Below are positions 1-64,000 of a DNA stretch of 64,000 nucleotides, piece by piece. The position numbers and the translations under genes were made by a program. The notes below the pieces were generated by a model. That model was given only the letters and a program-made list of their open reading frames with translations, was not told the DNA's origin and ran no database searches. Within the stretch, counting starts at the first letter, position 1. Every line of letters begins with the position of its first letter. The DNA lies in the IMG/VR virus record IMGVR_UViG_3300023174_002543, positions 62,001 to 126,000 of that record, one strand, 5' to 3'.

Positions 1-168
1 GCATATGGCAATAGTCCAAACAGCTTTAAGTTCAAAGAAAAGGGCGAAGCAGCACCAAAAGCAAAACACGGCGATGACGGTCAAAATACTAAGTCTATTG
101 TAGGCGAAGGTAAAAAGTCTGTTAAAAAACCAGTAGCTAAAACTACAACAAAGAAAATTGTTAAGTAA
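1..168 (+). CDS. 3' end of a Lys-rich protein upstream of the prohead protease (position of T4 prohead core genes); function unknown
   Basis: Frame 1 is open from base 1 (AYGNSPNSFKFKEKGEAAPKAKHGDDG...KKIVK) to TAA at 166-168; truncated by the window edge. Confidence 0.6.
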   Translation, partial: AYGNSPNSFKFKEKGEAAPKAKHGDDGQNTKSIVGEGKKSVKKPVAKTTTKKIVK

Positions 169-182
169 GGTAACCTGAGATA

Positions 183-818
183 ATGGCTTTGTATCTTAAG
201 GAAAATTTAACATTCGACCGTGCAAGCATGGTGGTTGAGTCCGTTAAAGAAGACGGTGATAAAAAGAGCCTTTACATGAAAGGCATCTTCATTCAGGGTG
301 GGGTTAAAAACGCTAATGAGCGTGTTTACCCCGTTTCTGAAATTGAAAACGCAGTACAAACATTAAACGAACAAATATCAGAAGGTAATTCAGTTCTTGG
401 TGAAGTGGATCATCCTGATGATTTAAAAATTAACCTAGACCGTGTATCACATATGATTACATCTATGTGGATGGACGGAGCTAATGGTTTCGGTAAATTA
501 AAGATTTTACCAACTCCAATGGGACAACTAGTATCAACTATGTTAGAAAGTGGAGTGAAGTTAGGAGTAAGTTCCAGAGGCAGCGGCAACGTTGATGAAG
601 GATCAGGCAAGGTTAGTGACTTTGAAATAGTCACTGTGGATATTGTCGCACAGCCAAGTGCACCTAATGCATACCCTAAAGCAATTTATGAAGGAATGAT
701 GAACTTACGTCATGGTCATAGAATGTTGGATATTGCAAAAGATGCACAAACTGACAAAAAAGTACAGAAATATTTGAAGGATGAGGTAACTCGTCTTATC
801 AATAATCTGAAGTTATAA
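183..818 (+). CDS. gp21: T4-like prohead maturation protease
   Basis: Motifs YMKGIFIQGGVKNANERVYP, LGEVDHP (His), GVSSRGSG (Ser), VDIVAQPSAPNAYP (Asp); synteny with scaffold and capsid genes. Confidence 0.95.
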   Translation: MALYLKENLTFDRASMVVESVKEDGDKKSLYMKGIFIQGGVKNANERVYPVSEIENAVQTLNEQISEGNSVLGEVDHPDDLKINLDRVSHMITSMWMDGANGFGKLKILPTPMGQLVSTMLESGVKLGVSSRGSGNVDEGSGKVSDFEIVTVDIVAQPSAPNAYPKAIYEGMMNLRHGHRMLDIAKDAQTDKKVQKYLKDEVTRLINNLKL

Positions 819-829
819 AGGGGAACAGC

Positions 830-1930
830 ATGTTTGATGCTATCAAACCATTACTTGATACAGGAATCATCAATGAAGAAACCAGCCAAGCTATAAACGA
901 AGCATGGGAATCTAAATTGAATGAGGCTAAGGAACAAGTACGTGCAGAATTGAGAGAAGAATTTGCACAACGTTATGACCACGATAAAAGCATAATGGTA
1001 GAAGCCCTAGATAAAATGGTTACAGAAGGCTTGACAGCAGAAATTGAAGAATTTCAAGCTGAAAAGGCTGCAATGAACGAAGACCGTGTGAAAGCACATC
1101 AAAAACTACGTGAAAACGCAAGTAAATTCAATGAATTCATGGTAACAAAGTTATCAGAAGAAATCAAAGAACTACGTAGTGAGCGTAAACTACAACTAGA
1201 AAGTCAGCAAAAGTTAGAGCAATTTATTGTTCATGCTTTAGCAAGAGAAATTAAAGAATTCTCACAAGACAAACAAGCAGTAGTTGAAGCAAAGGTTAAG
1301 TTAGTTGCAGAAGGACGTAAACAGTTAGAAGCATTGAAAGCAAAATTTGTTGCTGAAAGTGGAAAACGTGTTAACGAATCTGTTGCTAAACATCTAAAAG
1401 GCGAATTAAGCCAATTAAAAGAAGATATTAAGACCGCACGTGAAAACGATTTTGGTCGCCGTATTTTTGAAAGTTTCGCTAGTGAATTCAGTACAACTCA
1501 TTTAAATGAGAAGGCTGATACTCGTAAGTTAATGCAAGCATTAGCTCAAAAGGAAGAACAATTAGCAGAATCCACACAGAAAATAGCCGAAGCTAAGAAA
1601 TTAGTTGAAAGCAAAGAACGTGAAGTTCGTATTATCAAAGAATCTAGTAGCCGTCAAAAAGCTATGGATGAGTTGTTATCTACTCTAAATGAGGAAAAAG
1701 CAACTGTAATGCGTGACTTACTAGAAAGCGTCCAAACACCTCGTCTACAGGCCGCTTTCGATAAGTATTTACCAAGTGTTTTGAATACAATTACAGAAAA
1801 GAAAGAAAGTAAAAAAGCTGTCTTGTCTGAGAGTGTAAAAGAAGTTACTGGTAATAAATCTGCCACAAAACAAGTTGAAGCCGAAGACCGTAATAACGTT
1901 ATCGACCTTAGACGTTTGGCAGGGCTTTAA
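830..1930 (+). CDS. gp22: T4-like prohead core scaffold protein
   Basis: 366 aa, E/K-rich predicted coiled coil between protease and capsid genes; several (L/I)xE motifs of the gp21 cleavage type. Confidence 0.85.
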   Translation: MFDAIKPLLDTGIINEETSQAINEAWESKLNEAKEQVRAELREEFAQRYDHDKSIMVEALDKMVTEGLTAEIEEFQAEKAAMNEDRVKAHQKLRENASKFNEFMVTKLSEEIKELRSERKLQLESQQKLEQFIVHALAREIKEFSQDKQAVVEAKVKLVAEGRKQLEALKAKFVAESGKRVNESVAKHLKGELSQLKEDIKTARENDFGRRIFESFASEFSTTHLNEKADTRKLMQALAQKEEQLAESTQKIAEAKKLVESKEREVRIIKESSSRQKAMDELLSTLNEEKATVMRDLLESVQTPRLQAAFDKYLPSVLNTITEKKESKKAVLSESVKEVTGNKSATKQVEAEDRNNVIDLRRLAGL

Positions 1931-1960
1931 TCAAAAAAGACATATTAGGAGAATATAAAA

Positions 1961-3157
1961 ATGTCACAAGTTCTATTAGAAAGCCGTTGGGATGAGACTA
2001 AAGAAGCCCTACTTGAAGGTCTTAAAGGTACTCGCCGCTCAACAATGCAAGTTATTCTTGAGAATACTCGCAAATCACTTCTTGCTGAATCTTCAGCAGG
2101 CACAACAACTGCAGGTAACATCGCTACATTAAACCGTGTGATTCTACCAGTTATCCGTCGTGTAATGCCAACAGTTATCGCTAACGAGTTGGTAGGCGTT
2201 CAGCCAATGACAGGTCCAGTTGGTCAAATCCATACACTACGTGTACGTTATGCAGGTACTTTGAGTGATACTTCAGCTGCCGCAACATCAGTTCAAGCTG
2301 GTGAAGAAGCATTGAGTCCATTCAAAATTGCTCAAGCATACTCTACACAACGTAGTGACAGCAATGCATCAAGCATTTACACTGGTAATAACACTGCTAC
2401 CCTAGAAGGTAACGGTGGTAAGAATATCAGCGTACAAATCTTGAGACAAGCTGTTGAAGCTAAGTCACGTAAGTTACAAGCAAGATGGACATTTGAAGCT
2501 GCTCAAGACGCACAAAGCCAACATGGTATTGACGTTGAAGCAGAAATTATGGCCGCATTAGCACAAGAAATTACTGCTGAAATCGACCAAGAAATTCTAT
2601 TGTCATTAAGCACATTAGCTACACAAGAGTATACATACAATCAAGCAACAGTATCAGGTACTGCTACATTCGTTGGTGACGAACACGCTGCTTTAGCGGT
2701 TCTAATCAACCGTGCTGCAAACTTGATTGCACAACGCACACGTCGTGGTGCTGGTAACTGGGCAGTTGTATCACCTGCAGCATTGACAGTATTGCAATCA
2801 GCAACTACTTCAGCGTTTGCACGTACAACAGAAGGTACATTCGAAGCACCTACAAACACTAAGTTTGTTGGTACATTGAATGGTGCAATGCGTGTTTTCG
2901 TTAACACATATGCTCCAGACACACAAGCTGTTCTAGTTGGTTACAAAGGTTCATCAGAGACAGATGCAGCGGCATTCTATTGCCCATACATCCCATTGAT
3001 GAGTTCTGGTGTTGTTCTAGATCCATCAACATTCGAACCAGTCGTATCATTTATGACACGTTATGGTTATATCGAATTGACAAACACTGCATCATCTTTC
3101 GGTAATGCAGCAGATTACTTGAGCGAAATCGCTGTAAGTAACTTGACATTCTATTAA
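1961..3157 (+). CDS. gp23: T4-like major capsid protein
   Basis: VIRRVMPTVIANELVGVQPMTGPVGQIHTLR, VEAKSRKLQARWTFEAAQDAQSQHGIDVEAEI, EITAEIDQEIL, FYCPYIPL, SFMTRYG; AGGAG RBS upstream. Confidence 0.97.
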   Translation: MSQVLLESRWDETKEALLEGLKGTRRSTMQVILENTRKSLLAESSAGTTTAGNIATLNRVILPVIRRVMPTVIANELVGVQPMTGPVGQIHTLRVRYAGTLSDTSAAATSVQAGEEALSPFKIAQAYSTQRSDSNASSIYTGNNTATLEGNGGKNISVQILRQAVEAKSRKLQARWTFEAAQDAQSQHGIDVEAEIMAALAQEITAEIDQEILLSLSTLATQEYTYNQATVSGTATFVGDEHAALAVLINRAANLIAQRTRRGAGNWAVVSPAALTVLQSATTSAFARTTEGTFEAPTNTKFVGTLNGAMRVFVNTYAPDTQAVLVGYKGSSETDAAAFYCPYIPLMSSGVVLDPSTFEPVVSFMTRYGYIELTNTASSFGNAADYLSEIAVSNLTFY

Positions 3158-3181
3158 TCTAACCTTAGATTACATGAAAAT

Positions 3182-3212
3182 AAAAAAGAGCACTTCGGTG
3201 CTCTTTTTATTG
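3182..3212 (+). terminator. Intrinsic terminator after gp23, possibly bidirectional
   Basis: AAAAAGAGCAC-TTCG-GTGCTCTTTTT: 11-bp stem, UUCG tetraloop, A/T tracts on both sides. Confidence 0.9.
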
Positions 3213-3239
3213 GGCAATAATTACTATTACATAATAATG

Positions 3240-3246
3240 ATAAATA
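3240..3246 (+). promoter_or_regulatory. T4-type late promoter candidate ATAAATA
   Basis: Matches the T4 TATAAATA late -10 core; intergenic, after the terminator and 27 nt before the ATG at 3273. Confidence 0.7.
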
Positions 3247-3272
3247 CTCAATAGGATATATTCAAGGCAACC

Positions 3273-3983
3273 ATGGCAGCACCAGATCCATTCAATTCAG
3301 TAGGCGGTTATACAGTTGGAATCCCACCGCTACCAATTATTTCAGCTAATGGCAATATAAGTGCGGGTAATATCTCTGCTGATAATCTAACTATTACCTC
3401 TAATGTAACAGTCGGCGGAGATATTCGTGCGACCGGAGACATATATGGAGATACTTTTTATGGTAAGTTCGATGGCGCCATATCAGGAACATTAAATGTT
3501 CCGGGATTGTCTACTCAAATACTTTACAATACAAATGGTAATGCCGATGCTAGCCAAAATTTAACCTTTAATGCATCTACAAATACCCTTACTGTTCTAA
3601 ATGGATCTGTAACAGCTAATTCAATTACATTGGGTACAGGTCAAAATCAATTTAATACATCTTCTGTGTTTCGTTTAACTACATCTAGTACTGCACCTGA
3701 TCAAATATTAAATACAGTAAACGCATCTACAGTTTGTAGTATGGATTATATGATTATAGCAACTGATCCTGTAGCAAGCCGTAGACAAACAAGCAAAATT
3801 ATGGCTACTATATTAAACGGAAATGTTGAATATTATGAATACGGTACAATACAGGTACCTAATACAAGCCCGGGAGTCGCGGATCTTAAAGTGGCATATG
3901 TTGGTGGCAACGTTAATTTAACAGTAACACCTCTAACTAATAGTGTCAACTATAAAATAATGATAACAAGTTATAAAGAATAA
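3273..3983 (+). CDS. Virion fibre/decoration-like protein; N-terminal FNxxxG motif, C-terminal ~100-aa beta domain (here 'X')
   Basis: 236 aa; starts MAAPDPFNSVGGYTVG; C-terminal domain shared with 6026 and 10234. Confidence 0.6.
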   Translation: MAAPDPFNSVGGYTVGIPPLPIISANGNISAGNISADNLTITSNVTVGGDIRATGDIYGDTFYGKFDGAISGTLNVPGLSTQILYNTNGNADASQNLTFNASTNTLTVLNGSVTANSITLGTGQNQFNTSSVFRLTTSSTAPDQILNTVNASTVCSMDYMIIATDPVASRRQTSKIMATILNGNVEYYEYGTIQVPNTSPGVADLKVAYVGGNVNLTVTPLTNSVNYKIMITSYKE

Positions 3984-3994
3984 GGAAAACAAAA

Positions 3995-6013
3995 ATGGCA
4001 ATAAGAACATTTAATTCAGTGGCAGGTTTCTCAGTAGGTGAAGTACCAGAGACAATTATTACAACGACTGGTAACGTCACTACCGGTAACTTACTAACTG
4101 ACAATTTATATAAAGCAGACGGAGTAACTACATGGAATCTAAACGAAGCAGCAGGCTCTGTTAATCAGATTCAATTTAGTGACGGTAATGATTTAGATGC
4201 AAGCGCAAACTTAACATTTGTCGATGGTGCAAATCCAGTTTTAACTATCACAGGTAATGCTAACGTTACTAACGATTTGATTACATCAACTATTGTTACT
4301 GCCACCGGTGATCTTGTTATTGCTCCTGCAGCAGGTGGTGTTGTTAGTATTGCTGATACAGATGGAGGATCAACTGGTATTCAAGTTGGCACACCTACTG
4401 TAGGTAGTTTAACAAGCAATGCAGTTACTATGACTACTGAAACTAGTGTTACAGATGGCATTGCACAACTAAATGAAATCTTAGGTAAACTAGTTCCAGC
4501 TGCACCTCCTGATTTCCCTGCAAGTCAAACTATTGCAATTCAGAGTTTGTCATCATATCGTATGACTAACTTTACGCAAACTGATAATACTAGCACACAA
4601 GGTCATTCAGTAGCAGGTGGAACTACAGTTAACAAAATACGTAGAGCAAGTTCATATACTACTAACACTATAACAAATGCAGGTCCAGGCAATAACGGTA
4701 GAATTACTGCATATTTAAATGGTGTTGATGCTGGCAACGTGACATTAACTAATGCTCTTACTGGCGCAGGTACATATGGTAATTTAGTAATTACTAACAA
4801 TGTTGATTATAATGCAGTTAGCCCAAGCACACCTGCTGATTTTTGGAGTGTATTTTCAGCGACGGCAACTGGATCAGTAAGCCAAGGTTGGAATGAAGTT
4901 TATATACGTGATTCAGCAACTAATGCTAATACTAACGTAGTTCAATGGTATTATGATGCAAGTAATCCAGGTACACCGGTATTCAGTAGTACTTCAATTA
5001 CTGCACCAGTTAGTCCAACATTAACTTATTCAAGTACAATTCCACATTATGATTCTAGCAATCAATTTACTATTAATTTTAGTGTTAACAAACTAAGCGG
5101 TGATGTATATCCAACAAGCGATACATTTATAACAGGTACTGCAGGTGGCGCATTTAATGCCCCCGCTAGCGTAACATACGCAACGGCAGGTGTTACAACT
5201 CCATTAGCAAGAAATTTACATGTATCTAGTGGAACACAATCAGTAACAACTACTGCAGGTATTATTACTGGATTTGGTTCAAGTTCAGGTAGTCCTTCAG
5301 TAACGGTGAATAATAGTTATAATACTGCAAGTCAATCATTTGCTCCTGGTAAAACTGTACTATACAAGACAGGTACTGGTAGTTTAATGGAAGAAACTTC
5401 TATAACTATTGGTAGTACTATTGGTTCAGGTTCTGGATCAGCATCACGTATTGTTAATCCAGGTAGTGCAGATACACCGGCTATTTCAGCAAGTGCTTCT
5501 TTATTCAACAGTCAAACAGGCACGTTGCAAACATATGATGCAACAATTTCTGCCGGCGTACTAAAAAATGATGTGACTGATTATTCAACTGGATATTTTC
5601 CAGCTGGACCTAATTTAAGCGGTCAAGCTGCATCACAATATTTCACATTTAGATTTATTAGAACTTCTGTGAGTAAGTTTGATATTAAATGGACTGGTAC
5701 ACTTGCCGGATTATGGGTAGCATTACCAGGTAGTGTTATTGATACTAGCTCTACTTTGAACGGTTGGTTAACATTAGCTACTGCATATGCAGGAGCAGGA
5801 CAACCAGGTGCAGGAACTGGAGGTAACGGTAGTAACGGTGCTTCATTGGGTGGTACTGCTCCATTAGGAACGGCACAAACTAATAAGAGAATTACTGCAA
5901 CATTTGGTACTGCAAGTAGTTCAGGATCCGCAACAAATGAAATTTATGTAAGAATTAAATTAAACACTGGTCATTCAATCACGGCTCTATCATTAGAGAC
6001 AGCAAGCAATTAA
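3995..6013 (+). CDS. Virion structural protein, S/T/G-rich beta protein
   Basis: 672 aa; starts MAIRTFNSVAGFSVG; contains the NLYKADG..WNL..AAG..QIQF module shared with 6026 and 14047; AAGGA RBS. Confidence 0.6.
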   Translation: MAIRTFNSVAGFSVGEVPETIITTTGNVTTGNLLTDNLYKADGVTTWNLNEAAGSVNQIQFSDGNDLDASANLTFVDGANPVLTITGNANVTNDLITSTIVTATGDLVIAPAAGGVVSIADTDGGSTGIQVGTPTVGSLTSNAVTMTTETSVTDGIAQLNEILGKLVPAAPPDFPASQTIAIQSLSSYRMTNFTQTDNTSTQGHSVAGGTTVNKIRRASSYTTNTITNAGPGNNGRITAYLNGVDAGNVTLTNALTGAGTYGNLVITNNVDYNAVSPSTPADFWSVFSATATGSVSQGWNEVYIRDSATNANTNVVQWYYDASNPGTPVFSSTSITAPVSPTLTYSSTIPHYDSSNQFTINFSVNKLSGDVYPTSDTFITGTAGGAFNAPASVTYATAGVTTPLARNLHVSSGTQSVTTTAGIITGFGSSSGSPSVTVNNSYNTASQSFAPGKTVLYKTGTGSLMEETSITIGSTIGSGSGSASRIVNPGSADTPAISASASLFNSQTGTLQTYDATISAGVLKNDVTDYSTGYFPAGPNLSGQAASQYFTFRFIRTSVSKFDIKWTGTLAGLWVALPGSVIDTSSTLNGWLTLATAYAGAGQPGAGTGGNGSNGASLGGTAPLGTAQTNKRITATFGTASSSGSATNEIYVRIKLNTGHSITALSLETASN

Positions 6014-6025
6014 GGATAAAATATT

Positions 6026-8329
6026 ATGGCAATATCAGACGCACAAAAAGTAGACCTGTTATTTAAACAGGCATTCGGTGTAACTAAAACAGATACATCG
6101 ACTAATAAAAGTCCAAGTAATGAAGCTATTGCTAGTCCAGCGATAGTTCGCGGCGATAAAATTTGGAGTCAATCCGATCAGATACCAGGAACAGCGGCGG
6201 TCACTAGTGGAATTGTTGAACTTAAAAAGGTAGAATGTACCATTGATAATACTACTGTTCCTATAGGAGGTATTTACCCTACTTGGAAGACTGCATATAC
6301 TAATTGGATTCCTGTAGAATTTGGTCCTACATATTCTGTAAAAGTTTACGTTAATAATACTGGACAAAGTGCTGATCCTAGCGCAGGTGGTACGCAAATA
6401 TTTGATGCTGGTGTAGGTGGAGTAGGTGAATTTTACTTTAACTATAGCTCAGGCGTACTAAACTTTATTGGTGGCACGATACCTGCAGCATTGACAGGTA
6501 GTAAGAAGATTTATGTAGTTGGTTATAGATATATAGGTAGCGTTGGCTCTGCCGCACTACCATCAAATACTAATATTGGTAACATTAATATTACCGGTAA
6601 TACAATTAGTACTACTGACAATAATGGTAATACTGTTATAAGTGGTAATGGTACAGGTGGTGTAGAAATTGGTGGTACTGGTAATCTATATGCTACTAAC
6701 TTTATCGCTAGCGGTAATGTATATACTGATTCACTATTATATGCAAACGGTCAAGCATGGGACTTGCAAGAAGCAGCCGGTACTGATGGACAAATACAGT
6801 TCAACACCGGTGATAATTTTGCTGCAGATGCAAATTTATCATTCGACAGCGGTAACGCTAATCTAAAGATTATTGGTAATATTAACGTAGGTAGTACTGG
6901 TAATATAAAACTATACGGTAATGGCGCAATTAGTGCAACATCTATTAATGCTAATATAAGCGGTGACGTTGCTAATATTGGTGCTAACCTAAATGTATTG
7001 TACAATTATAATGGTAAGCTATCAAGTAATTCTACATTCCAATACACACCAGGATCAAATGCATTAACAGTTGGTAATAGTGTTACTAGTAACTACTTTA
7101 TTGGTAAATTTGATAGTACATCAAGTAACCAGTCAAATATTACTACATTAGGTAACTTAACAGTATTACAAGTTGGTAATACATCTACTACCGGCATTGT
7201 AAAACTTGACACAAATGGTAATGCTAATGCAGTTAACTTTAATGCATCAGGTGACATCAATGCAGTAAATGCAACATTCACTGGTAACTTAACTGTAACC
7301 GGTACAACTACATTCGTAAACACAACCGTTACTAGTATCAAAGATCCATTATTAACCTTAGGTGGTAATACTGACGGTGGTAATGCTACTTCATATGATG
7401 GTAAAGATAGAGGTTTAGTATTAGATAACTATACGAATGGTGTAACTCCTGGCCCATTAAATCAAGCATTCATTTGGAGAACATCTACTGGTCAATTTGA
7501 AGTTGGTGCAAACGTAGAAGTAACAGATAACGTTGTTGATATAAAACAATATGGAAATATAAAGGCATTAACATTCAAGGGTAATATTGATGCAACTAAT
7601 ATTGCAGGTACTCTTACTACTGCAAGTCAACCAAATATCACTAGTGTTGGTACATTGACCAGTGCAAATATTTCTGGATTGGCTAACGTAAGTCAATTAA
7701 AAGTTGGCGCAGTAATTTATCCCAATGTTGTAGGAACAGATGGTCAATATTTAAGAATAAATGCTACAAGTAATACAGTATATTATAGCAGTTTAGATAC
7801 AAGTAAAGTAGCAAATGGTACTACAGAGATAGAGTTATTAGAAGACAGTGATATAACATTTACAGTCGACGGAATAGCTAATGTTGTCATATTCAACACT
7901 GACGGAGCAAATATTGATGGTAACGCAAATGTATCAGGTAATGTAAATGCAATCGGCTCATTGAATGCGGATAGCGCAAATGTAACAAATGTTGTTATTG
8001 GTAATAGTAGCATTAGGGCCGCTACAGTAACTACTACTACAACATCATTGACTACCTTAGTAGCGTTAGACGCAGGTACATTTAGAGGTGTAGAATTTAT
8101 AATTAAGGGTGAAAATTCAACTGGTGGTAGATACAGTATTGCTACTATATTAGCAGTACACGACGGCGACAATCCGGTTGCAGTAGACTTTACTTCATAT
8201 GGATTAGTTAATTTAGGTGGTCAAACCGGAGTACTTACAGTAACCGGAGACGTAGATACAGTATATTTAAAAGTAACACCTAATAGCAATCAGTCAACTA
8301 TTTGGACAATTCAGTATAGACTAATCTAA
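6026..8329 (+). CDS. Fibre-like structural protein ending in domain X
   Basis: 767 aa; DP..G..DG.DRG module, TASQPNITSVGTL repeat, C-terminal X domain. Confidence 0.6.
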   Translation: MAISDAQKVDLLFKQAFGVTKTDTSTNKSPSNEAIASPAIVRGDKIWSQSDQIPGTAAVTSGIVELKKVECTIDNTTVPIGGIYPTWKTAYTNWIPVEFGPTYSVKVYVNNTGQSADPSAGGTQIFDAGVGGVGEFYFNYSSGVLNFIGGTIPAALTGSKKIYVVGYRYIGSVGSAALPSNTNIGNINITGNTISTTDNNGNTVISGNGTGGVEIGGTGNLYATNFIASGNVYTDSLLYANGQAWDLQEAAGTDGQIQFNTGDNFAADANLSFDSGNANLKIIGNINVGSTGNIKLYGNGAISATSINANISGDVANIGANLNVLYNYNGKLSSNSTFQYTPGSNALTVGNSVTSNYFIGKFDSTSSNQSNITTLGNLTVLQVGNTSTTGIVKLDTNGNANAVNFNASGDINAVNATFTGNLTVTGTTTFVNTTVTSIKDPLLTLGGNTDGGNATSYDGKDRGLVLDNYTNGVTPGPLNQAFIWRTSTGQFEVGANVEVTDNVVDIKQYGNIKALTFKGNIDATNIAGTLTTASQPNITSVGTLTSANISGLANVSQLKVGAVIYPNVVGTDGQYLRINATSNTVYYSSLDTSKVANGTTEIELLEDSDITFTVDGIANVVIFNTDGANIDGNANVSGNVNAIGSLNADSANVTNVVIGNSSIRAATVTTTTTSLTTLVALDAGTFRGVEFIIKGENSTGGRYSIATILAVHDGDNPVAVDFTSYGLVNLGGQTGVLTVTGDVDTVYLKVTPNSNQSTIWTIQYRLI

Positions 8330-8333
8330 TCTA

Positions 8334-8347
8334 ATAAGTATATAAAT
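8334..8347 (+). promoter_or_regulatory. Late promoter-like ATAAGTA / TATAAAT
   Basis: Intergenic ATAAGTA immediately followed by TATAAATG overlapping the start codon. Confidence 0.4.
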
Positions 8348-10232
8348 GGCAATCAAAAATTTTAATGTTGAACATGGCTTATCTGTCAATGATGTAACAA
8401 TCGTAGACAGTAATGCCAATGTTACTGCAAATACTTTAATATCTAATAACATTATTAGTACTAGCGGCACTAATAGTAATATTACCATCAATCCTGATGG
8501 TACCGGTATTATTGATGTAAGCAATAAAAAGATTAGTAATTTAGCTGAACCAATACTTGCAACAGACGCTGCTACAAAGGGTTATGTAGATGCGACTGCT
8601 CAAGGATTGAGTATTAAAAACTCAGTTCAATATGCAACAACTACTAATATTTTATTAGACGGAACAGTAACTACAATAGATGGTAAAACAGTAACTACCG
8701 GAGATCGTGTTCTAGTTAAAGACCAAACAGATAAAAGTAAAAATGGTATATACATAGCAAATACCACAGGTTCATGGACTCGTTCAGCAGATATGAATAT
8801 TGCTACTGAGATTTATGGTGCATTTACATTCGTTGAGACAGGTACTGAAAATCAATCAACTGGATGGGTAACTACTAATTCACCGCTAGATCCATTCACA
8901 TTGAATACAACTGATATAATATGGACACAGTTTAGTGGTACAGGTTCAGATATCAGTACAGATATAAACACGTTACATGTAACAGGTGGTACAAAAGATT
9001 ATGTATTGGCAGCTTCTGATAGTTTAGGTAACGTTGCTTTTGCTAATATTGCAAATTATTTCTTAGTTAAAACTGATATAACTACAGTGGTTGCAGGATC
9101 TACATTGGCCTTTACAATAGACTATGCTAATACTAGCTATCCCGGTGGAATATATACATTACAGCAATTGGGCCCGGTAAGTATGTCAATAAGCGACCAG
9201 TGGTCAATATCAGGTTCTAACGTTGGGACAACAAAAAACGCTTATGCAAATTATGTAGCAACTCAAGTTAATACTGCAAATGTAACAATAGCATTTACGT
9301 TAGCTAATGCTAATTTTAGTTTACAAACAACGGATACATTAACTATTGGTAGCACAGTAATAAATGACAGCAGTTCACCTAATCTAAGAACATTGTTATC
9401 TTCAATAAATGGAGTAAGTTCAGGTACTGTTACTATTCCAGCTACGAGTTTAAATGCAAACATAAACGCTAATGGGTTGAATACGGTAACAAACATAGTA
9501 AGCGTCAACCTTACTAATAGTAGAGGATCAACCGGTGCAGGTGTAAGTACGGCAAGTGGTACGAGTTTAGTGGCGACTGCTCCTACTGCATATAGTGTAA
9601 ACTCTATATCAGGTAGCTTCCCAAGTAGCAGTATACCATATTGGAGTTTAAATCAAACGTTTAACTGGACAGTGAGTACTACGGGCACTACTAGTGCGGG
9701 CAATTTAACATATAGCGGTGGCGCAATAAGCACTACCAGTTTATCAAGTGTGGGTGGCGCAAGCGGAACTAGCGGTAGCATAGATAGCACAAGTAGTTAT
9801 ACTATTACAACTAGTGATTATTATGGATTAGGATTAAATGGATATGGTAATAGAACTATTCCTAGTGCAGTAAATGGTACAGTAAGTGCTGCAACTAAAT
9901 ATTATCCGTTGTTTTGGAAGACAACTTCCAGTAGTGCATTACCAACCATAACAGTTAGTGATAGCCGTAATTCTAATAACTATGCTCTAGGGCAAGGTGC
10001 TACTACATCAACCACTGCTAGTAATTATCTTTGGTTAGCTATACCAAACGCAGGTAATGCTGCACCTTTGGCAAGTCATACCTTTAAGCATGTGTTTGGT
10101 GGATTTGATATTGTTGATACTCCTACGGTAACGGGCACACAATCTATATCTTCAGGCGGACAGAGTTACAATTATTCAATATATGGCTTTAGTGGTTTTA
10201 CGACAGCATCACTTATAATAACAACATCATAA
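8346..10232 (+). CDS. Tail-fibre-like protein with DAATKGYVD stalk, GDRVLVKDQ domain and C-terminal ~380-aa region 'Y'
   Basis: 628 aa; ISNLAEP..TDAATKGYVD and GDRVLVKDQT..KNGIY..WTRSAD are common phage fibre motifs; C-terminal region paralogous to 19408. Confidence 0.65.
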   Translation: MAIKNFNVEHGLSVNDVTIVDSNANVTANTLISNNIISTSGTNSNITINPDGTGIIDVSNKKISNLAEPILATDAATKGYVDATAQGLSIKNSVQYATTTNILLDGTVTTIDGKTVTTGDRVLVKDQTDKSKNGIYIANTTGSWTRSADMNIATEIYGAFTFVETGTENQSTGWVTTNSPLDPFTLNTTDIIWTQFSGTGSDISTDINTLHVTGGTKDYVLAASDSLGNVAFANIANYFLVKTDITTVVAGSTLAFTIDYANTSYPGGIYTLQQLGPVSMSISDQWSISGSNVGTTKNAYANYVATQVNTANVTIAFTLANANFSLQTTDTLTIGSTVINDSSSPNLRTLLSSINGVSSGTVTIPATSLNANINANGLNTVTNIVSVNLTNSRGSTGAGVSTASGTSLVATAPTAYSVNSISGSFPSSSIPYWSLNQTFNWTVSTTGTTSAGNLTYSGGAISTTSLSSVGGASGTSGSIDSTSSYTITTSDYYGLGLNGYGNRTIPSAVNGTVSAATKYYPLFWKTTSSSALPTITVSDSRNSNNYALGQGATTSTTASNYLWLAIPNAGNAAPLASHTFKHVFGGFDIVDTPTVTGTQSISSGGQSYNYSIYGFSGFTTASLIITTS

Positions 10233-10233
10233 T

Positions 10234-12510
10234 ATGGCAGCAGCAACCCTTACCTTCCCCTCACAAACGTTACTTAAGAACGTTGTTGTTCCAGTTGACG
10301 GAACAGATGCTGCTACCAAAGAATATGTAGATGGTAGAACAGGCGCCGGCAGTGTTGCTGCAGCCGGTTCTAATACACATATTCAATTTAATGATGCCGG
10401 TAGTATAGGTGCCAGTGCAAATTTAACTTTTAATAAATCAGGTAATATACTTACTATTACCGGTAACTTAGTATCAAGTAACGCTAATCTTGGTAATCTA
10501 GCAACAGCGAACTATATAAACATTGCAAATAATTTATCAGTCGCCGGCGATGCAAATATTACTGGTAACTTGACAGTACTTGGTACAGTATCCTACATTG
10601 AATCTACTACTACATATGTTACAGATCCTTTATATGAAATAGGCGGAGGTTCGCAGGGTACAACTTTATCAACGGATGATAATAAAGATCGCGGTACTAT
10701 ACTTCACTATTTTGACACTACTCCTATAGACGCTTTTATAGGTTGGGATAATAGTAATGCTGAATTTGCTATTGCGAGTAACGTTTCTGTAACTGATAAT
10801 ATTGTAACTTATAATAATTTTGGTAATATCAGAGTAGGTAATATTTTTGCCGGAAACGTAGTAAATGCTAACTTCTATACCGGTGACGGTGGACTACTTT
10901 CTAATATTATAGCATCTAGTGGTACTGCAACTACAGTCACGGCAAGCACACAACCAAATATTACTAGTCTCGGCAACTTAGTAGAATTGACAGTAGGTCA
11001 AGGATTATCTAATGTATACATTAATGGTTTTGGTAATATTACGGTTGGTAATAAGATAACTACTACCAATTTAACTGTAACCGGTAACTCTATGTTACAA
11101 GGAAATACAGAATTTCAACAAATTGTAACTCTAACATCCTCAGCGAGTAGTACAAATTCTAGCACCGGTGCATTGATATTAACATTAGGTGGTTTAGGTG
11201 TATATGGTAATATACATTCAGGAATGGGAGTCACTGGAGTTACTTTAACTGGTAATATTACTACCGCAAGTCAACCTAATATTACCTCTTTAGGTAATCT
11301 AGTAAGTTTAATAGTAGGAAACTCTACTGCAAATAGTACGTTTGGTAATGGAACTATAACTCTAACAGGTGCAGGTAATATTACAGGTGGTAATCTAGTA
11401 AGTGCTAATTATTTTACCGGCACATTAACAACCTCAAGTCAGCCAAATATAACATCAGTCGGGACGTTAAATAACACAACATTAGGCGCAAGTAACTCAT
11501 TATCAGGTGGTAATCTAGTAAGTGCTAATTATTTTACCGGCACATTAACAACTGCAACTCAACCAAATATTACAAGTTTAGGAACACTAGTAAACGTAAC
11601 GGTGTCCGGTACATCTAATTTAGGAAATGTAGGAAATGTTAGGATTACCGGTGGTAGTTCAGGCCAATACTTAAAAACAGACGGTACTGGAAATTTAAAT
11701 TGGGCTACAGTAGATACATCAAGACTAGCGAACGGTACTACTGAAATAGAGTTATTAGAAGACGGTAATATTAATTTTACCGTAGGAACACAAACAAATT
11801 CAGTTATTTTTGTGGATGATGGTAGTGTTGTTCTTGGTTCAGGTACCGGTGGAAATATCGAAGGTGCCAATGTTGTAAATGCAAATACTTTAGCAGCAAG
11901 TAATACAATAACACGAAATGGAAGAAACGTACCAACATTTGTTAGTTCAGGCACAATGCCAACTAATCCGTTATTAGGTGATGAATGGTACGATCAGGAT
12001 GACGACAGAGTTTATCAATACATCTATGATGGTGCAAATTATAATTGGGTAGAGATAAGCAGTGGTTACATCGCTGCCAATGTAGCTGCTCAAACCGGAA
12101 CATTAGTAGTAAGAGATAGTAATGCCAACGTATATGCCAACACTATACATGCCAATGCTTTAAGCGTTACTGGTACTGCTAAAATGGGTAGTATAGTCAG
12201 CGCAGGAAATGGACAGTCAGTATCTAATTCAACTGAAACTATGATTGATACCTTTCCCAAAACTTTATACAGGTCTGCTAAATACATTATATCAGCAAGA
12301 AATGATGATGGTTTCGAAGTGGCAGAAATGCTACTAATACATGACAATATGATTAGTTTTATACAAACATATGGTGATGTTAGTACTGGGACAGTACAAG
12401 ATATTGTAACTTTTAGTAGCAATATTGTAAGCGGAAACGTCTGTCTATATGCAACAGGGAGTAATTCAAATACATACGTAAATTTAGTATCAACTTATGT
12501 AACTGATTAA
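10234..12510 (+). CDS. Fibre-like structural protein ending in domain X
   Basis: 758 aa; DAATKEYVD, QFN..ASANLTF, DP..DRG module, four QPNIT repeats, GDEWY module, X domain. Confidence 0.65.
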   Translation: MAAATLTFPSQTLLKNVVVPVDGTDAATKEYVDGRTGAGSVAAAGSNTHIQFNDAGSIGASANLTFNKSGNILTITGNLVSSNANLGNLATANYINIANNLSVAGDANITGNLTVLGTVSYIESTTTYVTDPLYEIGGGSQGTTLSTDDNKDRGTILHYFDTTPIDAFIGWDNSNAEFAIASNVSVTDNIVTYNNFGNIRVGNIFAGNVVNANFYTGDGGLLSNIIASSGTATTVTASTQPNITSLGNLVELTVGQGLSNVYINGFGNITVGNKITTTNLTVTGNSMLQGNTEFQQIVTLTSSASSTNSSTGALILTLGGLGVYGNIHSGMGVTGVTLTGNITTASQPNITSLGNLVSLIVGNSTANSTFGNGTITLTGAGNITGGNLVSANYFTGTLTTSSQPNITSVGTLNNTTLGASNSLSGGNLVSANYFTGTLTTATQPNITSLGTLVNVTVSGTSNLGNVGNVRITGGSSGQYLKTDGTGNLNWATVDTSRLANGTTEIELLEDGNINFTVGTQTNSVIFVDDGSVVLGSGTGGNIEGANVVNANTLAASNTITRNGRNVPTFVSSGTMPTNPLLGDEWYDQDDDRVYQYIYDGANYNWVEISSGYIAANVAAQTGTLVVRDSNANVYANTIHANALSVTGTAKMGSIVSAGNGQSVSNSTETMIDTFPKTLYRSAKYIISARNDDGFEVAEMLLIHDNMISFIQTYGDVSTGTVQDIVTFSSNIVSGNVCLYATGSNSNTYVNLVSTYVTD
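11384..11552 (+). repeat. 49-bp perfect direct repeat, 120-bp period
   Basis: CAGGTGGTAATCTAGTAAGTGCTAATTATTTTACCGGCACATTAACAAC at 11384-11432 and 11504-11552. Confidence 0.85.
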
Positions 12511-12542
12511 AATAAAAATAGCAATGGGGATTGTTTGGAACT

Positions 12543-13094
12543 ATGGCTAATAAGTATTTTAACGTAAGACAAGGTCTCCAGACCGGAAATATAACGTTAG
12601 ACGCCACGACGGGAAATGCCAATGTAGGCAATTTGTCCACTACGGACTTGAACGTAGCTGGAAACTTAAATTCGAACCTAATACCTAAGGTCGCATCTGG
12701 CGTACCTTCAGTTCTGTCATTAGGTACCAATCTACAACGATTCAAAGATTTATATCTGTCAGGAAATGTCAATCTTCCTGGTGGACAAACACTCACTGGC
12801 AATACGGATACTGCTAGTTTTTCTGGGAATGTATATACCCCAGGTGCACTAACAGCAAACGTCATAAATGCCAACACTATAGCAGTAAATACAGAATTTA
12901 CGCTAAATAGTACTATAAATTCAACTTCTACTGATACTGGTGCATTTACAACTATGGGCGGAATCGGAGTGAAGAAGGATGTAACAGTGGGGGGTGCTAT
13001 TAATTTAGCCAACTTTGCTGTTACAGGAACAACAGTTAGAAGCAGCATTTACCATGATGATACTTCTAACTCAATAACGTTTAAATTTAATTGA
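12543..13094 (+). CDS. Short fibre-like connector protein ending SITFKFN
   Basis: Track starts at TTG 12531; ATG 12543 gives MANKYFNVRQG, which matches the paralogous N-termini; C-terminus matches that of 14047. Confidence 0.6.
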   Translation: MANKYFNVRQGLQTGNITLDATTGNANVGNLSTTDLNVAGNLNSNLIPKVASGVPSVLSLGTNLQRFKDLYLSGNVNLPGGQTLTGNTDTASFSGNVYTPGALTANVINANTIAVNTEFTLNSTINSTSTDTGAFTTMGGIGVKKDVTVGGAINLANFAVTGTTVRSSIYHDDTSNSITFKFN

Positions 13095-13107
13095 TAGGAC
13101 ATAATAA

Positions 13108-14004
13108 ATGGTAGCACCAACAACAATCGGAGCAAGATTATTAAATGATGGTACACTCTACACAGTGGGTACATTTGATGACACCGGCACTACAACAACC
13201 GGACATTCAATCACAAAAGAACATATATTTGCTGATGAATTAGACGAATTAGCACTAAATACCGGTGCCCCATCTGGAGGCTCGGTGTTGCTTAATGGAT
13301 CTAGTCAACGCATAGATGTCACTGGGTCAGAGAGTTTTATGTTTGGCACACAGGACTTCACTATTGAAGGATGGTTCGTATTATCGTCAACTTCATACGC
13401 ACGACTATGGTGTTTCCCAGACGGAGATAACGTAGAAGCCGTAAATGGTACCTTATATTACTGGAATGGTACAGGTAGTGTTTTGACCGCAGGTACGGGA
13501 TCAGCTCCGCAAGGTCGTTGGTTTCATGTAGCACTAGTAAAACGTAACGGTGTAGCAAAAGTATATCTAAACGGTGTAGCAGTAATTACTGATAATAGTC
13601 CATATAATTCAATATCATCAAGACCATTAAGTATTGGCGGTGAAGTAGGTCTTAGTACAGTTGGACAAGATCCAACTGCAGGATCAAGAGACGGTTGGTT
13701 AAATGGCAACGTAACAAATTTTCGTATAGTAAAGGGTCTAGCAGTTTATACAAGTAATTTTAGTACTGCTTATAACCCTCTTACTTCAATACCAAACACA
13801 GTTTTATTACTAAATGTAGTAAATTCTGGTAATTTAGTAACAGATAGTTCGTCACAGAATCAAACTGTTACCAATATTGGCAGTGCGACTTATAGCGCAC
13901 TAACTCCGTTAAGTACATACTTCAACGGCGCAATGAAACAATTGAAAAATGGTGCATTGCTACTAGCAAATGAGTTAGTTGAAACAGACTCAGTATTATC
14001 ATAA
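13108..14004 (+). CDS. Small core protein 'Z' carrying one inserted LamG/concanavalin-A-like domain
   Basis: DFTIEGW, WFHVALVKRNG, VTNFRIVKGLAVYTSNF; N- and C-terminal flanks align with the 76-aa ORF at 19149. Confidence 0.75.
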   Translation: MVAPTTIGARLLNDGTLYTVGTFDDTGTTTTGHSITKEHIFADELDELALNTGAPSGGSVLLNGSSQRIDVTGSESFMFGTQDFTIEGWFVLSSTSYARLWCFPDGDNVEAVNGTLYYWNGTGSVLTAGTGSAPQGRWFHVALVKRNGVAKVYLNGVAVITDNSPYNSISSRPLSIGGEVGLSTVGQDPTAGSRDGWLNGNVTNFRIVKGLAVYTSNFSTAYNPLTSIPNTVLLLNVVNSGNLVTDSSSQNQTVTNIGSATYSALTPLSTYFNGAMKQLKNGALLLANELVETDSVLS

Positions 14005-14046
14005 ACGTAATACATTAAACTTAAACATTCTTAAAGGAAAAATAAA

Positions 14047-17000
14047 ATGGCAAAATTAAAAAGCGGTACTAGAGTTTATGGTGATGCAACAGTCGACCAA
14101 ACACTAACCGTAGGTAATATAACAATCAGCGGTAACTTAGTAGTTCAAGGACAAACAACGTCTGTAGATAGCACAGTTACTAGAGTAGAAGACCCAATCT
14201 TTGAGATTGGTGGCGGTGAAGCAGGCGCGGCACTTACATCAAATGACGGTAAAGAACGTGGCATATTGATGCATTATTATGATGGCGCCGTAAAAGACGC
14301 TTTCATGGGATGGCATACAAGTAATGCACGTTTTGAATTTGGAGCAATAGCTACTGAATCATCTGGTAACATTACAGTTGGAACATACGGTAATCTTAAA
14401 GCAGGTGTATTCTTTGGTGATGGCGGCGGATTAAGCAATATCGTTGGTGGTAACGTAAGCGGAGACGTAGCAGCTGCAAACTATGCAAACTATGCAGGTA
14501 CAGTAACAGGGTCAGCACAAAGTAATATTACCAGTACTGGTACATTAACAAGTTTAACAGTTAGTGGTACAAGTAATGTTGCGGCTATTAGTTCAAATGG
14601 TGCTATTACTACTAGCGGTAGTATTACTGCAAATGGTGCTAGTTCAAATCTTACAATTGGTACATCAGCAGCAAATAATAGCGTTGCAAACATTTATGGT
14701 GACTTGAATGTTACCGGTAATCTAAATGGTACATTTACTGGTACTATCGGTGCTAAGGGCTCTAACACACACGTTCAGTTCAATGATAATGGTCAACAAA
14801 ACGGTGTTGCTGGATTTACATTCGACAAATCAACTAGCACAGTAAGTATCGCTAATATTGTTTTAGCAGGGGCTGCCGGAACTGCAAACTTTAAGGGTGA
14901 TATTAACTTAACAGGTACAAGTCAGACTATTGCTGGTGCCAACATTAAAGTTGATGCATCAACTCAATTAGAATTAGAAGGCGGAACAGCAAATATTACA
15001 TTGACTAGTTCTAATGTTAAATTAGCAACATCAGGTGGTACTGCTAATTTAGACAACACTGGTAAATTGACTGTATCTGGTGCTGCTGATTTTGCAGGCG
15101 GTAACTTCACAGTCACTACAGCTGGTAATATTGATGCTAAACGCGGTGATTTCACAAGCATCAAAAACACCGGATTAACTGATAATCAACTAGTGTTCAC
15201 TACAGGTAATGTATTGGGTGGTAATGCAGGATTAACATATGCATCTAACACATTAAGTGCTAATAACTTTGCAACTACAAATGCAAATATTACTGGTAAT
15301 ATTACAACTAAGTATAACAGTGGTAAATTATTGACTACTGATGTTGGTGGTAATTTAATTGAATCAAATGTATCATTTTCGTCAAATGAATTAACAGTTG
15401 CTAATGCTAATATAACAAATACTGCAACAATTGCTAATTTAAATATTACTAGTTTAACAACAACAGGTGGATTGTTATTCACTGGCGGTGCTAGCGGTAA
15501 TGTTACCGAGTCAGCAACTTTAACATTCACAGCGATTACTAACACACTATCTACTACTAATATTACTGCTAGTGGAAATGTAGTAGCTAATGCAATAACA
15601 TCTAATAACTTAACTGCTACACAATTAGTATTTGCTGGTGCTAGCAAAGAGTTAACATCTGATTCACACTTAACTTTCACAACAGTTAGTAACACATTAT
15701 CTACTACTAATATTACAGCTAGTGGAAATATTATTGGTGCTAGAGTTACTGCAAACAATGTGGCTGATTCTGAAATCGCATATGCTAACATTGACCATAC
15801 ATTGGTTGGTGCGTCTTCATTCACATATAATGCCGGTACAAGTACTTTATCTGCTCCTAATGTTGTTTCAAGTTCTAGTATAATAGGTGCTAAAGTTTCT
15901 GCAAATAATATTGCCGATACTCAAATCGCATATGCTAACGTTGACCATACTTTAGTAGGTAGTTCATCATTCACATATACTCCACTTACAGGCACATTAG
16001 CAGCTAATAATGTCTCAGTAACTAGTAATGTAACAGCTGCTAATGTATTCGCTAGTACTGTTGGTAATTCAGCTACAATGTTATATGGTAATGGTTATAA
16101 CATTACCGGTGTAGTTGCTAGTTCTGCTAATGCGGAAACACTAACTGGTACATATATCAATGCAGGTGTTACTGGTTCTAGTTTAACTAGTTTAGGTACC
16201 ATGAATAATATCACTATGGGCGGTGCTAATAGCATCAGTGGTGGTAATTTATTAAGTGCTAATTATGTCACAGGTACATTAACAACTGCAGCACAACCTA
16301 ACATTACTAGCTTAGGTAATTTAACTGCTGCAAATGTAACTGGTAATTTACAAGCAGGTGGTATTTTAACTGATAACTTGTACTATGCAAATGGTGGTGT
16401 TTGGGACTTACAACAAGCCGCAGGTGACACTAGTGAGATTCAATTCAACAACGGTGACAACTTTGCCGCAAGTGCTAACTTCACATTTAACTCAGGTTCT
16501 AGTACACTAACTGTAACTGGTACTGGTAATATCACAACGGTAAATGCTACAACAGTAACCGCTACAACTGGTAATATCACAACTGTAAATGCTACAACAG
16601 GTAATATCACAACTGTTAACGGTACAACTGGTAACATTACTACTGTAAATGCTACAACAGTAACAGCTACAACTGGTAATATCACAACTGTAAACACTAC
16701 AGATATTGTTGCATCAGGTAATGCTAATATCACTGGTTGGTTAAAGGCTGCTGATACAGTTATTACTGGTAACTTAACTGTTACAGGTACAACAACAAGT
16801 GTCAATACAACTACATCACAATTAACTGATCCATTACTTGATTTAGGTAACGGTGCAAATGGTGCAGCATTAACAACTAATGATGCATTTGATCGTGGTT
16901 TAGTAATGCATACACGTGTTGCGGGCACAAACAAAGACTTGTTCATGGGTTGGGATACATCTAACGCTGAATTTGTTATGGCTAAAAACGTAACAGTATC

Positions 17001-19137
17001 AGATAACGTTGTTACAGTTCCAGGAACTACTGATGCTGAAAAATTAGCAAACTTGGCTGATTTGCGTTTAGCAAACATTTATGCATACAATGCAAACTTT
17101 GGTGGTGTCGTATTCTCACAAGGTAATGTTACATTAGGTGCTGGATCATTCTTGAACGGTAATGTTAATGGTAATATCAGTGGTACTATTACTGTAACAG
17201 GTGGTAATGGTGCAATTCAATTTGCAAATGCAACCAATGCAATGACATCTAGTTCTAATTTGAATTTCAATGATTCTCTTGCTAGATTAACACTAGGTAA
17301 TGGAACAACTACCGGTGAACTTAAGGCTAATGTAGTAACTGCAAGTTATGTAGCAGGTACATTGACAACTGCAAGTCAGCCAAATGTAACTTCAGTTGGT
17401 ACACTAACAAGTTTAGATGTTACTAATGCAGTAACTGCAGGTTCATTCAAGTCTGACACATATCAGTATGCAAACGGTAGTCCAATCGACTTCCAAACTG
17501 CTGCAGGTAGTGCAACACAGATCCAGTTCAAGTCATCAAGTGGTAACGACTTAGATGCAAGTGCAAACTTAACATTTAATTCATCTACTAGTAACTTAAC
17601 AGTTAATGGTAACATTATTACTGGTGCAGGTTCTGGTGGTAATATCAGTGGTGCTAACGTAGTTAGCGCAACATTGTTCAGTGGTTCTGGTGCTAACTTA
17701 ACAAATATTAACGGTGCAAACGTAAGTGAAGTTGCATTAGCAACTAATGTTACTGCAAGCGCACAAGGTAATATTACTAGCGTTGGTACATTAACTGGAT
17801 TGACAATTGTTGCTAACGGTGACATTACTCTAAGCGGAGTAGACTCAAATATCAGTGGTGCTAATCTAATAAGTGCTGGTTACTTTAGTGGTAATGGTAG
17901 CGCATTGACTGGTGTAACTGCTACGTCAATGAATGCAGCTAATTTGACTGGTTCAACATTGTCAAGCAATGTAACAGGTTCTAGTTTAACTAGTGTTGGT
18001 ACATTAACAAGTTTAACTGTAACTGGTTCTATCACATCATCTACTGGTGACTTAGTTGCAACACTTGGTAATGTAAGTGGTAATGTTATTACAGGTACTA
18101 CATTAACTGGTACATTAAGTACTGCAGCACAACCAAACATTACAAGTGTTGGTACATTAACAAGTTTAACTGTTGCTAATACAGGTGGTTCTGGTAACAT
18201 TACTGCTGATAATGTATTTGCTAATGCAGGTATTGTAAGTGGTCAATACTTATACGGTAATGGTATAAACATCTCTAACATTGCTGGTGCTAACGTAAGT
18301 GGTTATGTACAGAATGCTAATATTGCAAATGTTGCTTACGCAGTGGCTGCAGGTAACATCACAGGTACTACATTGAACAGCAACATTGTAACTTCTAGTT
18401 TAACAACTGTTGGTACATTGGGTAGTTTAAGTGTAACTGCTACTATTACTGCTGGTAATGTACTTGCTAGTAATATTGGTAATGCAACAACAATCTTACG
18501 TGGTGATGGTGCTAATATTACAGGTGTAACAGCTAGTGCAATTGATGCAGGTAATTTAACTGGTCAAACATTATCAAGCAATGTAATTTACAGTAGCTTA
18601 ACATCTGTTGGTACACTAAGTGGACTAACTTCTAACGGTACTGTAAACTTTACTACTGCAAGTAACGTATCATTGGGCCCAGTCGCTAATGTTCATATTA
18701 CAGGCGGTACAACTGGTCAATATCTACAAACTGATGGTTCTGGTACATTAAGTTGGTCAACTGTCTCATTATCAAATATCAATAATGGTACAAGTAATGT
18801 CTCAGTAGCTAACAACGGTAACGTAACTGCCGCAATAGCCGGTAGTAATGTCATCACTATCGCTACAGCTGGATTAACTGTAACAGGTATCATTGAAGCA
18901 ACAGGAAATATTCTTGGTAATAATATTACTAGCAATAATTTCATTACTGCTAATGGTACAACTGCTGCAACAAGTGCAGCAACTGGTGCAATTAAATCAG
19001 AAGGGGGTATATCTGCTAAAGGTAACATCTACACAGGTGATGCATTAGGTTTCGCACATGGTTCTGGTAACACAGATAGTGCTGCATACATCAAATATAA
19101 CGCAACTGCAGGTAGCATAGACTTTATCTTCAATTAA
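14047..19137 (+). CDS. Long repetitive fibre protein (1696 aa)
   Basis: Starts MAKLKSGTRVYG; two DP..DRG modules, several QFN modules and QPNIT-type repeats, pentapeptide repeat; ends SIDFIFN. Confidence 0.7.
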   Translation: MAKLKSGTRVYGDATVDQTLTVGNITISGNLVVQGQTTSVDSTVTRVEDPIFEIGGGEAGAALTSNDGKERGILMHYYDGAVKDAFMGWHTSNARFEFGAIATESSGNITVGTYGNLKAGVFFGDGGGLSNIVGGNVSGDVAAANYANYAGTVTGSAQSNITSTGTLTSLTVSGTSNVAAISSNGAITTSGSITANGASSNLTIGTSAANNSVANIYGDLNVTGNLNGTFTGTIGAKGSNTHVQFNDNGQQNGVAGFTFDKSTSTVSIANIVLAGAAGTANFKGDINLTGTSQTIAGANIKVDASTQLELEGGTANITLTSSNVKLATSGGTANLDNTGKLTVSGAADFAGGNFTVTTAGNIDAKRGDFTSIKNTGLTDNQLVFTTGNVLGGNAGLTYASNTLSANNFATTNANITGNITTKYNSGKLLTTDVGGNLIESNVSFSSNELTVANANITNTATIANLNITSLTTTGGLLFTGGASGNVTESATLTFTAITNTLSTTNITASGNVVANAITSNNLTATQLVFAGASKELTSDSHLTFTTVSNTLSTTNITASGNIIGARVTANNVADSEIAYANIDHTLVGASSFTYNAGTSTLSAPNVVSSSSIIGAKVSANNIADTQIAYANVDHTLVGSSSFTYTPLTGTLAANNVSVTSNVTAANVFASTVGNSATMLYGNGYNITGVVASSANAETLTGTYINAGVTGSSLTSLGTMNNITMGGANSISGGNLLSANYVTGTLTTAAQPNITSLGNLTAANVTGNLQAGGILTDNLYYANGGVWDLQQAAGDTSEIQFNNGDNFAASANFTFNSGSSTLTVTGTGNITTVNATTVTATTGNITTVNATTGNITTVNGTTGNITTVNATTVTATTGNITTVNTTDIVASGNANITGWLKAADTVITGNLTVTGTTTSVNTTTSQLTDPLLDLGNGANGAALTTNDAFDRGLVMHTRVAGTNKDLFMGWDTSNAEFVMAKNVTVSDNVVTVPGTTDAEKLANLADLRLANIYAYNANFGGVVFSQGNVTLGAGSFLNGNVNGNISGTITVTGGNGAIQFANATNAMTSSSNLNFNDSLARLTLGNGTTTGELKANVVTASYVAGTLTTASQPNVTSVGTLTSLDVTNAVTAGSFKSDTYQYANGSPIDFQTAAGSATQIQFKSSSGNDLDASANLTFNSSTSNLTVNGNIITGAGSGGNISGANVVSATLFSGSGANLTNINGANVSEVALATNVTASAQGNITSVGTLTGLTIVANGDITLSGVDSNISGANLISAGYFSGNGSALTGVTATSMNAANLTGSTLSSNVTGSSLTSVGTLTSLTVTGSITSSTGDLVATLGNVSGNVITGTTLTGTLSTAAQPNITSVGTLTSLTVANTGGSGNITADNVFANAGIVSGQYLYGNGINISNIAGANVSGYVQNANIANVAYAVAAGNITGTTLNSNIVTSSLTTVGTLGSLSVTATITAGNVLASNIGNATTILRGDGANITGVTASAIDAGNLTGQTLSSNVIYSSLTSVGTLSGLTSNGTVNFTTASNVSLGPVANVHITGGTTGQYLQTDGSGTLSWSTVSLSNINNGTSNVSVANNGNVTAAIAGSNVITIATAGLTVTGIIEATGNILGNNITSNNFITANGTTAATSAATGAIKSEGGISAKGNIYTGDALGFAHGSGNTDSAAYIKYNATAGSIDFIFN
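16525..16704 (+). repeat. Coding tandem repeat of 12 pentapeptides (GNITT/VNATT/VTATT)
   Basis: Read directly from the translation; 15-nt periodicity in the DNA. Confidence 0.85.
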
Positions 19138-19148
19138 GGAGATAGGTC

Positions 19149-19379
19149 ATGACATCTAATGTTGCGGCTAGACTAGATAGATCCGGAAAGTTCTACACCA
19201 GAGATGGTGTAGTGCTTGACGAGGTTACTCAATCAACTCACGGTATTACGCCAACAAAGGTATATGCAGGTGAGTTGGATGAAGTGACAACTCCGGACAG
19301 TAATAGGGTCATGCAGCAAAAGAAAACGGGTAAACTTATTATTTCAGGAGTTTTTGACGAGGTGTCTGGAATAACATAA
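19149..19379 (+). CDS. Small core protein 'Z' (76 aa) without insert
   Basis: AAGGAG RBS; ARL..SG.FYT..G..LDE and MQQKKTGKLIISG.FDE align with the flanks of 13108. Confidence 0.75.
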   Translation: MTSNVAARLDRSGKFYTRDGVVLDEVTQSTHGITPTKVYAGELDEVTTPDSNRVMQQKKTGKLIISGVFDEVSGIT

Positions 19380-19382
19380 GTA
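19376..19382 (+). promoter_or_regulatory. Late promoter-like ATAAGTA
   Basis: One mismatch to ATAAATA; overlaps a stop codon, 26 nt upstream of the ATG at 19408. Confidence 0.35.
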
Positions 19383-19407
19383 ATAGTATAGGAATAAACC
19401 AGAGACC

Positions 19408-21783
19408 ATGGCACTATTAAAATCAGGTACAAGAATATACGGTAACGCTATTATAGACACTAATCTGTCTATTGATGGTACTACCGTATCCTCTGATTAT
19501 CAAACAGGTGCATTAGTAGTTAAGGGCGGGGTTGGCATCGCCGGTAACGTTTTTATTAATGCCAACTTAAACGCTAAAGATACATTAATTACAGGTAATC
19601 TAACAGTTACCGGTACAACCACAACTGTAAATTCAACTACTACCCAATTAGTAGATCCAGTCATTGATATAGGTGGAGGGGCAAATGGTGCTGCACTTAC
19701 TACTAATGACGGATTGGCTAGGGGTCTAGCATTAAATTATTATAACGTTGGTGCAAAGACAGCATTCTTAGGATTTGATAATGCAAATGGGCAATTTGCT
19801 TTTGGTAGTAACGTAAGTAATACTACAGGCACATTGACTATAAACACTTACGGTGATGTAAAAGCAAATAGTTTTGTTGGAAACCTAGTAGGTACTGCTA
19901 ATTTATCTCAAATAGAAGTTAACGGTATATCAAGATTTGGCAACGTGGGTAATGTTAAAATTACCGGCGGCGCTGATGGGTATGTGTTAAGAACAGACGG
20001 ACAAGGTAACTTAACTTGGACAACACCGTCGACTGCTGTTGCAGCTGGATCTAATAATCAAGTACAGTTTAACAACACTAATGCATTTAATGCTAGTGCT
20101 AACTTTACATTCAATAGTTCAACTAAGACATTAACAGTAGATAATATTGTTAGTAACGGTTCCGGGCTAACAAGTTTAACAGGTGCTAATGTAACTGGAT
20201 TTGTACCAAATGCAAATATAGCAAATACTGCATATAATGTTGATGGCGGCAATGTATCAGGGCAAGTAGGTAATGCATTAATAGCCGGTACAGTATATAC
20301 AAACGCACAACCAAATATAACTTCAGTTGGGACACTAAGTTCATTATCAGTTACCGGAAATATAAGTTCAGGTAACGCTACTTTAGGTAACTTAACAACA
20401 AGTAATTATTTTGTTGGTAATGGTAGTTTATTAACTTCAATAACTGGTGCTAATGTAACTGGTCAAGTAGCAAACGCATTAATAGCCGGTACTGTATATA
20501 CAAACGCACAACCAAATATCACAAGTGTCGGTAATCTAAGCAATTTATTTGTAGGTAATGCAACATCAAATGTAGTTATATCAAATGGTAATATAACTAC
20601 CTCAGGAGCATTAAGTGTTGGCGGCAATATTACAGCAAATTATATTACTGCTAACTTAGCATATGCTACTGGTTTAGGTGGTGCAGGTGGCGCAGCCGCA
20701 ACATATGTTACAAGTAACATTACAAGTATTGTGGCAGGTAGTACTATTGCAGTTGTAGCGGATTATGCTAATGCTAGTTATCCAGGTGGTGTATTTACAA
20801 TCGCACAATTGGGTCCGGTAACATTAAGCGCAACAGATGTTTGGACTGGCGGGACATCAACTAAAAATGCATACGCTAATTTTCTTGCAAGTTCAATCAA
20901 TACCAAAGATGTTAATGTTACATTAACATTAGCAAATGCTACATTTGACGTAAAAAGCACAGATAGTATAACGATTGGTGGTAGTAGCGTAACAGGTGCA
21001 AATCTGTTAGCATTGAATATTACTGGTAATGGAACATACACTATACCAAATACATATTTTAGTAGTACTGTTCAAACCACTACTACTAGTGCGGTCAGTA
21101 TAAGTTTAACTACAAGTAGAGGTGTTTATTCTAGTAGCGGAACAACACTTACTGCAACTCAACCAGTAGCATTTACATTAAATGCATTAACAGGTAGTTT
21201 CCCAAGTAGTTCAGTTCCTTACTTTAACTTAAATCAAAGTTTCAATTGGAGTGCTAGTGTAACTGGGACAGTAAGTTCTGGTAACATTACTTATAGCGGT
21301 GGCGCAATAAGTCCAACAAGTTTAACTGGTGCAGGTGCAACTAGTGGAAGTAGTGGAAGCATTGACAGTACATATAGTTATACTATAACATCCAGTGACT
21401 ATTATGGTGCTGGATTATATGGTTATGGTTCTAGAACAATACCAAGTACAGTAAATGGTACTGTAACTGCAGCAACAAAATACTATCCAGTATTCTATAA
21501 AATAACAAATAATTCAACTATACCAACGTTGACTACTAGCGATAGTTATCTAACACGTAACTATGCAATAGGTGATGGTGCAACAACTAGCGCAACAACT
21601 AGTCAATATTTATGGATAGCAATTCCAGGCACAAGTAGTCATACTTTTGCTTATACATTCTTAGGCAGTCAAGTTGGTCAAGATCCAGCAGTGACTGGCA
21701 GTCAAACAATTTCTGGATATTCTTATAATATCTATGGGTTCACGAATTTCTCTGTGGCCACTGCTTTATATACGGTGACATAA
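19408..21783 (+). CDS. Fibre-like protein with C-terminal region Y
   Basis: 791 aa; starts MALLKSGTRIYG; C-terminal ~355 aa paralogous to 8346 (YPGG..T..QLGPV, FPSSS.PY..LNQ.FNW, TKYYP.F.K, Y.IYGF). Confidence 0.65.
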   Translation: MALLKSGTRIYGNAIIDTNLSIDGTTVSSDYQTGALVVKGGVGIAGNVFINANLNAKDTLITGNLTVTGTTTTVNSTTTQLVDPVIDIGGGANGAALTTNDGLARGLALNYYNVGAKTAFLGFDNANGQFAFGSNVSNTTGTLTINTYGDVKANSFVGNLVGTANLSQIEVNGISRFGNVGNVKITGGADGYVLRTDGQGNLTWTTPSTAVAAGSNNQVQFNNTNAFNASANFTFNSSTKTLTVDNIVSNGSGLTSLTGANVTGFVPNANIANTAYNVDGGNVSGQVGNALIAGTVYTNAQPNITSVGTLSSLSVTGNISSGNATLGNLTTSNYFVGNGSLLTSITGANVTGQVANALIAGTVYTNAQPNITSVGNLSNLFVGNATSNVVISNGNITTSGALSVGGNITANYITANLAYATGLGGAGGAAATYVTSNITSIVAGSTIAVVADYANASYPGGVFTIAQLGPVTLSATDVWTGGTSTKNAYANFLASSINTKDVNVTLTLANATFDVKSTDSITIGGSSVTGANLLALNITGNGTYTIPNTYFSSTVQTTTTSAVSISLTTSRGVYSSSGTTLTATQPVAFTLNALTGSFPSSSVPYFNLNQSFNWSASVTGTVSSGNITYSGGAISPTSLTGAGATSGSSGSIDSTYSYTITSSDYYGAGLYGYGSRTIPSTVNGTVTAATKYYPVFYKITNNSTIPTLTTSDSYLTRNYAIGDGATTSATTSQYLWIAIPGTSSHTFAYTFLGSQVGQDPAVTGSQTISGYSYNIYGFTNFSVATALYTVT

Positions 21784-21784
21784 T

Positions 21785-22714
21785 ATGGCATTAATATTCC
21801 CCGCACCAGCCCAGATTAAGAACTTATTAGCGCCGACTGATAATACTGATGCCGCAACCAAATTATATGTTGATAATCAAGTAAGTGGAGCAACTGTCAG
21901 TGTATCAGGTAGTAATACACAATTACAATTTAACAACGCCGGTTCTTTTGGTGCAAGTAGTAATTTAACATTTAATAGTTCAACTAATCTATTAACAGTT
22001 ACTGGTAATATTGCAACCAGTAATTTATCAGTAACAGGTAATGTGTCATTTACTGGTGCAAATGTAAGTTTAGGTAATATAAGTAATCTACGTATAAGTG
22101 GTGGTACTGCTGATTATGTTCTAAAAACAGATGGAACAGGCAATCTAAGTTGGACTGCACAAAGCGTAGGAACATTAACTGCTGACGTAGATGCATTTAC
22201 TGGTGATGGAAGCAATGTTGCATTCACATTAGCAAATACACCTGCAGGTGAAAACTTCACAATGGTTGCCGTACAAGGTGTACTACAGCCTAAAACAACT
22301 TATTCATTAAGTGGTAATGTATTAACATTTACTAGCGCACCCCCAAGCACAGCAGTAGTTGAAGTCACTACGTTTGGTGGCTCTGTTATGTCAGGTGGCG
22401 GTGGCGGCGGAACTAGTCCTGCGTTAACTTGGAACATTGCAAGTAGTAATGCAACAATGACTGCAAACAATGGATACTTTGTAGACACATCAAGTGGTGC
22501 AAAAACAATGACATTACCAACTAGTGCAACGTTAGGTGATACTATTCGTATCAATGACTTGGCTGGATCTTTCTCTACAAACAACTTAACAGTAGCAAGA
22601 AATGGTCATAAGATTCAGGGTATTGCACAAGATTTATTAGTAGATGTAGAACAAAGTAGTTTTGGTTTAGTATACAGTAACAGCACATATGGCTGGAAAG
22701 TATTGGAGTTATAA
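21785..22714 (+). CDS. Fibre protein with FTGDG domain and a C-terminal domain resembling T4 gp34 N-terminal repeats
   Basis: DAATKLYVD; VDAFTGDGSNVAFTL; GYFVDTSSGAKTMTLPT..LGDTIRIND..GSFSTNNLTVARNGHKIQG..GW. Confidence 0.6.
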   Translation: MALIFPAPAQIKNLLAPTDNTDAATKLYVDNQVSGATVSVSGSNTQLQFNNAGSFGASSNLTFNSSTNLLTVTGNIATSNLSVTGNVSFTGANVSLGNISNLRISGGTADYVLKTDGTGNLSWTAQSVGTLTADVDAFTGDGSNVAFTLANTPAGENFTMVAVQGVLQPKTTYSLSGNVLTFTSAPPSTAVVEVTTFGGSVMSGGGGGGTSPALTWNIASSNATMTANNGYFVDTSSGAKTMTLPTSATLGDTIRINDLAGSFSTNNLTVARNGHKIQGIAQDLLVDVEQSSFGLVYSNSTYGWKVLEL

Positions 22715-23964
22715 TGGCAACAAATTTAAAATCAGTTAAAGCATCTGCTCTTACTTCTGTTATAACTAGTGTTGCAAGCCCTGGTGTAAAGATAACTGGG
22801 TTAACATATCCAAGTGGTGCCAGTGCAGGAAATCCAGCAGGTGGCGAAACAATTACTGTTAATGGTAGTGGATTTAATACCGGTGCAATAGTGTATATTG
22901 ATACTACAAATTGCTCAACTACATATGTTAGTGCAACAAGTTTAACATTTACAAGTCCTGCTAAAAGCATAGCAAGTTATCATTTATTCGTTTACAATAC
23001 TGATGGTAGTTCAGGCATGTTGCCGGCGGGTATGATTTATAGCGCAATGCCAATATGGGTTACTAGTAGCGGATCATTGGGAATGGCTAGTATTGGATAT
23101 AGTTTTTCATCTACAGTGAGTGCTACCGGTGACGGTACAGTTACATACAGTTTAACTAGTGGTTCACTACCAACCGGCTTAAGTTTGAATACTAGTAGTG
23201 GTGTAATTTCAGGAACGACTGGTGGATCGGCATCAACCTTCAATTTTGTAATTTCTGCTACAGACAGTCAAAATCAAGTTACTACTAGAAGTTTTAGTAT
23301 AGAAACAAGTACTGGATCTGAATTACTCACCCCACCTAACAAAACTAAATTGTTAGGTTTACAATTTAATAGTAGTGGATTAACTGTTACTGGTTCTTGG
23401 ACAGTTACTACATATGGCTCATTGTCATATCAAACAACCGGTGGCGTAAGAAATACAGGCTATGCGACAGGATGGAGTACAACTAATTACCTAACAATAA
23501 ATCAAATAAATAATGCTACCGCCTCTACTATGAGAGATAAAACATACATGGCTTGGTATAAAGGCACACAAACTGCTGCTAAACCAACCGGAAATTATTC
23601 TCCGTCAGTTCCTATTTTTGCTGAACTAACTGGTTCAGTTTATTGGGGACTTGGCATAGATGACGGCAAAATAGCTGTATCTAATGGAGGTCAAAATAAA
23701 GGATCTACTTCAATTAATACCGGTAGTTGGTTTTTCTTAGCATGGGTAGTGAAATCAAATTCTGATGTTGACGCATATGTTAATGGTGTTAAAGAACTAA
23801 CAAATATTGCAGTAAACAATAGTTATCCGGGTACTAAGTATATAGGAAACGGATATAATTACGGGCCAATGGAAAATCCTACTGCATTAGACGCTATTCA
23901 AATAATAGATGGGGAGTTAACCGGTGCTGAGATACTTTCTATATATACACAAGGTACACAATGA
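22714..23964 (+). CDS. IPT/TIG + Ig-like + divergent LamG adhesin-like protein
   Basis: GGETITVNGSGF, YSLTSGSLPTGLSLNTSSGVISGT, WFFLAWVVK..YVNG; TAATG overlap with the upstream gene. Confidence 0.65.
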   Translation: MATNLKSVKASALTSVITSVASPGVKITGLTYPSGASAGNPAGGETITVNGSGFNTGAIVYIDTTNCSTTYVSATSLTFTSPAKSIASYHLFVYNTDGSSGMLPAGMIYSAMPIWVTSSGSLGMASIGYSFSSTVSATGDGTVTYSLTSGSLPTGLSLNTSSGVISGTTGGSASTFNFVISATDSQNQVTTRSFSIETSTGSELLTPPNKTKLLGLQFNSSGLTVTGSWTVTTYGSLSYQTTGGVRNTGYATGWSTTNYLTINQINNATASTMRDKTYMAWYKGTQTAAKPTGNYSPSVPIFAELTGSVYWGLGIDDGKIAVSNGGQNKGSTSINTGSWFFLAWVVKSNSDVDAYVNGVKELTNIAVNNSYPGTKYIGNGYNYGPMENPTALDAIQIIDGELTGAEILSIYTQGTQ

Positions 23965-24851
23965 GTTTAAGTATAGGACCAGGAATATCAATAGGCGGTG
24001 GAATAAACTTTCTACAAGAAGGTAGTGGGCCTACGATTGATTACTTAGTAGTTGCTGGCGGCGGCTCAGGCGGAACAGGATACTATGGTGGCGGTGGCGG
24101 AGCCGGCGGCGTTTTAGAATCATCTACTACTATCTCACCGGGAGTAACATACACTATCACTGTGGGCACAGGCGGTGTTGGTACCACGACTCAAACCAAT
24201 AGAGGTGGTAATGGTGGTAATAGTTCTATAAGTGGATCAGGATTTTCAACCATTACTGCTATAGGTGGTGGCGGTGGCGGCAGTCGCAATAATGATACAG
24301 CAAACGGAAACGCAACCGGAGCAAACGGTGGATCCGGCGGTGGCACGGCTTTCCCTCCTACTAGTGTGGGTGGTCGAGGAGTTTACCCAGGATCAGCATA
24401 TCTGAGCCAGACACGGCAAGGATATGATGGTGCTCCTGCGCCAGTGTACGGAACAGACTACGGGTCTGGTGGTGGTGGAGCCGGGGGAGAAGGAAAATGT
24501 CTCAGCGTTAATTCCACAGTCGACGGCGGCGTAGGAATACAATCATCTATAACAGGCACATCAACATATTATGGTGGCGGAGGTGGAGGCGCATATGGCA
24601 GCGGCAGCGGTGGCACAGGAGGTGGAGGCAATAGAAATACTGCTGGTACGGCAAATACAGGCGGAGGCGGTGGCGGCGCTACCGACAATAATGGTCAGGG
24701 TGGTAACGGTGGCTCAGGGGTGGTAATAATTCGCTATGCAGATACATTCGCAGCCGCAAGTAGTACAATAGGATTAGCAGCAGGATATCCTGTCGTTAGC
24801 GGTGGATATAGAATATACAAATGGATCACTAGTGGTTCAATTACATTTTGA
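23961..24851 (+). CDS. Glycine-rich-domain virion protein
   Basis: IDYLVVAGGGSGG..GGGGAGG, ANTGGGGGG, GGSGVVIIRY, YRIYKW..SGSITF; ATGA overlap. Confidence 0.7.
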   Translation: MSLSIGPGISIGGGINFLQEGSGPTIDYLVVAGGGSGGTGYYGGGGGAGGVLESSTTISPGVTYTITVGTGGVGTTTQTNRGGNGGNSSISGSGFSTITAIGGGGGGSRNNDTANGNATGANGGSGGGTAFPPTSVGGRGVYPGSAYLSQTRQGYDGAPAPVYGTDYGSGGGGAGGEGKCLSVNSTVDGGVGIQSSITGTSTYYGGGGGGAYGSGSGGTGGGGNRNTAGTANTGGGGGGATDNNGQGGNGGSGVVIIRYADTFAAASSTIGLAAGYPVVSGGYRIYKWITSGSITF

Positions 24852-24893
24852 GAGTAAGTAATAATTTGTACATATGATAAAAGCAAATTATAG

Positions 24894-24900
24894 ATAAATA
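24894..24900 (+). promoter_or_regulatory. T4-type late promoter candidate ATAAATA
   Basis: Intergenic, 26 nt upstream of the ATG at 24926. Confidence 0.65.
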
Positions 24901-24925
24901 TATACAATAAAAGGGGTTTTCAACC

Positions 24926-26491
24926 ATGTCAATTTTAAAAATTAAAGCATTCAGTATAGATTCAACCGATTCATTCACGTTTGGTAATGCTAATATAACA
25001 ACCACATTAAACGGTAATATTGCTAATTTTACTGGAAATATTACAAGTATCAATGCTAATTTAGGTAACTTAGTAGTTGCTAATTACTTTAGTGGTAATG
25101 GTAGTTTATTAACTTCAATAGCCGGCGCAAATGTAACCGGTCAAGTAGGCAACGCATTAGTGGCAGGTACTGTTTATGGTGCAGCTCAAGGTAATATCAC
25201 TTCAGTTGGTACATTAACAACATTAGCAATAGCAGGTACAGGTAGTATAACTGGTGCTAACTTAGTAAGTGCTAATTATGTCACCGGTACACTAACAACC
25301 GGAGCACAACCAAACATCACTTCAGTAGGCACATTAACTGGACTAACAGTTAATGGTGACATTACAAGTACTGGTAACTTGATTGTTGCTGGTACAACTA
25401 CATATGTTAACAGTACAGTAACATCTATTAAAGATCCTATCATTGAACAAGGTTCAGGTGCAAACAATGCAACATTAACATCAGATGATGGAATGGATCG
25501 TGGTCAATTATTACATTATTACACAGGTGGCGCAACACGTGATGCGTTCATGGGTTGGAAAAATAGTACAGGTGAATTCACATTTGCTAGTAACGTAACA
25601 AATTCAGATAACGTAGTAACAGTTAATACATTAGGTAAAATTAAAGCAGGAGATGCTAATTTAGGTAACTTAGTAACATCAAATTACTTTACTGGTAATG
25701 GTAGTTTATTAACTTCAATCACCGGTGCTAACGTAACTGGTCAAGTGGGTAATGCATTAGTTGCTGGTACAGTCTATACTAATGCTCAACCAAACATTAC
25801 AAGTGTTGGTACATTAGCCGGTGTAACTGCAACAGGTGTTATTAACTTAACTGGGGCAAGTAATGTAAGTTTGGGTGCAGTGGGTAATGTTAAGATTACC
25901 GGTGGAACAAATGGATATGTATTAAGTACAGACGGTTCAGGTAATTTAAGTTGGACAGCTGCTGCAGTAGGTACCGGTAATGCTAATATTGCTGGTTCCA
26001 ACACACAGATTTTCTTTAATAACGCAGGTAGCAATACATTAGGTACTAGTGCAAATCTTACATTTAATAACTCTACAAATACATTATCTGCAACTAACAT
26101 AACAGGTACATTAACAACAGCCGCACAACCAAACGTAACTAGTCTTGGAACATTAACTGGTTTAACAGTAAGTGGTCTAACTAATTTAGGTGCCGTAGGT
26201 AATCTTACGATTACAGGCGGAACAAATGGATATGTTTTATCAACTAATGGATCCGGAGCATTAGCTTGGATAGCACAAAAGGCAATAACGTCGGCAGTAG
26301 ACGAATTTACAGGTGACGGTACTACTGTAGCATTTACATTAAGTATGGCACCAACTAATAAAAACTATACAATTGCATCAGTTCAGGGTGTAATGCAACC
26401 GAAGAGTTCATATAGTGTAAGTGGAACTACATTTACGTTTAGTACTGCACCACCAAATACTTCATTAATTGAAATTACAACATTAAGTTAA
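24926..26491 (+). CDS. Fibre-like protein ending in an FTGDG domain
   Basis: 521 aa; QPNIT repeats, DP..DRG module, two GY.LST.G.G.L.W modules, VDEFTGDGTTVAFTL. Confidence 0.65.
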   Translation: MSILKIKAFSIDSTDSFTFGNANITTTLNGNIANFTGNITSINANLGNLVVANYFSGNGSLLTSIAGANVTGQVGNALVAGTVYGAAQGNITSVGTLTTLAIAGTGSITGANLVSANYVTGTLTTGAQPNITSVGTLTGLTVNGDITSTGNLIVAGTTTYVNSTVTSIKDPIIEQGSGANNATLTSDDGMDRGQLLHYYTGGATRDAFMGWKNSTGEFTFASNVTNSDNVVTVNTLGKIKAGDANLGNLVTSNYFTGNGSLLTSITGANVTGQVGNALVAGTVYTNAQPNITSVGTLAGVTATGVINLTGASNVSLGAVGNVKITGGTNGYVLSTDGSGNLSWTAAAVGTGNANIAGSNTQIFFNNAGSNTLGTSANLTFNNSTNTLSATNITGTLTTAAQPNVTSLGTLTGLTVSGLTNLGAVGNLTITGGTNGYVLSTNGSGALAWIAQKAITSAVDEFTGDGTTVAFTLSMAPTNKNYTIASVQGVMQPKSSYSVSGTTFTFSTAPPNTSLIEITTLS

Positions 26492-26500
26492 AGGATAAAA

Positions 26501-26857
26501 ATGAGTCATTTTGCACAAATAGATGAAAACAATATTGTAACAAGAGTCCTTGTTATAGAACAAGATGTGATTGATACGGGTTTATTTGGTGAACCTAATT
26601 CGTTTGTACAAACTAGCTATAACACACAAGGTGGAGTGCACCTATTAGGTGGCGCACCCCTACGTAAAAATTATGCAGGAATTGGATATACTTACGATAT
26701 AAGTCGTGATGCATTTATTCCCCCTAAGCCGTATAATAGTTGGGTATTGAATGAAAGTACATGCTTATATGATGCACCTACTCCAATGCCAACAGATCCA
26801 GATAAAAGATATTCATGGGATGAAGCAACAACGTCATGGATAGAAATTACACAATAA
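26501..26857 (+). CDS. Conserved small phage protein, possible fibre-assembly accessory
   Basis: MSHFAQIDENNIVTRV, QTSYNT, LRKNYAGIGYTYD..RDAFIPPKPY.SW; charged composition unlike its neighbours. Confidence 0.6.
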   Translation: MSHFAQIDENNIVTRVLVIEQDVIDTGLFGEPNSFVQTSYNTQGGVHLLGGAPLRKNYAGIGYTYDISRDAFIPPKPYNSWVLNESTCLYDAPTPMPTDPDKRYSWDEATTSWIEITQ

Positions 26858-26878
26858 CTTAGTTATGTAAATAACAAA

Positions 26879-26914
26879 ATATCCATGCTTGTAACCGGGC
26901 ATGGATATCCTTTT
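26879..26914 (+). terminator. Probable intrinsic terminator
   Basis: ATATCCATGC-loop-GCATGGATAT 10-bp stem followed by CCTTTT, intergenic. Confidence 0.6.
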
Positions 26915-26916
26915 AG

Positions 26917-26923
26917 ATAAATA
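26917..26923 (+). promoter_or_regulatory. T4-type late promoter candidate ATAAATA
   Basis: Directly after the hairpin, 26 nt upstream of the ATG at 26949. Confidence 0.7.
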
Positions 26924-26948
26924 CTATAATAAGATGGTATAAAAACAC

Positions 26949-29900
26949 ATGTCCCTAGTAAAAATAGAACCGCTAATAGCTAATAATGTTGCCAATTTTA
27001 CGTTTGGTGGACTTACAATCACCGCTAATGCGGTTTTTGGTAATGCAAACCTGGGTAACTTGGCTAGTGCAAATCACGTAATTGTAACAAGTAACATAAC
27101 TGCAGGTAATATAGGTAATACTGCAACTTATTTTTACGGTAACGGATATAATCTAACTGGAATAGTTGCCACAACTGCAGCATCATTGGTTAGTGGAAAC
27201 AGCAACGTAAGACTAGTTGCAAATGGTAATGCTAGTATTAGTATAACTGGATCTAGTAATATTGTAGTTGTTAGTAGCGCCGGTGTTAATGTAGCAGGAT
27301 ATTTAAATGCTACAAGTCTTCTAGGGGAAGCAGGCAATTTAAGTAATATACAAGCCGCTAATGTATCAGGAACAGTGGCAAATGCAAACTATTCTGCATA
27401 CGCAGGTAATATAACTATTGCCGCACAAAGTAATATAACAAGTTTAGGATTACTAACAGGCCTATCAGTTAACGGAAATACAAGTGTTATCGGTAACTCT
27501 AATGTTGTGGGTAATATCAATGTTTCAGGTGGAAACACCAATATTACCGGTAATCTAACTGCAAATAACATTACAACAAGTGGTTCAGGTGGCAACATTT
27601 CCGGTGCTAATAATATATCAGCAAATACATTTACCGGTACACTAACAACAGCATCCCAATCAAATATCACTTCACTTGGCACATTGACAACTTTAGCAAT
27701 TGCTGGTACAGGTAATGTATCAGGTGCTAACTTAGTAAGTGCTAACTATGTAGCTGGAACACTAACAACAGCTGCTCAACCCAATATAACATCTGTTGGT
27801 ACACTAAGCGGTATAACTAGTACAGGGACTGTAAATTTTACGGGTGCAAGTAATGTAAGTTTAGGTCCAATAGGTAATGTAAAAGTAACAGGTGGTACTA
27901 CCGGCCAGTATTTACAAACAGATGGTAGCGGTAATCTAAGTTGGGTAACGTTATCAATATCAGGTTCTAGCATTAGTAATGGTAATAGTAATATTAATAT
28001 ACCAAGTGCAAACGGTAATATAAACATAAGCGCAGTTGGCAATGCTAATGTATTAGTAGTTACGGGTACAGGGGTAAACGTATCCGGCACATTAAATACA
28101 ACAGGTAATCTAACTGCAAGCAATATCACAACAAGTGGTTCAGGCGGTAACATTTCTGGTGCTAATAACATATCAGCAAATACATTTACCGGTACTTTAA
28201 CAACTGCAGCACAACCCAATATTACAAGTTTGGGCACACTAACAAGTTTAAGCGCAGGTGATACTACTATTACAGGTAATCTAACAGTATCAGGCGCATT
28301 TGAATATGCAAACGTAACTTCATTCAGAGTTAAAGACCCAATTATTGAACAAGGTGGAAATACTGCAGGTGGTGCATTAACTAGTAATGATGGATATGAC
28401 AGAGGTCAATTATTACATTATTACACCGGTAGTACTGCAACAGATGCATTCATGGGTTGGAAGAACTCTGGAGCAGAGTTTATATTTGCAAGTAATGCTA
28501 GTGTTAGTAGCGAAGTCGTAACAGTTAATACTTATGGTAATATACATACAGGAAATGCTAATCTAGGTAATTTAACAACAAGTAATTATTTTGCGGGTAC
28601 ATTGACAACTGCGGCTCAACCTAACATTACAAGTGTCGGTACATTAACAAATACAACGTTAGGTGGAAGTAATTCATTTACTGGTGGCAACTTAGTAAGT
28701 GCTAATTATTTAACAGGTACACTAACAACTGCTTCACAACCAAATATTACTTCAGTTGGTACACTAACAACATTGGCAATTGCTGGCACAGGCAATGTAT
28801 CAGGTGCTAATTTAGTAAGTGCTAATTATGTTACAGGTACATTAACAACAGCCGCACAGCCTAACATTACAAGTTTAGGAACACTAAGTTCATTAATAGT
28901 TACAGCAAACATAACATCAGGTAATGCCAACTTAGGTAACGTAGCAAATGCTAATTTCTTTAGCGGTAGTGGTCAATATCTAACAAGTGTAACTGCGGTA
29001 ACAGCTGGAACGGTAACAACTAATGCACAACCAAACGTTACAAGTTTAGGTACATTAACTTCTGTAACTATAGGTAATAGCACAAGTAACACAACAATGA
29101 ATGCTAGTAGTATTACTAGTAATGTAAATGTAGCATTAACTGGTAATAATATAAACTTAGGTCCAATCGGTAATATCAAAATCAGTGGAGGAACTGCTGG
29201 ATATTTTATTACTACAGATGGCGCTGGTAATTTAAGTTGGGGTGCTGCATCAGGTGGTGGCGGGGTATCTGCTAGCGGTAGTAATACTCAAATTCAATTT
29301 AATGATAATGGTAGTTTGGGTGCAGTTGCTAACCTAACATTTGATAAATCAACTAATACATTAAGTACCGGTAGAGTTGTAACAAGCATAGGTGCTAATT
29401 TAGGTAGCAATATTAGTAATGTATATATTGGTGGCGGTTCAGCAAATCAAATATTAAAGACAGATGGTAGTGGTAATTTATCTTGGGTAGCACAACCAGT
29501 AGCAAGCATAACAGTAGATAACTTTACCGGTGATGGAACTACAACTGCATATACATTAAGTGTAACACCAACGAGTATTAATCAAACAATCGTTAATTAT
29601 AATGGTGTATTCCAATTACGTACAAGCGCATACACACTAAGTGGGACAACACTAACTTTCACTGAAGCACCTTCAGAAGGATCGACAATTGAAGTTACAA
29701 CTACATTAGGTGCTATGAGTGGCGCCGGCGCATTTGTGACAAGAAGTTATGCAGGCACCGGAGTTTTAACAACCTTTGCAGTCACTAGTGGATGCACAGT
29801 AAATAGCGTGATTGTATCTGAAAACGGATTGATTCAAACACCAACAACAGACTACACTATATCAGGTAGCACATTGACGTTTGTAGTTGCTCCAGCAAAC

Positions 29901-30137
29901 GGTGTAGTTATTCAAATTCGTGAATTAGCAGTAGCAGTGGCAACCGCAACGTCTTCACCAGTAACAATTCAAAATCAAGGTAGTAATTTAACAACATCTA
30001 CTTCATTAATAAACTTTACCGGTAGTGGAGTAACATCTACTAATAGCGGTGGTAACGTAACAGTAACAATTTCAGGTGGGTCAGGCGGTGCAAGTAACGC
30101 CAGACTTACTGGATATAATTTAGTATTCGGAGGATAA
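26949..30137 (+). CDS. Long fibre protein with two FTGDG-type domains, ending NLVFGG
   Basis: 1062 aa; many QPNIT repeats, internal duplications, DP..DRG module. Confidence 0.7.
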   Translation: MSLVKIEPLIANNVANFTFGGLTITANAVFGNANLGNLASANHVIVTSNITAGNIGNTATYFYGNGYNLTGIVATTAASLVSGNSNVRLVANGNASISITGSSNIVVVSSAGVNVAGYLNATSLLGEAGNLSNIQAANVSGTVANANYSAYAGNITIAAQSNITSLGLLTGLSVNGNTSVIGNSNVVGNINVSGGNTNITGNLTANNITTSGSGGNISGANNISANTFTGTLTTASQSNITSLGTLTTLAIAGTGNVSGANLVSANYVAGTLTTAAQPNITSVGTLSGITSTGTVNFTGASNVSLGPIGNVKVTGGTTGQYLQTDGSGNLSWVTLSISGSSISNGNSNINIPSANGNINISAVGNANVLVVTGTGVNVSGTLNTTGNLTASNITTSGSGGNISGANNISANTFTGTLTTAAQPNITSLGTLTSLSAGDTTITGNLTVSGAFEYANVTSFRVKDPIIEQGGNTAGGALTSNDGYDRGQLLHYYTGSTATDAFMGWKNSGAEFIFASNASVSSEVVTVNTYGNIHTGNANLGNLTTSNYFAGTLTTAAQPNITSVGTLTNTTLGGSNSFTGGNLVSANYLTGTLTTASQPNITSVGTLTTLAIAGTGNVSGANLVSANYVTGTLTTAAQPNITSLGTLSSLIVTANITSGNANLGNVANANFFSGSGQYLTSVTAVTAGTVTTNAQPNVTSLGTLTSVTIGNSTSNTTMNASSITSNVNVALTGNNINLGPIGNIKISGGTAGYFITTDGAGNLSWGAASGGGGVSASGSNTQIQFNDNGSLGAVANLTFDKSTNTLSTGRVVTSIGANLGSNISNVYIGGGSANQILKTDGSGNLSWVAQPVASITVDNFTGDGTTTAYTLSVTPTSINQTIVNYNGVFQLRTSAYTLSGTTLTFTEAPSEGSTIEVTTTLGAMSGAGAFVTRSYAGTGVLTTFAVTSGCTVNSVIVSENGLIQTPTTDYTISGSTLTFVVAPANGVVIQIRELAVAVATATSSPVTIQNQGSNLTTSTSLINFTGSGVTSTNSGGNVTVTISGGSGGASNARLTGYNLVFGG

Positions 30138-30138
30138 C

Positions 30139-30510
30139 ATGGCAGCACCAAATTTAATCGGGGCAACAACAATAAACGGTAAAACCGCAGGGGCAAATTT
30201 AACAACAACAAGCGCAACACTAGTATTAAACAATGCGTCAAGTTCTGGTAAATGTTTGAAAGTAAACACACTAAACGTTACTAATACTACTAGTTCAGCA
30301 GTAAACATAACTATTGCATGGTACAATCAAGCAAGTTTAGGCGGCACAGCTTTTGCTATAGCAAGTGGTATGAGTGTTCCTGGTAATGCAACATTGAACG
30401 TAATTGATAAAAGTAGTCAATATTACTTAGAAGAAAATACAAGTTTAGGCGCCACCGCCGGTACCGGCAGTTCATTGATAGTAACTTGTAGTTACGAGGA
30501 CATTAGTTAA
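30139..30510 (+). CDS. Small beta-rich adaptor-like protein
   Basis: 123 aa; paralogue of 41919 (MAxPN..TTI.GKTAG, YLEEN.SL, CSYE.IS). Confidence 0.6.
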   Translation: MAAPNLIGATTINGKTAGANLTTTSATLVLNNASSSGKCLKVNTLNVTNTTSSAVNITIAWYNQASLGGTAFAIASGMSVPGNATLNVIDKSSQYYLEENTSLGATAGTGSSLIVTCSYEDIS

Positions 30511-30512
30511 AA

Positions 30513-31664
30513 ATGGTTAAAAGATACGTTGGCGGAGTTATGAGTGCTAACACCTTTAGTGTTACTACTACTTCTGCCAGTGGATTTTTTAACCCATCTA
30601 ATCATATACAGTATAAACAAGCAAGTTTATGGCCCGCCCAATATATTAGACCAACTACAGTAGATTATTTAATAGTTGCAGGTGGAGGCGCAGGAGGTGG
30701 CTGGACATTAGATGGTGGCGGTGGAGGTGGTGGCGGCTTTGTAACTGCAACAGGCGCTTCAATAACTGCAGGAACATTAACCATAACCGTCGGTGGCGGC
30801 GGGACATATACGTATAATACAGTATCTCCTGGTCAAAATAGTAATATATCTGGTGCGGGGATTACAAATACTGTTGCAACAGGCGGTGGTGGCGGCTCAA
30901 GTTACAATGGAACAAGTTATGTTAACGGCGGATCAGGTGGTTCTGGTGGTGGCGCCGGCGGTTCTGGTACCGGCGGAGCGGCAAGTCCTGCTGGACAAGG
31001 TAACGCAGGCGGCAACGGTGCTCAAGGCAGTAAAAATGCAGCCGGTGGCGGAGGCGGTGCAGGAGCAGTAGGAGCCGTAGGTATCGCAAACGGAGCAGCC
31101 GGAAAAGGCGGAGATGGATTAACTTCCGCATTACTACCTTCAGCATCAAGTACATCTAGTAATACATTGGGCACCGGTACATTATCATTCACGGTGGCTA
31201 GTGGACTGCTTTTTGTTGCGGGACAATCGATACGTGTATACAATAGTGTAGGAAACTATATGTATGGTGTTGTTAATAGTTATTCGGGCACTACATTAAG
31301 TTTTAACAGTGTCTATTCTGTTGGGTCTGGTACATACACAAGTTGGACAATTGACTATGTGTTTTCTGGTGGTGGCGGTGGATCTTCAGAGGCAGCAACA
31401 AATGCCGGTGGTGCCGGCGGCGCAGGCGGCGGCGGCCGGGGTGCAGGAAATCAACAAGGTTTTACTGCTGGTTCAACAAATAGCGGTGGTGGAGCTGGTG
31501 GTGGATATAGTAGTTCCGGTGTTAATGGCGGCAGTGGAATGGTAATAATTAGACATAGTAGTAGTAGTTCACAAGCACTTAGTTCAATAGGTAGCCCAAC
31601 AATTTATACTTCAGGTGGATACACAATATATATGTTTACTGGATCAGGCAGTTTAACTTTTTAA
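30513..31664 (+). CDS. Glycine-rich-domain protein with a ~75-aa inserted module
   Basis: VDYLIVAGGGAGGG ... GGSGMVIIRH ... YTIYMFTGSGSLTF; non-Gly insert at ~31131-31357. Confidence 0.7.
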   Translation: MVKRYVGGVMSANTFSVTTTSASGFFNPSNHIQYKQASLWPAQYIRPTTVDYLIVAGGGAGGGWTLDGGGGGGGGFVTATGASITAGTLTITVGGGGTYTYNTVSPGQNSNISGAGITNTVATGGGGGSSYNGTSYVNGGSGGSGGGAGGSGTGGAASPAGQGNAGGNGAQGSKNAAGGGGGAGAVGAVGIANGAAGKGGDGLTSALLPSASSTSSNTLGTGTLSFTVASGLLFVAGQSIRVYNSVGNYMYGVVNSYSGTTLSFNSVYSVGSGTYTSWTIDYVFSGGGGGSSEAATNAGGAGGAGGGGRGAGNQQGFTAGSTNSGGGAGGGYSSSGVNGGSGMVIIRHSSSSSQALSSIGSPTIYTSGGYTIYMFTGSGSLTF

Positions 31665-31679
31665 CAATTAGAGAATACA

Positions 31680-34600
31680 ATGACAACAAAGATTGCACTT
31701 ACAAACATAGCAGATACTGCACTAGCGACACTGACAGGTCCAAAGATTACTACGATTGTTTATCCAGGTGATGATACTGCAACTGACGTAGCAGGTGGAC
31801 AAACAATTAACTTAACCGGTAATGGATTTCAAAGTGGTTGTAGTGTATTGGTTGCTAGTACTGCGTCTAGTGTAGTCACCTTTATTAGTGCAACACAAAT
31901 TAGTTTTCTTGCTCCTGCACTATCAGCAGGTACGTATGTTATATACGTTATTAATCCAGATGGTGGCACTGCTATTAGTATTCCAGGTATTAGTTATAGT
32001 GGAACACCAAATTGGTCAACTAGTGCCGGTACACTAGGTACTGTATATGAAACAGGTAGTATTAGTGCAACACTAACTGCCACAGGCGATGCACCAATCA
32101 CATATACATTAGCAACCGGTACATTGCCACCAGGTTCTTCATTGAATAGTAATGGAACATTGTCAGGTACTGCACAAGCAACAGGAAGTGCAACTACATA
32201 TAATTTTACAATTAAAGCAAGTGATGCACAGAATCAAGATACAAATCGTGCCTTTAGCATTACAATCAATCCAGACGTTGTAACATGGAGTTCGCCGGCA
32301 AGTCTTGCAACATATAACGTAAATACAAATACTCCGATTGCAAACGTGACGATGAGTGCAACTAGTGCGGCAGGTGGTAGTATTACATATACTGCTGATA
32401 CATTACCGACTGGTTTAAGTATTACTGGTGCAAATATTGCAGGTACACCAACCGTTGTTGCTAGTACTACAACTGTGTTGACTGCTACTGCAACAAGTAC
32501 AAGAACTGCAACAAGAACAATAAATTGGGTTGTTACTGTTGCTAATGATACATATTGGAAAAACACTACATTGTTATTGAACGGTGAGACAACGGTTACA
32601 CCATTTATTAGTGACGCAAGTAGTAACAGTTTTGGTTTAACTATTAATGGTGATACAAAACCTGTATTGTTTAATCCATATCAAGGTGGTTATTATAGTA
32701 ACTATTTTAATGGAAGTAGTGATTATTTAGTTGTCACATACAATTCTTCATTTGCTATTGGCTCTAATGATTTTACTATTGAAATGTGGTTAAATTTTGG
32801 TGCTGTTGGAAATCAACCGTTAGTAGGAAGTCTAGCATCTAATGGTACAGGAGCCGGATGGGAATTACTTTATAATTTTAGTGTCACTGCTTTTAGATTT
32901 TTCTTTAATAATGCTTATATTACTTTTAATAGTTTCACTCCTACTATAGGTACTTGGTATCATGTAGCACTGACTAGGGTATCAACTAATGCAATATTGT
33001 ATATCAATGGTGTTTCATATGGAACTCAGGCTTTATCAGCAAGTATTGCATGGTCATCCGGTAATATGTTAATAGGCGCCTTTACAGACCTTACAGTAGG
33101 TTGGTTTAATGGATATATTTCTAATTTGCGAGTAGTTAATGGTACCGCAGTTTACACATCAGCATTTACACCAAGTACAACACCATTAACCGCAATTACA
33201 AATACAAGTTTATTGACAAATCAAAGTAATAGATTTATTGATAAATCAACTAACGCATTAGCAATAACAATAAATGGTTCACCACAAATATCACCTAATA
33301 TACCATTCACTGCAAACAGTAGTTACAGTACCTATGGTAGTACATACTTTGATGGTAGTGGGGATTATCTATTACCACCGGACAGTTCTTTGAACTTATC
33401 TACATCTAGTTGGTGTATAGAATATTGGATGTACCCGACAACCATATCTAGCGGTTATTATGGATTATGGGCCTGTAATAGTAGTACAGGTTTTAGACAA
33501 GGTATCTATACTGATTCAGGCACACATTATATAGTTGTATTGAACGGAGGCGGCGGCTATGGTGGAATGGTTCTAACTGCTGCAAATAAAGTTATTACAA
33601 CTAATACGTGGTTTCACGTAGCTCTTGCTTGTGATGGTACTACAATCCGACAATTTGTTAACGGAGCATTAACAACTACTGGATCAGCATCAACATTTGC
33701 TTCATCTGGTCCTTCAATAGGTTCATGGGCCACTACTAATTATTTTAATGGGTATATGAGTGATTTCCGTGTAGTTAAAGGTACGGCAGTCTACACAACT
33801 ACATTCACCCCACCTACATCACCACTAACAGCAATAACAAACACAAGTTTATTAACACTACAATACAACGGTGGTGCAACTAATCAAGCTATTATAGATA
33901 ATAGTAACTTCAATAATATTATTACAAGAGCAGGTAACACAAGTCAAGGTACATTTAGTCCTTATAGTCAAACAGGCTGGAGTACTTACTTTAATGGCAC
34001 CAATGATAATGTAACAATAGCATCAAATACTTCTTTAAATATTGAAGCAGTTGATTTTACTATTGAAGCATGGATTTATATGAATGTAATGCCTACTGCT
34101 ACGTCAACGACAGGTTGGGGTAGTGATTATGATAGTTGGTTTGTGATATATGAAAGAAGTGCAGGTGGTACAACCGGTTGGCAATTTAGAGTTGGTGCAA
34201 CATTATTGACATTGGGTGGTACCGGTGATAGTTCAATATGTTGGGGGACACATGGAATGTCTGCTGGTACATGGTACCATGTAGCAGTATCTAGACAATC
34301 CGGAACTTATAAATTATTTGTGAATGGCACCTCATTATCATTGACTACTCAAGCAGTATCTATGGCAACCTCAGGAGCATACTATATTGGTTCTGAAGAC
34401 ACATCAGGTGCTAACTTTAAGGGTTATATTAGTAATTTACGTGTAATTAAGGGCACCGCATTATATACTGCCGGATTTACTCCACCAACAAGCCCGTTAA
34501 CTCCAACCACAGATACAGTTTTGTTAACTTGTCAATCTAATAGATTAGTTGATAATAGCAGTTCATTAAATACAATCAGTAGAACTGGAACAAATACATC

Positions 34601-36494
34601 AATTCAAGCCTACTCACCATTCGGTAGTATACGTGAAGCAGTGCCTATTAGCTATAGTACATCATTTACAGGAAGTAACACCGACTCACTGAGTATAGCA
34701 GATAATGACAAACTTGATGCATTTACTGATTTCACAATTGAATGTTGGGTATATTTTACTTCAGTGTCAGGTGGTGTTGTATTGGCTAAAGGGTGGGACG
34801 CTGGTTCATTATTCGCACCATATCTAATTTATATTAATGGTGGTGATTTATCATTTACCGGAACATCTGCTTCAGGTTCTTGGGATCAACTCAATAAAGT
34901 TATAATTTCAAGTGTTGCGGTGAATACATGGTACCATGTTGCCGTAACTAGATCAGGTAGTTCATTGAAACTATTTTCAAATGGAGCACTAATTACTACT
35001 ATTTCTTATGGTACTACTTTGATGAATAGTACATCTGCCTTTACTATAGGTTCTGCAGGTGCAGGATATAATCCTATGACAGGCTATGTATCAAACGTGA
35101 GAATTATTAAAGGTACAGCATTATATACATCAGCGTTTACTCCAAGTACAACACCATTAACTACTACAAGTCAAGGTGCGACTGCTAGCCAAGTATCATT
35201 TTTGGGTTGTCAAAATACAACACAACTGGATAATTCATCTAATGCGTTTGCTGTTTCACAAACAGGTTCACCTAAAATTTACAAATTCAACCCATTCGGA
35301 TACACCGCACAGAGTGTCGTAAGTTATACCCCAAGTTTACATGGTGGTAGTGTTTACTTTGATGGTACCAGTGACTATCTAACCCTTGCTAATAATACTG
35401 CATGGTCTTCTTTATCAGGCGATTTTACAATTGAATGTTGGTTCTATTTTATGAACTCTACTCAGCAACAACAGGTATTATTTACCCAGCGTAGTTCTAG
35501 TACCCAATATGTACCGTACTTATTTTGGACTACTAACGCAACAATTGTGATGTATTCAAGTTCAGATAATGGTAGTTGGAATATCATTAACAATACGACT
35601 GTGGTATCTAGTTGGACCCCACAAACATGGAATCATTTTGCTTTTACTAGAAGTGGTTCTACTAATAGAATATTCTTTAACGGTGTTCAAACATATACCT
35701 ATACTAACTCATCATCATTTACTAATAGTGGTACATTTAACTTGGGTATGAGTCCCGGCGAAACAAATGCAGCAGCATATGGATATATAGCAGATGCAAG
35801 ACTTACAAAAACTGCAATATATACAAGTAACTTTGTACCACCAACGCAACCATTAACAAACTATTCTGCTAGTGTTCCTTCAGCATTATTATTGAACTTT
35901 ACTAACGGTGGTATAGTTGACCAACACGGTAGTAATGTATTAGAGAATGTGGGTAATGCACAGTTAAGTACTGCGGTTAAGAAGTATAATAACAGTAGTA
36001 TCTATTTTGATGGTACCGGGGATTACCTAAGTATGCCTTCAAACCAACTAATGAATTTTGGTACTGGTGATTTTACTGTTGAAGCGTGGGTGTACCCTAA
36101 TTCATTATCTAGTGATTGGTTTATAATAACCGCATCTGGTTCAGGTGGTTTCTTCATTGGATACTCATCCACTACTACTCTAGGATACGGTTGGGGACGT
36201 GTAGGGACAGCCTGGGACTATCGTGTTGCTTCTACTGCAACAACCGGTGCTTGGCAACATGTTGCAGTAACAAGAAGTGGTACTAGTATGAGATTGTTTG
36301 TTAATGGAACACAAGCCGGGACAACACAGACTATATCGACATCATATGATATGAGTACAACTAGTACTACAGTAGGAAGTCAGGGAGCAAACTATTATTT
36401 GAATGGTTACATAGACGACCTAAGAATAACAAAAGGATACGCACGTTATACTAGTAACTTCACCGCCCCTACATCAGCATTAATAACTAAGTAA
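31680..36494 (+). CDS. IPT/TIG + two Ig-like + six LamG/ConA-like domains; adhesin-like virion protein
   Basis: 1604 aa; six (F/W)(T/C)(I/V)E.W ... W.HVA/WNHFA ... motif sets; N-terminal stalk paralogous to 22714. Confidence 0.8.
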   Translation: MTTKIALTNIADTALATLTGPKITTIVYPGDDTATDVAGGQTINLTGNGFQSGCSVLVASTASSVVTFISATQISFLAPALSAGTYVIYVINPDGGTAISIPGISYSGTPNWSTSAGTLGTVYETGSISATLTATGDAPITYTLATGTLPPGSSLNSNGTLSGTAQATGSATTYNFTIKASDAQNQDTNRAFSITINPDVVTWSSPASLATYNVNTNTPIANVTMSATSAAGGSITYTADTLPTGLSITGANIAGTPTVVASTTTVLTATATSTRTATRTINWVVTVANDTYWKNTTLLLNGETTVTPFISDASSNSFGLTINGDTKPVLFNPYQGGYYSNYFNGSSDYLVVTYNSSFAIGSNDFTIEMWLNFGAVGNQPLVGSLASNGTGAGWELLYNFSVTAFRFFFNNAYITFNSFTPTIGTWYHVALTRVSTNAILYINGVSYGTQALSASIAWSSGNMLIGAFTDLTVGWFNGYISNLRVVNGTAVYTSAFTPSTTPLTAITNTSLLTNQSNRFIDKSTNALAITINGSPQISPNIPFTANSSYSTYGSTYFDGSGDYLLPPDSSLNLSTSSWCIEYWMYPTTISSGYYGLWACNSSTGFRQGIYTDSGTHYIVVLNGGGGYGGMVLTAANKVITTNTWFHVALACDGTTIRQFVNGALTTTGSASTFASSGPSIGSWATTNYFNGYMSDFRVVKGTAVYTTTFTPPTSPLTAITNTSLLTLQYNGGATNQAIIDNSNFNNIITRAGNTSQGTFSPYSQTGWSTYFNGTNDNVTIASNTSLNIEAVDFTIEAWIYMNVMPTATSTTGWGSDYDSWFVIYERSAGGTTGWQFRVGATLLTLGGTGDSSICWGTHGMSAGTWYHVAVSRQSGTYKLFVNGTSLSLTTQAVSMATSGAYYIGSEDTSGANFKGYISNLRVIKGTALYTAGFTPPTSPLTPTTDTVLLTCQSNRLVDNSSSLNTISRTGTNTSIQAYSPFGSIREAVPISYSTSFTGSNTDSLSIADNDKLDAFTDFTIECWVYFTSVSGGVVLAKGWDAGSLFAPYLIYINGGDLSFTGTSASGSWDQLNKVIISSVAVNTWYHVAVTRSGSSLKLFSNGALITTISYGTTLMNSTSAFTIGSAGAGYNPMTGYVSNVRIIKGTALYTSAFTPSTTPLTTTSQGATASQVSFLGCQNTTQLDNSSNAFAVSQTGSPKIYKFNPFGYTAQSVVSYTPSLHGGSVYFDGTSDYLTLANNTAWSSLSGDFTIECWFYFMNSTQQQQVLFTQRSSSTQYVPYLFWTTNATIVMYSSSDNGSWNIINNTTVVSSWTPQTWNHFAFTRSGSTNRIFFNGVQTYTYTNSSSFTNSGTFNLGMSPGETNAAAYGYIADARLTKTAIYTSNFVPPTQPLTNYSASVPSALLLNFTNGGIVDQHGSNVLENVGNAQLSTAVKKYNNSSIYFDGTGDYLSMPSNQLMNFGTGDFTVEAWVYPNSLSSDWFIITASGSGGFFIGYSSTTTLGYGWGRVGTAWDYRVASTATTGAWQHVAVTRSGTSMRLFVNGTQAGTTQTISTSYDMSTTSTTVGSQGANYYLNGYIDDLRITKGYARYTSNFTAPTSALITK

Positions 36495-36500
36495 TAAATA
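36494..36500 (+). promoter_or_regulatory. T4-type late promoter candidate ATAAATA
   Basis: Overlaps the stop codon; only 4 nt before the ATG at 36505, so the transcript would be nearly leaderless. Confidence 0.45.
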
Positions 36501-36504
36501 CAGT

Positions 36505-39500
36505 ATGGCTTTAACTAAAATCCCCGGTTTTGCATTAGATAGAACAAGTAATGTTACATTTGCAAATGCAAATGTAGTAGGAAACCTAACGTCTGGAAAC
36601 GCCAATTTAGGCAATTTAGCAACTGCTAATTTCTTCAGTGGAAACGGTAGTTTATTAACTGGTATTAGCACATCTATTGTATCTAATGGTAATAGCAATG
36701 TAAATATTCCAAGTGCAAACGGTAATGTCAATATATCCGCAGTTGGCAACGCTAATATTGCAGTTATAACTGGAACGGGTGTTAATGTAGCAGGATATTT
36801 AACTACAACAGGCAACATAACTGCTAATAACGTAACTGCAAATATTCTTGTCAGCACTATTGCTACTGGTACTGCACCATTAACTGTCACATCAAATACT
36901 AAAGTAACAAATCTAAATGCAGATTTACTAGATGGATATAATACTGCTACTGCAAATACCGCAAATACAATATCAGTAAGAGATGCAAACGGTAATTTAT
37001 CTGCAAATTTCTTTACAGGTAATGGATATTATTTAACTGGTATTGACCAATTAGCAGCTAATTCCGCAGATGCTGCAAACTATATTGCCAACGGAACAAG
37101 CAACATTAACACTCCAGTCGCTAATGGAAACATTACGGTTAGTATTGCTGGTGTAGGTAATACAGTAGTGTTTACTAGTACTGGTGTTAATCTATCAGGT
37201 TATTTAAATGCAACTGGTAATTTAACTGCAAGTAATTTATCACTAACCGGTAATGTAACTAGTGTACTAAATGTTACCGGTAATGCAAACGTTGGAAACT
37301 TAAACACAACTGGTAGCGTAAATGCAAACAATTTAACACTTACTGGTAATTTAGTTGTAAATGGTACAACAACAACTATTAATTCAACTACTACATATCT
37401 TGACGATCCATTACTTGAATTAGGTGGTAATACAAATGGTGCTGCATTACAAGTAAATGATGGTAAAGACCGTGGTTTATATCTACATCGTTATGAAGGT
37501 GTAGCTGGCTCAGGTGGTAAATTAGTAGATTCGTTCATAGGTTGGGACGATAGTAATGCAGAATTTTCATTTGGTAGTAATGTATATGTAACTAATGATG
37601 TAGTAACATTTAACAATCTTGGTAATGTTCGTGCAAATTACTTCTTTGGTAATGGTAGTCAATTAACCGGATTATCGGCAACTACTGCTATATCATTAAT
37701 TAATGGTAGTAGTAATGTTGTTGTAACAAATAACGGTAATATAACAGCTGGTGTAGGTGGTAACGCTAGTATAATGACATTGACACCCACTGGTGCAAAC
37801 TTTGGTGGGTATATAACAACTATTGGTAATATAAGTGCCGGTAATAGTGTATCAGCAACTTATTTCGTAGGTAGTGGTCAATATATAACTGGATTAGGAT
37901 CATTAAGCAATGGTACTAGTAATATCAGTATCCCAACATCTAGTGGTAACATTGTTTTTAGTGCAGGTGGCAGCTTTGCAATTTTACAAGTAACACAAAC
38001 AGGTACTAATGCATCAGGATATCTAACAGTCAGTGGCAACTTACTTGCAAATACTATTACATCAAATGGTTTTGCAAACATTCAAGGATCATTAACTGCG
38101 GCAAATGCTAACTTAGGTAACTTAGCAACCGCTAATTACTTTAACGGTACATTAACAACATTATCAAATAGCCAAGCTAATATTGATACTGTTGGTACAT
38201 TACGATACTTAAATGTATCTAATAGTACCGGTGGCAATGGTAATATTGTTTCTATCAATGCTACACTGGGTAATTTAGCAAGGGCTAACTTCTTTCAAGG
38301 TGATGGTGGTCTATTAACTAACATTGGTGCACCTAACTTAGTATTCTTAGGTAATAGTAATATTAACATTCCGTCTGCGAATGGAAACATTACGGTAACA
38401 GTTAGTGGTAATGCAAATACAGTTGTGTTTACTGGTACAGGTGTTAATGTTGCAGGTTATGCTAATATTACTGGTACTACTACAACAGGTAATTTAACTG
38501 TAACTAGCAATATAACTAGTGGAAATGCTAACTTAGGTAATTTAGCAAGCGCAAACTTTATCTCAGTTACAAGTAATATTACAGCTGGTAATTTAATAGG
38601 TTCATATGCTAATGGTAATAGTAATGTTAATATACCAAGTGCTAATGGCAATGTAAACATAAGTGCTGCGGGCAATGCAAATATTGTTATAGTAACTGGG
38701 ACCGGCGCAAATATTACAGGTACAGCGAATGTTAGTGGTAATTTAACTGCAGGTAATGCCAGTCTTGGTAATTTAGCAAATGCTAATTACTTGCAAGGTA
38801 CTTTAATAACACAAAATCAACCAAACATCACTGGTTTAGGTACACTATTAAACATTGTTGTTACTGCTAATGCTAACATAGGCGGTAATGTATTCATTGG
38901 TAATAGTAGTTCAAATATAACATTAGCCAATACTGGTGTTATTATTGCTACTGGTAATTTAACTGCACCAAATGCCAACTTAGGTAACTTAGTAACTGCA
39001 AACTACACAAATGCAGTATTAACAACTGCAGCACAACCCAATATTACAAGCATTGGAACATTAGGTAACTTAACAGTTACTAATAACGTATCAGCAAATG
39101 TGTTAACTACCGGTTCAGGAACTAACGGTAATTTAGTAATCAATCCAGACGGCACTGGTCAGTTAATTATTGATGCATCCACTCCGTTATTATTATCAGG
39201 TAATACACTAACTAGTAACGGTAATATTGCATTTAGTGGTGCAAACGTAACATTAGGTCCAGCAGGTAATGTACGTATTGCCGGTGGTACAGTTAATCAA
39301 TATCTAAAGACAGATGGCAGTGGTAATTTAAGTTGGGGCACACCTAGTGGTGGAGGCGGTGGCGGAACTGCATTAACTTATACTGCGGCAGCAACACCTC
39401 CCGGAACTGCAAACATTGCCGATCAATGGTATAATACAACTACAAATACTCTATATGAGTATATGAATGATGGTACTACAAGTTTTTGGATTGATATACA

Positions 39501-39801
39501 AACACCGACAGTTAGTTCAGCAAGTACAGGCAGCGCATTATTAGTACAAGATGAAGGTACTGCATTAACTTATACTGCAAACACATTGAATTTTACAGGT
39601 TCCGGAGTAACTGCAACTAATAGTGGTAATGTGGTAACTGTAACAGTAGGTGGTACACCATTAGCAATTCAATTACAGGGTACTAACTTAACAACAACAG
39701 CAAACACAATCAATTTCGTAGGTGGCGGAACTAGCGTCACTGCTTCAGGTAATGTAGCAACAGTAAACATATTAAGCCCATTCTTGTTAATGGGAGCATA
39801 A
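36505..39801 (+). CDS. Long fibre protein ending PFLLMGA
   Basis: 1098 aa; repeated SNGNSNVNIPSANGN.NISA.GNAN modules, DP..DRG module, DQWY module. Confidence 0.7.
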   Translation: MALTKIPGFALDRTSNVTFANANVVGNLTSGNANLGNLATANFFSGNGSLLTGISTSIVSNGNSNVNIPSANGNVNISAVGNANIAVITGTGVNVAGYLTTTGNITANNVTANILVSTIATGTAPLTVTSNTKVTNLNADLLDGYNTATANTANTISVRDANGNLSANFFTGNGYYLTGIDQLAANSADAANYIANGTSNINTPVANGNITVSIAGVGNTVVFTSTGVNLSGYLNATGNLTASNLSLTGNVTSVLNVTGNANVGNLNTTGSVNANNLTLTGNLVVNGTTTTINSTTTYLDDPLLELGGNTNGAALQVNDGKDRGLYLHRYEGVAGSGGKLVDSFIGWDDSNAEFSFGSNVYVTNDVVTFNNLGNVRANYFFGNGSQLTGLSATTAISLINGSSNVVVTNNGNITAGVGGNASIMTLTPTGANFGGYITTIGNISAGNSVSATYFVGSGQYITGLGSLSNGTSNISIPTSSGNIVFSAGGSFAILQVTQTGTNASGYLTVSGNLLANTITSNGFANIQGSLTAANANLGNLATANYFNGTLTTLSNSQANIDTVGTLRYLNVSNSTGGNGNIVSINATLGNLARANFFQGDGGLLTNIGAPNLVFLGNSNINIPSANGNITVTVSGNANTVVFTGTGVNVAGYANITGTTTTGNLTVTSNITSGNANLGNLASANFISVTSNITAGNLIGSYANGNSNVNIPSANGNVNISAAGNANIVIVTGTGANITGTANVSGNLTAGNASLGNLANANYLQGTLITQNQPNITGLGTLLNIVVTANANIGGNVFIGNSSSNITLANTGVIIATGNLTAPNANLGNLVTANYTNAVLTTAAQPNITSIGTLGNLTVTNNVSANVLTTGSGTNGNLVINPDGTGQLIIDASTPLLLSGNTLTSNGNIAFSGANVTLGPAGNVRIAGGTVNQYLKTDGSGNLSWGTPSGGGGGGTALTYTAAATPPGTANIADQWYNTTTNTLYEYMNDGTTSFWIDIQTPTVSSASTGSALLVQDEGTALTYTANTLNFTGSGVTATNSGNVVTVTVGGTPLAIQLQGTNLTTTANTINFVGGGTSVTASGNVATVNILSPFLLMGA

Positions 39802-39810
39802 GGAAAATAT

Positions 39811-40140
39811 ATGGCAATAGTTTATAAAGTATTAGGACAATTAAATCCATCGGCAGCAACAGCAACAACATTATATACAGTACCTGCAAGTACAAGTACA
39901 GTAGCGTCTACTATTACAATTTGTAATCAAGCTGGAAGTAGTGACAATTATAGAATTGCAATTAGACCTGCAGGAGAAGCACTAGCCGCAAAACATTATA
40001 TTGCATATAACGGTGTTATTCCGGCATATGATAGTATAAGTTTAACAATTGGTATAACATTAGCAACAACAGATGTAGTTACCGTATATGCGGGTACTGC
40101 TAATTTAAGTTTTAATTTATTTGGTTCGGAGATTAGTTAA
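39811..40140 (+). CDS. Small beta-rich adaptor-like protein
   Basis: 109 aa; MAIVYKVLGQ..P.AATATTLYTVP ... FGSEIS; distant paralogue of 30139 and 41919. Confidence 0.6.
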   Translation: MAIVYKVLGQLNPSAATATTLYTVPASTSTVASTITICNQAGSSDNYRIAIRPAGEALAAKHYIAYNGVIPAYDSISLTIGITLATTDVVTVYAGTANLSFNLFGSEIS

Positions 40141-41087
40141 TGGCTGTAAAAACCCATAGCGTACAGAAACATAGTTCTAAGAATCTTAATAGTACTAATA
40201 TCACAAATCCACTTTCACCGTTCTTTTCTAGTATAAGTCCGGCAATCGGTGGTAAAACAACTTGGAATGCAACTGACGGAGATTTAGTAATTACTACTCC
40301 AGGAGAATATACTCTTATTGCAGGTACAGGCGGGTCAAAAATAATTAAAATGTGGGGTGCTGGTGGCAAGCCCACAAACGGTGGAAGTGTGTCTTGGGGC
40401 GCCGGCGGAGCCGGCGGTGGTGCAGTAGGAACAGTCACGTTTGTCGGTGGCACTACTTATAAAATAAGAGTGCCTTCGGCGGGTAATAATAGTGGCACTA
40501 ACCCAGCAACTGCATATGGTGGCGGTAACGGAGGCGGTACATACTCAGTGGGTGTTAGTGGAGGTGGTGGTGGCTATGCTGGAATATTCAATACCTCAGT
40601 TACACAGGGCAATGCAGTATTAATGGCAGGTGGAGGAGGTGGCGGTGCATCTCATAGAGGTGACGGACTTGGTGGTCGCCCCGGAGTAGCCGGAGGCGGA
40701 ACTACTGGACAAAACGCCGCAGATGCATATATCTCTAGTCCTGGAACACAATCTGCAGGTGGTATTACTGCTAGCGGCGGATCAGGTGGACAAACAGGCT
40801 CTGCACTACAGGGTGGTAATTCTAGCGGAGGTGGAGGTGGAGGTGGCGGTGGTTACTGGGGAGGTGGCGGAGGTGGCCCTCAAGCAACTCAATCTGACGG
40901 TGCCTGTGGAGGCGGTGGTGGAAGTGGATATTATAACCCGTCCGTAGTGACATCAGCTACACTATATACTGGCTCAGGTACCACACCGGGTAACTCAGGT
41001 GATTCAGATAGACCGACAAACGTGGGTGGGTCTGGTGCTGGTTTAGGTACAGCCTATGACGGTGCTGTAGTAATAAAGGCAACTTAA
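40140..41087 (+). CDS. Glycine-rich-domain protein
   Basis: IKMWGAGG..GAGGAGGG, AGGGGG, GGGGSGYY, DGAVVIK; TAATG overlap. Confidence 0.7.
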   Translation: MAVKTHSVQKHSSKNLNSTNITNPLSPFFSSISPAIGGKTTWNATDGDLVITTPGEYTLIAGTGGSKIIKMWGAGGKPTNGGSVSWGAGGAGGGAVGTVTFVGGTTYKIRVPSAGNNSGTNPATAYGGGNGGGTYSVGVSGGGGGYAGIFNTSVTQGNAVLMAGGGGGGASHRGDGLGGRPGVAGGGTTGQNAADAYISSPGTQSAGGITASGGSGGQTGSALQGGNSSGGGGGGGGGYWGGGGGGPQATQSDGACGGGGGSGYYNPSVVTSATLYTGSGTTPGNSGDSDRPTNVGGSGAGLGTAYDGAVVIKAT

Positions 41088-41091
41088 ACAA

Positions 41092-41098
41092 CTAAATA
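41092..41098 (+). promoter_or_regulatory. Late promoter-like CTAAATA
   Basis: One mismatch to ATAAATA; intergenic, upstream of 41117. Confidence 0.45.
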
Positions 41099-41116
41099 TA
41101 CATAGAGATAATAAAC

Positions 41117-41917
41117 ATGGCATTCCCAACATCACCAATAGACGGACAAGTAACAATACAAAATGGTATACGATATACCTATGCTTCCGCCACAAATAGT
41201 TGGACACGCAGTCCGGCGACTAGTTCTACACTAAGTGTTATTAGTGATAGTTTTACCGGTGATGGCACTACAGTTAGTTATACATTAAGCAACACACCGG
41301 CAAGTATTGATGTAGTGACTGCTATTGTAGACGGTGTACCTCAATTACGTGGTGCTTTTACACTATTAAGTAATGTTGTAACATTTACCGGTACCCCTTC
41401 AAATGGTGCATTAATTGAAGTACGTACAATGCAAGCAAGTGGTTTAGGTATATTAACTGGATTAGTCTATGATACTTTCACTGGAAACGGTAGTACAACT
41501 GCTTATACATTAACTACACAACCATCAAATAAAAATTTTACAATAGTAACAATTGGTGGACTAGTTCAAAATAAAGTTAACTACAACGTAAGTGGAACAA
41601 CACTTACATTCACTACAGCACCCCCAAACACATCACCTATTGAAGTAATCACATTAGGTCCTGCAATTACTACATCAACACCAAACACTTTACAAAACGG
41701 TACTAGTAGTGTAAATGTATTGCAAAATGGTAATGTAACTATATCAAGCGCAGGTACAAGTAACGTAGTTGTAGTAAGTAATACAGGTGCTACAGTAACA
41801 AATGCATCTATTACTGGAAATTTAACAGTATCAGGTAACATTATCACACCAAGTGGACAAGTGGTAAATACTTTAGGAAAAAGTATAGCAATGTCCATAG
41901 TATTCGGAGGAATTTAA
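41117..41917 (+). CDS. Short fibre/connector with two FTGDG domains, ending SIVFGGI
   Basis: MAFPTSP..GQ..GIRYTY; SDSFTGDGTTVSYTL and YDTFTGNGSTTAYTL. Confidence 0.6.
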   Translation: MAFPTSPIDGQVTIQNGIRYTYASATNSWTRSPATSSTLSVISDSFTGDGTTVSYTLSNTPASIDVVTAIVDGVPQLRGAFTLLSNVVTFTGTPSNGALIEVRTMQASGLGILTGLVYDTFTGNGSTTAYTLTTQPSNKNFTIVTIGGLVQNKVNYNVSGTTLTFTTAPPNTSPIEVITLGPAITTSTPNTLQNGTSSVNVLQNGNVTISSAGTSNVVVVSNTGATVTNASITGNLTVSGNIITPSGQVVNTLGKSIAMSIVFGGI

Positions 41918-41918
41918 A

Positions 41919-42281
41919 ATGGCAAATCCAAACATAGTAAACGTAACGACAATCACAGGAAAAACAGCAGGACAGGCTATAACAACATCACCAACTGCAA
42001 TAGTAACTAATAGCGCCAGTAGTGGAAAATTATTAAAAATAAACTCATTATATATTTCAAATGTTAACGGGACAGGAAGTGCAGACGTTACAGTAGATGT
42101 TTATAAAAATGGTGCTACTGCTTATAGATTGGCATATTTAATCACAGTACCGGCAAAATCAACTATAAATGTAATTGCAAAAGATGTACAAGTTTATTTA
42201 GAAGAAAATGATAGTTTAAGATTAACTGCTAGTAGTAGTAGTTACCTTGAAGGTGTATGTAGTTATGAGGAAATTAGTTAA
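41919..42281 (+). CDS. Small beta-rich adaptor-like protein
   Basis: 120 aa; paralogue of 30139, ends CSYEEIS. Confidence 0.6.
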   Translation: MANPNIVNVTTITGKTAGQAITTSPTAIVTNSASSGKLLKINSLYISNVNGTGSADVTVDVYKNGATAYRLAYLITVPAKSTINVIAKDVQVYLEENDSLRLTASSSSYLEGVCSYEEIS

Positions 42282-43426
42282 TGAGTACTAATCCGTTTAA
42301 GGGACTCGGGGCAATAAATCTATTGCCATCAGATCCTGCTATATATCCAACAATGAAACTTAACAGCATCGGTGCACGTAGTATATCTTTGGGTATGCAA
42401 TATTTCTATAGCTACAATGGTTATTGGCCAAATCTTGGAACTAGTATGGGTATAGCAGTAGCACACGCAGGTAGTCCATATGTTACTATATATTCACAAT
42501 CAAACGACTTACTTAGTAAAGTAAATGATCCAACTACTTTACCTGCGTCAACGGCGCAGAGTGTTTCAGTTAGTCCTGATACCATATACCTAACAGTATC
42601 ACATGCAACTACCCCGTATATTACTATATATAAAAGAAGTGGTGATACATTCACTAAATTACCTAACCCAACTACATTACCTTCTAATACCACCTGGGCA
42701 ACGATGTTTAGTTCTGACGGGGTATACCTTGCAACTGTACACACAAATCCTCCTTATGTTACTATATATAAAAGAAATGGAGACACATTTACTAAATTAA
42801 CTGACCCAGCTACATTACCTGCATCTCTTGGTAATGGTGTAGCATTTAGTCCAGATGTTACATATCTGACCGTAGCACACGATACTACCCCGTTTATTAC
42901 TATCTATAAAAGAAGCGGTGACACGTTTACTAAATTAACTAATCCATCTACCTTACCCACTGGAGCAGGCAATGGTGTTGCATTTAGTGCAGATGGTACT
43001 TATATGGCAGTAGCCCATTCAATTACTCCATTTATTACTATCTATAAAATCGATAAAGCAACAGATACGTTTACTAAATTATCTAATCCAAGTACATTGC
43101 CTACAAATACCGCCAATGCTGTGGCATTTAGTCCAGACGGTACTTATTTAGCAGTAGGACACTCAGTGAGCCCATATATCACTATCTATAAAAGAAGTGG
43201 TGATACATTCACTAAGTTAAGTAATCCATCTACATTACCTTCACCTTCAACTACTATTAATTGTGTAGCATTTAGTCCTGATAATATTTATTTGGCATTA
43301 ACACATGCTGGCGGTACTTTTCTTGCTATATACAAAAGAAGTGGCGATACCTTCACTAAAATGAGTGATCCTAGTGTGATACCTGCCAGTGCGGCTAATG
43401 GGGTAACATTTATACCCGTAATATAA
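42281..43426 (+). CDS. Seven-bladed beta-propeller (WD40-like) protein
   Basis: Seven ~46-aa repeats of the type VAFSPDGTYLAV.H...PYITIYKRSGDTFTKL.NP.TLP. Confidence 0.8.
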   Translation: MSTNPFKGLGAINLLPSDPAIYPTMKLNSIGARSISLGMQYFYSYNGYWPNLGTSMGIAVAHAGSPYVTIYSQSNDLLSKVNDPTTLPASTAQSVSVSPDTIYLTVSHATTPYITIYKRSGDTFTKLPNPTTLPSNTTWATMFSSDGVYLATVHTNPPYVTIYKRNGDTFTKLTDPATLPASLGNGVAFSPDVTYLTVAHDTTPFITIYKRSGDTFTKLTNPSTLPTGAGNGVAFSADGTYMAVAHSITPFITIYKIDKATDTFTKLSNPSTLPTNTANAVAFSPDGTYLAVGHSVSPYITIYKRSGDTFTKLSNPSTLPSPSTTINCVAFSPDNIYLALTHAGGTFLAIYKRSGDTFTKMSDPSVIPASAANGVTFIPVI

Positions 43427-43442
43427 AATAGGATAACAAACA

Positions 43443-44150
43443 ATGGCATTAACACAACTAGAATCATACATGGTAAACAGTACAGGTACATCGTTTACTT
43501 TCCCAAATGTTACTGTAACCGGTAACGTAACAGGAACTTATTTTAATGGCAATGGTTCAGCATTAACCGGTATAGTAGCGACTGTTGCACAAACAGTAAC
43601 AACGGCTGCACAACCTAATATTACAAGTTTTGGTACACTAACCAATACAATATTAGGTGGAAGTAACTCATTTACCGGTGGTAATTTAGTAAGTGCTAAT
43701 TATGTAGCCGGCACACTAACAACAGCCGCACAACCCAATATTACTTCGGTTGGTATATTGACTGGTTTAACAGTATCCGGTCCCACCTCTTATGGATTAT
43801 CCTCTGACATTCTTATTACTAAGTCCGGTTCAACCGGGGTAGTAGTACATGATATAGCACCTGGCGCAGTTTTTTATCATACTAGTGTTGCCGCAAATTT
43901 TACTGCAAATTTTACTAATGTGCCTACTACTGAGGGTAGAGTATTAATGGCAACTATTATAATTAGTCAAGGTGCTACACCCTACATATCAAATGGAGTG
44001 CAAATTGACGGATCATCACAAACTATAAAATGGCTTGGTTCAGCCGCACCAACCGGCACTGCAAGTAAAATAGACATAATATCGTTTAGTTTAATAAGAA
44101 CAGGTGCTGCTTGGATCGTTCTTGGACAAGCGTCAGTAAATTACGGATAA
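43443..44150 (+). CDS. Short fibre protein with a C-terminal phage-tail-type beta domain
   Basis: MALTQ..FTFPNVTV, two QPNIT repeats, IIISQG..IKWLG..APTGT..DIISF..W. Confidence 0.6.
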   Translation: MALTQLESYMVNSTGTSFTFPNVTVTGNVTGTYFNGNGSALTGIVATVAQTVTTAAQPNITSFGTLTNTILGGSNSFTGGNLVSANYVAGTLTTAAQPNITSVGILTGLTVSGPTSYGLSSDILITKSGSTGVVVHDIAPGAVFYHTSVAANFTANFTNVPTTEGRVLMATIIISQGATPYISNGVQIDGSSQTIKWLGSAAPTGTASKIDIISFSLIRTGAAWIVLGQASVNYG

Positions 44151-44155
44151 TAACA

Positions 44156-45034
44156 ATGAGACTTAACTCGTTTTCTGGATCAAAAATATCGTCAGCTGCG
44201 ATCCCGGGTTCTAGTGGCGGCGGGGCCAGTCCAACAGGTCAAGTAGTTTTTGCTGTGAATATTGGTGGATCTACTTCATTGAATACAACATGGACTGCGC
44301 CTGCAGGTGTTACTAGTGTTAGTGTTTTAGTAGTCGGTGGAGGTGGATATAATGCAAGTATAAATAACGGAGGAACAGGTGGAGGTGGCGCCGGCGCACT
44401 GGCATATAAGAATAACATAACTGTTGTACCCGGGAATGGTTATGTGGTTGTAGCTGGTGGCTCAGGTAATCCAGGTCCAGGTGGTAGTTCGTCTTTTACT
44501 GCAGGATTTGGCACAATAACTGCCGGAGGCGGTGGTGGTTCTTCAGTTTTTAACGTTAGTGCTAGAAACGGTGGCGCAGGCGGACAACCATCAGGTGTAT
44601 ATGATGCAGGATTTGCGGGAGGTAATGGTGGAAGTTACGCAACTGGTACAGGTTGGGGAGGTGGCGGTGGGGCAGCCGGATATTCAGGGGCAGGCGGTAC
44701 TGGAGGAAGTAACAATGCTGCTGGCAATGCCGCCGCTACAGATAGCGGAGGTGGTGGCGGGGGCGGAAGTGGCTCAGGCCAAGGTGGCACAACAGGTGGA
44801 AATATAGGTTTATTAGGAAAAGGCTCAACCGGGACAGGCGGCGCCTCTGGTGCAAATCCCGGCAACCCGGGTAGCGATGGAGGGGCGGGTGGGCTTGGTG
44901 GTATGTTTGGATATGGTGGCGGTGGGTCTGGTTGGAACGGTGGGTCTAGTGCTATGGGAGGCAGGGGCGCAGTACGCATAATATGGCCGGGTACTACTAG
45001 ACAATTTCCATCAACTCAAACAGGTGATTTATAA
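44156..45034 (+). CDS. Glycine-rich-domain protein
   Basis: TWTAPAGVTSVSVLVVGGGG, GGRGAVRIIWPG..RQFPST; ATG 44156 preferred over the track's TTG 44111, which overlaps the upstream gene. Confidence 0.7.
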   Translation: MRLNSFSGSKISSAAIPGSSGGGASPTGQVVFAVNIGGSTSLNTTWTAPAGVTSVSVLVVGGGGYNASINNGGTGGGGAGALAYKNNITVVPGNGYVVVAGGSGNPGPGGSSSFTAGFGTITAGGGGGSSVFNVSARNGGAGGQPSGVYDAGFAGGNGGSYATGTGWGGGGGAAGYSGAGGTGGSNNAAGNAAATDSGGGGGGGSGSGQGGTTGGNIGLLGKGSTGTGGASGANPGNPGSDGGAGGLGGMFGYGGGGSGWNGGSSAMGGRGAVRIIWPGTTRQFPSTQTGDL

Positions 45035-45044
45035 GGATTAAAAC

Positions 45045-45470
45045 ATGTCATTAACACTAGTCAGGTCAACAGGTACAGATTTTACAGGAAATACAGTAAG
45101 TATATCCACAAACTATGGTGGAAATGTCCCACCTATCGTATTAAATGATATAAGCAACTACTTTGATGGTCAAACTTGCTTGTTTCCATTGAAGCAGGAG
45201 ACAAGTAGCATAAATACATTCATAGATTCAAAAGACATAATGGTCACGATTAATGGTATGGTTTTAAACCCATATGTAACAGAAAATCGCTTGCCATGGT
45301 TAGTTGACTATGATTCATATAGAGGATATAGAGTGGTAGGAAGTAATGTTGTTATTTATAATTCACCGGATCCCGGTGACCGCGCCACTGTAATTATCAT
45401 AGGTCAAAGTCAGACAAAACAAGTAAGAAGATACCCATTCTCACCAACAACAATAGGATTAGGAGATTAA
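45045..45470 (+). CDS. Hypothetical protein
   Basis: 141-aa ORF with AAGGA RBS; FTGDG-domain-like segment (YFDG..LFPL..DIMVTINGMVL). Confidence 0.55.
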   Translation: MSLTLVRSTGTDFTGNTVSISTNYGGNVPPIVLNDISNYFDGQTCLFPLKQETSSINTFIDSKDIMVTINGMVLNPYVTENRLPWLVDYDSYRGYRVVGSNVVIYNSPDPGDRATVIIIGQSQTKQVRRYPFSPTTIGLGD

Positions 45471-45474
45471 TTAA

Positions 45475-48400
45475 ATGGCAAAGCACGTAATCGCGGAACA
45501 ATATTCATTTAGCCCGCTAACAAAAACACTTGTAATTAGTAATAGATACTTACGACAAGAACAATTAATGTTAATTACAAACACCACACGTAACGTGGTT
45601 ATGTACAACTTCAGTGATCCTACATTGGGTGCTACAGTTACTAACGTAATTAACCCATTAAACGCACAACCAACATGTACTATTGTATTAAATTATAATA
45701 CTGCGGCACATAGTTCTAGTGATAAAATCTCTATTTTAGTTGAAGAAACAAGTGAGACATTTATTCCCCAAGAAGTGTTAGTTGATCCAGTTAATAAATT
45801 ACGTGTTAGTCAACCCCAGTCATTGATTGATACTGACTTTGAATATAGCCCACAAAATACCAAATGGGAAACATTGAACCTGATTAATAATAGACCTTTT
45901 GCTTATATCAATTCGTTTCTCCCAATTACTATCAGTGATATTACTGCAACTAGTAATAGTAGAACCATAACAATTACTTCAAATGGACATGGGTTGACGG
46001 CGGGAACACCTGTTAACGTTCAAGATACATTGTTTGGTGGCGCCGACGGTACATATATGATTGATAGCGTTACCTCCAATACAATCGTCTATACTTGCAG
46101 ATATACATACACAAGTGCTACTGGTACAATTTTTAATGCTAATACAACTACTGCATATCAAGGATACGTTTACACTGGTTCAGCGATTGCAATGACAAGT
46201 GCAACATATTCAGGTAGTTTAATTACCGTAACCACATCTGTAGCGCATGGATTGGCAATTGGTAATGAAATTGCGTTGACTGGTGCTACTGCAAGTACAA
46301 ACGCACCAAACGGTAGTTGGACTGTGTGTACAGTATTAAGTCCAACAGTATTCGTCTTCAACTCAAATGCAACACCAACTGGTACATTGAGCGTTGGTGC
46401 AGCAAGTTTATATGGTCGACCATTAGGTTCTGTTAATCATAGAGCATTTGATGGTGGTGTAACATTTAGTACAAATGCCGCAAGTCATAATCAACAATTT
46501 ATTCGTCAAACACGTAGATATTTCCGTTATCAATCTGGTAAAGGCATGCAAATGTCTACTGGTACTATTTTAGAACCAAACATTACAGTAGACCAAATTA
46601 TTAGTTCAGGTACTACTGTTACCGTGTATACCAAGTACCCACATAACTTACAAATGGGCGCTGATGTAACTGTTACCGGTTGTAATGAAACTGCGTATAA
46701 TGGTACATTCAAAGTATTATATGTATTGGATACATATCGTATTCAATATACTGCATTGAGTACCCCAAGTGCAACTATTGCTAGTGGTAATTATGTTCTG
46801 TCAATTAGCGGATGGTATGGTGGTGCAACACGTGTTGGATTATTTGATAATCAAAATGGTGTATTCTTTGAATATGACGGACAAAATATATTTGCTGTAA
46901 AACGTGCAAGCACTTTTCAATTATCAGGATTAGTATCAGTAACTGCTGGTTCTAGTACTGTAACAAGCGCAGGTATTAATGGTATTAATACGGTTTTTAG
47001 CAAGCAATTAGTACCCGGTGATTATATTGTTATTAAGGGTATGAGTTATCGAATAGATACAATTGCAAGTGATACATCTATGACAATACTACCTGCGTAT
47101 CGTGGTTCAGTCAACGTAACAAATGCGGTGGTCACTAGAACAATAGATCAGAAAACAATATCAACTAATTGGAATATTGATAAATGTAATGGTACTGGTA
47201 TTAGTGGATTCAATTTAGATTTAACTAAAATGCAAATGTTCTATTTAGATTATAGTTGGTACGGCGCTGGCTTTATTCGTTGGGGCTTCCGTGGATCAAC
47301 CGGTGATATTGTTTACTGTCATAAACTACCAAACAATAACGTAAACTATGAAGCATATATGCGTTCTGGTAACTTACCTGCACGTTATGAAACAACCACA
47401 TACCCCGCAGTTACAGTGTTAACATACCCAATTGCACAAAGTGATACAACTATCACAGTTGCAAGTACTGCGGGATTTAACAGTGTTGGTAGTGTGGTAG
47501 TCAGGGGTAATAGCAATTACGAATATATTAACTATACTAGTATTTCTGCAACACAATTTATAGGTTGTACCCGTGGTCAAAGTGGAGGAACAATTACAGT
47601 TTCTAGTACAACATTAGGTAGTAATGTACTATTAACAACTAATACGGGTGGTATACAAATAGGTCAATATATATTTGGTACTGGAATTCAAGCTACTGCA
47701 TATGTTACTGGTTTTGTACCTAATACAAGTATTACAATGAGTATTTCGGCTACTGCAAATGGAACAAACGTGAGTTTATATTTTGCCCCAATGGGAGTAA
47801 CTGCAGCAAGTAGTGGTACATTTGCATTAACTAACGCAACAACATCTCAACCAAGTGGTACTAACCCAATCGCAGTTGAACAACATTCACCTTTATATTC
47901 AAGTACAATCAGTCATTGGGGTACTTCAGTAATTATGGATGGTCGTTTTGATAACGATAAATCATATGTGTTTACTAGAGGTATGGTTACTGCGCTACAA
48001 GTTGGCGGCAACACGACAAATGCCATTATGAGTATTCGTATTGCACCTAGTGTAAGTAACGGTGTCGTTGGTACAGCATTGGGCATTCGTGAAATTGTTA
48101 ACCGCATGCAATTAGTTTTACAACAACTGGACGTTTTCAGTAATGGTCAATTCTTGATGACTTGTATATTGAACGGAATTACAAACAGTGCAACACCAAA
48201 CTGGCAACCAGTTGGCGGTTCTAGTCTAGCACAATATGTTTTCCATACAACTGGTACAACAATTCTAGGTGGTGAAACGGTTTATGGTTTCTACTTGAAT
48301 AGTTCAGGTGCTACAGGTGGTTCTACTACTCAGCAAGATTTGAACTTAGTTCGTGACTTGGGTACAAGTATATTAAGCGGCGGTTCTTTACTTGCTAACA

Positions 48401-48510
48401 CTGGCATCTATCCAGACGGTCCAGACGTTATTACAATTGTAGCGCAGAACTTAGCAGGTAGTTCAGGTAATTTACAGGCTCGTTTATCTTGGACAGAGGC
48501 TCAGGCTTAA
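45475..48510 (+). CDS. Large virion structural protein with FCCH-like inserted modules
   Basis: 1011 aa; LMLITNTT.N..MYNFSDP, RVSQPQSLIDTDFEY, RQTRRYFRYQSGKG, FYLDYSWYGAG.IRWG; repeated T.TT..HGL..G..V..G..NG module. Confidence 0.6.
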   Translation: MAKHVIAEQYSFSPLTKTLVISNRYLRQEQLMLITNTTRNVVMYNFSDPTLGATVTNVINPLNAQPTCTIVLNYNTAAHSSSDKISILVEETSETFIPQEVLVDPVNKLRVSQPQSLIDTDFEYSPQNTKWETLNLINNRPFAYINSFLPITISDITATSNSRTITITSNGHGLTAGTPVNVQDTLFGGADGTYMIDSVTSNTIVYTCRYTYTSATGTIFNANTTTAYQGYVYTGSAIAMTSATYSGSLITVTTSVAHGLAIGNEIALTGATASTNAPNGSWTVCTVLSPTVFVFNSNATPTGTLSVGAASLYGRPLGSVNHRAFDGGVTFSTNAASHNQQFIRQTRRYFRYQSGKGMQMSTGTILEPNITVDQIISSGTTVTVYTKYPHNLQMGADVTVTGCNETAYNGTFKVLYVLDTYRIQYTALSTPSATIASGNYVLSISGWYGGATRVGLFDNQNGVFFEYDGQNIFAVKRASTFQLSGLVSVTAGSSTVTSAGINGINTVFSKQLVPGDYIVIKGMSYRIDTIASDTSMTILPAYRGSVNVTNAVVTRTIDQKTISTNWNIDKCNGTGISGFNLDLTKMQMFYLDYSWYGAGFIRWGFRGSTGDIVYCHKLPNNNVNYEAYMRSGNLPARYETTTYPAVTVLTYPIAQSDTTITVASTAGFNSVGSVVVRGNSNYEYINYTSISATQFIGCTRGQSGGTITVSSTTLGSNVLLTTNTGGIQIGQYIFGTGIQATAYVTGFVPNTSITMSISATANGTNVSLYFAPMGVTAASSGTFALTNATTSQPSGTNPIAVEQHSPLYSSTISHWGTSVIMDGRFDNDKSYVFTRGMVTALQVGGNTTNAIMSIRIAPSVSNGVVGTALGIREIVNRMQLVLQQLDVFSNGQFLMTCILNGITNSATPNWQPVGGSSLAQYVFHTTGTTILGGETVYGFYLNSSGATGGSTTQQDLNLVRDLGTSILSGGSLLANTGIYPDGPDVITIVAQNLAGSSGNLQARLSWTEAQA

Positions 48511-48536
48511 TTTTTATATTATTGGATTTGATATAG

Positions 48537-49106
48537 ATGACATCAAGAATAGCAATTGCACATACTGTGAGTACTACTCAACCTATAAGCGGTGCTATAG
48601 GGGATGAGTGGTACAATCCAACTTCCAATAAATTATATAAAAATATATCATACAGTGCTACTAGCCCACAATGGATAGAATTATTTTCTACTACAGCCAC
48701 TACTAGTACTGCTAGTTTTGGTAATTTGAATGTTAGTGGTCAATTAAATGTTGGTGCCGGTGGCAGTTTAAACGTTAGTAACTTTGTACAAACTATCAAT
48801 CTTTCTATGCCCGGATCTGTATCAGGTCCATTAGTAGGAACTGCTAGATTTTATCCAAGTCGTACAGTTACATTAACGGCTGTAAACGCTAATTTAGGAT
48901 CTGCCCCATCCGGAAATTTTATATTTCAGATACTGAAAAATAGCTTTAGTATAGGATATAATTTTACAATTACTGCACAAAATCCATTAATGACTGTTAT
49001 ATATTTACCAAATATAACACTTACAGTTAATGATTTCTTAACAATAAATATTTTAAATGGTAGTGCAACAGGGAATGACCTAGCAGTAAAAATCAGTTAC
49101 ATATAA
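48537..49106 (+). CDS. Small fibre/connector-like protein
   Basis: 189 aa; GDEWYNP..LY..W module also seen in 10234 and 36505; beta-rich C-terminus. Confidence 0.55.
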   Translation: MTSRIAIAHTVSTTQPISGAIGDEWYNPTSNKLYKNISYSATSPQWIELFSTTATTSTASFGNLNVSGQLNVGAGGSLNVSNFVQTINLSMPGSVSGPLVGTARFYPSRTVTLTAVNANLGSAPSGNFIFQILKNSFSIGYNFTITAQNPLMTVIYLPNITLTVNDFLTINILNGSATGNDLAVKISYI

Positions 49107-49110
49107 AAAG

Positions 49111-49117
49111 ATAAATA
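49111..49117 (+). promoter_or_regulatory. T4-type late promoter candidate ATAAATA
   Basis: Intergenic, upstream of the AGGA RBS and the ATG at 49134. Confidence 0.65.
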
Positions 49118-49133
49118 CATTATAGGAAAAATT

Positions 49134-49550
49134 ATGAACAAAAGTTATTTAACAGAAGTGTTTGGCGCACAAGAAGGATTTGTATACGAATACACAGGAA
49201 CTGTTCCTGAGGGAATTAATCCTGAATCCGCCGAAATGTCGGAACATGTAACACTAGATTTCTTAGCAGGGCACGGTGATAATTTAATTGCTACTAGAGT
49301 AGTTCAGTTTCCATATCAACATAATAAAATTTTGCTTTATGCAAAAACAGATATGGATATGAATACATCAAGTGAATTTGCATTAATATCACATTTAGTC
49401 CCGGACGTAATAGTTGCCCCAGTAGAAGTTCAACAACCAACTGAAACTTCTGAGACAACTGAAACTGCTGAGACAACTGAAACTGCTGAGACAACTGAAA
49501 CTGCTGAGACAACTGAACCTTCAACAGATTCAAACGAACAAGGACAATAA
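49134..49550 (+). CDS. Acidic hypothetical protein with a TETAET repeat tail
   Basis: 138-aa ORF, E/T-rich C-terminus. Confidence 0.55.
   Translation: MNKSYLTEVFGAQEGFVYEYTGTVPEGINPESAEMSEHVTLDFLAGHGDNLIATRVVQFPYQHNKILLYAKTDMDMNTSSEFALISHLVPDVIVAPVEVQQPTETSETTETAETTETAETTETAETTEPSTDSNEQGQ
49440..49517 (+). repeat. 18-bp coding tandem repeat, 4.3 copies
   Basis: ACTGAAACT(T/G)CTGAGACA x4 plus ACTGAA. Confidence 0.9.
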
Positions 49551-49551
49551 A

Positions 49552-50385
49552 ATGTTAGTAAGATATAGAACAACAGGTAATCAAACACTAGCAAACTTTC
49601 AAACAGATTTAAACGCTATCATTACCGGCGGTGTTGCTGCAACAACTGATTTGACAGCCCCAGCTAGAACATTTAGTTCCATATTTGGAACATATCCAGC
49701 GGGTATTTATAGTCGTGTAAATGGATCTACTTATACATATAGCAAAGCACATAATGTCATTGCCGGTTATACTCATTATTTTAGATTTGGATTTACAGCT
49801 ACAACATTAAACACATTGGATTTAGCACAGAGTTACACATCAGGTACTGATACACTAGTCAATACATTTCAAAGAACTTCGTTAGGTATTAATCCAACTG
49901 TTAACTATGATCCTAATTATCCGATTGGTATGGATATTATTGTTAGTAACAAGGGTATTTTCCTTCAAGCACTACAATCTAACCAAGCACTTGGCATTTT
50001 TGATATTGGTCATAGCGGGGTCACACGTGCTTATACTAGCTCTATGTTAATGGTGTTGCAAGACATGCAAAACGTTATTAACTATGGTGCAAATACTGGT
50101 ATTACAATCCCGTATACATATAGTTTTGATACATTAAGTTACGTCACTAATTCAACTACATCACATATTAACATTACACCATTAAAGAAATTTACTGCAA
50201 CTTCACAATTAGCAGTATTTGAAAATCCAGTATATTTGACCAACACGCCTTCAGGTAGTACTATTAACTTGATATATGGTCTTTATAAACTTCCTACTGC
50301 TACTTTCTCAGGTATTCAACTTTACCAAGATAGCAACAGTTTATATCGTTTAAGTTTAAACGATTATGCAATATTAATTAACTAA
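49552..50385 (+). CDS. Hypothetical, probable virion protein
   Basis: 277 aa, T/S/Y-rich; 1-nt gap to the upstream gene. Confidence 0.5.
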   Translation: MLVRYRTTGNQTLANFQTDLNAIITGGVAATTDLTAPARTFSSIFGTYPAGIYSRVNGSTYTYSKAHNVIAGYTHYFRFGFTATTLNTLDLAQSYTSGTDTLVNTFQRTSLGINPTVNYDPNYPIGMDIIVSNKGIFLQALQSNQALGIFDIGHSGVTRAYTSSMLMVLQDMQNVINYGANTGITIPYTYSFDTLSYVTNSTTSHINITPLKKFTATSQLAVFENPVYLTNTPSGSTINLIYGLYKLPTATFSGIQLYQDSNSLYRLSLNDYAILIN

Positions 50386-50397
50386 GAGAATAAAAAT

Positions 50398-51918
50398 ATG
50401 TTAGTATCTTTCAATCCAATGATTAACACAGGCGCAACAGTTGATGCTGCCTACATGAATTTTTTACGTTGTGTAAAAGCAATTTGTACTGCGGCAGCAG
50501 GTACAAGTAGTTTGACTGTAAATCCAATACTTGCTATTAACGGTACTAGTGATAGTACTATGAATTGTATTACTAGAATTTATGCTAATGCAGAAGCAGG
50601 CGGCTGGATAGAAAGTACTAGCAGTAACGTAATTCAACCGGGTACTGCATTTACTGCTATTGCAAGTGCTAGTATATTCCTATATAAATTTGATGCATAC
50701 AATGGTTCTGGTAAAGGCAGCATACCTTATAACAAATTATGTTTTCACACTAATACTGATGGCGGTAGTGACTTTACAGGTATGAATCGTACTATACCGC
50801 CTAGAAGTCAGTTTGCAAGTTATCCACAAGTTATGATGACATTTGGTAGTAGCACAACTACTGATTGGACTGATACTAGATTTGTACCTACTGGAACGGT
50901 AGCGGGTACTAATTATGTGAATTATGGTTATGCAACAGCAGGTGCTAGTGGATCTGGATATCAAAATCAAAGTATGACATGTCATGGTTTTATGAGCACT
51001 AGTGCAAGCTATTGGGGATTAAACTCAATGAACCCGTTTGCGTTAAACAGAACTTTCTTTTTGTCAGTTACTGCCAGCTATTGTATATTGTGGGAACAAT
51101 CTAGTCTTAACAGTTATACAACAGCACCGTTCTATGCAAACGATTTACAATTAAATAGCAATGCCGGTGCACTCACCGGTCAATCACCTACTTATAGTAA
51201 TAGTAGTTATACTAGCCCATATTATGGTTGTCTATATTACGGTGGACTGCGTGAAACACAAGCATGGGAAAATGCTATTTCAACTAATCCACCTTGGGTA
51301 GTAATGAATCTTTCATTTCACCGTTATCCCACACCACCTAACAGTACAAGTAGTGTGATGAATGGTACTCCAAATTGGATGGGTGCATATATGTGTACTA
51401 TCAATGATAGTGGTGTTGTAAACACCACGCCCACTACATATGTATCTGGTAATAGAAATGGTGCCTATGATTTTGATTTACCTTCAGGACACAACACAAG
51501 TTATAACTGTTATATTAACTTATATGGCGGCGCACAAAATCATAACGGAACTAATCCATATTCAGGACTACTAAGCCCATTTGTAACTAGAAGTTGGACA
51601 GGTAATCCTAGTTATGCAAGTGTTTCAGGGGGTGTAGCTAACACAAATCAATTTTATATGCCAACAGTTGATCCAGTAACTGGTACTGCTGTTCCTAGTG
51701 CATATCCTATTGTTGCACGTAGACTTACATCAGGTTCTTGGACACCCGGTGGTGCTATTCGTGGATTATATAGAAGTTTAAGTATGCCAGTCGCAACTAT
51801 GAGAAACTATTTTGCCCCTGGTCAAACATTCAATATTTATAACTCCGTTACTGCAACAACAGATACTTACTTACCAGTTATTTGGGGTGAAGATATGTTC
51901 TTGGTTCGTTACGCATAA
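50398..51918 (+). CDS. Hypothetical, probable virion protein
   Basis: 506 aa, T/S/G/Y-rich; weak terminal similarity to 49552. Confidence 0.5.
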   Translation: MLVSFNPMINTGATVDAAYMNFLRCVKAICTAAAGTSSLTVNPILAINGTSDSTMNCITRIYANAEAGGWIESTSSNVIQPGTAFTAIASASIFLYKFDAYNGSGKGSIPYNKLCFHTNTDGGSDFTGMNRTIPPRSQFASYPQVMMTFGSSTTTDWTDTRFVPTGTVAGTNYVNYGYATAGASGSGYQNQSMTCHGFMSTSASYWGLNSMNPFALNRTFFLSVTASYCILWEQSSLNSYTTAPFYANDLQLNSNAGALTGQSPTYSNSSYTSPYYGCLYYGGLRETQAWENAISTNPPWVVMNLSFHRYPTPPNSTSSVMNGTPNWMGAYMCTINDSGVVNTTPTTYVSGNRNGAYDFDLPSGHNTSYNCYINLYGGAQNHNGTNPYSGLLSPFVTRSWTGNPSYASVSGGVANTNQFYMPTVDPVTGTAVPSAYPIVARRLTSGSWTPGGAIRGLYRSLSMPVATMRNYFAPGQTFNIYNSVTATTDTYLPVIWGEDMFLVRYA

Positions 51919-51927
51919 ATATAAGTA
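51915..51927 (+). promoter_or_regulatory. Late promoter candidates ATAAATA plus ATAAGTA
   Basis: Overlapping tandem motifs upstream of the GGGG RBS and the ATG at 51949. Confidence 0.65.
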
Positions 51928-51948
51928 TAACTTAATTTTAGGGGTAAC

Positions 51949-54900
51949 ATGGCAGACTCAAGCCTATCTAGTTTAGCACTATCCACATATAGCACAAATA
52001 CTTATTACAGTACATGGTTTAGTGGCACAGGATATTTAACTATACCAGCCGGATCTCAACTTGAATTTGGTGCTAATAATTTTACTATTGAGTTATGGTG
52101 GTACCCCACTTCAACAGTAAGACAAGCAATATATCATGGTAGTTTTGGTACAGATTGGTCTGTTGGTATTGACTATAATTCAGTCAGTACGAATAAAATT
52201 GGAATTTGGGCTAGTAGTAACGGTACTAGTTGGAATTTAATTAACAGTGACGCTGCTGGAAATGGTATAGGTACAATAACACCAACACAAAATGCATGGA
52301 ATCATATAGCGTATGTACGTAATGGTACAACATGGTCATTATATGTTAATGGTGTTGTAAGTGTAAATATTACTGGTTTGTCAGGTACGATTGTAAGTAG
52401 ATCCGCATCTACTAAAGCAATTGGTTGTTGGTGGTCAACAGGTGCTATGAGCCAAATACAAGGTTACGTAAGTAATTTTAGAATTCTTAATGGTACAGCA
52501 TTATATACCACAGCCTTTGATCCTCCCATCCAACAATTAACTGCAATTGCAAATACTGTTTTATTAACTTGTCAAAATATTACATCGATAGATAATAGTA
52601 CTGCTAATGGCGGAGTTGGTTTTGCTATTACCAGAAATAGCACTACCATCGGTGTTAGGCAGTTTACCCCACCATTATTAGTAACCAGTTCAGCAACATT
52701 AACTCCTACTTATAATAGCGGCACATTAACTTATACATTTAGTGCACCTACTAACATCTCTGTGATAAGAGTAATACCAACTGCAAATGATGCTGCAAAT
52801 GCAAGTATTAAATTCAACGGCAATGTTACATTAACTAGCGGTCAACCAACGGTAGCAAGTGCTGCACCATATTTGAATAGTGGCTATAGTGCAAACTTTG
52901 TTAGTGGTTTATTACAAACCGCACATAATACCAATCTTAACATAGCTGGATATGCTTGGACTATTGAGTTTTGGACATATATTACTACAAGTAGCCTTAC
53001 ATGTATATTTTTTACAAAAAAAGCAAGCGGCGCAAGTACCGGTATAGCATATCAAGGTGGATTGCAATCAGGGGTACCGAGTTTTAGCCAGGCAGGTAGC
53101 ACTAGTTTTGTCAACACCGGCATACGTATGCCATTAAATGCATGGACGCATGTTGTGTACGTATATGACGGTGGTGTTGCATCCACTAGTACGGGAAACA
53201 TATCCGTATACTTTAATGGTGAAAAGGTGGTTAACTTTGTTGTTAATACCTTTGTAGACAACACAGAACCATTGACTATTGGTGGTAGTAGAGGTTTAAC
53301 AGAATGGACAATTGGCAACATCAGTAACTTCAGAATGGTTAAGGGTTATCAATTATATAATGGTAATTTTACACCACCAACACAACCTTATGGTTTAACT
53401 CAACCTGCAAGCGCAGGTGTTCCTGCAATTATTAGTTCTGATATTAATAGCGGGTTTTTTAGTGGTACTAATGCATATCTTACTGTTCCTGGTACCAATA
53501 TAACTAATATTTTTACAGGTGATTTTACAATTGAAGCATGGTTATATCCAACTGCTGCCTTTGGCGCTTCTTGGGTTACGGCTGATGGTGGATTTTCAGA
53601 AATCCCAGTAATGATTTGTAACGCATCACCAACTGCGTTAAATTATTATTGGGCATTTGGTCCTAGTAGTACAGGTACTGTTAGATTTATTACTAGTTCT
53701 ATATATTTTAATACGGTAACTTCAACTGCAACTTGTACTGTTAATGCTTGGAATCATCTAGCACTTGTTAAAATTGGTACTACATATAAAATTTATGTTA
53801 ATGGCATAGGAACTTCAGGTACTACTATAACTACTTCGCCTGGTACAGCCTTTTCAGATGCTGTGGGTATTTCTATTGGTGCAAACAATAATAAATATGT
53901 CACTGGTTATATTAGTAATGCAAGAATAGTTAAAGGCACTGCCGTATATACTGAAAATTTCAGACCTTCAATCACACCATTAACTGCTATTTCAAATACA
54001 AGTTTATTAGTATTACAAAATAGATTAACCAGTGATGCAAGTACAAATAACTTAACACTAACAAACACTAACGTTACTGTAAATACTTCTATAACTCCAT
54101 TTGTTCTACCAGTTACAAGTTTAGTACAACCAAACGGTAGTAGCGTATTTTTTAACGGTAGCACATCACTAAGCGGTAGTGCTGACTTTACTGCAACAGG
54201 TAATTTTACAATTGAATGCTGGATTTATCCTACAGTATCTACTGAATGTGATATTTTAAAAATAGGTAATGAAGCAACGGGTCGTATAGTATTTGGTACA
54301 GGTTTGCCTGCAGCCGGTAATTTGTTTTATAACATTTATGGTGGAAGTAGCATTGTGATTGCTACAGGTATATCGACCAACACATGGCAACATGTCGCTA
54401 TTGTAAGAATCGGCACAACACTTACAGGTTATATCAATGGTGTTGCTGGAACTCCTGTAACAGGTGTGTCTGGAACATTAGGTAACACTAGTGGATTTAG
54501 TACAATGACTACTGGTACTGGATACATTACTAATTTGCGTTATGTTGTTGGCACTGCCTTATATACAAGTAACTTTAACGTATATAATTCACCACTAGTT
54601 ACAATAACAAATACAAAATTATTAATATTACAATCAAGTGTCACTACTGATAGTAGTACAAATAATTATACATTAACACCTACTTCACCTGCACCAACAT
54701 TATCAACTACAATCACCCCGTTTATAACTTACGGTGCAGCCAGTACACAATTCTTAAGCACTGCACTTGCATATCAAACTGTGGCAAATCCATATAGTCT
54801 TGCACTATCAATGGGTCAAGGACATAATAATTTTACTGCTGAAGCATGGGTATATTTAACCGCTAGTCCTGGTGGAGCACCAGGTGCTTTTATCATGCAA

Positions 54901-57900
54901 AAGGGTACAGGAGCAACAGGTGGCGTAGAGTGGGCTTTTAGTGTATACAATACTGGTATTTATTTTACATATGTTTCAGGTATCCCAACAGGCACTACTA
55001 CAAGCAATTCAATTACTGCAAATATTGTCACTGGTAGATGGATGCATTTGGCATTTACAAAAGTTGGAACTAGTTTGCATTTTTGGCTTAATGGAACTTA
55101 TGTTTATACACTTAATGGTGTGAACAATTTATATTATACTGCACAATATAATAGTTATTTTACTGTTGCAAATAATCAAGCCGCTAGTGGCGCTGCATTC
55201 CCAGGATTCATTAGTAACGCACGTGTAGTATACGGTAAAGCAATATATACTACCAACTATGATGCACCGTTTATACCAAGCACTACACCATTAACTGTTA
55301 CACAAACTGCAACCTCATCAATTGCTAGTATTGATAATGCTAATTCATATAATATAGTTAACGGTAATAGTGTATTCTTTAATGGTACTAATGACTTCTT
55401 AACATTCCCTGAGCCAGCAAACTTATTTAATAGTGCATTATTTAACGGAACGAATCAATTTTTAATTCTCAACTCTGCATCACCGGGCCCGGCATTTGCT
55501 TTTGGTACGGGTGATTTTACTATTGAATTTTATTTTAATGGACCACCACAAACTAACAGGTTCTTTTATGATAATAGACCTAGCTCACCTAACGGATATC
55601 CACATGTAACTACAGGACTTACTACCAGCGTACTACGTTGGGGACCTACCAATCTACAAGGATCAATAATTATAGGTGATAATAAATGGCACCATTGTGC
55701 AGTAACAAGAGAGTCAGGTACAATAAAACTTTGGATAGATGGAGTATTAGACACAAGCGGCAGTGATACAACAAATTATAGTACCAATTATGGCGTCTAT
55801 ATAGCTTTTGATTCTGTTCCTTCAACTTGGCTAGCAGGCTTTTTAAGTAATTATCGTATTATAAAAGGTACTGCATTATACACAACAAATTTCACACCAA
55901 GTACAACACCATTAACAAGAACAAGCCAAGGCGCTATAGCAAGTCAGGTTTCGTTATTGACTTTGCAAAATCCTACAATCGTAGACAATTCAACTAATGC
56001 ATTTACTATTACAAACAGCGGAACGCCGTCAACACCAACATCACTAAATCACCCATTCGCACTATACGTAGGTGATGGTACAAACGTAACAATTGAAGCG
56101 TGGATTATGTTAGGTTCGGTACCAACTGCTCCGAGAGGTTTTATTATTAATAATAGTGCAACCACTACAGGTTATTTTGGTATTGCGGTCGAATCAGGTA
56201 CAACAAATGCAGCACGTTCTATATCAGTATGGAGTGACAGTAACGCTACATCAGTACTAGCATCAACCACATTAGTTCCATTATATACATGGACACATGT
56301 TGCAGTAATGTTTGCTAATAATTTAATAACAGTTTATATCAACGGTGTACGTGATGCAACTACTGTTGCTAAAACTACTATTTGGCAAGCCGCGACATTG
56401 GGTACAGTGTATATCGGCAGACAGGCAAGTACAGCTGCACAATATTTTCCTGGATATATAACTAATTTAAGAGTAGTATATGGAACCGCTCTATATTCTA
56501 TAAATACAGTCAAGTTCACTGTACCCACAGGCCCATTAACTGCAATCACAAATACAGTATTCTTGGGATTACAGTCTAGCGTTACATTTGATGCCAGTAC
56601 TAACAATGCAACAATAACAAAAGGGTCAGGCGCAACTGGTTTAATACTAGCACCATTAACAAGTCCATTCCAAACTTATTTACCAAGTGTTACCAATGGA
56701 TATAGTATTGGGCTTGGATTTCTTGGTTCAGGAGCTAATGATTACATTAGCTATATCTTTGGTAATGGAGTTGCTGGCATTCAAATGACAGGTGATTTTA
56801 CTGTTGAAACTTGGGTGTTCTTACCACAATATCCTAGCAATAGAATTGCTATTCTCAATAGTCAAAACACAGCCAATGACGCTGGCGCCGGATGGGATAT
56901 TCTATCTACTGGTCAAGTTTCATTTAACTCGGGTGGTAACACGTGGCTTAGTAGTACTACTTTTATTGGAATTAACACTTGGTATCATCTAGCACTTACT
57001 AGACAAAATTCTACTGTTAGATTGTGGATTAATGGTGTGCAGGATGTCACAACTGGTACAACTACAGTTTCATTTGCTCAACCTAGCACTAACGTAATAT
57101 ATATAGGACGTAACGCATCAGGCTTAGTTGGAAACGCTTATTTTAGCAATTATAGATGGTTTATTGGTACATGTTTATATACCGGTACTTTTACCCCAAG
57201 TCTAACACCATACGCAACAACAACTAATGCAAATGCAAATGTATCGGCAGTAAATGGTATAACATCATATCCCAATATAGGAAGTTATGGTCTTACTTAT
57301 AGCGGTAGTATAAGTATGACTAACGCTGGTCATGCAGTTACTAGTACTACTGTAGGAACTTATACTGGTTATTGGGATTTGGCTACATATGATTTTACTG
57401 TTGAAGCATGGTTTAATAACACACTAATGACAGGATTTGGTAGTATTACTGCAATCGTAATTGCGGGTAATGGTGCAAATGCATCAGACAATGCGTGGTC
57501 ATTATCTACGACAAAATCTAGTTTAACTCAAGCAACACTAATTTTCTCTAGTGGTGGCTCTGGTCAAGCGCAACAACTAACACACACAACCCCAACACTT
57601 AATATTAACTCAAATCAATGGTATCATGTTGCAGTAGTTCGTATAGGAATCACACATACAATATATCTAAATGGTTTACCGGTTAGTGTATTCATATTGT
57701 CTAGCGGACAGTTGATGGGCGCTACAGCAATGCCTTCAACTTATGCAAAAATTGCGATTGGTTCTAATTTGTCAAATGGAACAGTAACACAACCCTTCAA
57801 CGGTTATATTAGTAACGTTCGTGCAATAAAGGGATATGGTGTGTATACTGGTCAATTCTTACCAAGTACAAGTCCATTAACAAACACACAAAGTGCAGTT

Positions 57901-60900
57901 AACAATAATAATGCAATTACAGGCACAGTTACCAGTTTACTAGCATTGCAAAATTCAACTACCTTAGATGCAAGTTCAAATAATTTAACATTAACTGCTA
58001 CCGGTAGCCCAACAGTAAGTTCAACAGTTGTTCCTTTTCTACCTGGTGTAAATGGTTATAGCACTTACTTTAATGGTACTACTGATTATATTCAGATGCC
58101 CATCCCAACATCAGCCGCTACTGCTGCAAATGGGCAGTTTACGCTTGAAACATGGATATATTGTACTAATATCTTAACTAATCCTTTTATTGTAAGTTCT
58201 TGGTATTTCTCAACTCCGTTGTCAAGTTCATGGCAATTGCAATTGTTTAATGGTTATTTACAATTTGGTTATGGAATTGGTAGTGTTACTAATACTATAA
58301 CCGGTACTACTAGAACAGTTTCATCTAGTACATGGACTCATGTTGCAGTAACAAGAGATTCAAACAATCTTATTACTTTCTATGTGAATGGTATAGCAGA
58401 TGCCACTACAACAACTGTAGTAGGTACATTTAATACCAACGTTAATCAAGGTGTAAGAATAGGATCAGGTGTTGGTTCTGGTCAGGCTTGGTTATTGGGA
58501 TTTCAAGGATATATCAGTAACTTAAGATTTGTCAGAGGTATAACTGTATACACCGGTGCATTCACACCACAAACAACACCATTAACTGTAACACAAAGTT
58601 CAGGTACTAATATTAGTGCAATTTCTGCTGCCGCATCAAATGCATATAGTCTTGCATTTGTTGGCAATAACGGTGCAGCATTAGCCAACGTTAATATTCC
58701 GCAATATCTTAGCGTATCAGGTGGGTCGTTATTCAACTTTGGTACAGGTAATTATACAATTGAATGCTGGGCATATGCAAATACTATTAGTGATGGTAGA
58801 ACTATATTCAATATGTATTCAAGTTTTTTTGGAACCTTTATCAGATATGCAAGCACAACCGGATGGCAACTATATTATAATGCCGGTGGAAGTTCAACTA
58901 CCTATACTTTTAACAGTACCAATAGTGGACTTGGTTTTTGGGTTCATCATGCACTAGTTAGGTCTAGTGGTACACTATATTGGTATATTAATGGAGTGAA
59001 TGTGTTCAGTGTAGCAGAGTCTACGAATTATGTATACACTACATTAGATATCGGATATTATAATTCACCTACATACAATTGGAGCGGATTCATTAGTAAC
59101 TTTAGAATTGTTAAAGGAACTGCAATCTATACTAGTGGTACAGCATCATTTACCGTACCTACTTCCCCGTTGACTGCGGTTGCAGGCACATTGATATTAA
59201 CTGGACAAAATGCAACTATCGTTGATAACGGTACTGCAAACTTTGGTGCTAGCTTTACTATTTTTAATAATAACGCAGTTACAACCACTGCACTTATTTC
59301 TCCGTTCATAAGTGGAAATACACAATTATTATTGTTGCAATCTCCCACATTATTTACATCAATGACTGATGCTGGACCTAGTAACTTTATGGGAACAGTT
59401 ACAGGATTACCAGTAGTTAATACTACTAGTATGACATTTTCACCGTTCTTGAATGCTAACGGACGTAGTGTATTCTTTACAGGAAGCAGTCAATATATAA
59501 CTGCACCAAGCAACAGTGTATTTACATTTGGTACAGATGATTTTACTATTGAGGGTTGGATATATTTAGTAAATGGTACTACAAGTGGCACATTATATGA
59601 TGCCAGAACAGGTTTAACTACCGTTAGCGCACAAATTTACATTCAATCAAACATTGTTAATTATGCAGTGGCAGGTGTTAGTGTCATTAATTCTAGTACA
59701 ACAATACAACCATTAAGTACTGCAACATGGTATCACATCGCAGTGGTTCGTATTTCAAATGTAACAAGATTATATGTAAACGGGTTGCAAGCAGGTAATA
59801 GTTATGTAGATAATAATAACTATGTTATCGGTGCACCGTATATTGGTACCGGCTTCGGTTCTAGCAATCCATTGAATGGATATATTAGTAATCTACGTGT
59901 AGTTGATGGCACCGGAGTATATTCAAATAGTTTTGTTGTTCCAATTACACCATTAACAAGTACACAAAGTAGTAGTTCAAGTATTATAGCATTGAATAAT
60001 GCAACACCAGTTTTAGGTAATAGTGTTTATTTTAACGGCGCTAGTGATTATATGAAAGTTTCTGGTGTAGTGTCTTTCATGAATACAGGCGACTTTACAA
60101 TTGAAACATATTACTATCCAACTAGTTTTGCAGCAGTCACTACATTATTTGGTCAATATACAGCCGCAACAACAGCATTGGGCTATTGGAACGTTCAAAT
60201 AACTACTGCAGGTATTATAACGGTATACTATAATGGTTCTACTAACTTTCCTGCAAGTACTGCAATTTTTGTTAATGAATGGGTACATATTGCACTAGTA
60301 AGAATTAGCGGTACTATTACATTATATGTTAACGGGGTAAGTTACGGAACAGCGAGTTTTGCAACTCAGTTTGGTTTAACAAGTATCTCATCACCGTTAT
60401 TTATTGGTGCAACACAGTTAAGTGGACCAGTGCAATATGCGTTAGGTTATATGAGTAACTTCCGTATTGTTAAAGGTTTAGGTGTTTATACAGGAGCATT
60501 TACAGTACCAACTAGCCCATTAGGTAGTACACAAAGTTCAGGTACTAATATCGCTGCAATAACCGGTACAAGTACAAGTTTACTTCTATTCCAAAATTCA
60601 CCTTATACCGACAATAGTACATTCAATAATCCTATAACAGGTTTTGGTAATCCATTATATTCACCAGTATTCAGTCCATCATTCTTTAGTTATCCAACTC
60701 CGGCAAACGGTAATAGTGGTTACTTCAATGGTTCAACTTCATATCTATCACTAACACAACCTAGCAATGCAAGTACAGGTGATTTTACAATTGAATTATG
60801 GGCTTATCCTACATCACTTACCGCTATAGGTTATTTAATGAGCACAAGCACTGCTGCATCTACTGCTTCTACTACTAACGGATATGTAGCATTAAACGGT

Positions 60901-63900
60901 ACAACTCAATATCTAACTGTACCTTCTAATAACGGATTTGTTTTTGGTACAGGAGATTTCACAATTGAATGTTGGGTACTAACTAGTCAGGCGGCTACGA
61001 ACGGTGCATCAACAACGGATAGATTCATATTTGGTGCTATTGGAAATACTCCTTCATGGTCTATATATCTTCAAAACGGTGCTACATTAATACCTAATTT
61101 TTATTCACCAACCGGATCTGTGGCTAGCTCAATATCTGTTTCAACGGGTGTTTGGACTCATATAGCGGTCGTAAGATATAGTGGAAACATGTATATATAT
61201 GTTAACGGTGCATTGGGAGGTACTGTAGCAAATAATACTAACTATACTGCTAGTGGAACACAATATATAGGTCGTGCTGATGATGCTGCTAATAAATTCT
61301 TCAACGCAAATATTTCTAACTTAAGAGTTGTAAAAGGTACAGCAGTTTATACTGGTGCATTCTCAGTACCAACATCACCGTTAACCGCTATACAACTTTC
61401 AGGATTGAACATATCGGCCATTAGTGCAGGTGTTGCAGGAACTAGTGGCACACAATTATTAGCATTACAGTCTGCTCTTACTACTGATGCTAGTGTGAAT
61501 GCACTTACATTAACTGCCATAGCTACTCCAACATTTACTGCCTCAGGTGGTCCAATCACCGGTAGCCCTCTTAGCGCAGGTTCTTTCCATCTATGGATAG
61601 CCACTAACGGTACAGTAAATTTGGCTGTAGATCAGGCTGCTGTAAGTATTGTTAGTGTATTCCCTTCAGTGGCTAAACAAAATACATGGACACATGTTGC
61701 GATTACACGAACCAACGGCGTAGTATATTTATTTGTCAATGGTTATAGAGTGGCTTCATCACTAGCTAAAACAACATTGTGGGGTGGTACTGATACATTA
61801 AACATTGGTCGTTATCAGCCAAGTGGAAATCAATACTTTGTAGGATATATCACTAACGTGAGATTTGTATATGGAACGTCAGGAATATACACAAGTAATC
61901 CATTAACTCCACCTTACACTACACCATTGACTGCTGTTACAGGTACAACATTGTTATTGTTACAATCAACACTAACTAAAGATAATAGTGCTAATAACGT
62001 AACAGTTACAAATAATAATGTGATATTATCAACGTATACCAATCCGTATACAACAATGAAGTTGCCATTCTTATTAAGTGCTCAAAATGGATATGGTATC
62101 AATGCCGGCACCGTAGTAAGAGATAATAGTATATTTAACACTTCATTACAAAGTACCAGCACTAGTTATGTAACATATATGGCTGCAGTAAGTCCTTTTG
62201 GAGTGACCCCCACTCTACTAGTTGGTCAATCAGCCATGCAACGTGATGAAAGTATCAACAGCCTAGTTCCACAAACAATTACCACAACAGCCACAATAAT
62301 GCCTTATGTAACACCATTCAGTGGTAATGCAGTTGCATTTAACGGCAGTACAAGTTATATTACTGGTACTAACTTATACAACAGTTTGGGCGGGGACTTC
62401 ACAATTGAATTCTTTATGATGGCAGGTCCACAAACTGCTACAGTCGGTGGATTACTGTTAGGCAGAAACATAAGCTGGTCTACTACAAATAATAATTATT
62501 ATATCATGTGTAGTTCACCCGGTGGAGTTGGGAAAAACTCATTACAAACTATACAAATTTATAACCCGCTTATTAGTATAACTTCACCTGTGTATTTAGG
62601 ATTAACCTCGGTTTGTGATAGCAAATGGCATCATATTGCTATTGTAAGAATTAATGGTATTGTAAAAATATACATCGATGGAGTATTAGATACAAGTCCG
62701 TTTAGTAGCTTTGCGAATACGGGTATTTGGGACTATAGCAATTATACTATTGGTAGTAATCCAAATGACGCTGGGTCAACAGTAGCCCAATTAGCATACA
62801 ACGGTATGTTAAGTAACTTGCGTATTATTAATGGTACCGGTATTTACACAGGCACGTTCACCCCTCCTACAAATAACTTAACAACATCACAATCTAGTAG
62901 AACAAATGTTGTTCAATATACATCAACAACACCAAGTTCAACAGGTTATAGTTTGCAATTTAATTCAGCGACTGGTAGTTATCTAACTACAACCTATTCC
63001 CCTGTACTAAGTTTAGGAACAAATGACTATACGATTGAGTTCTGGCACTTCTTATCAGGTAAATCAGCAGCAAATCAACCTTGTTTGTTCAGTAATGCTA
63101 ATAGTTCTAGTGCTGGCGTTTTAAATATGTATGCCGGACATGCTAGTGCCAATGTACTAAAATATCAACTTGCATTTAACACTCAGTCGGTAATAGCTAC
63201 TTATATAACCATGCAAAGTGTATCAAATATCATCTATGGCAAGTGGACACATATTGCATTGGTAAGAAGATCAGGGGTTGTGTATCTATATATTAATGGT
63301 ACACTTGATTCTACTAGCGGTTTAGGTAATTATTCTGTATACAGTTCTCAATGGTACATAGGTAATGATGTGACAAATTCAGCTTTAGGATATATTTCTG
63401 GCTTCATCAGCAACTTCCGTGTCACAAACGGTCTAGCAGTTTATACCGGTAACTTTACAGTACCAACTAGTGCATTAACAACAACACAAAGTTCAGGTAC
63501 AAACATTGCTGCAATAACCAATACAAGTCTGGCTAATGGTGGTGCAATATCTATTGTAGCCAGTGGTTCACAATATATAAATACCACCATGGTATTAACA
63601 ACTGCAACCACTAACATGACAGTTGAGGCTTGGGTAAATTTCACTTTATTCCCAACGTCAAATACTTGGATAGGTGGCACTGCAACTATTTTTAGTACAA
63701 GCGGTAATAGTTATTCAAGCGGTATACATTTTGTATTAGGTTCAACTAATATATATGTTGTAATAACAAATACTGTATACGGTGGTTATGCACACAACAT
63801 GGTTGCTGGAACTTGGTATCATCTTGCGTATGTTATAAATAACGGGGTCGTTACATTCTTTATAAATGGTATTTCTGTGGGTAGTATATCAGGTATCCCT

Positions 63901-63999
63901 GTTACTTTTGGAGCACCTAGTTATTCTGTAATAGGTGCATCTGATACCAGCGGATCATATGGTATCGGTAGTATTGGTGGCGGTAGCGTTGGGTACATT
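51949..63999 (+). CDS. Giant multi-LamG/ConA-like adhesin-like protein, at least 4017 aa, truncated by the window end
   Basis: ATG 51949 (MADSSLSSLALSTY); manual translation of many segments gives 18 xTxE.W cores in the same frame up to ...GSVGYI. The track lists no + ORF here, as expected if there is no in-frame stop inside the window. Confidence 0.9.
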   Translation, partial: MADSSLSSLALSTYSTNTYYSTWFSGTGYLTIPAGSQLEFGANNFTIELWWYPTSTVRQAIYHGSFGTDWSVGIDYNSVSTNKIGIWASSNGTSWNLINSDAAGNGIGTITPTQNAWNHIAYVRNGTTWSLYVNGVVSVNITGLSGTIVSRSASTKAIGCWWSTGAMSQIQGYVSNFRILNGTALYTTAFDPPIQQLTAIANTVLLTCQNITSIDNSTANGGVGFAITRNSTTIGVRQFTPPLLVTSSATLTPTYNSGTLTYTFSAPTNISVIRVIPTANDAANASIKFNGNVTLTSGQPTVASAAPYLNSGYSANFVSGLLQTAHNTNLNIAGYAWTIEFWTYITTSSLTCIFFTKKASGASTGIAYQGGLQSGVPSFSQAGSTSFVNTGIRMPLNAWTHVVYVYDGGVASTSTGNISVYFNGEKVVNFVVNTFVDNTEPLTIGGSRGLTEWTIGNISNFRMVKGYQLYNGNFTPPTQPYGLTQPASAGVPAIISSDINSGFFSGTNAYLTVPGTNITNIFTGDFTIEAWLYPTAAFGASWVTADGGFSEIPVMICNASPTALNYYWAFGPSSTGTVRFITSSIYFNTVTSTATCTVNAWNHLALVKIGTTYKIYVNGIGTSGTTITTSPGTAFSDAVGISIGANNNKYVTGYISNARIVKGTAVYTENFRPSITPLTAISNTSLLVLQNRLTSDASTNNLTLTNTNVTVNTSITPFVLPVTSLVQPNGSSVFFNGSTSLSGSADFTATGNFTIECWIYPTVSTECDILKIGNEATGRIVFGTGLPAAGNLFYNIYGGSSIVIATGISTNTWQHVAIVRIGTTLTGYINGVAGTPVTGVSGTLGNTSGFSTMTTGTGYITNLRYVVGTALYTSNFNVYNSPLVTITNTKLLILQSSVTTDSSTNNYTLTPTSPAPTLSTTITPFITYGAASTQFLSTALAYQTVANPYSLALSMGQGHNNFTAEAWVYLTASPGGAPGAFIMQKGTGATGGVEWAFSVYNTGIYFTYVSGIPTGTTTSNSITANIVTGRWMHLAFTKVGTSLHFWLNGTYVYTLNGVNNLYYTAQYNSYFTVANNQAASGAAFPGFISNARVVYGKAIYTTNYDAPFIPSTTPLTVTQTATSSIASIDNANSYNIVNGNSVFFNGTNDFLTFPEPANLFNSALFNGTNQFLILNSASPGPAFAFGTGDFTIEFYFNGPPQTNRFFYDNRPSSPNGYPHVTTGLTTSVLRWGPTNLQGSIIIGDNKWHHCAVTRESGTIKLWIDGVLDTSGSDTTNYSTNYGVYIAFDSVPSTWLAGFLSNYRIIKGTALYTTNFTPSTTPLTRTSQGAIASQVSLLTLQNPTIVDNSTNAFTITNSGTPSTPTSLNHPFALYVGDGTNVTIEAWIMLGSVPTAPRGFIINNSATTTGYFGIAVESGTTNAARSISVWSDSNATSVLASTTLVPLYTWTHVAVMFANNLITVYINGVRDATTVAKTTIWQAATLGTVYIGRQASTAAQYFPGYITNLRVVYGTALYSINTVKFTVPTGPLTAITNTVFLGLQSSVTFDASTNNATITKGSGATGLILAPLTSPFQTYLPSVTNGYSIGLGFLGSGANDYISYIFGNGVAGIQMTGDFTVETWVFLPQYPSNRIAILNSQNTANDAGAGWDILSTGQVSFNSGGNTWLSSTTFIGINTWYHLALTRQNSTVRLWINGVQDVTTGTTTVSFAQPSTNVIYIGRNASGLVGNAYFSNYRWFIGTCLYTGTFTPSLTPYATTTNANANVSAVNGITSYPNIGSYGLTYSGSISMTNAGHAVTSTTVGTYTGYWDLATYDFTVEAWFNNTLMTGFGSITAIVIAGNGANASDNAWSLSTTKSSLTQATLIFSSGGSGQAQQLTHTTPTLNINSNQWYHVAVVRIGITHTIYLNGLPVSVFILSSGQLMGATAMPSTYAKIAIGSNLSNGTVTQPFNGYISNVRAIKGYGVYTGQFLPSTSPLTNTQSAVNNNNAITGTVTSLLALQNSTTLDASSNNLTLTATGSPTVSSTVVPFLPGVNGYSTYFNGTTDYIQMPIPTSAATAANGQFTLETWIYCTNILTNPFIVSSWYFSTPLSSSWQLQLFNGYLQFGYGIGSVTNTITGTTRTVSSSTWTHVAVTRDSNNLITFYVNGIADATTTTVVGTFNTNVNQGVRIGSGVGSGQAWLLGFQGYISNLRFVRGITVYTGAFTPQTTPLTVTQSSGTNISAISAAASNAYSLAFVGNNGAALANVNIPQYLSVSGGSLFNFGTGNYTIECWAYANTISDGRTIFNMYSSFFGTFIRYASTTGWQLYYNAGGSSTTYTFNSTNSGLGFWVHHALVRSSGTLYWYINGVNVFSVAESTNYVYTTLDIGYYNSPTYNWSGFISNFRIVKGTAIYTSGTASFTVPTSPLTAVAGTLILTGQNATIVDNGTANFGASFTIFNNNAVTTTALISPFISGNTQLLLLQSPTLFTSMTDAGPSNFMGTVTGLPVVNTTSMTFSPFLNANGRSVFFTGSSQYITAPSNSVFTFGTDDFTIEGWIYLVNGTTSGTLYDARTGLTTVSAQIYIQSNIVNYAVAGVSVINSSTTIQPLSTATWYHIAVVRISNVTRLYVNGLQAGNSYVDNNNYVIGAPYIGTGFGSSNPLNGYISNLRVVDGTGVYSNSFVVPITPLTSTQSSSSSIIALNNATPVLGNSVYFNGASDYMKVSGVVSFMNTGDFTIETYYYPTSFAAVTTLFGQYTAATTALGYWNVQITTAGIITVYYNGSTNFPASTAIFVNEWVHIALVRISGTITLYVNGVSYGTASFATQFGLTSISSPLFIGATQLSGPVQYALGYMSNFRIVKGLGVYTGAFTVPTSPLGSTQSSGTNIAAITGTSTSLLLFQNSPYTDNSTFNNPITGFGNPLYSPVFSPSFFSYPTPANGNSGYFNGSTSYLSLTQPSNASTGDFTIELWAYPTSLTAIGYLMSTSTAASTASTTNGYVALNGTTQYLTVPSNNGFVFGTGDFTIECWVLTSQAATNGASTTDRFIFGAIGNTPSWSIYLQNGATLIPNFYSPTGSVASSISVSTGVWTHIAVVRYSGNMYIYVNGALGGTVANNTNYTASGTQYIGRADDAANKFFNANISNLRVVKGTAVYTGAFSVPTSPLTAIQLSGLNISAISAGVAGTSGTQLLALQSALTTDASVNALTLTAIATPTFTASGGPITGSPLSAGSFHLWIATNGTVNLAVDQAAVSIVSVFPSVAKQNTWTHVAITRTNGVVYLFVNGYRVASSLAKTTLWGGTDTLNIGRYQPSGNQYFVGYITNVRFVYGTSGIYTSNPLTPPYTTPLTAVTGTTLLLLQSTLTKDNSANNVTVTNNNVILSTYTNPYTTMKLPFLLSAQNGYGINAGTVVRDNSIFNTSLQSTSTSYVTYMAAVSPFGVTPTLLVGQSAMQRDESINSLVPQTITTTATIMPYVTPFSGNAVAFNGSTSYITGTNLYNSLGGDFTIEFFMMAGPQTATVGGLLLGRNISWSTTNNNYYIMCSSPGGVGKNSLQTIQIYNPLISITSPVYLGLTSVCDSKWHHIAIVRINGIVKIYIDGVLDTSPFSSFANTGIWDYSNYTIGSNPNDAGSTVAQLAYNGMLSNLRIINGTGIYTGTFTPPTNNLTTSQSSRTNVVQYTSTTPSSTGYSLQFNSATGSYLTTTYSPVLSLGTNDYTIEFWHFLSGKSAANQPCLFSNANSSSAGVLNMYAGHASANVLKYQLAFNTQSVIATYITMQSVSNIIYGKWTHIALVRRSGVVYLYINGTLDSTSGLGNYSVYSSQWYIGNDVTNSALGYISGFISNFRVTNGLAVYTGNFTVPTSALTTTQSSGTNIAAITNTSLANGGAISIVASGSQYINTTMVLTTATTNMTVEAWVNFTLFPTSNTWIGGTATIFSTSGNSYSSGIHFVLGSTNIYVVITNTVYGGYAHNMVAGTWYHLAYVINNGVVTFFINGISVGSISGIPVTFGAPSYSVIGASDTSGSYGIGSIGGGSVGYI

Positions 64000-64000
64000 A

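Follow-up and report, generated by a model that had tools for sequence, protein, structure and literature searches.

Recursive insertion of permuted LamG units in a giant predicted phage protein, as supported by orthologue comparison

Comparison of orthologues supports nested domain insertion, by recursive insertion of whole units into one another, in a giant LamG-array gene that begins in the 64,000-nucleotide stretch analysed here (the window) and is cut by its end. We consider it likely that permuted LamG units were copied and inserted in frame, giving a bracketed chain that folds as a tree of sandwiches, and that this protein belongs to the virion module of an uncultured 367-kb phage.

The gene and its permuted building block

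The 367-kb phage contig IMGVR_UViG_3300023174_002543 (L005 is the same contig) supplied the 3' end of the gene. There a single ORF, reaching from window position 51949 to the window-equivalent position 76410, predicts a product of 8,153 aa. Residues (p) are counted in the frame from nucleotide 51931, the start methionine (ATG at 51949, with an AGGGG-type ribosome site upstream) being p7. This frame has no stop from 51931 to 63999, and the region 55360-62320 lies wholly inside it; the split units and extra tails that the initial annotation had listed for this region are all present where it had placed them, in one stop-free frame (Table 1). A major head protein is encoded, with virion structural proteins, in the same one-strand module as the LamG-array gene.

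The repeat is a LamG core of approximately 170 aa, with the strands 'FFNG', 'FTIEAW', 'WxHVA' and 'GYISNxRxVKG' in this order, followed by a tail of approximately 40 aa (LLxLQ..D.S.N..PF). PF13385 (Laminin_G_3, ConA-like lectin-glucanase superfamily) matches the window with 768 bits over 18 stretches (gathering cut-off 27.6), and single units score 45-48 bits. The features were delimited with a unit HMM made from the repeats of the protein itself and with a separate tail HMM. A 'PLT.TQSS..N..AI' loop had been suggested as an alternative ending of tail-less units; it is instead the usual link from core to tail, being found also in the tailed units p2696 and p2986.

The canonical strand order of PF13385, in which N-terminal strands precede 'FDG', does not apply: inserted units run from core to tail, with the 'FNG' strand always first and the tail always last. 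Since the order is core-first and the tail+core profile aligns unbroken with canonical jelly-rolls having tail-like strands first, the unit is a circularly permuted member of PF13385, whose tail supplies the strands that canonical jelly-rolls carry N-terminally. The profile match to 4qvs has E = 4e-18.

An AlphaFold2 model of one core+tail unit, based on a deep alignment (pLDDT 86, pTM 0.85), has the two-sheet jelly-roll sandwich fold of PF13385, in agreement with Foldseek and the profile match. The tail forms three strands placed in the sandwich (pLDDT 92-95) and is thus confidently predicted to dock on its own core; by itself this model is no proof of which core a tail serves, because AlphaFold2 would dock any tail in a free groove. 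Foldseek matches of the whole unit include phage ConA-like proteins (TM 0.77-0.86) and PAPP-A LamG and 4dqa (TM 0.64-0.67); TM values of 0.5-0.6 were obtained for pentraxins and neurexin LNS. A putative lectin or glycan-binding role of the units is an assumption.

Kinship with the clostridial neurotoxin receptor-binding domain or NTNH (PF07953) was considered, as homologues carry this precomputed Pfam tag (Foldseek TM approximately 0.5; profile E 1e-3 to 4e-6). It was rejected as a functional relationship, because the likeness is confined to the level of the fold and Pfam found no other domain of those proteins, such as the protease and translocation domains or the ganglioside-binding subdomain.

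Table 1. Features of the LamG-array gene in the window (C, core; T, tail)
Feature	Position	Strand	Remarks
Giant LamG-array gene	51949..64000 (window end cuts gene)	+	Stop-free frame, start context, 18 Laminin_G_3 stretches
Core C962, no adjacent tail	54814..55359	+	Matched tail T7866, window-equivalent 75526-75639
(a) Detached first beta-strand ('FFNG..FLTFPEP') of host C1383	55360..55422	+	Joined to 'VTIEAW' strand in P0002, P0010
(a) Complete inserted unit	55423..56064	+	Core C1167 55429-55944, tail T1339 55945-56061; HMM 2-201
(a) Remainder of host C1383	56065..56670	+	HMM 25-201; own tail T1541 56551-56670
Core C1600, no adjacent tail	56728..57324	+	Predicted closing tail T3427
Simple unit, core C1818 + tail T2001	57382..58041	+	Unit HMM, tail HMM
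(c) Host core C2042, apart from its tail	58054..58701	+	Orthologous core directly followed by single tail in P0001, P0005-P0008, P0010
(c) Complete inserted unit, core C2258 + tail T2420 (59188-59310)	58702..59310	+	
(c) 'Orphan' tail T2463, assigned to C2042	59317..59442	+	Tail HMM independent E 2e-9
Core C2511 ('FTIEGW' type), no adjacent tail	59461..59991	+	Predicted closing tail T3381
Simple unit, core C2696 + tail T2882	60016..60684	+	Unit HMM, tail HMM
(b) N-terminal piece of split host	60709..60879	+	HMM 1-58, four strands
(b) Complete inserted unit	60886..61566	+	Core C2986 60886-61446, tail T3173 61447-61554; HMM 4-200
(b) C-terminal piece of split host	61576..62052	+	HMM 51-201; tail T3338 61942-62052
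(d) Stacked tail T3381, assigned to C2511	62071..62205	+	Tail HMM independent E 4e-5; conserved in all orthologues
(d) Stacked tail T3427, assigned to C1600	62209..62322	+	Tail HMM independent E 1e-10
Cores C3465, C3695, start of C3874	62323..64000	+	C3465, C3695 without adjacent tails; predicted T7778, T7729 (beyond window)

Units inserted within units

Two units had been described as interrupted by a complete unit, and the unit HMM recovers both splits. At site (a) an orphan strand (p1144-1164) is followed by a complete unit (p1167-1378) and then by the host (p1383-1582), which resumes at HMM position 25. At site (b) the two pieces of the host (p2927-2983 and p3216-3375) cover complementary HMM ranges around a full unit (p2986-3210). 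Other splits were found at HMM position 148 in the homologue P0005 and at approximately HMM 100-125 in distant homologues, where they enclose 2-6 cores.

A search for homologues lacking each insert, as the initial annotation had suggested, retrieved them for (a), (b), (c) and the unit C5337+T5526. The insert of (a) is missing in P0002 and P0010, whose host is continuous; its sequence varies among orthologues, and the host is conserved. The insert of (b) is a clean indel of approximately 240 aa, which the query, L002 and P0001 carry and P0002-P0010 lack. What short-form orthologues lack is always a single complete core+tail unit, the host being continuous, and all large indels among 12 relatives measure approximately 200-235 aa or multiples of that.

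At (c) and (d) the insertions would lie in the stretch connecting a core to its tail. The second orphan tail reported at (c) was found by HMM at p2463-2505, after a unit (p2258-2460) having its own tail, and the three tails said to be stacked at (d) do follow one another, starting at nucleotides 61942, 62071 and 62209. T2463 was assigned to C2042 because one contiguous insertion is the parsimonious reading; tail similarity supports this pairing weakly. Distant pairs were assigned by last-opened, first-closed matching, which resolves the ambiguity noted earlier at (c) and (d), in that T2463 would close C2042, T3381 would close C2511 and T3427 would close C1600. Matching of core and tail subtypes gave r = 0.05 in a test without power, with one positive pattern (FTIEGW-type cores) noticed before testing. 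Exactly C5337+T5526 is missing from the short forms P0001 and P0003, which keep tails matching T5568, T5610 and T5652 (tail-match scores 105 vs 84 and 120 vs 79). Since short-form orthologues show separated pairs side by side, these pairs were once adjacent in the same chain.

Arrays of repeats are prone to recombination, and orphan strands and extra tails might be decaying remnants of unequal repeat recombination that have no structural role; the divergence of the tails T3381 and T7729 would agree with this. We regard it as very improbable, given that the pieces of split units complement each other to within a few residues and have Ka/Ks ratios (computed against L002) of 0.16-0.25, with 0.16 for the first strand of (a) and 0.20 for the N-terminal piece of (b). 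Such ratios indicate strong purifying selection on the split pieces. The ratio is 0.27 for adjacent tails and 0.45 for pooled distant tails, the latter also speaking against decay; single tails give 0.46-0.76, from approximately 40 codons each and with Ks near saturation. Moreover, split pieces and extra tails are conserved in relatives 43-76% identical, and the core/tail balance described below is maintained across relatives.

Core/tail balance and the predicted fold

Counts of 18 cores and 13 tails in the window had been given by the initial annotation, together with the prediction that approximately five surplus tails lie beyond position 64000. The HMMs reproduced these counts (all 13 tails have independent E-values of 4e-5 or better with the tail HMM), and beyond the window we found 16 cores and 20 tails, a net surplus of four. 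The full-length gene thus has 34 cores and 33 tails, with seven stacked tails closing it; in no prefix of the gene do tails outnumber cores, and core C321 lacks a tail altogether. Across nine complete close homologues (21-30 cores) and the 34-core query, cores minus tails equals 1-3, split hosts being counted once. The prefix rule is kept in the query and eight of the nine homologues; P0009 dips to -1. P0018 carries nine cores and then eight tails, and P0032 contains CCCCTTTT. In part, the balance could reflect that new units always arise as core and tail together.

At the sequence level, a bracket parse has a depth of 8, or 7 if the unclosed C321 is not really open. Nesting is multi-level in this parse, the split host of (b) lying within C2511...T3381, which itself lies within C1600...T3427. 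Fourteen cores have no adjacent tail, and six surplus tails are clustered near the C-terminus.

The latter two observations also favour strand donation in trans, by which surplus tails would complete cores of neighbouring chains and build a multimeric fibre or a virion lattice. Phage fibres are usually oligomers, and closure within the chain requires partners up to approximately 6,900 residues apart. We nevertheless find this explanation improbable, because the bracket order is kept although pairing in trans does not need it, and because the separated pairs were formerly adjacent in one chain, as seen in short-form orthologues.

It is also unlikely, if somewhat less so, that nesting is real at (a) and (b) alone and that the protein is otherwise mostly beads on a string, with cores stable on their own and tails acting as semi-independent linker or stalk modules; stacked tails would then form a structure of their own or stay flexible. 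A 954-aa AlphaFold2 model built from a 12-row alignment could be read in this way. It predicts the host halves of (b) as strands (pLDDT approximately 70-87; 71/56/78/82 per ten-residue block over the four predicted strands of the N-terminal piece) and gives similar values for the inserted core (approximately 70-87), and all tails have pLDDT 22-56, including those adjoining their own core. Because even adjacent tails scored low, the model is silent either way on the stacked ones, and the deep-alignment model builds the tail into the sandwich itself with high confidence. Sequence change is faster in distant tails than in adjacent ones (52% vs 67% identity), which would suit linkers, but tail conservation equals that of key core residues, with tail residues at least 90% conserved over 110 units whose identity to the reference unit is 27-43%. 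Even distant simple arrays retain one tail-like linker per core. Indels always take a core together with its neighbouring tail, and counts stay balanced despite differing unit numbers, tails not running ahead of open cores (except for the dip in P0009).

Under recursive insertion, the reading that we prefer, the two ends of a permuted unit should adjoin. With its ends side by side, a whole unit could be accommodated in a loop of another one, whose fold would stay intact. Whole units would have been copied repeatedly, the copies entering in frame at a small number of permissive sites: after the first strand (a), after the fourth strand (b), at approximately HMM 100-148 in relatives and, most commonly, in the connector that leads from a core to its own tail (c, d). 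The chain would then read as balanced brackets, each core being opened and later closed by one tail. We infer that split halves and distant tails reassemble in three dimensions with unit ends adjacent, and that the folded protein is a physical tree of sandwiches, up to approximately 7-8 levels deep, rather than beads on a string. It may serve as a multivalent glycan-binding fibre or decoration.

Chances are about even that all 34 beta-sandwiches of the 8,153-aa chain belong to one rooted tree, in which 14 are completed only by strands located 200 to approximately 6,900 residues downstream. If so, the last approximately 350 residues of the LamG region would zip up six domains, opened as early as residue 962, and would bring the N-terminal part to the C-terminus. 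Domain completion over such a distance would exceed any known within one polypeptide and would force strictly hierarchical inside-out folding, with open sandwiches that are long-lived during translation.

Comparison with known systems

Neurexin LNS1-6, laminin LG1-5 and phage 'Concanavalin A-like lectin/glucanase' structural proteins share the fold and Laminin_G_3 with the LamG array, in line with Foldseek matches to neurexin, laminin LG, PAPP-A, pentraxins and many uncultured-phage and cyanophage structural proteins. Those tandem arrays have been portrayed as continuous domains following one another like beads on a string, whereas the units analysed here are permuted and nested. Giant phage proteins of this kind are abundant in lake and marine viromes, and counting Pfam matches as beads would misdescribe them.

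Circular permutation of the ConA-like lectin fold is known from concanavalin A as compared with other legume lectins. The LamG unit likewise has the same sandwich with another strand order, but its permutation is genetic, not post-translational, and makes the unit insertable. In chaperone-usher pili, donor-strand complementation provides a strand from another subunit. The LamG array would similarly have incomplete beta-sandwiches finished by a strand from elsewhere; unlike in the pili, bracket order and short-form orthologues point to a donor in the same chain.

Domain insertion is common, but recursive self-insertion is a rare architecture, previously recorded from a single other fold, with one well-studied example, Si3 of the cyanobacterial RNA polymerase beta' subunit, whose nested SBHM domains are the closest precedent. 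Crystallography of Si3 revealed eight SBHMs, four of them discontinuous (PMC10895346), and Si3 has been described as a six-level recursive insertion (PMC13114784). In both proteins one small beta fold is inserted recursively in its own copies; discontinuous domains are formed from distant parts of the chain in Si3 and would be so in the LamG array. The fold differs (LamG/pentraxin jelly-roll vs SBHM), as does the setting (phage virion-module protein vs enzyme loop); the LamG array takes up insertions mainly in the connector that precedes the last strands of a unit, and its structure is inferred here, that of Si3 being solved.

Because natural intermediates exist, namely orthologues with and without each insert, growth of the LamG tree can be read stepwise. 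The simple rule suggested by the sequences, to bring the ends of a sandwich together by permutation and then to insert it, could explain large bushy phage surface proteins and suggests a design route to multivalent binders. It also raises questions of folding: how a ribosome-bound chain copes with up to eight open sandwiches, and whether stacked C-terminal tails act as a folding 'zipper'. With 34 units and 14 separated core-tail pairs, at separations of up to approximately 6,900 residues, the LamG array would represent the principle of Si3 in another fold and at four times the size.

The giant gene and its surroundings

The whole arrangement lies in one stop-free frame (51931-63999) that runs past the window end. 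The start codon of the giant gene is ATG 51949, preceded by an AGGGG motif, and its stop was found at window-equivalent 76410 on the same contig (IMG/VR phage contig IMGVR_UViG_3300023174_002543, 367,104 bp, of which the window covers 62001-126000), which gives a protein of 8,153 residues. In the window part of this protein Pfam identified 18 Laminin_G_3 stretches and no other notable match; the last ~255 residues of the full protein, which had no Pfam match, could be an attachment or tip domain.

The 52 kb around the giant gene (1-51918) consist of large structural genes, all on one strand (see the table). The block also contains ORFs of 1,000-1,700 aa with weak or no family match (for example, 14047-19137, 26949-30137 and 36505-39801). 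With the unit HMM introduced below, full core+tail units (defined there) are found in both other LamG proteins of the module. The G+C content is 0.42-0.435, with strong positive GC skew, in four 2-kb bins (24001-26000, 30001-32000, 40001-42000 and 44001-46000), versus a background of 0.36-0.38. A near-identity DNA search of GenBank phages identified no close relative of the window.

Features of the structural gene block and non-LamG segments of the giant protein
Feature	Coordinates	Strand	Properties
Major head protein	1961-3157		phrog_138
LamG protein, 298 aa	13108-14004	+	one LamG
LamG protein, 1,604 aa	31680-36494	+	six Laminin_G_3 stretches plus He_PIG Ig-like domains
WD40/beta-propeller-like protein, 381 aa	42281-43426	+	Pfam Lactonase and WD40-type matches; phrog_19311, E = 7e-42
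Virion structural protein	45475-48510		45% identity to T4-like cyanophage proteins, e.g. S-PM2, S-RSM4
Cadherin-like beta-sandwich segment, ~74 aa	52669-52890	+	weak match, E = 8e-5, just under Pfam cut-off
Non-LamG C-terminal 255 residues	75643-76407 (window-equivalent); 13322-14086 of locus L005 (same contig)		short internal 'NANI..ANY'-type repeats

Split units and relatives lacking the inserts

Protein positions (p) are numbered in the giant-gene frame, with p1 at nucleotide 51931 and the start Met at p7, and cores (C, ~170 aa) and tails (T, ~40 aa) are named by their first position. Pfam coordinates do not locate the tail, because the profile begins at the 'FDG' strand; a 201-position unit HMM was trained on the giant protein itself. 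According to this HMM, the full unit consists of a core with the strands 'FFNG', 'FTIEAW', 'WxHVA', 'lYvNG' and 'GYISNxRxVKG', the connector 'PLT.TQSS', and then a tail with the pattern LLxLQ..D.S.N..PF. The 'TQSS..N..AI' loop, which the initial annotation took for an alternative ending of units without a tail, is the ordinary core-tail connector.

The two units described there as interrupted by complete ones are indeed split. In case (a), an orphan first strand (p1144-1164) is followed by a full unit (p1167-1378) and then by a unit starting at HMM position 25; in case (b), two complementary parts of the host, i.e. the interrupted unit (p2927-2983, HMM 1-58; p3216-3375, HMM 51-201), flank one complete unit (p2986-3210, HMM 4-200). 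With a dedicated tail HMM we also recovered the extra tails reported earlier, a second one at p2463 in case (c) and three stacked ones at p3338, p3381 and p3427 in case (d), and 13 tails in the window against 18 cores; these counts and the coordinates agree with the initial annotation.

A protein search yielded 216 homologues, mostly metagenomic giant LamG arrays of up to ~7,000 aa. A metagenome scan recovered only ~30% identical, non-collinear relatives, because the patterns used were generic repeat motifs. The close-relative locus L002 has a common architecture with the giant protein (the query) and is identical to it at 76% of positions across p2511-3464, 52% in the (a) region and 33% in the (c) region. 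The window segment was aligned with L002 and ten whole homologous proteins (P0001-P0010), and the placement of segments was checked.

Homologues without the insert, proposed at the outset as a check on nesting, exist for cases (a), (b) and (c) and for a further block, C5337+T5526. Insert (b), a clean indel of ~240 aa, occurs in the query, L002 and P0001 but in none of P0002-P0010, where the host is uninterrupted, '...YLLSTST' running directly into 'CFHLWI...'. Insert (a) is missing in P0002 and P0010, in which the orphan strand joins the 'VTIEAW' strand directly, and among orthologues the inserted unit is variable and the host parts are conserved. In case (c), the C2042 orthologue is immediately followed by one tail in six relatives, and an extra core+tail lies between it and the second tail in the query, L002, P0002 and P0004; resemblance of the tail in the short form weakly favours T2463 over T2420. 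In the fourth case, C5337 is missing from P0001 and P0003, and the three tails kept there match T5568, T5610 and T5652 of the query, not T5526 (105 vs 84; 120 vs 79), so that the missing piece is the contiguous C5337+T5526; C5156 is the predicted partner of T5568. Large indels among twelve relatives are all ~200-235 aa or multiples thereof.

Other split sites were found in P0005 (HMM position 148) and in distant homologues, where splits at ~100-125 enclose two to six cores; this distant clade comprises P0014, P0016, P0020, P0023, P0025, P0029, P0031 and P0037, and its two to six complete cores in one loop represent a nesting habit of another kind, possibly a more extreme one. Blocks such as core-core-tail-tail recur along the giant protein at ~33% identity, for example around p2040, p4720 and p6301, and thus blocks that were already nested have been duplicated as higher-order repeats.

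We consider it likely that whole LamG units, permuted as described below, were repeatedly inserted, in frame, at a small number of permissive sites in other units, most commonly at the connector before the tail; the outcome would be a tree of sandwiches.

Balance and order of cores and tails

Over its full length the protein comprises 34 cores and 33 tails. The initial annotation had predicted a surplus of about five tails beyond position 64000; the surplus is there, but it amounts to four (16 cores, 20 tails). Along the query chain the tail count never exceeds the core count, and seven consecutive tails (p7562-7904) close the LamG region. When cores and tails are matched as brackets, the last opened being the first closed, T2463 falls to C2042, T3381 to C2511 and T3427 to C1600, and the partners of the six surplus terminal tails are C6745, C5873, C5691, C3695, C3465 and C962. 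C321 is the only core left open; the parse has a depth of 8, or of 7 if C321 is not really open. The Cadherin-like segment follows the first tail and precedes the second core, the next core after it being C321. For a random order of 34 cores and 33 tails, the prefix rule (tails never outnumbering cores) alone would hold by chance in 2/35 (ballot theorem).

In nine complete close homologues (21-30 cores) and the 34-core query, cores minus tails equal 1-3, split hosts being counted once, and the prefix rule is kept in the query and eight of the nine homologues, P0009 falling to -1. Surplus tails could instead close cores of neighbouring chains, a reading that we hold to be improbable. Remoter proteins contain runs of like elements, for example nine cores and then eight tails. 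Using a general tail HMM built from 110 diverse units, we found the prefix rule kept in 89 of 119 proteins versus 48.5 expected after shuffling, with tail numbers that are too low, since this HMM misses many stacked tails.

As to the pairing itself, a Mantel-type analysis of core/tail subtype matching detected no signal, adjacent pairs included (r = 0.05), and therefore has no power to separate pairings. In the bracket pairing, the four distant 'FTIEGW'-type cores fall to the four tails that most resemble the tail of the single adjacent FTIEGW unit (ranks 1-4 among 14), a weaker clue, the pattern having been spotted before its test.

Two other ideas were rejected. Distant arrays that appeared tail-less contain one divergent tail-like linker per core. 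Assignment of each tail to the next core, as in the canonical order, is ruled out by every non-tandem insert running core first and tail last, by the (a) hosts, before which no tail stands in short-form orthologues, and by the terminal tails, which have no core after them.

Predicted structure, selection and known nested proteins

In the 110 units (27-43% identity to the reference unit), conservation is 90% or more at the tail residues (two Leu, Asp, Ser, Thr, Gly, Pro), as it is at key core residues. AlphaFold2 modelling of one core+tail unit with the 110-unit alignment gave a mean pLDDT of 86 and a pTM of 0.85; the tail forms three strands at 92-95 and is predicted as part of that sandwich, the model holding one core only. 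Using Foldseek, this model was matched to PAPP-A LamG, a Bacteroides carbohydrate-binding protein, pentraxins and neurexin LNS, and, over the whole unit, to many phage 'ConA-like' proteins (TM 0.77-0.86). Clostridial neurotoxin complexes are matched in their lectin-like subdomain, and there only at the fold level; Pfam found no other parts of clostridial neurotoxin-type proteins. The fold, together with the virion-module context, suggests that the giant protein is a putative multivalent surface adhesin or decoration.

A tail-then-core profile gives an unbroken alignment to canonical jelly-rolls bearing tail-like N-terminal strands, and the inserted units are all written core-then-tail; the unit is therefore read as a circular permutant. 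Permutation would set its two ends side by side, which would explain its insertability into loops.

AlphaFold2 modelling of p2511-3464 with a 12-row alignment gave a mean pLDDT of 61, with cores at 70-88. The split host of (b) scores 71/56/78/82 in its N-terminal part, which has four predicted strands, and 52-87 in its C-terminal part, scores which fit a predicted folded discontinuous domain. Foldseek on this 954-aa model confirms the fold; its matches come without residue ranges and so do not bear on co-folding. Tails are all low (22-56), as they might be if they were linkers or stalk modules and cores were not closed by distant tails; the low values extend to tails beside their own cores, so that this model is no judge of stacked tails, and we regard this alternative as unlikely beside the conservation and single-unit prediction of the tail.

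A further alternative is that the orphan pieces are decaying leftovers of recombination. Ka/Ks ratios for the query versus L002, which are rough because Ks is ~1 and near saturation, were 0.34 for cores, 0.27 for adjacent tails, 0.45 for pooled distant tails, 0.16 for the orphan strand of (a), and 0.20 and 0.25 for the host halves of (b). By these estimates the split pieces are under clear constraint, and we give decay very little credence; the distant tails are under constraint as a group, less strongly than the split pieces, single tails being too short to judge.

We found no literature on nested LamG domains in phage proteins. The recursive insertion of units into one another proposed here has a counterpart in Si3 of cyanobacterial RNA polymerase, where the SBHM fold is inserted recursively into itself. 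The crystal structure shows four of the eight Si3 domains to be discontinuous (PMC10895346), and the nesting is described as six levels deep (PMC13114784). The giant LamG protein, known from sequence and predicted models, would share with Si3 the insertion of a fold into itself, but differs in the fold, the biological setting and its much larger scale; among its relatives, natural intermediates of nesting survive.
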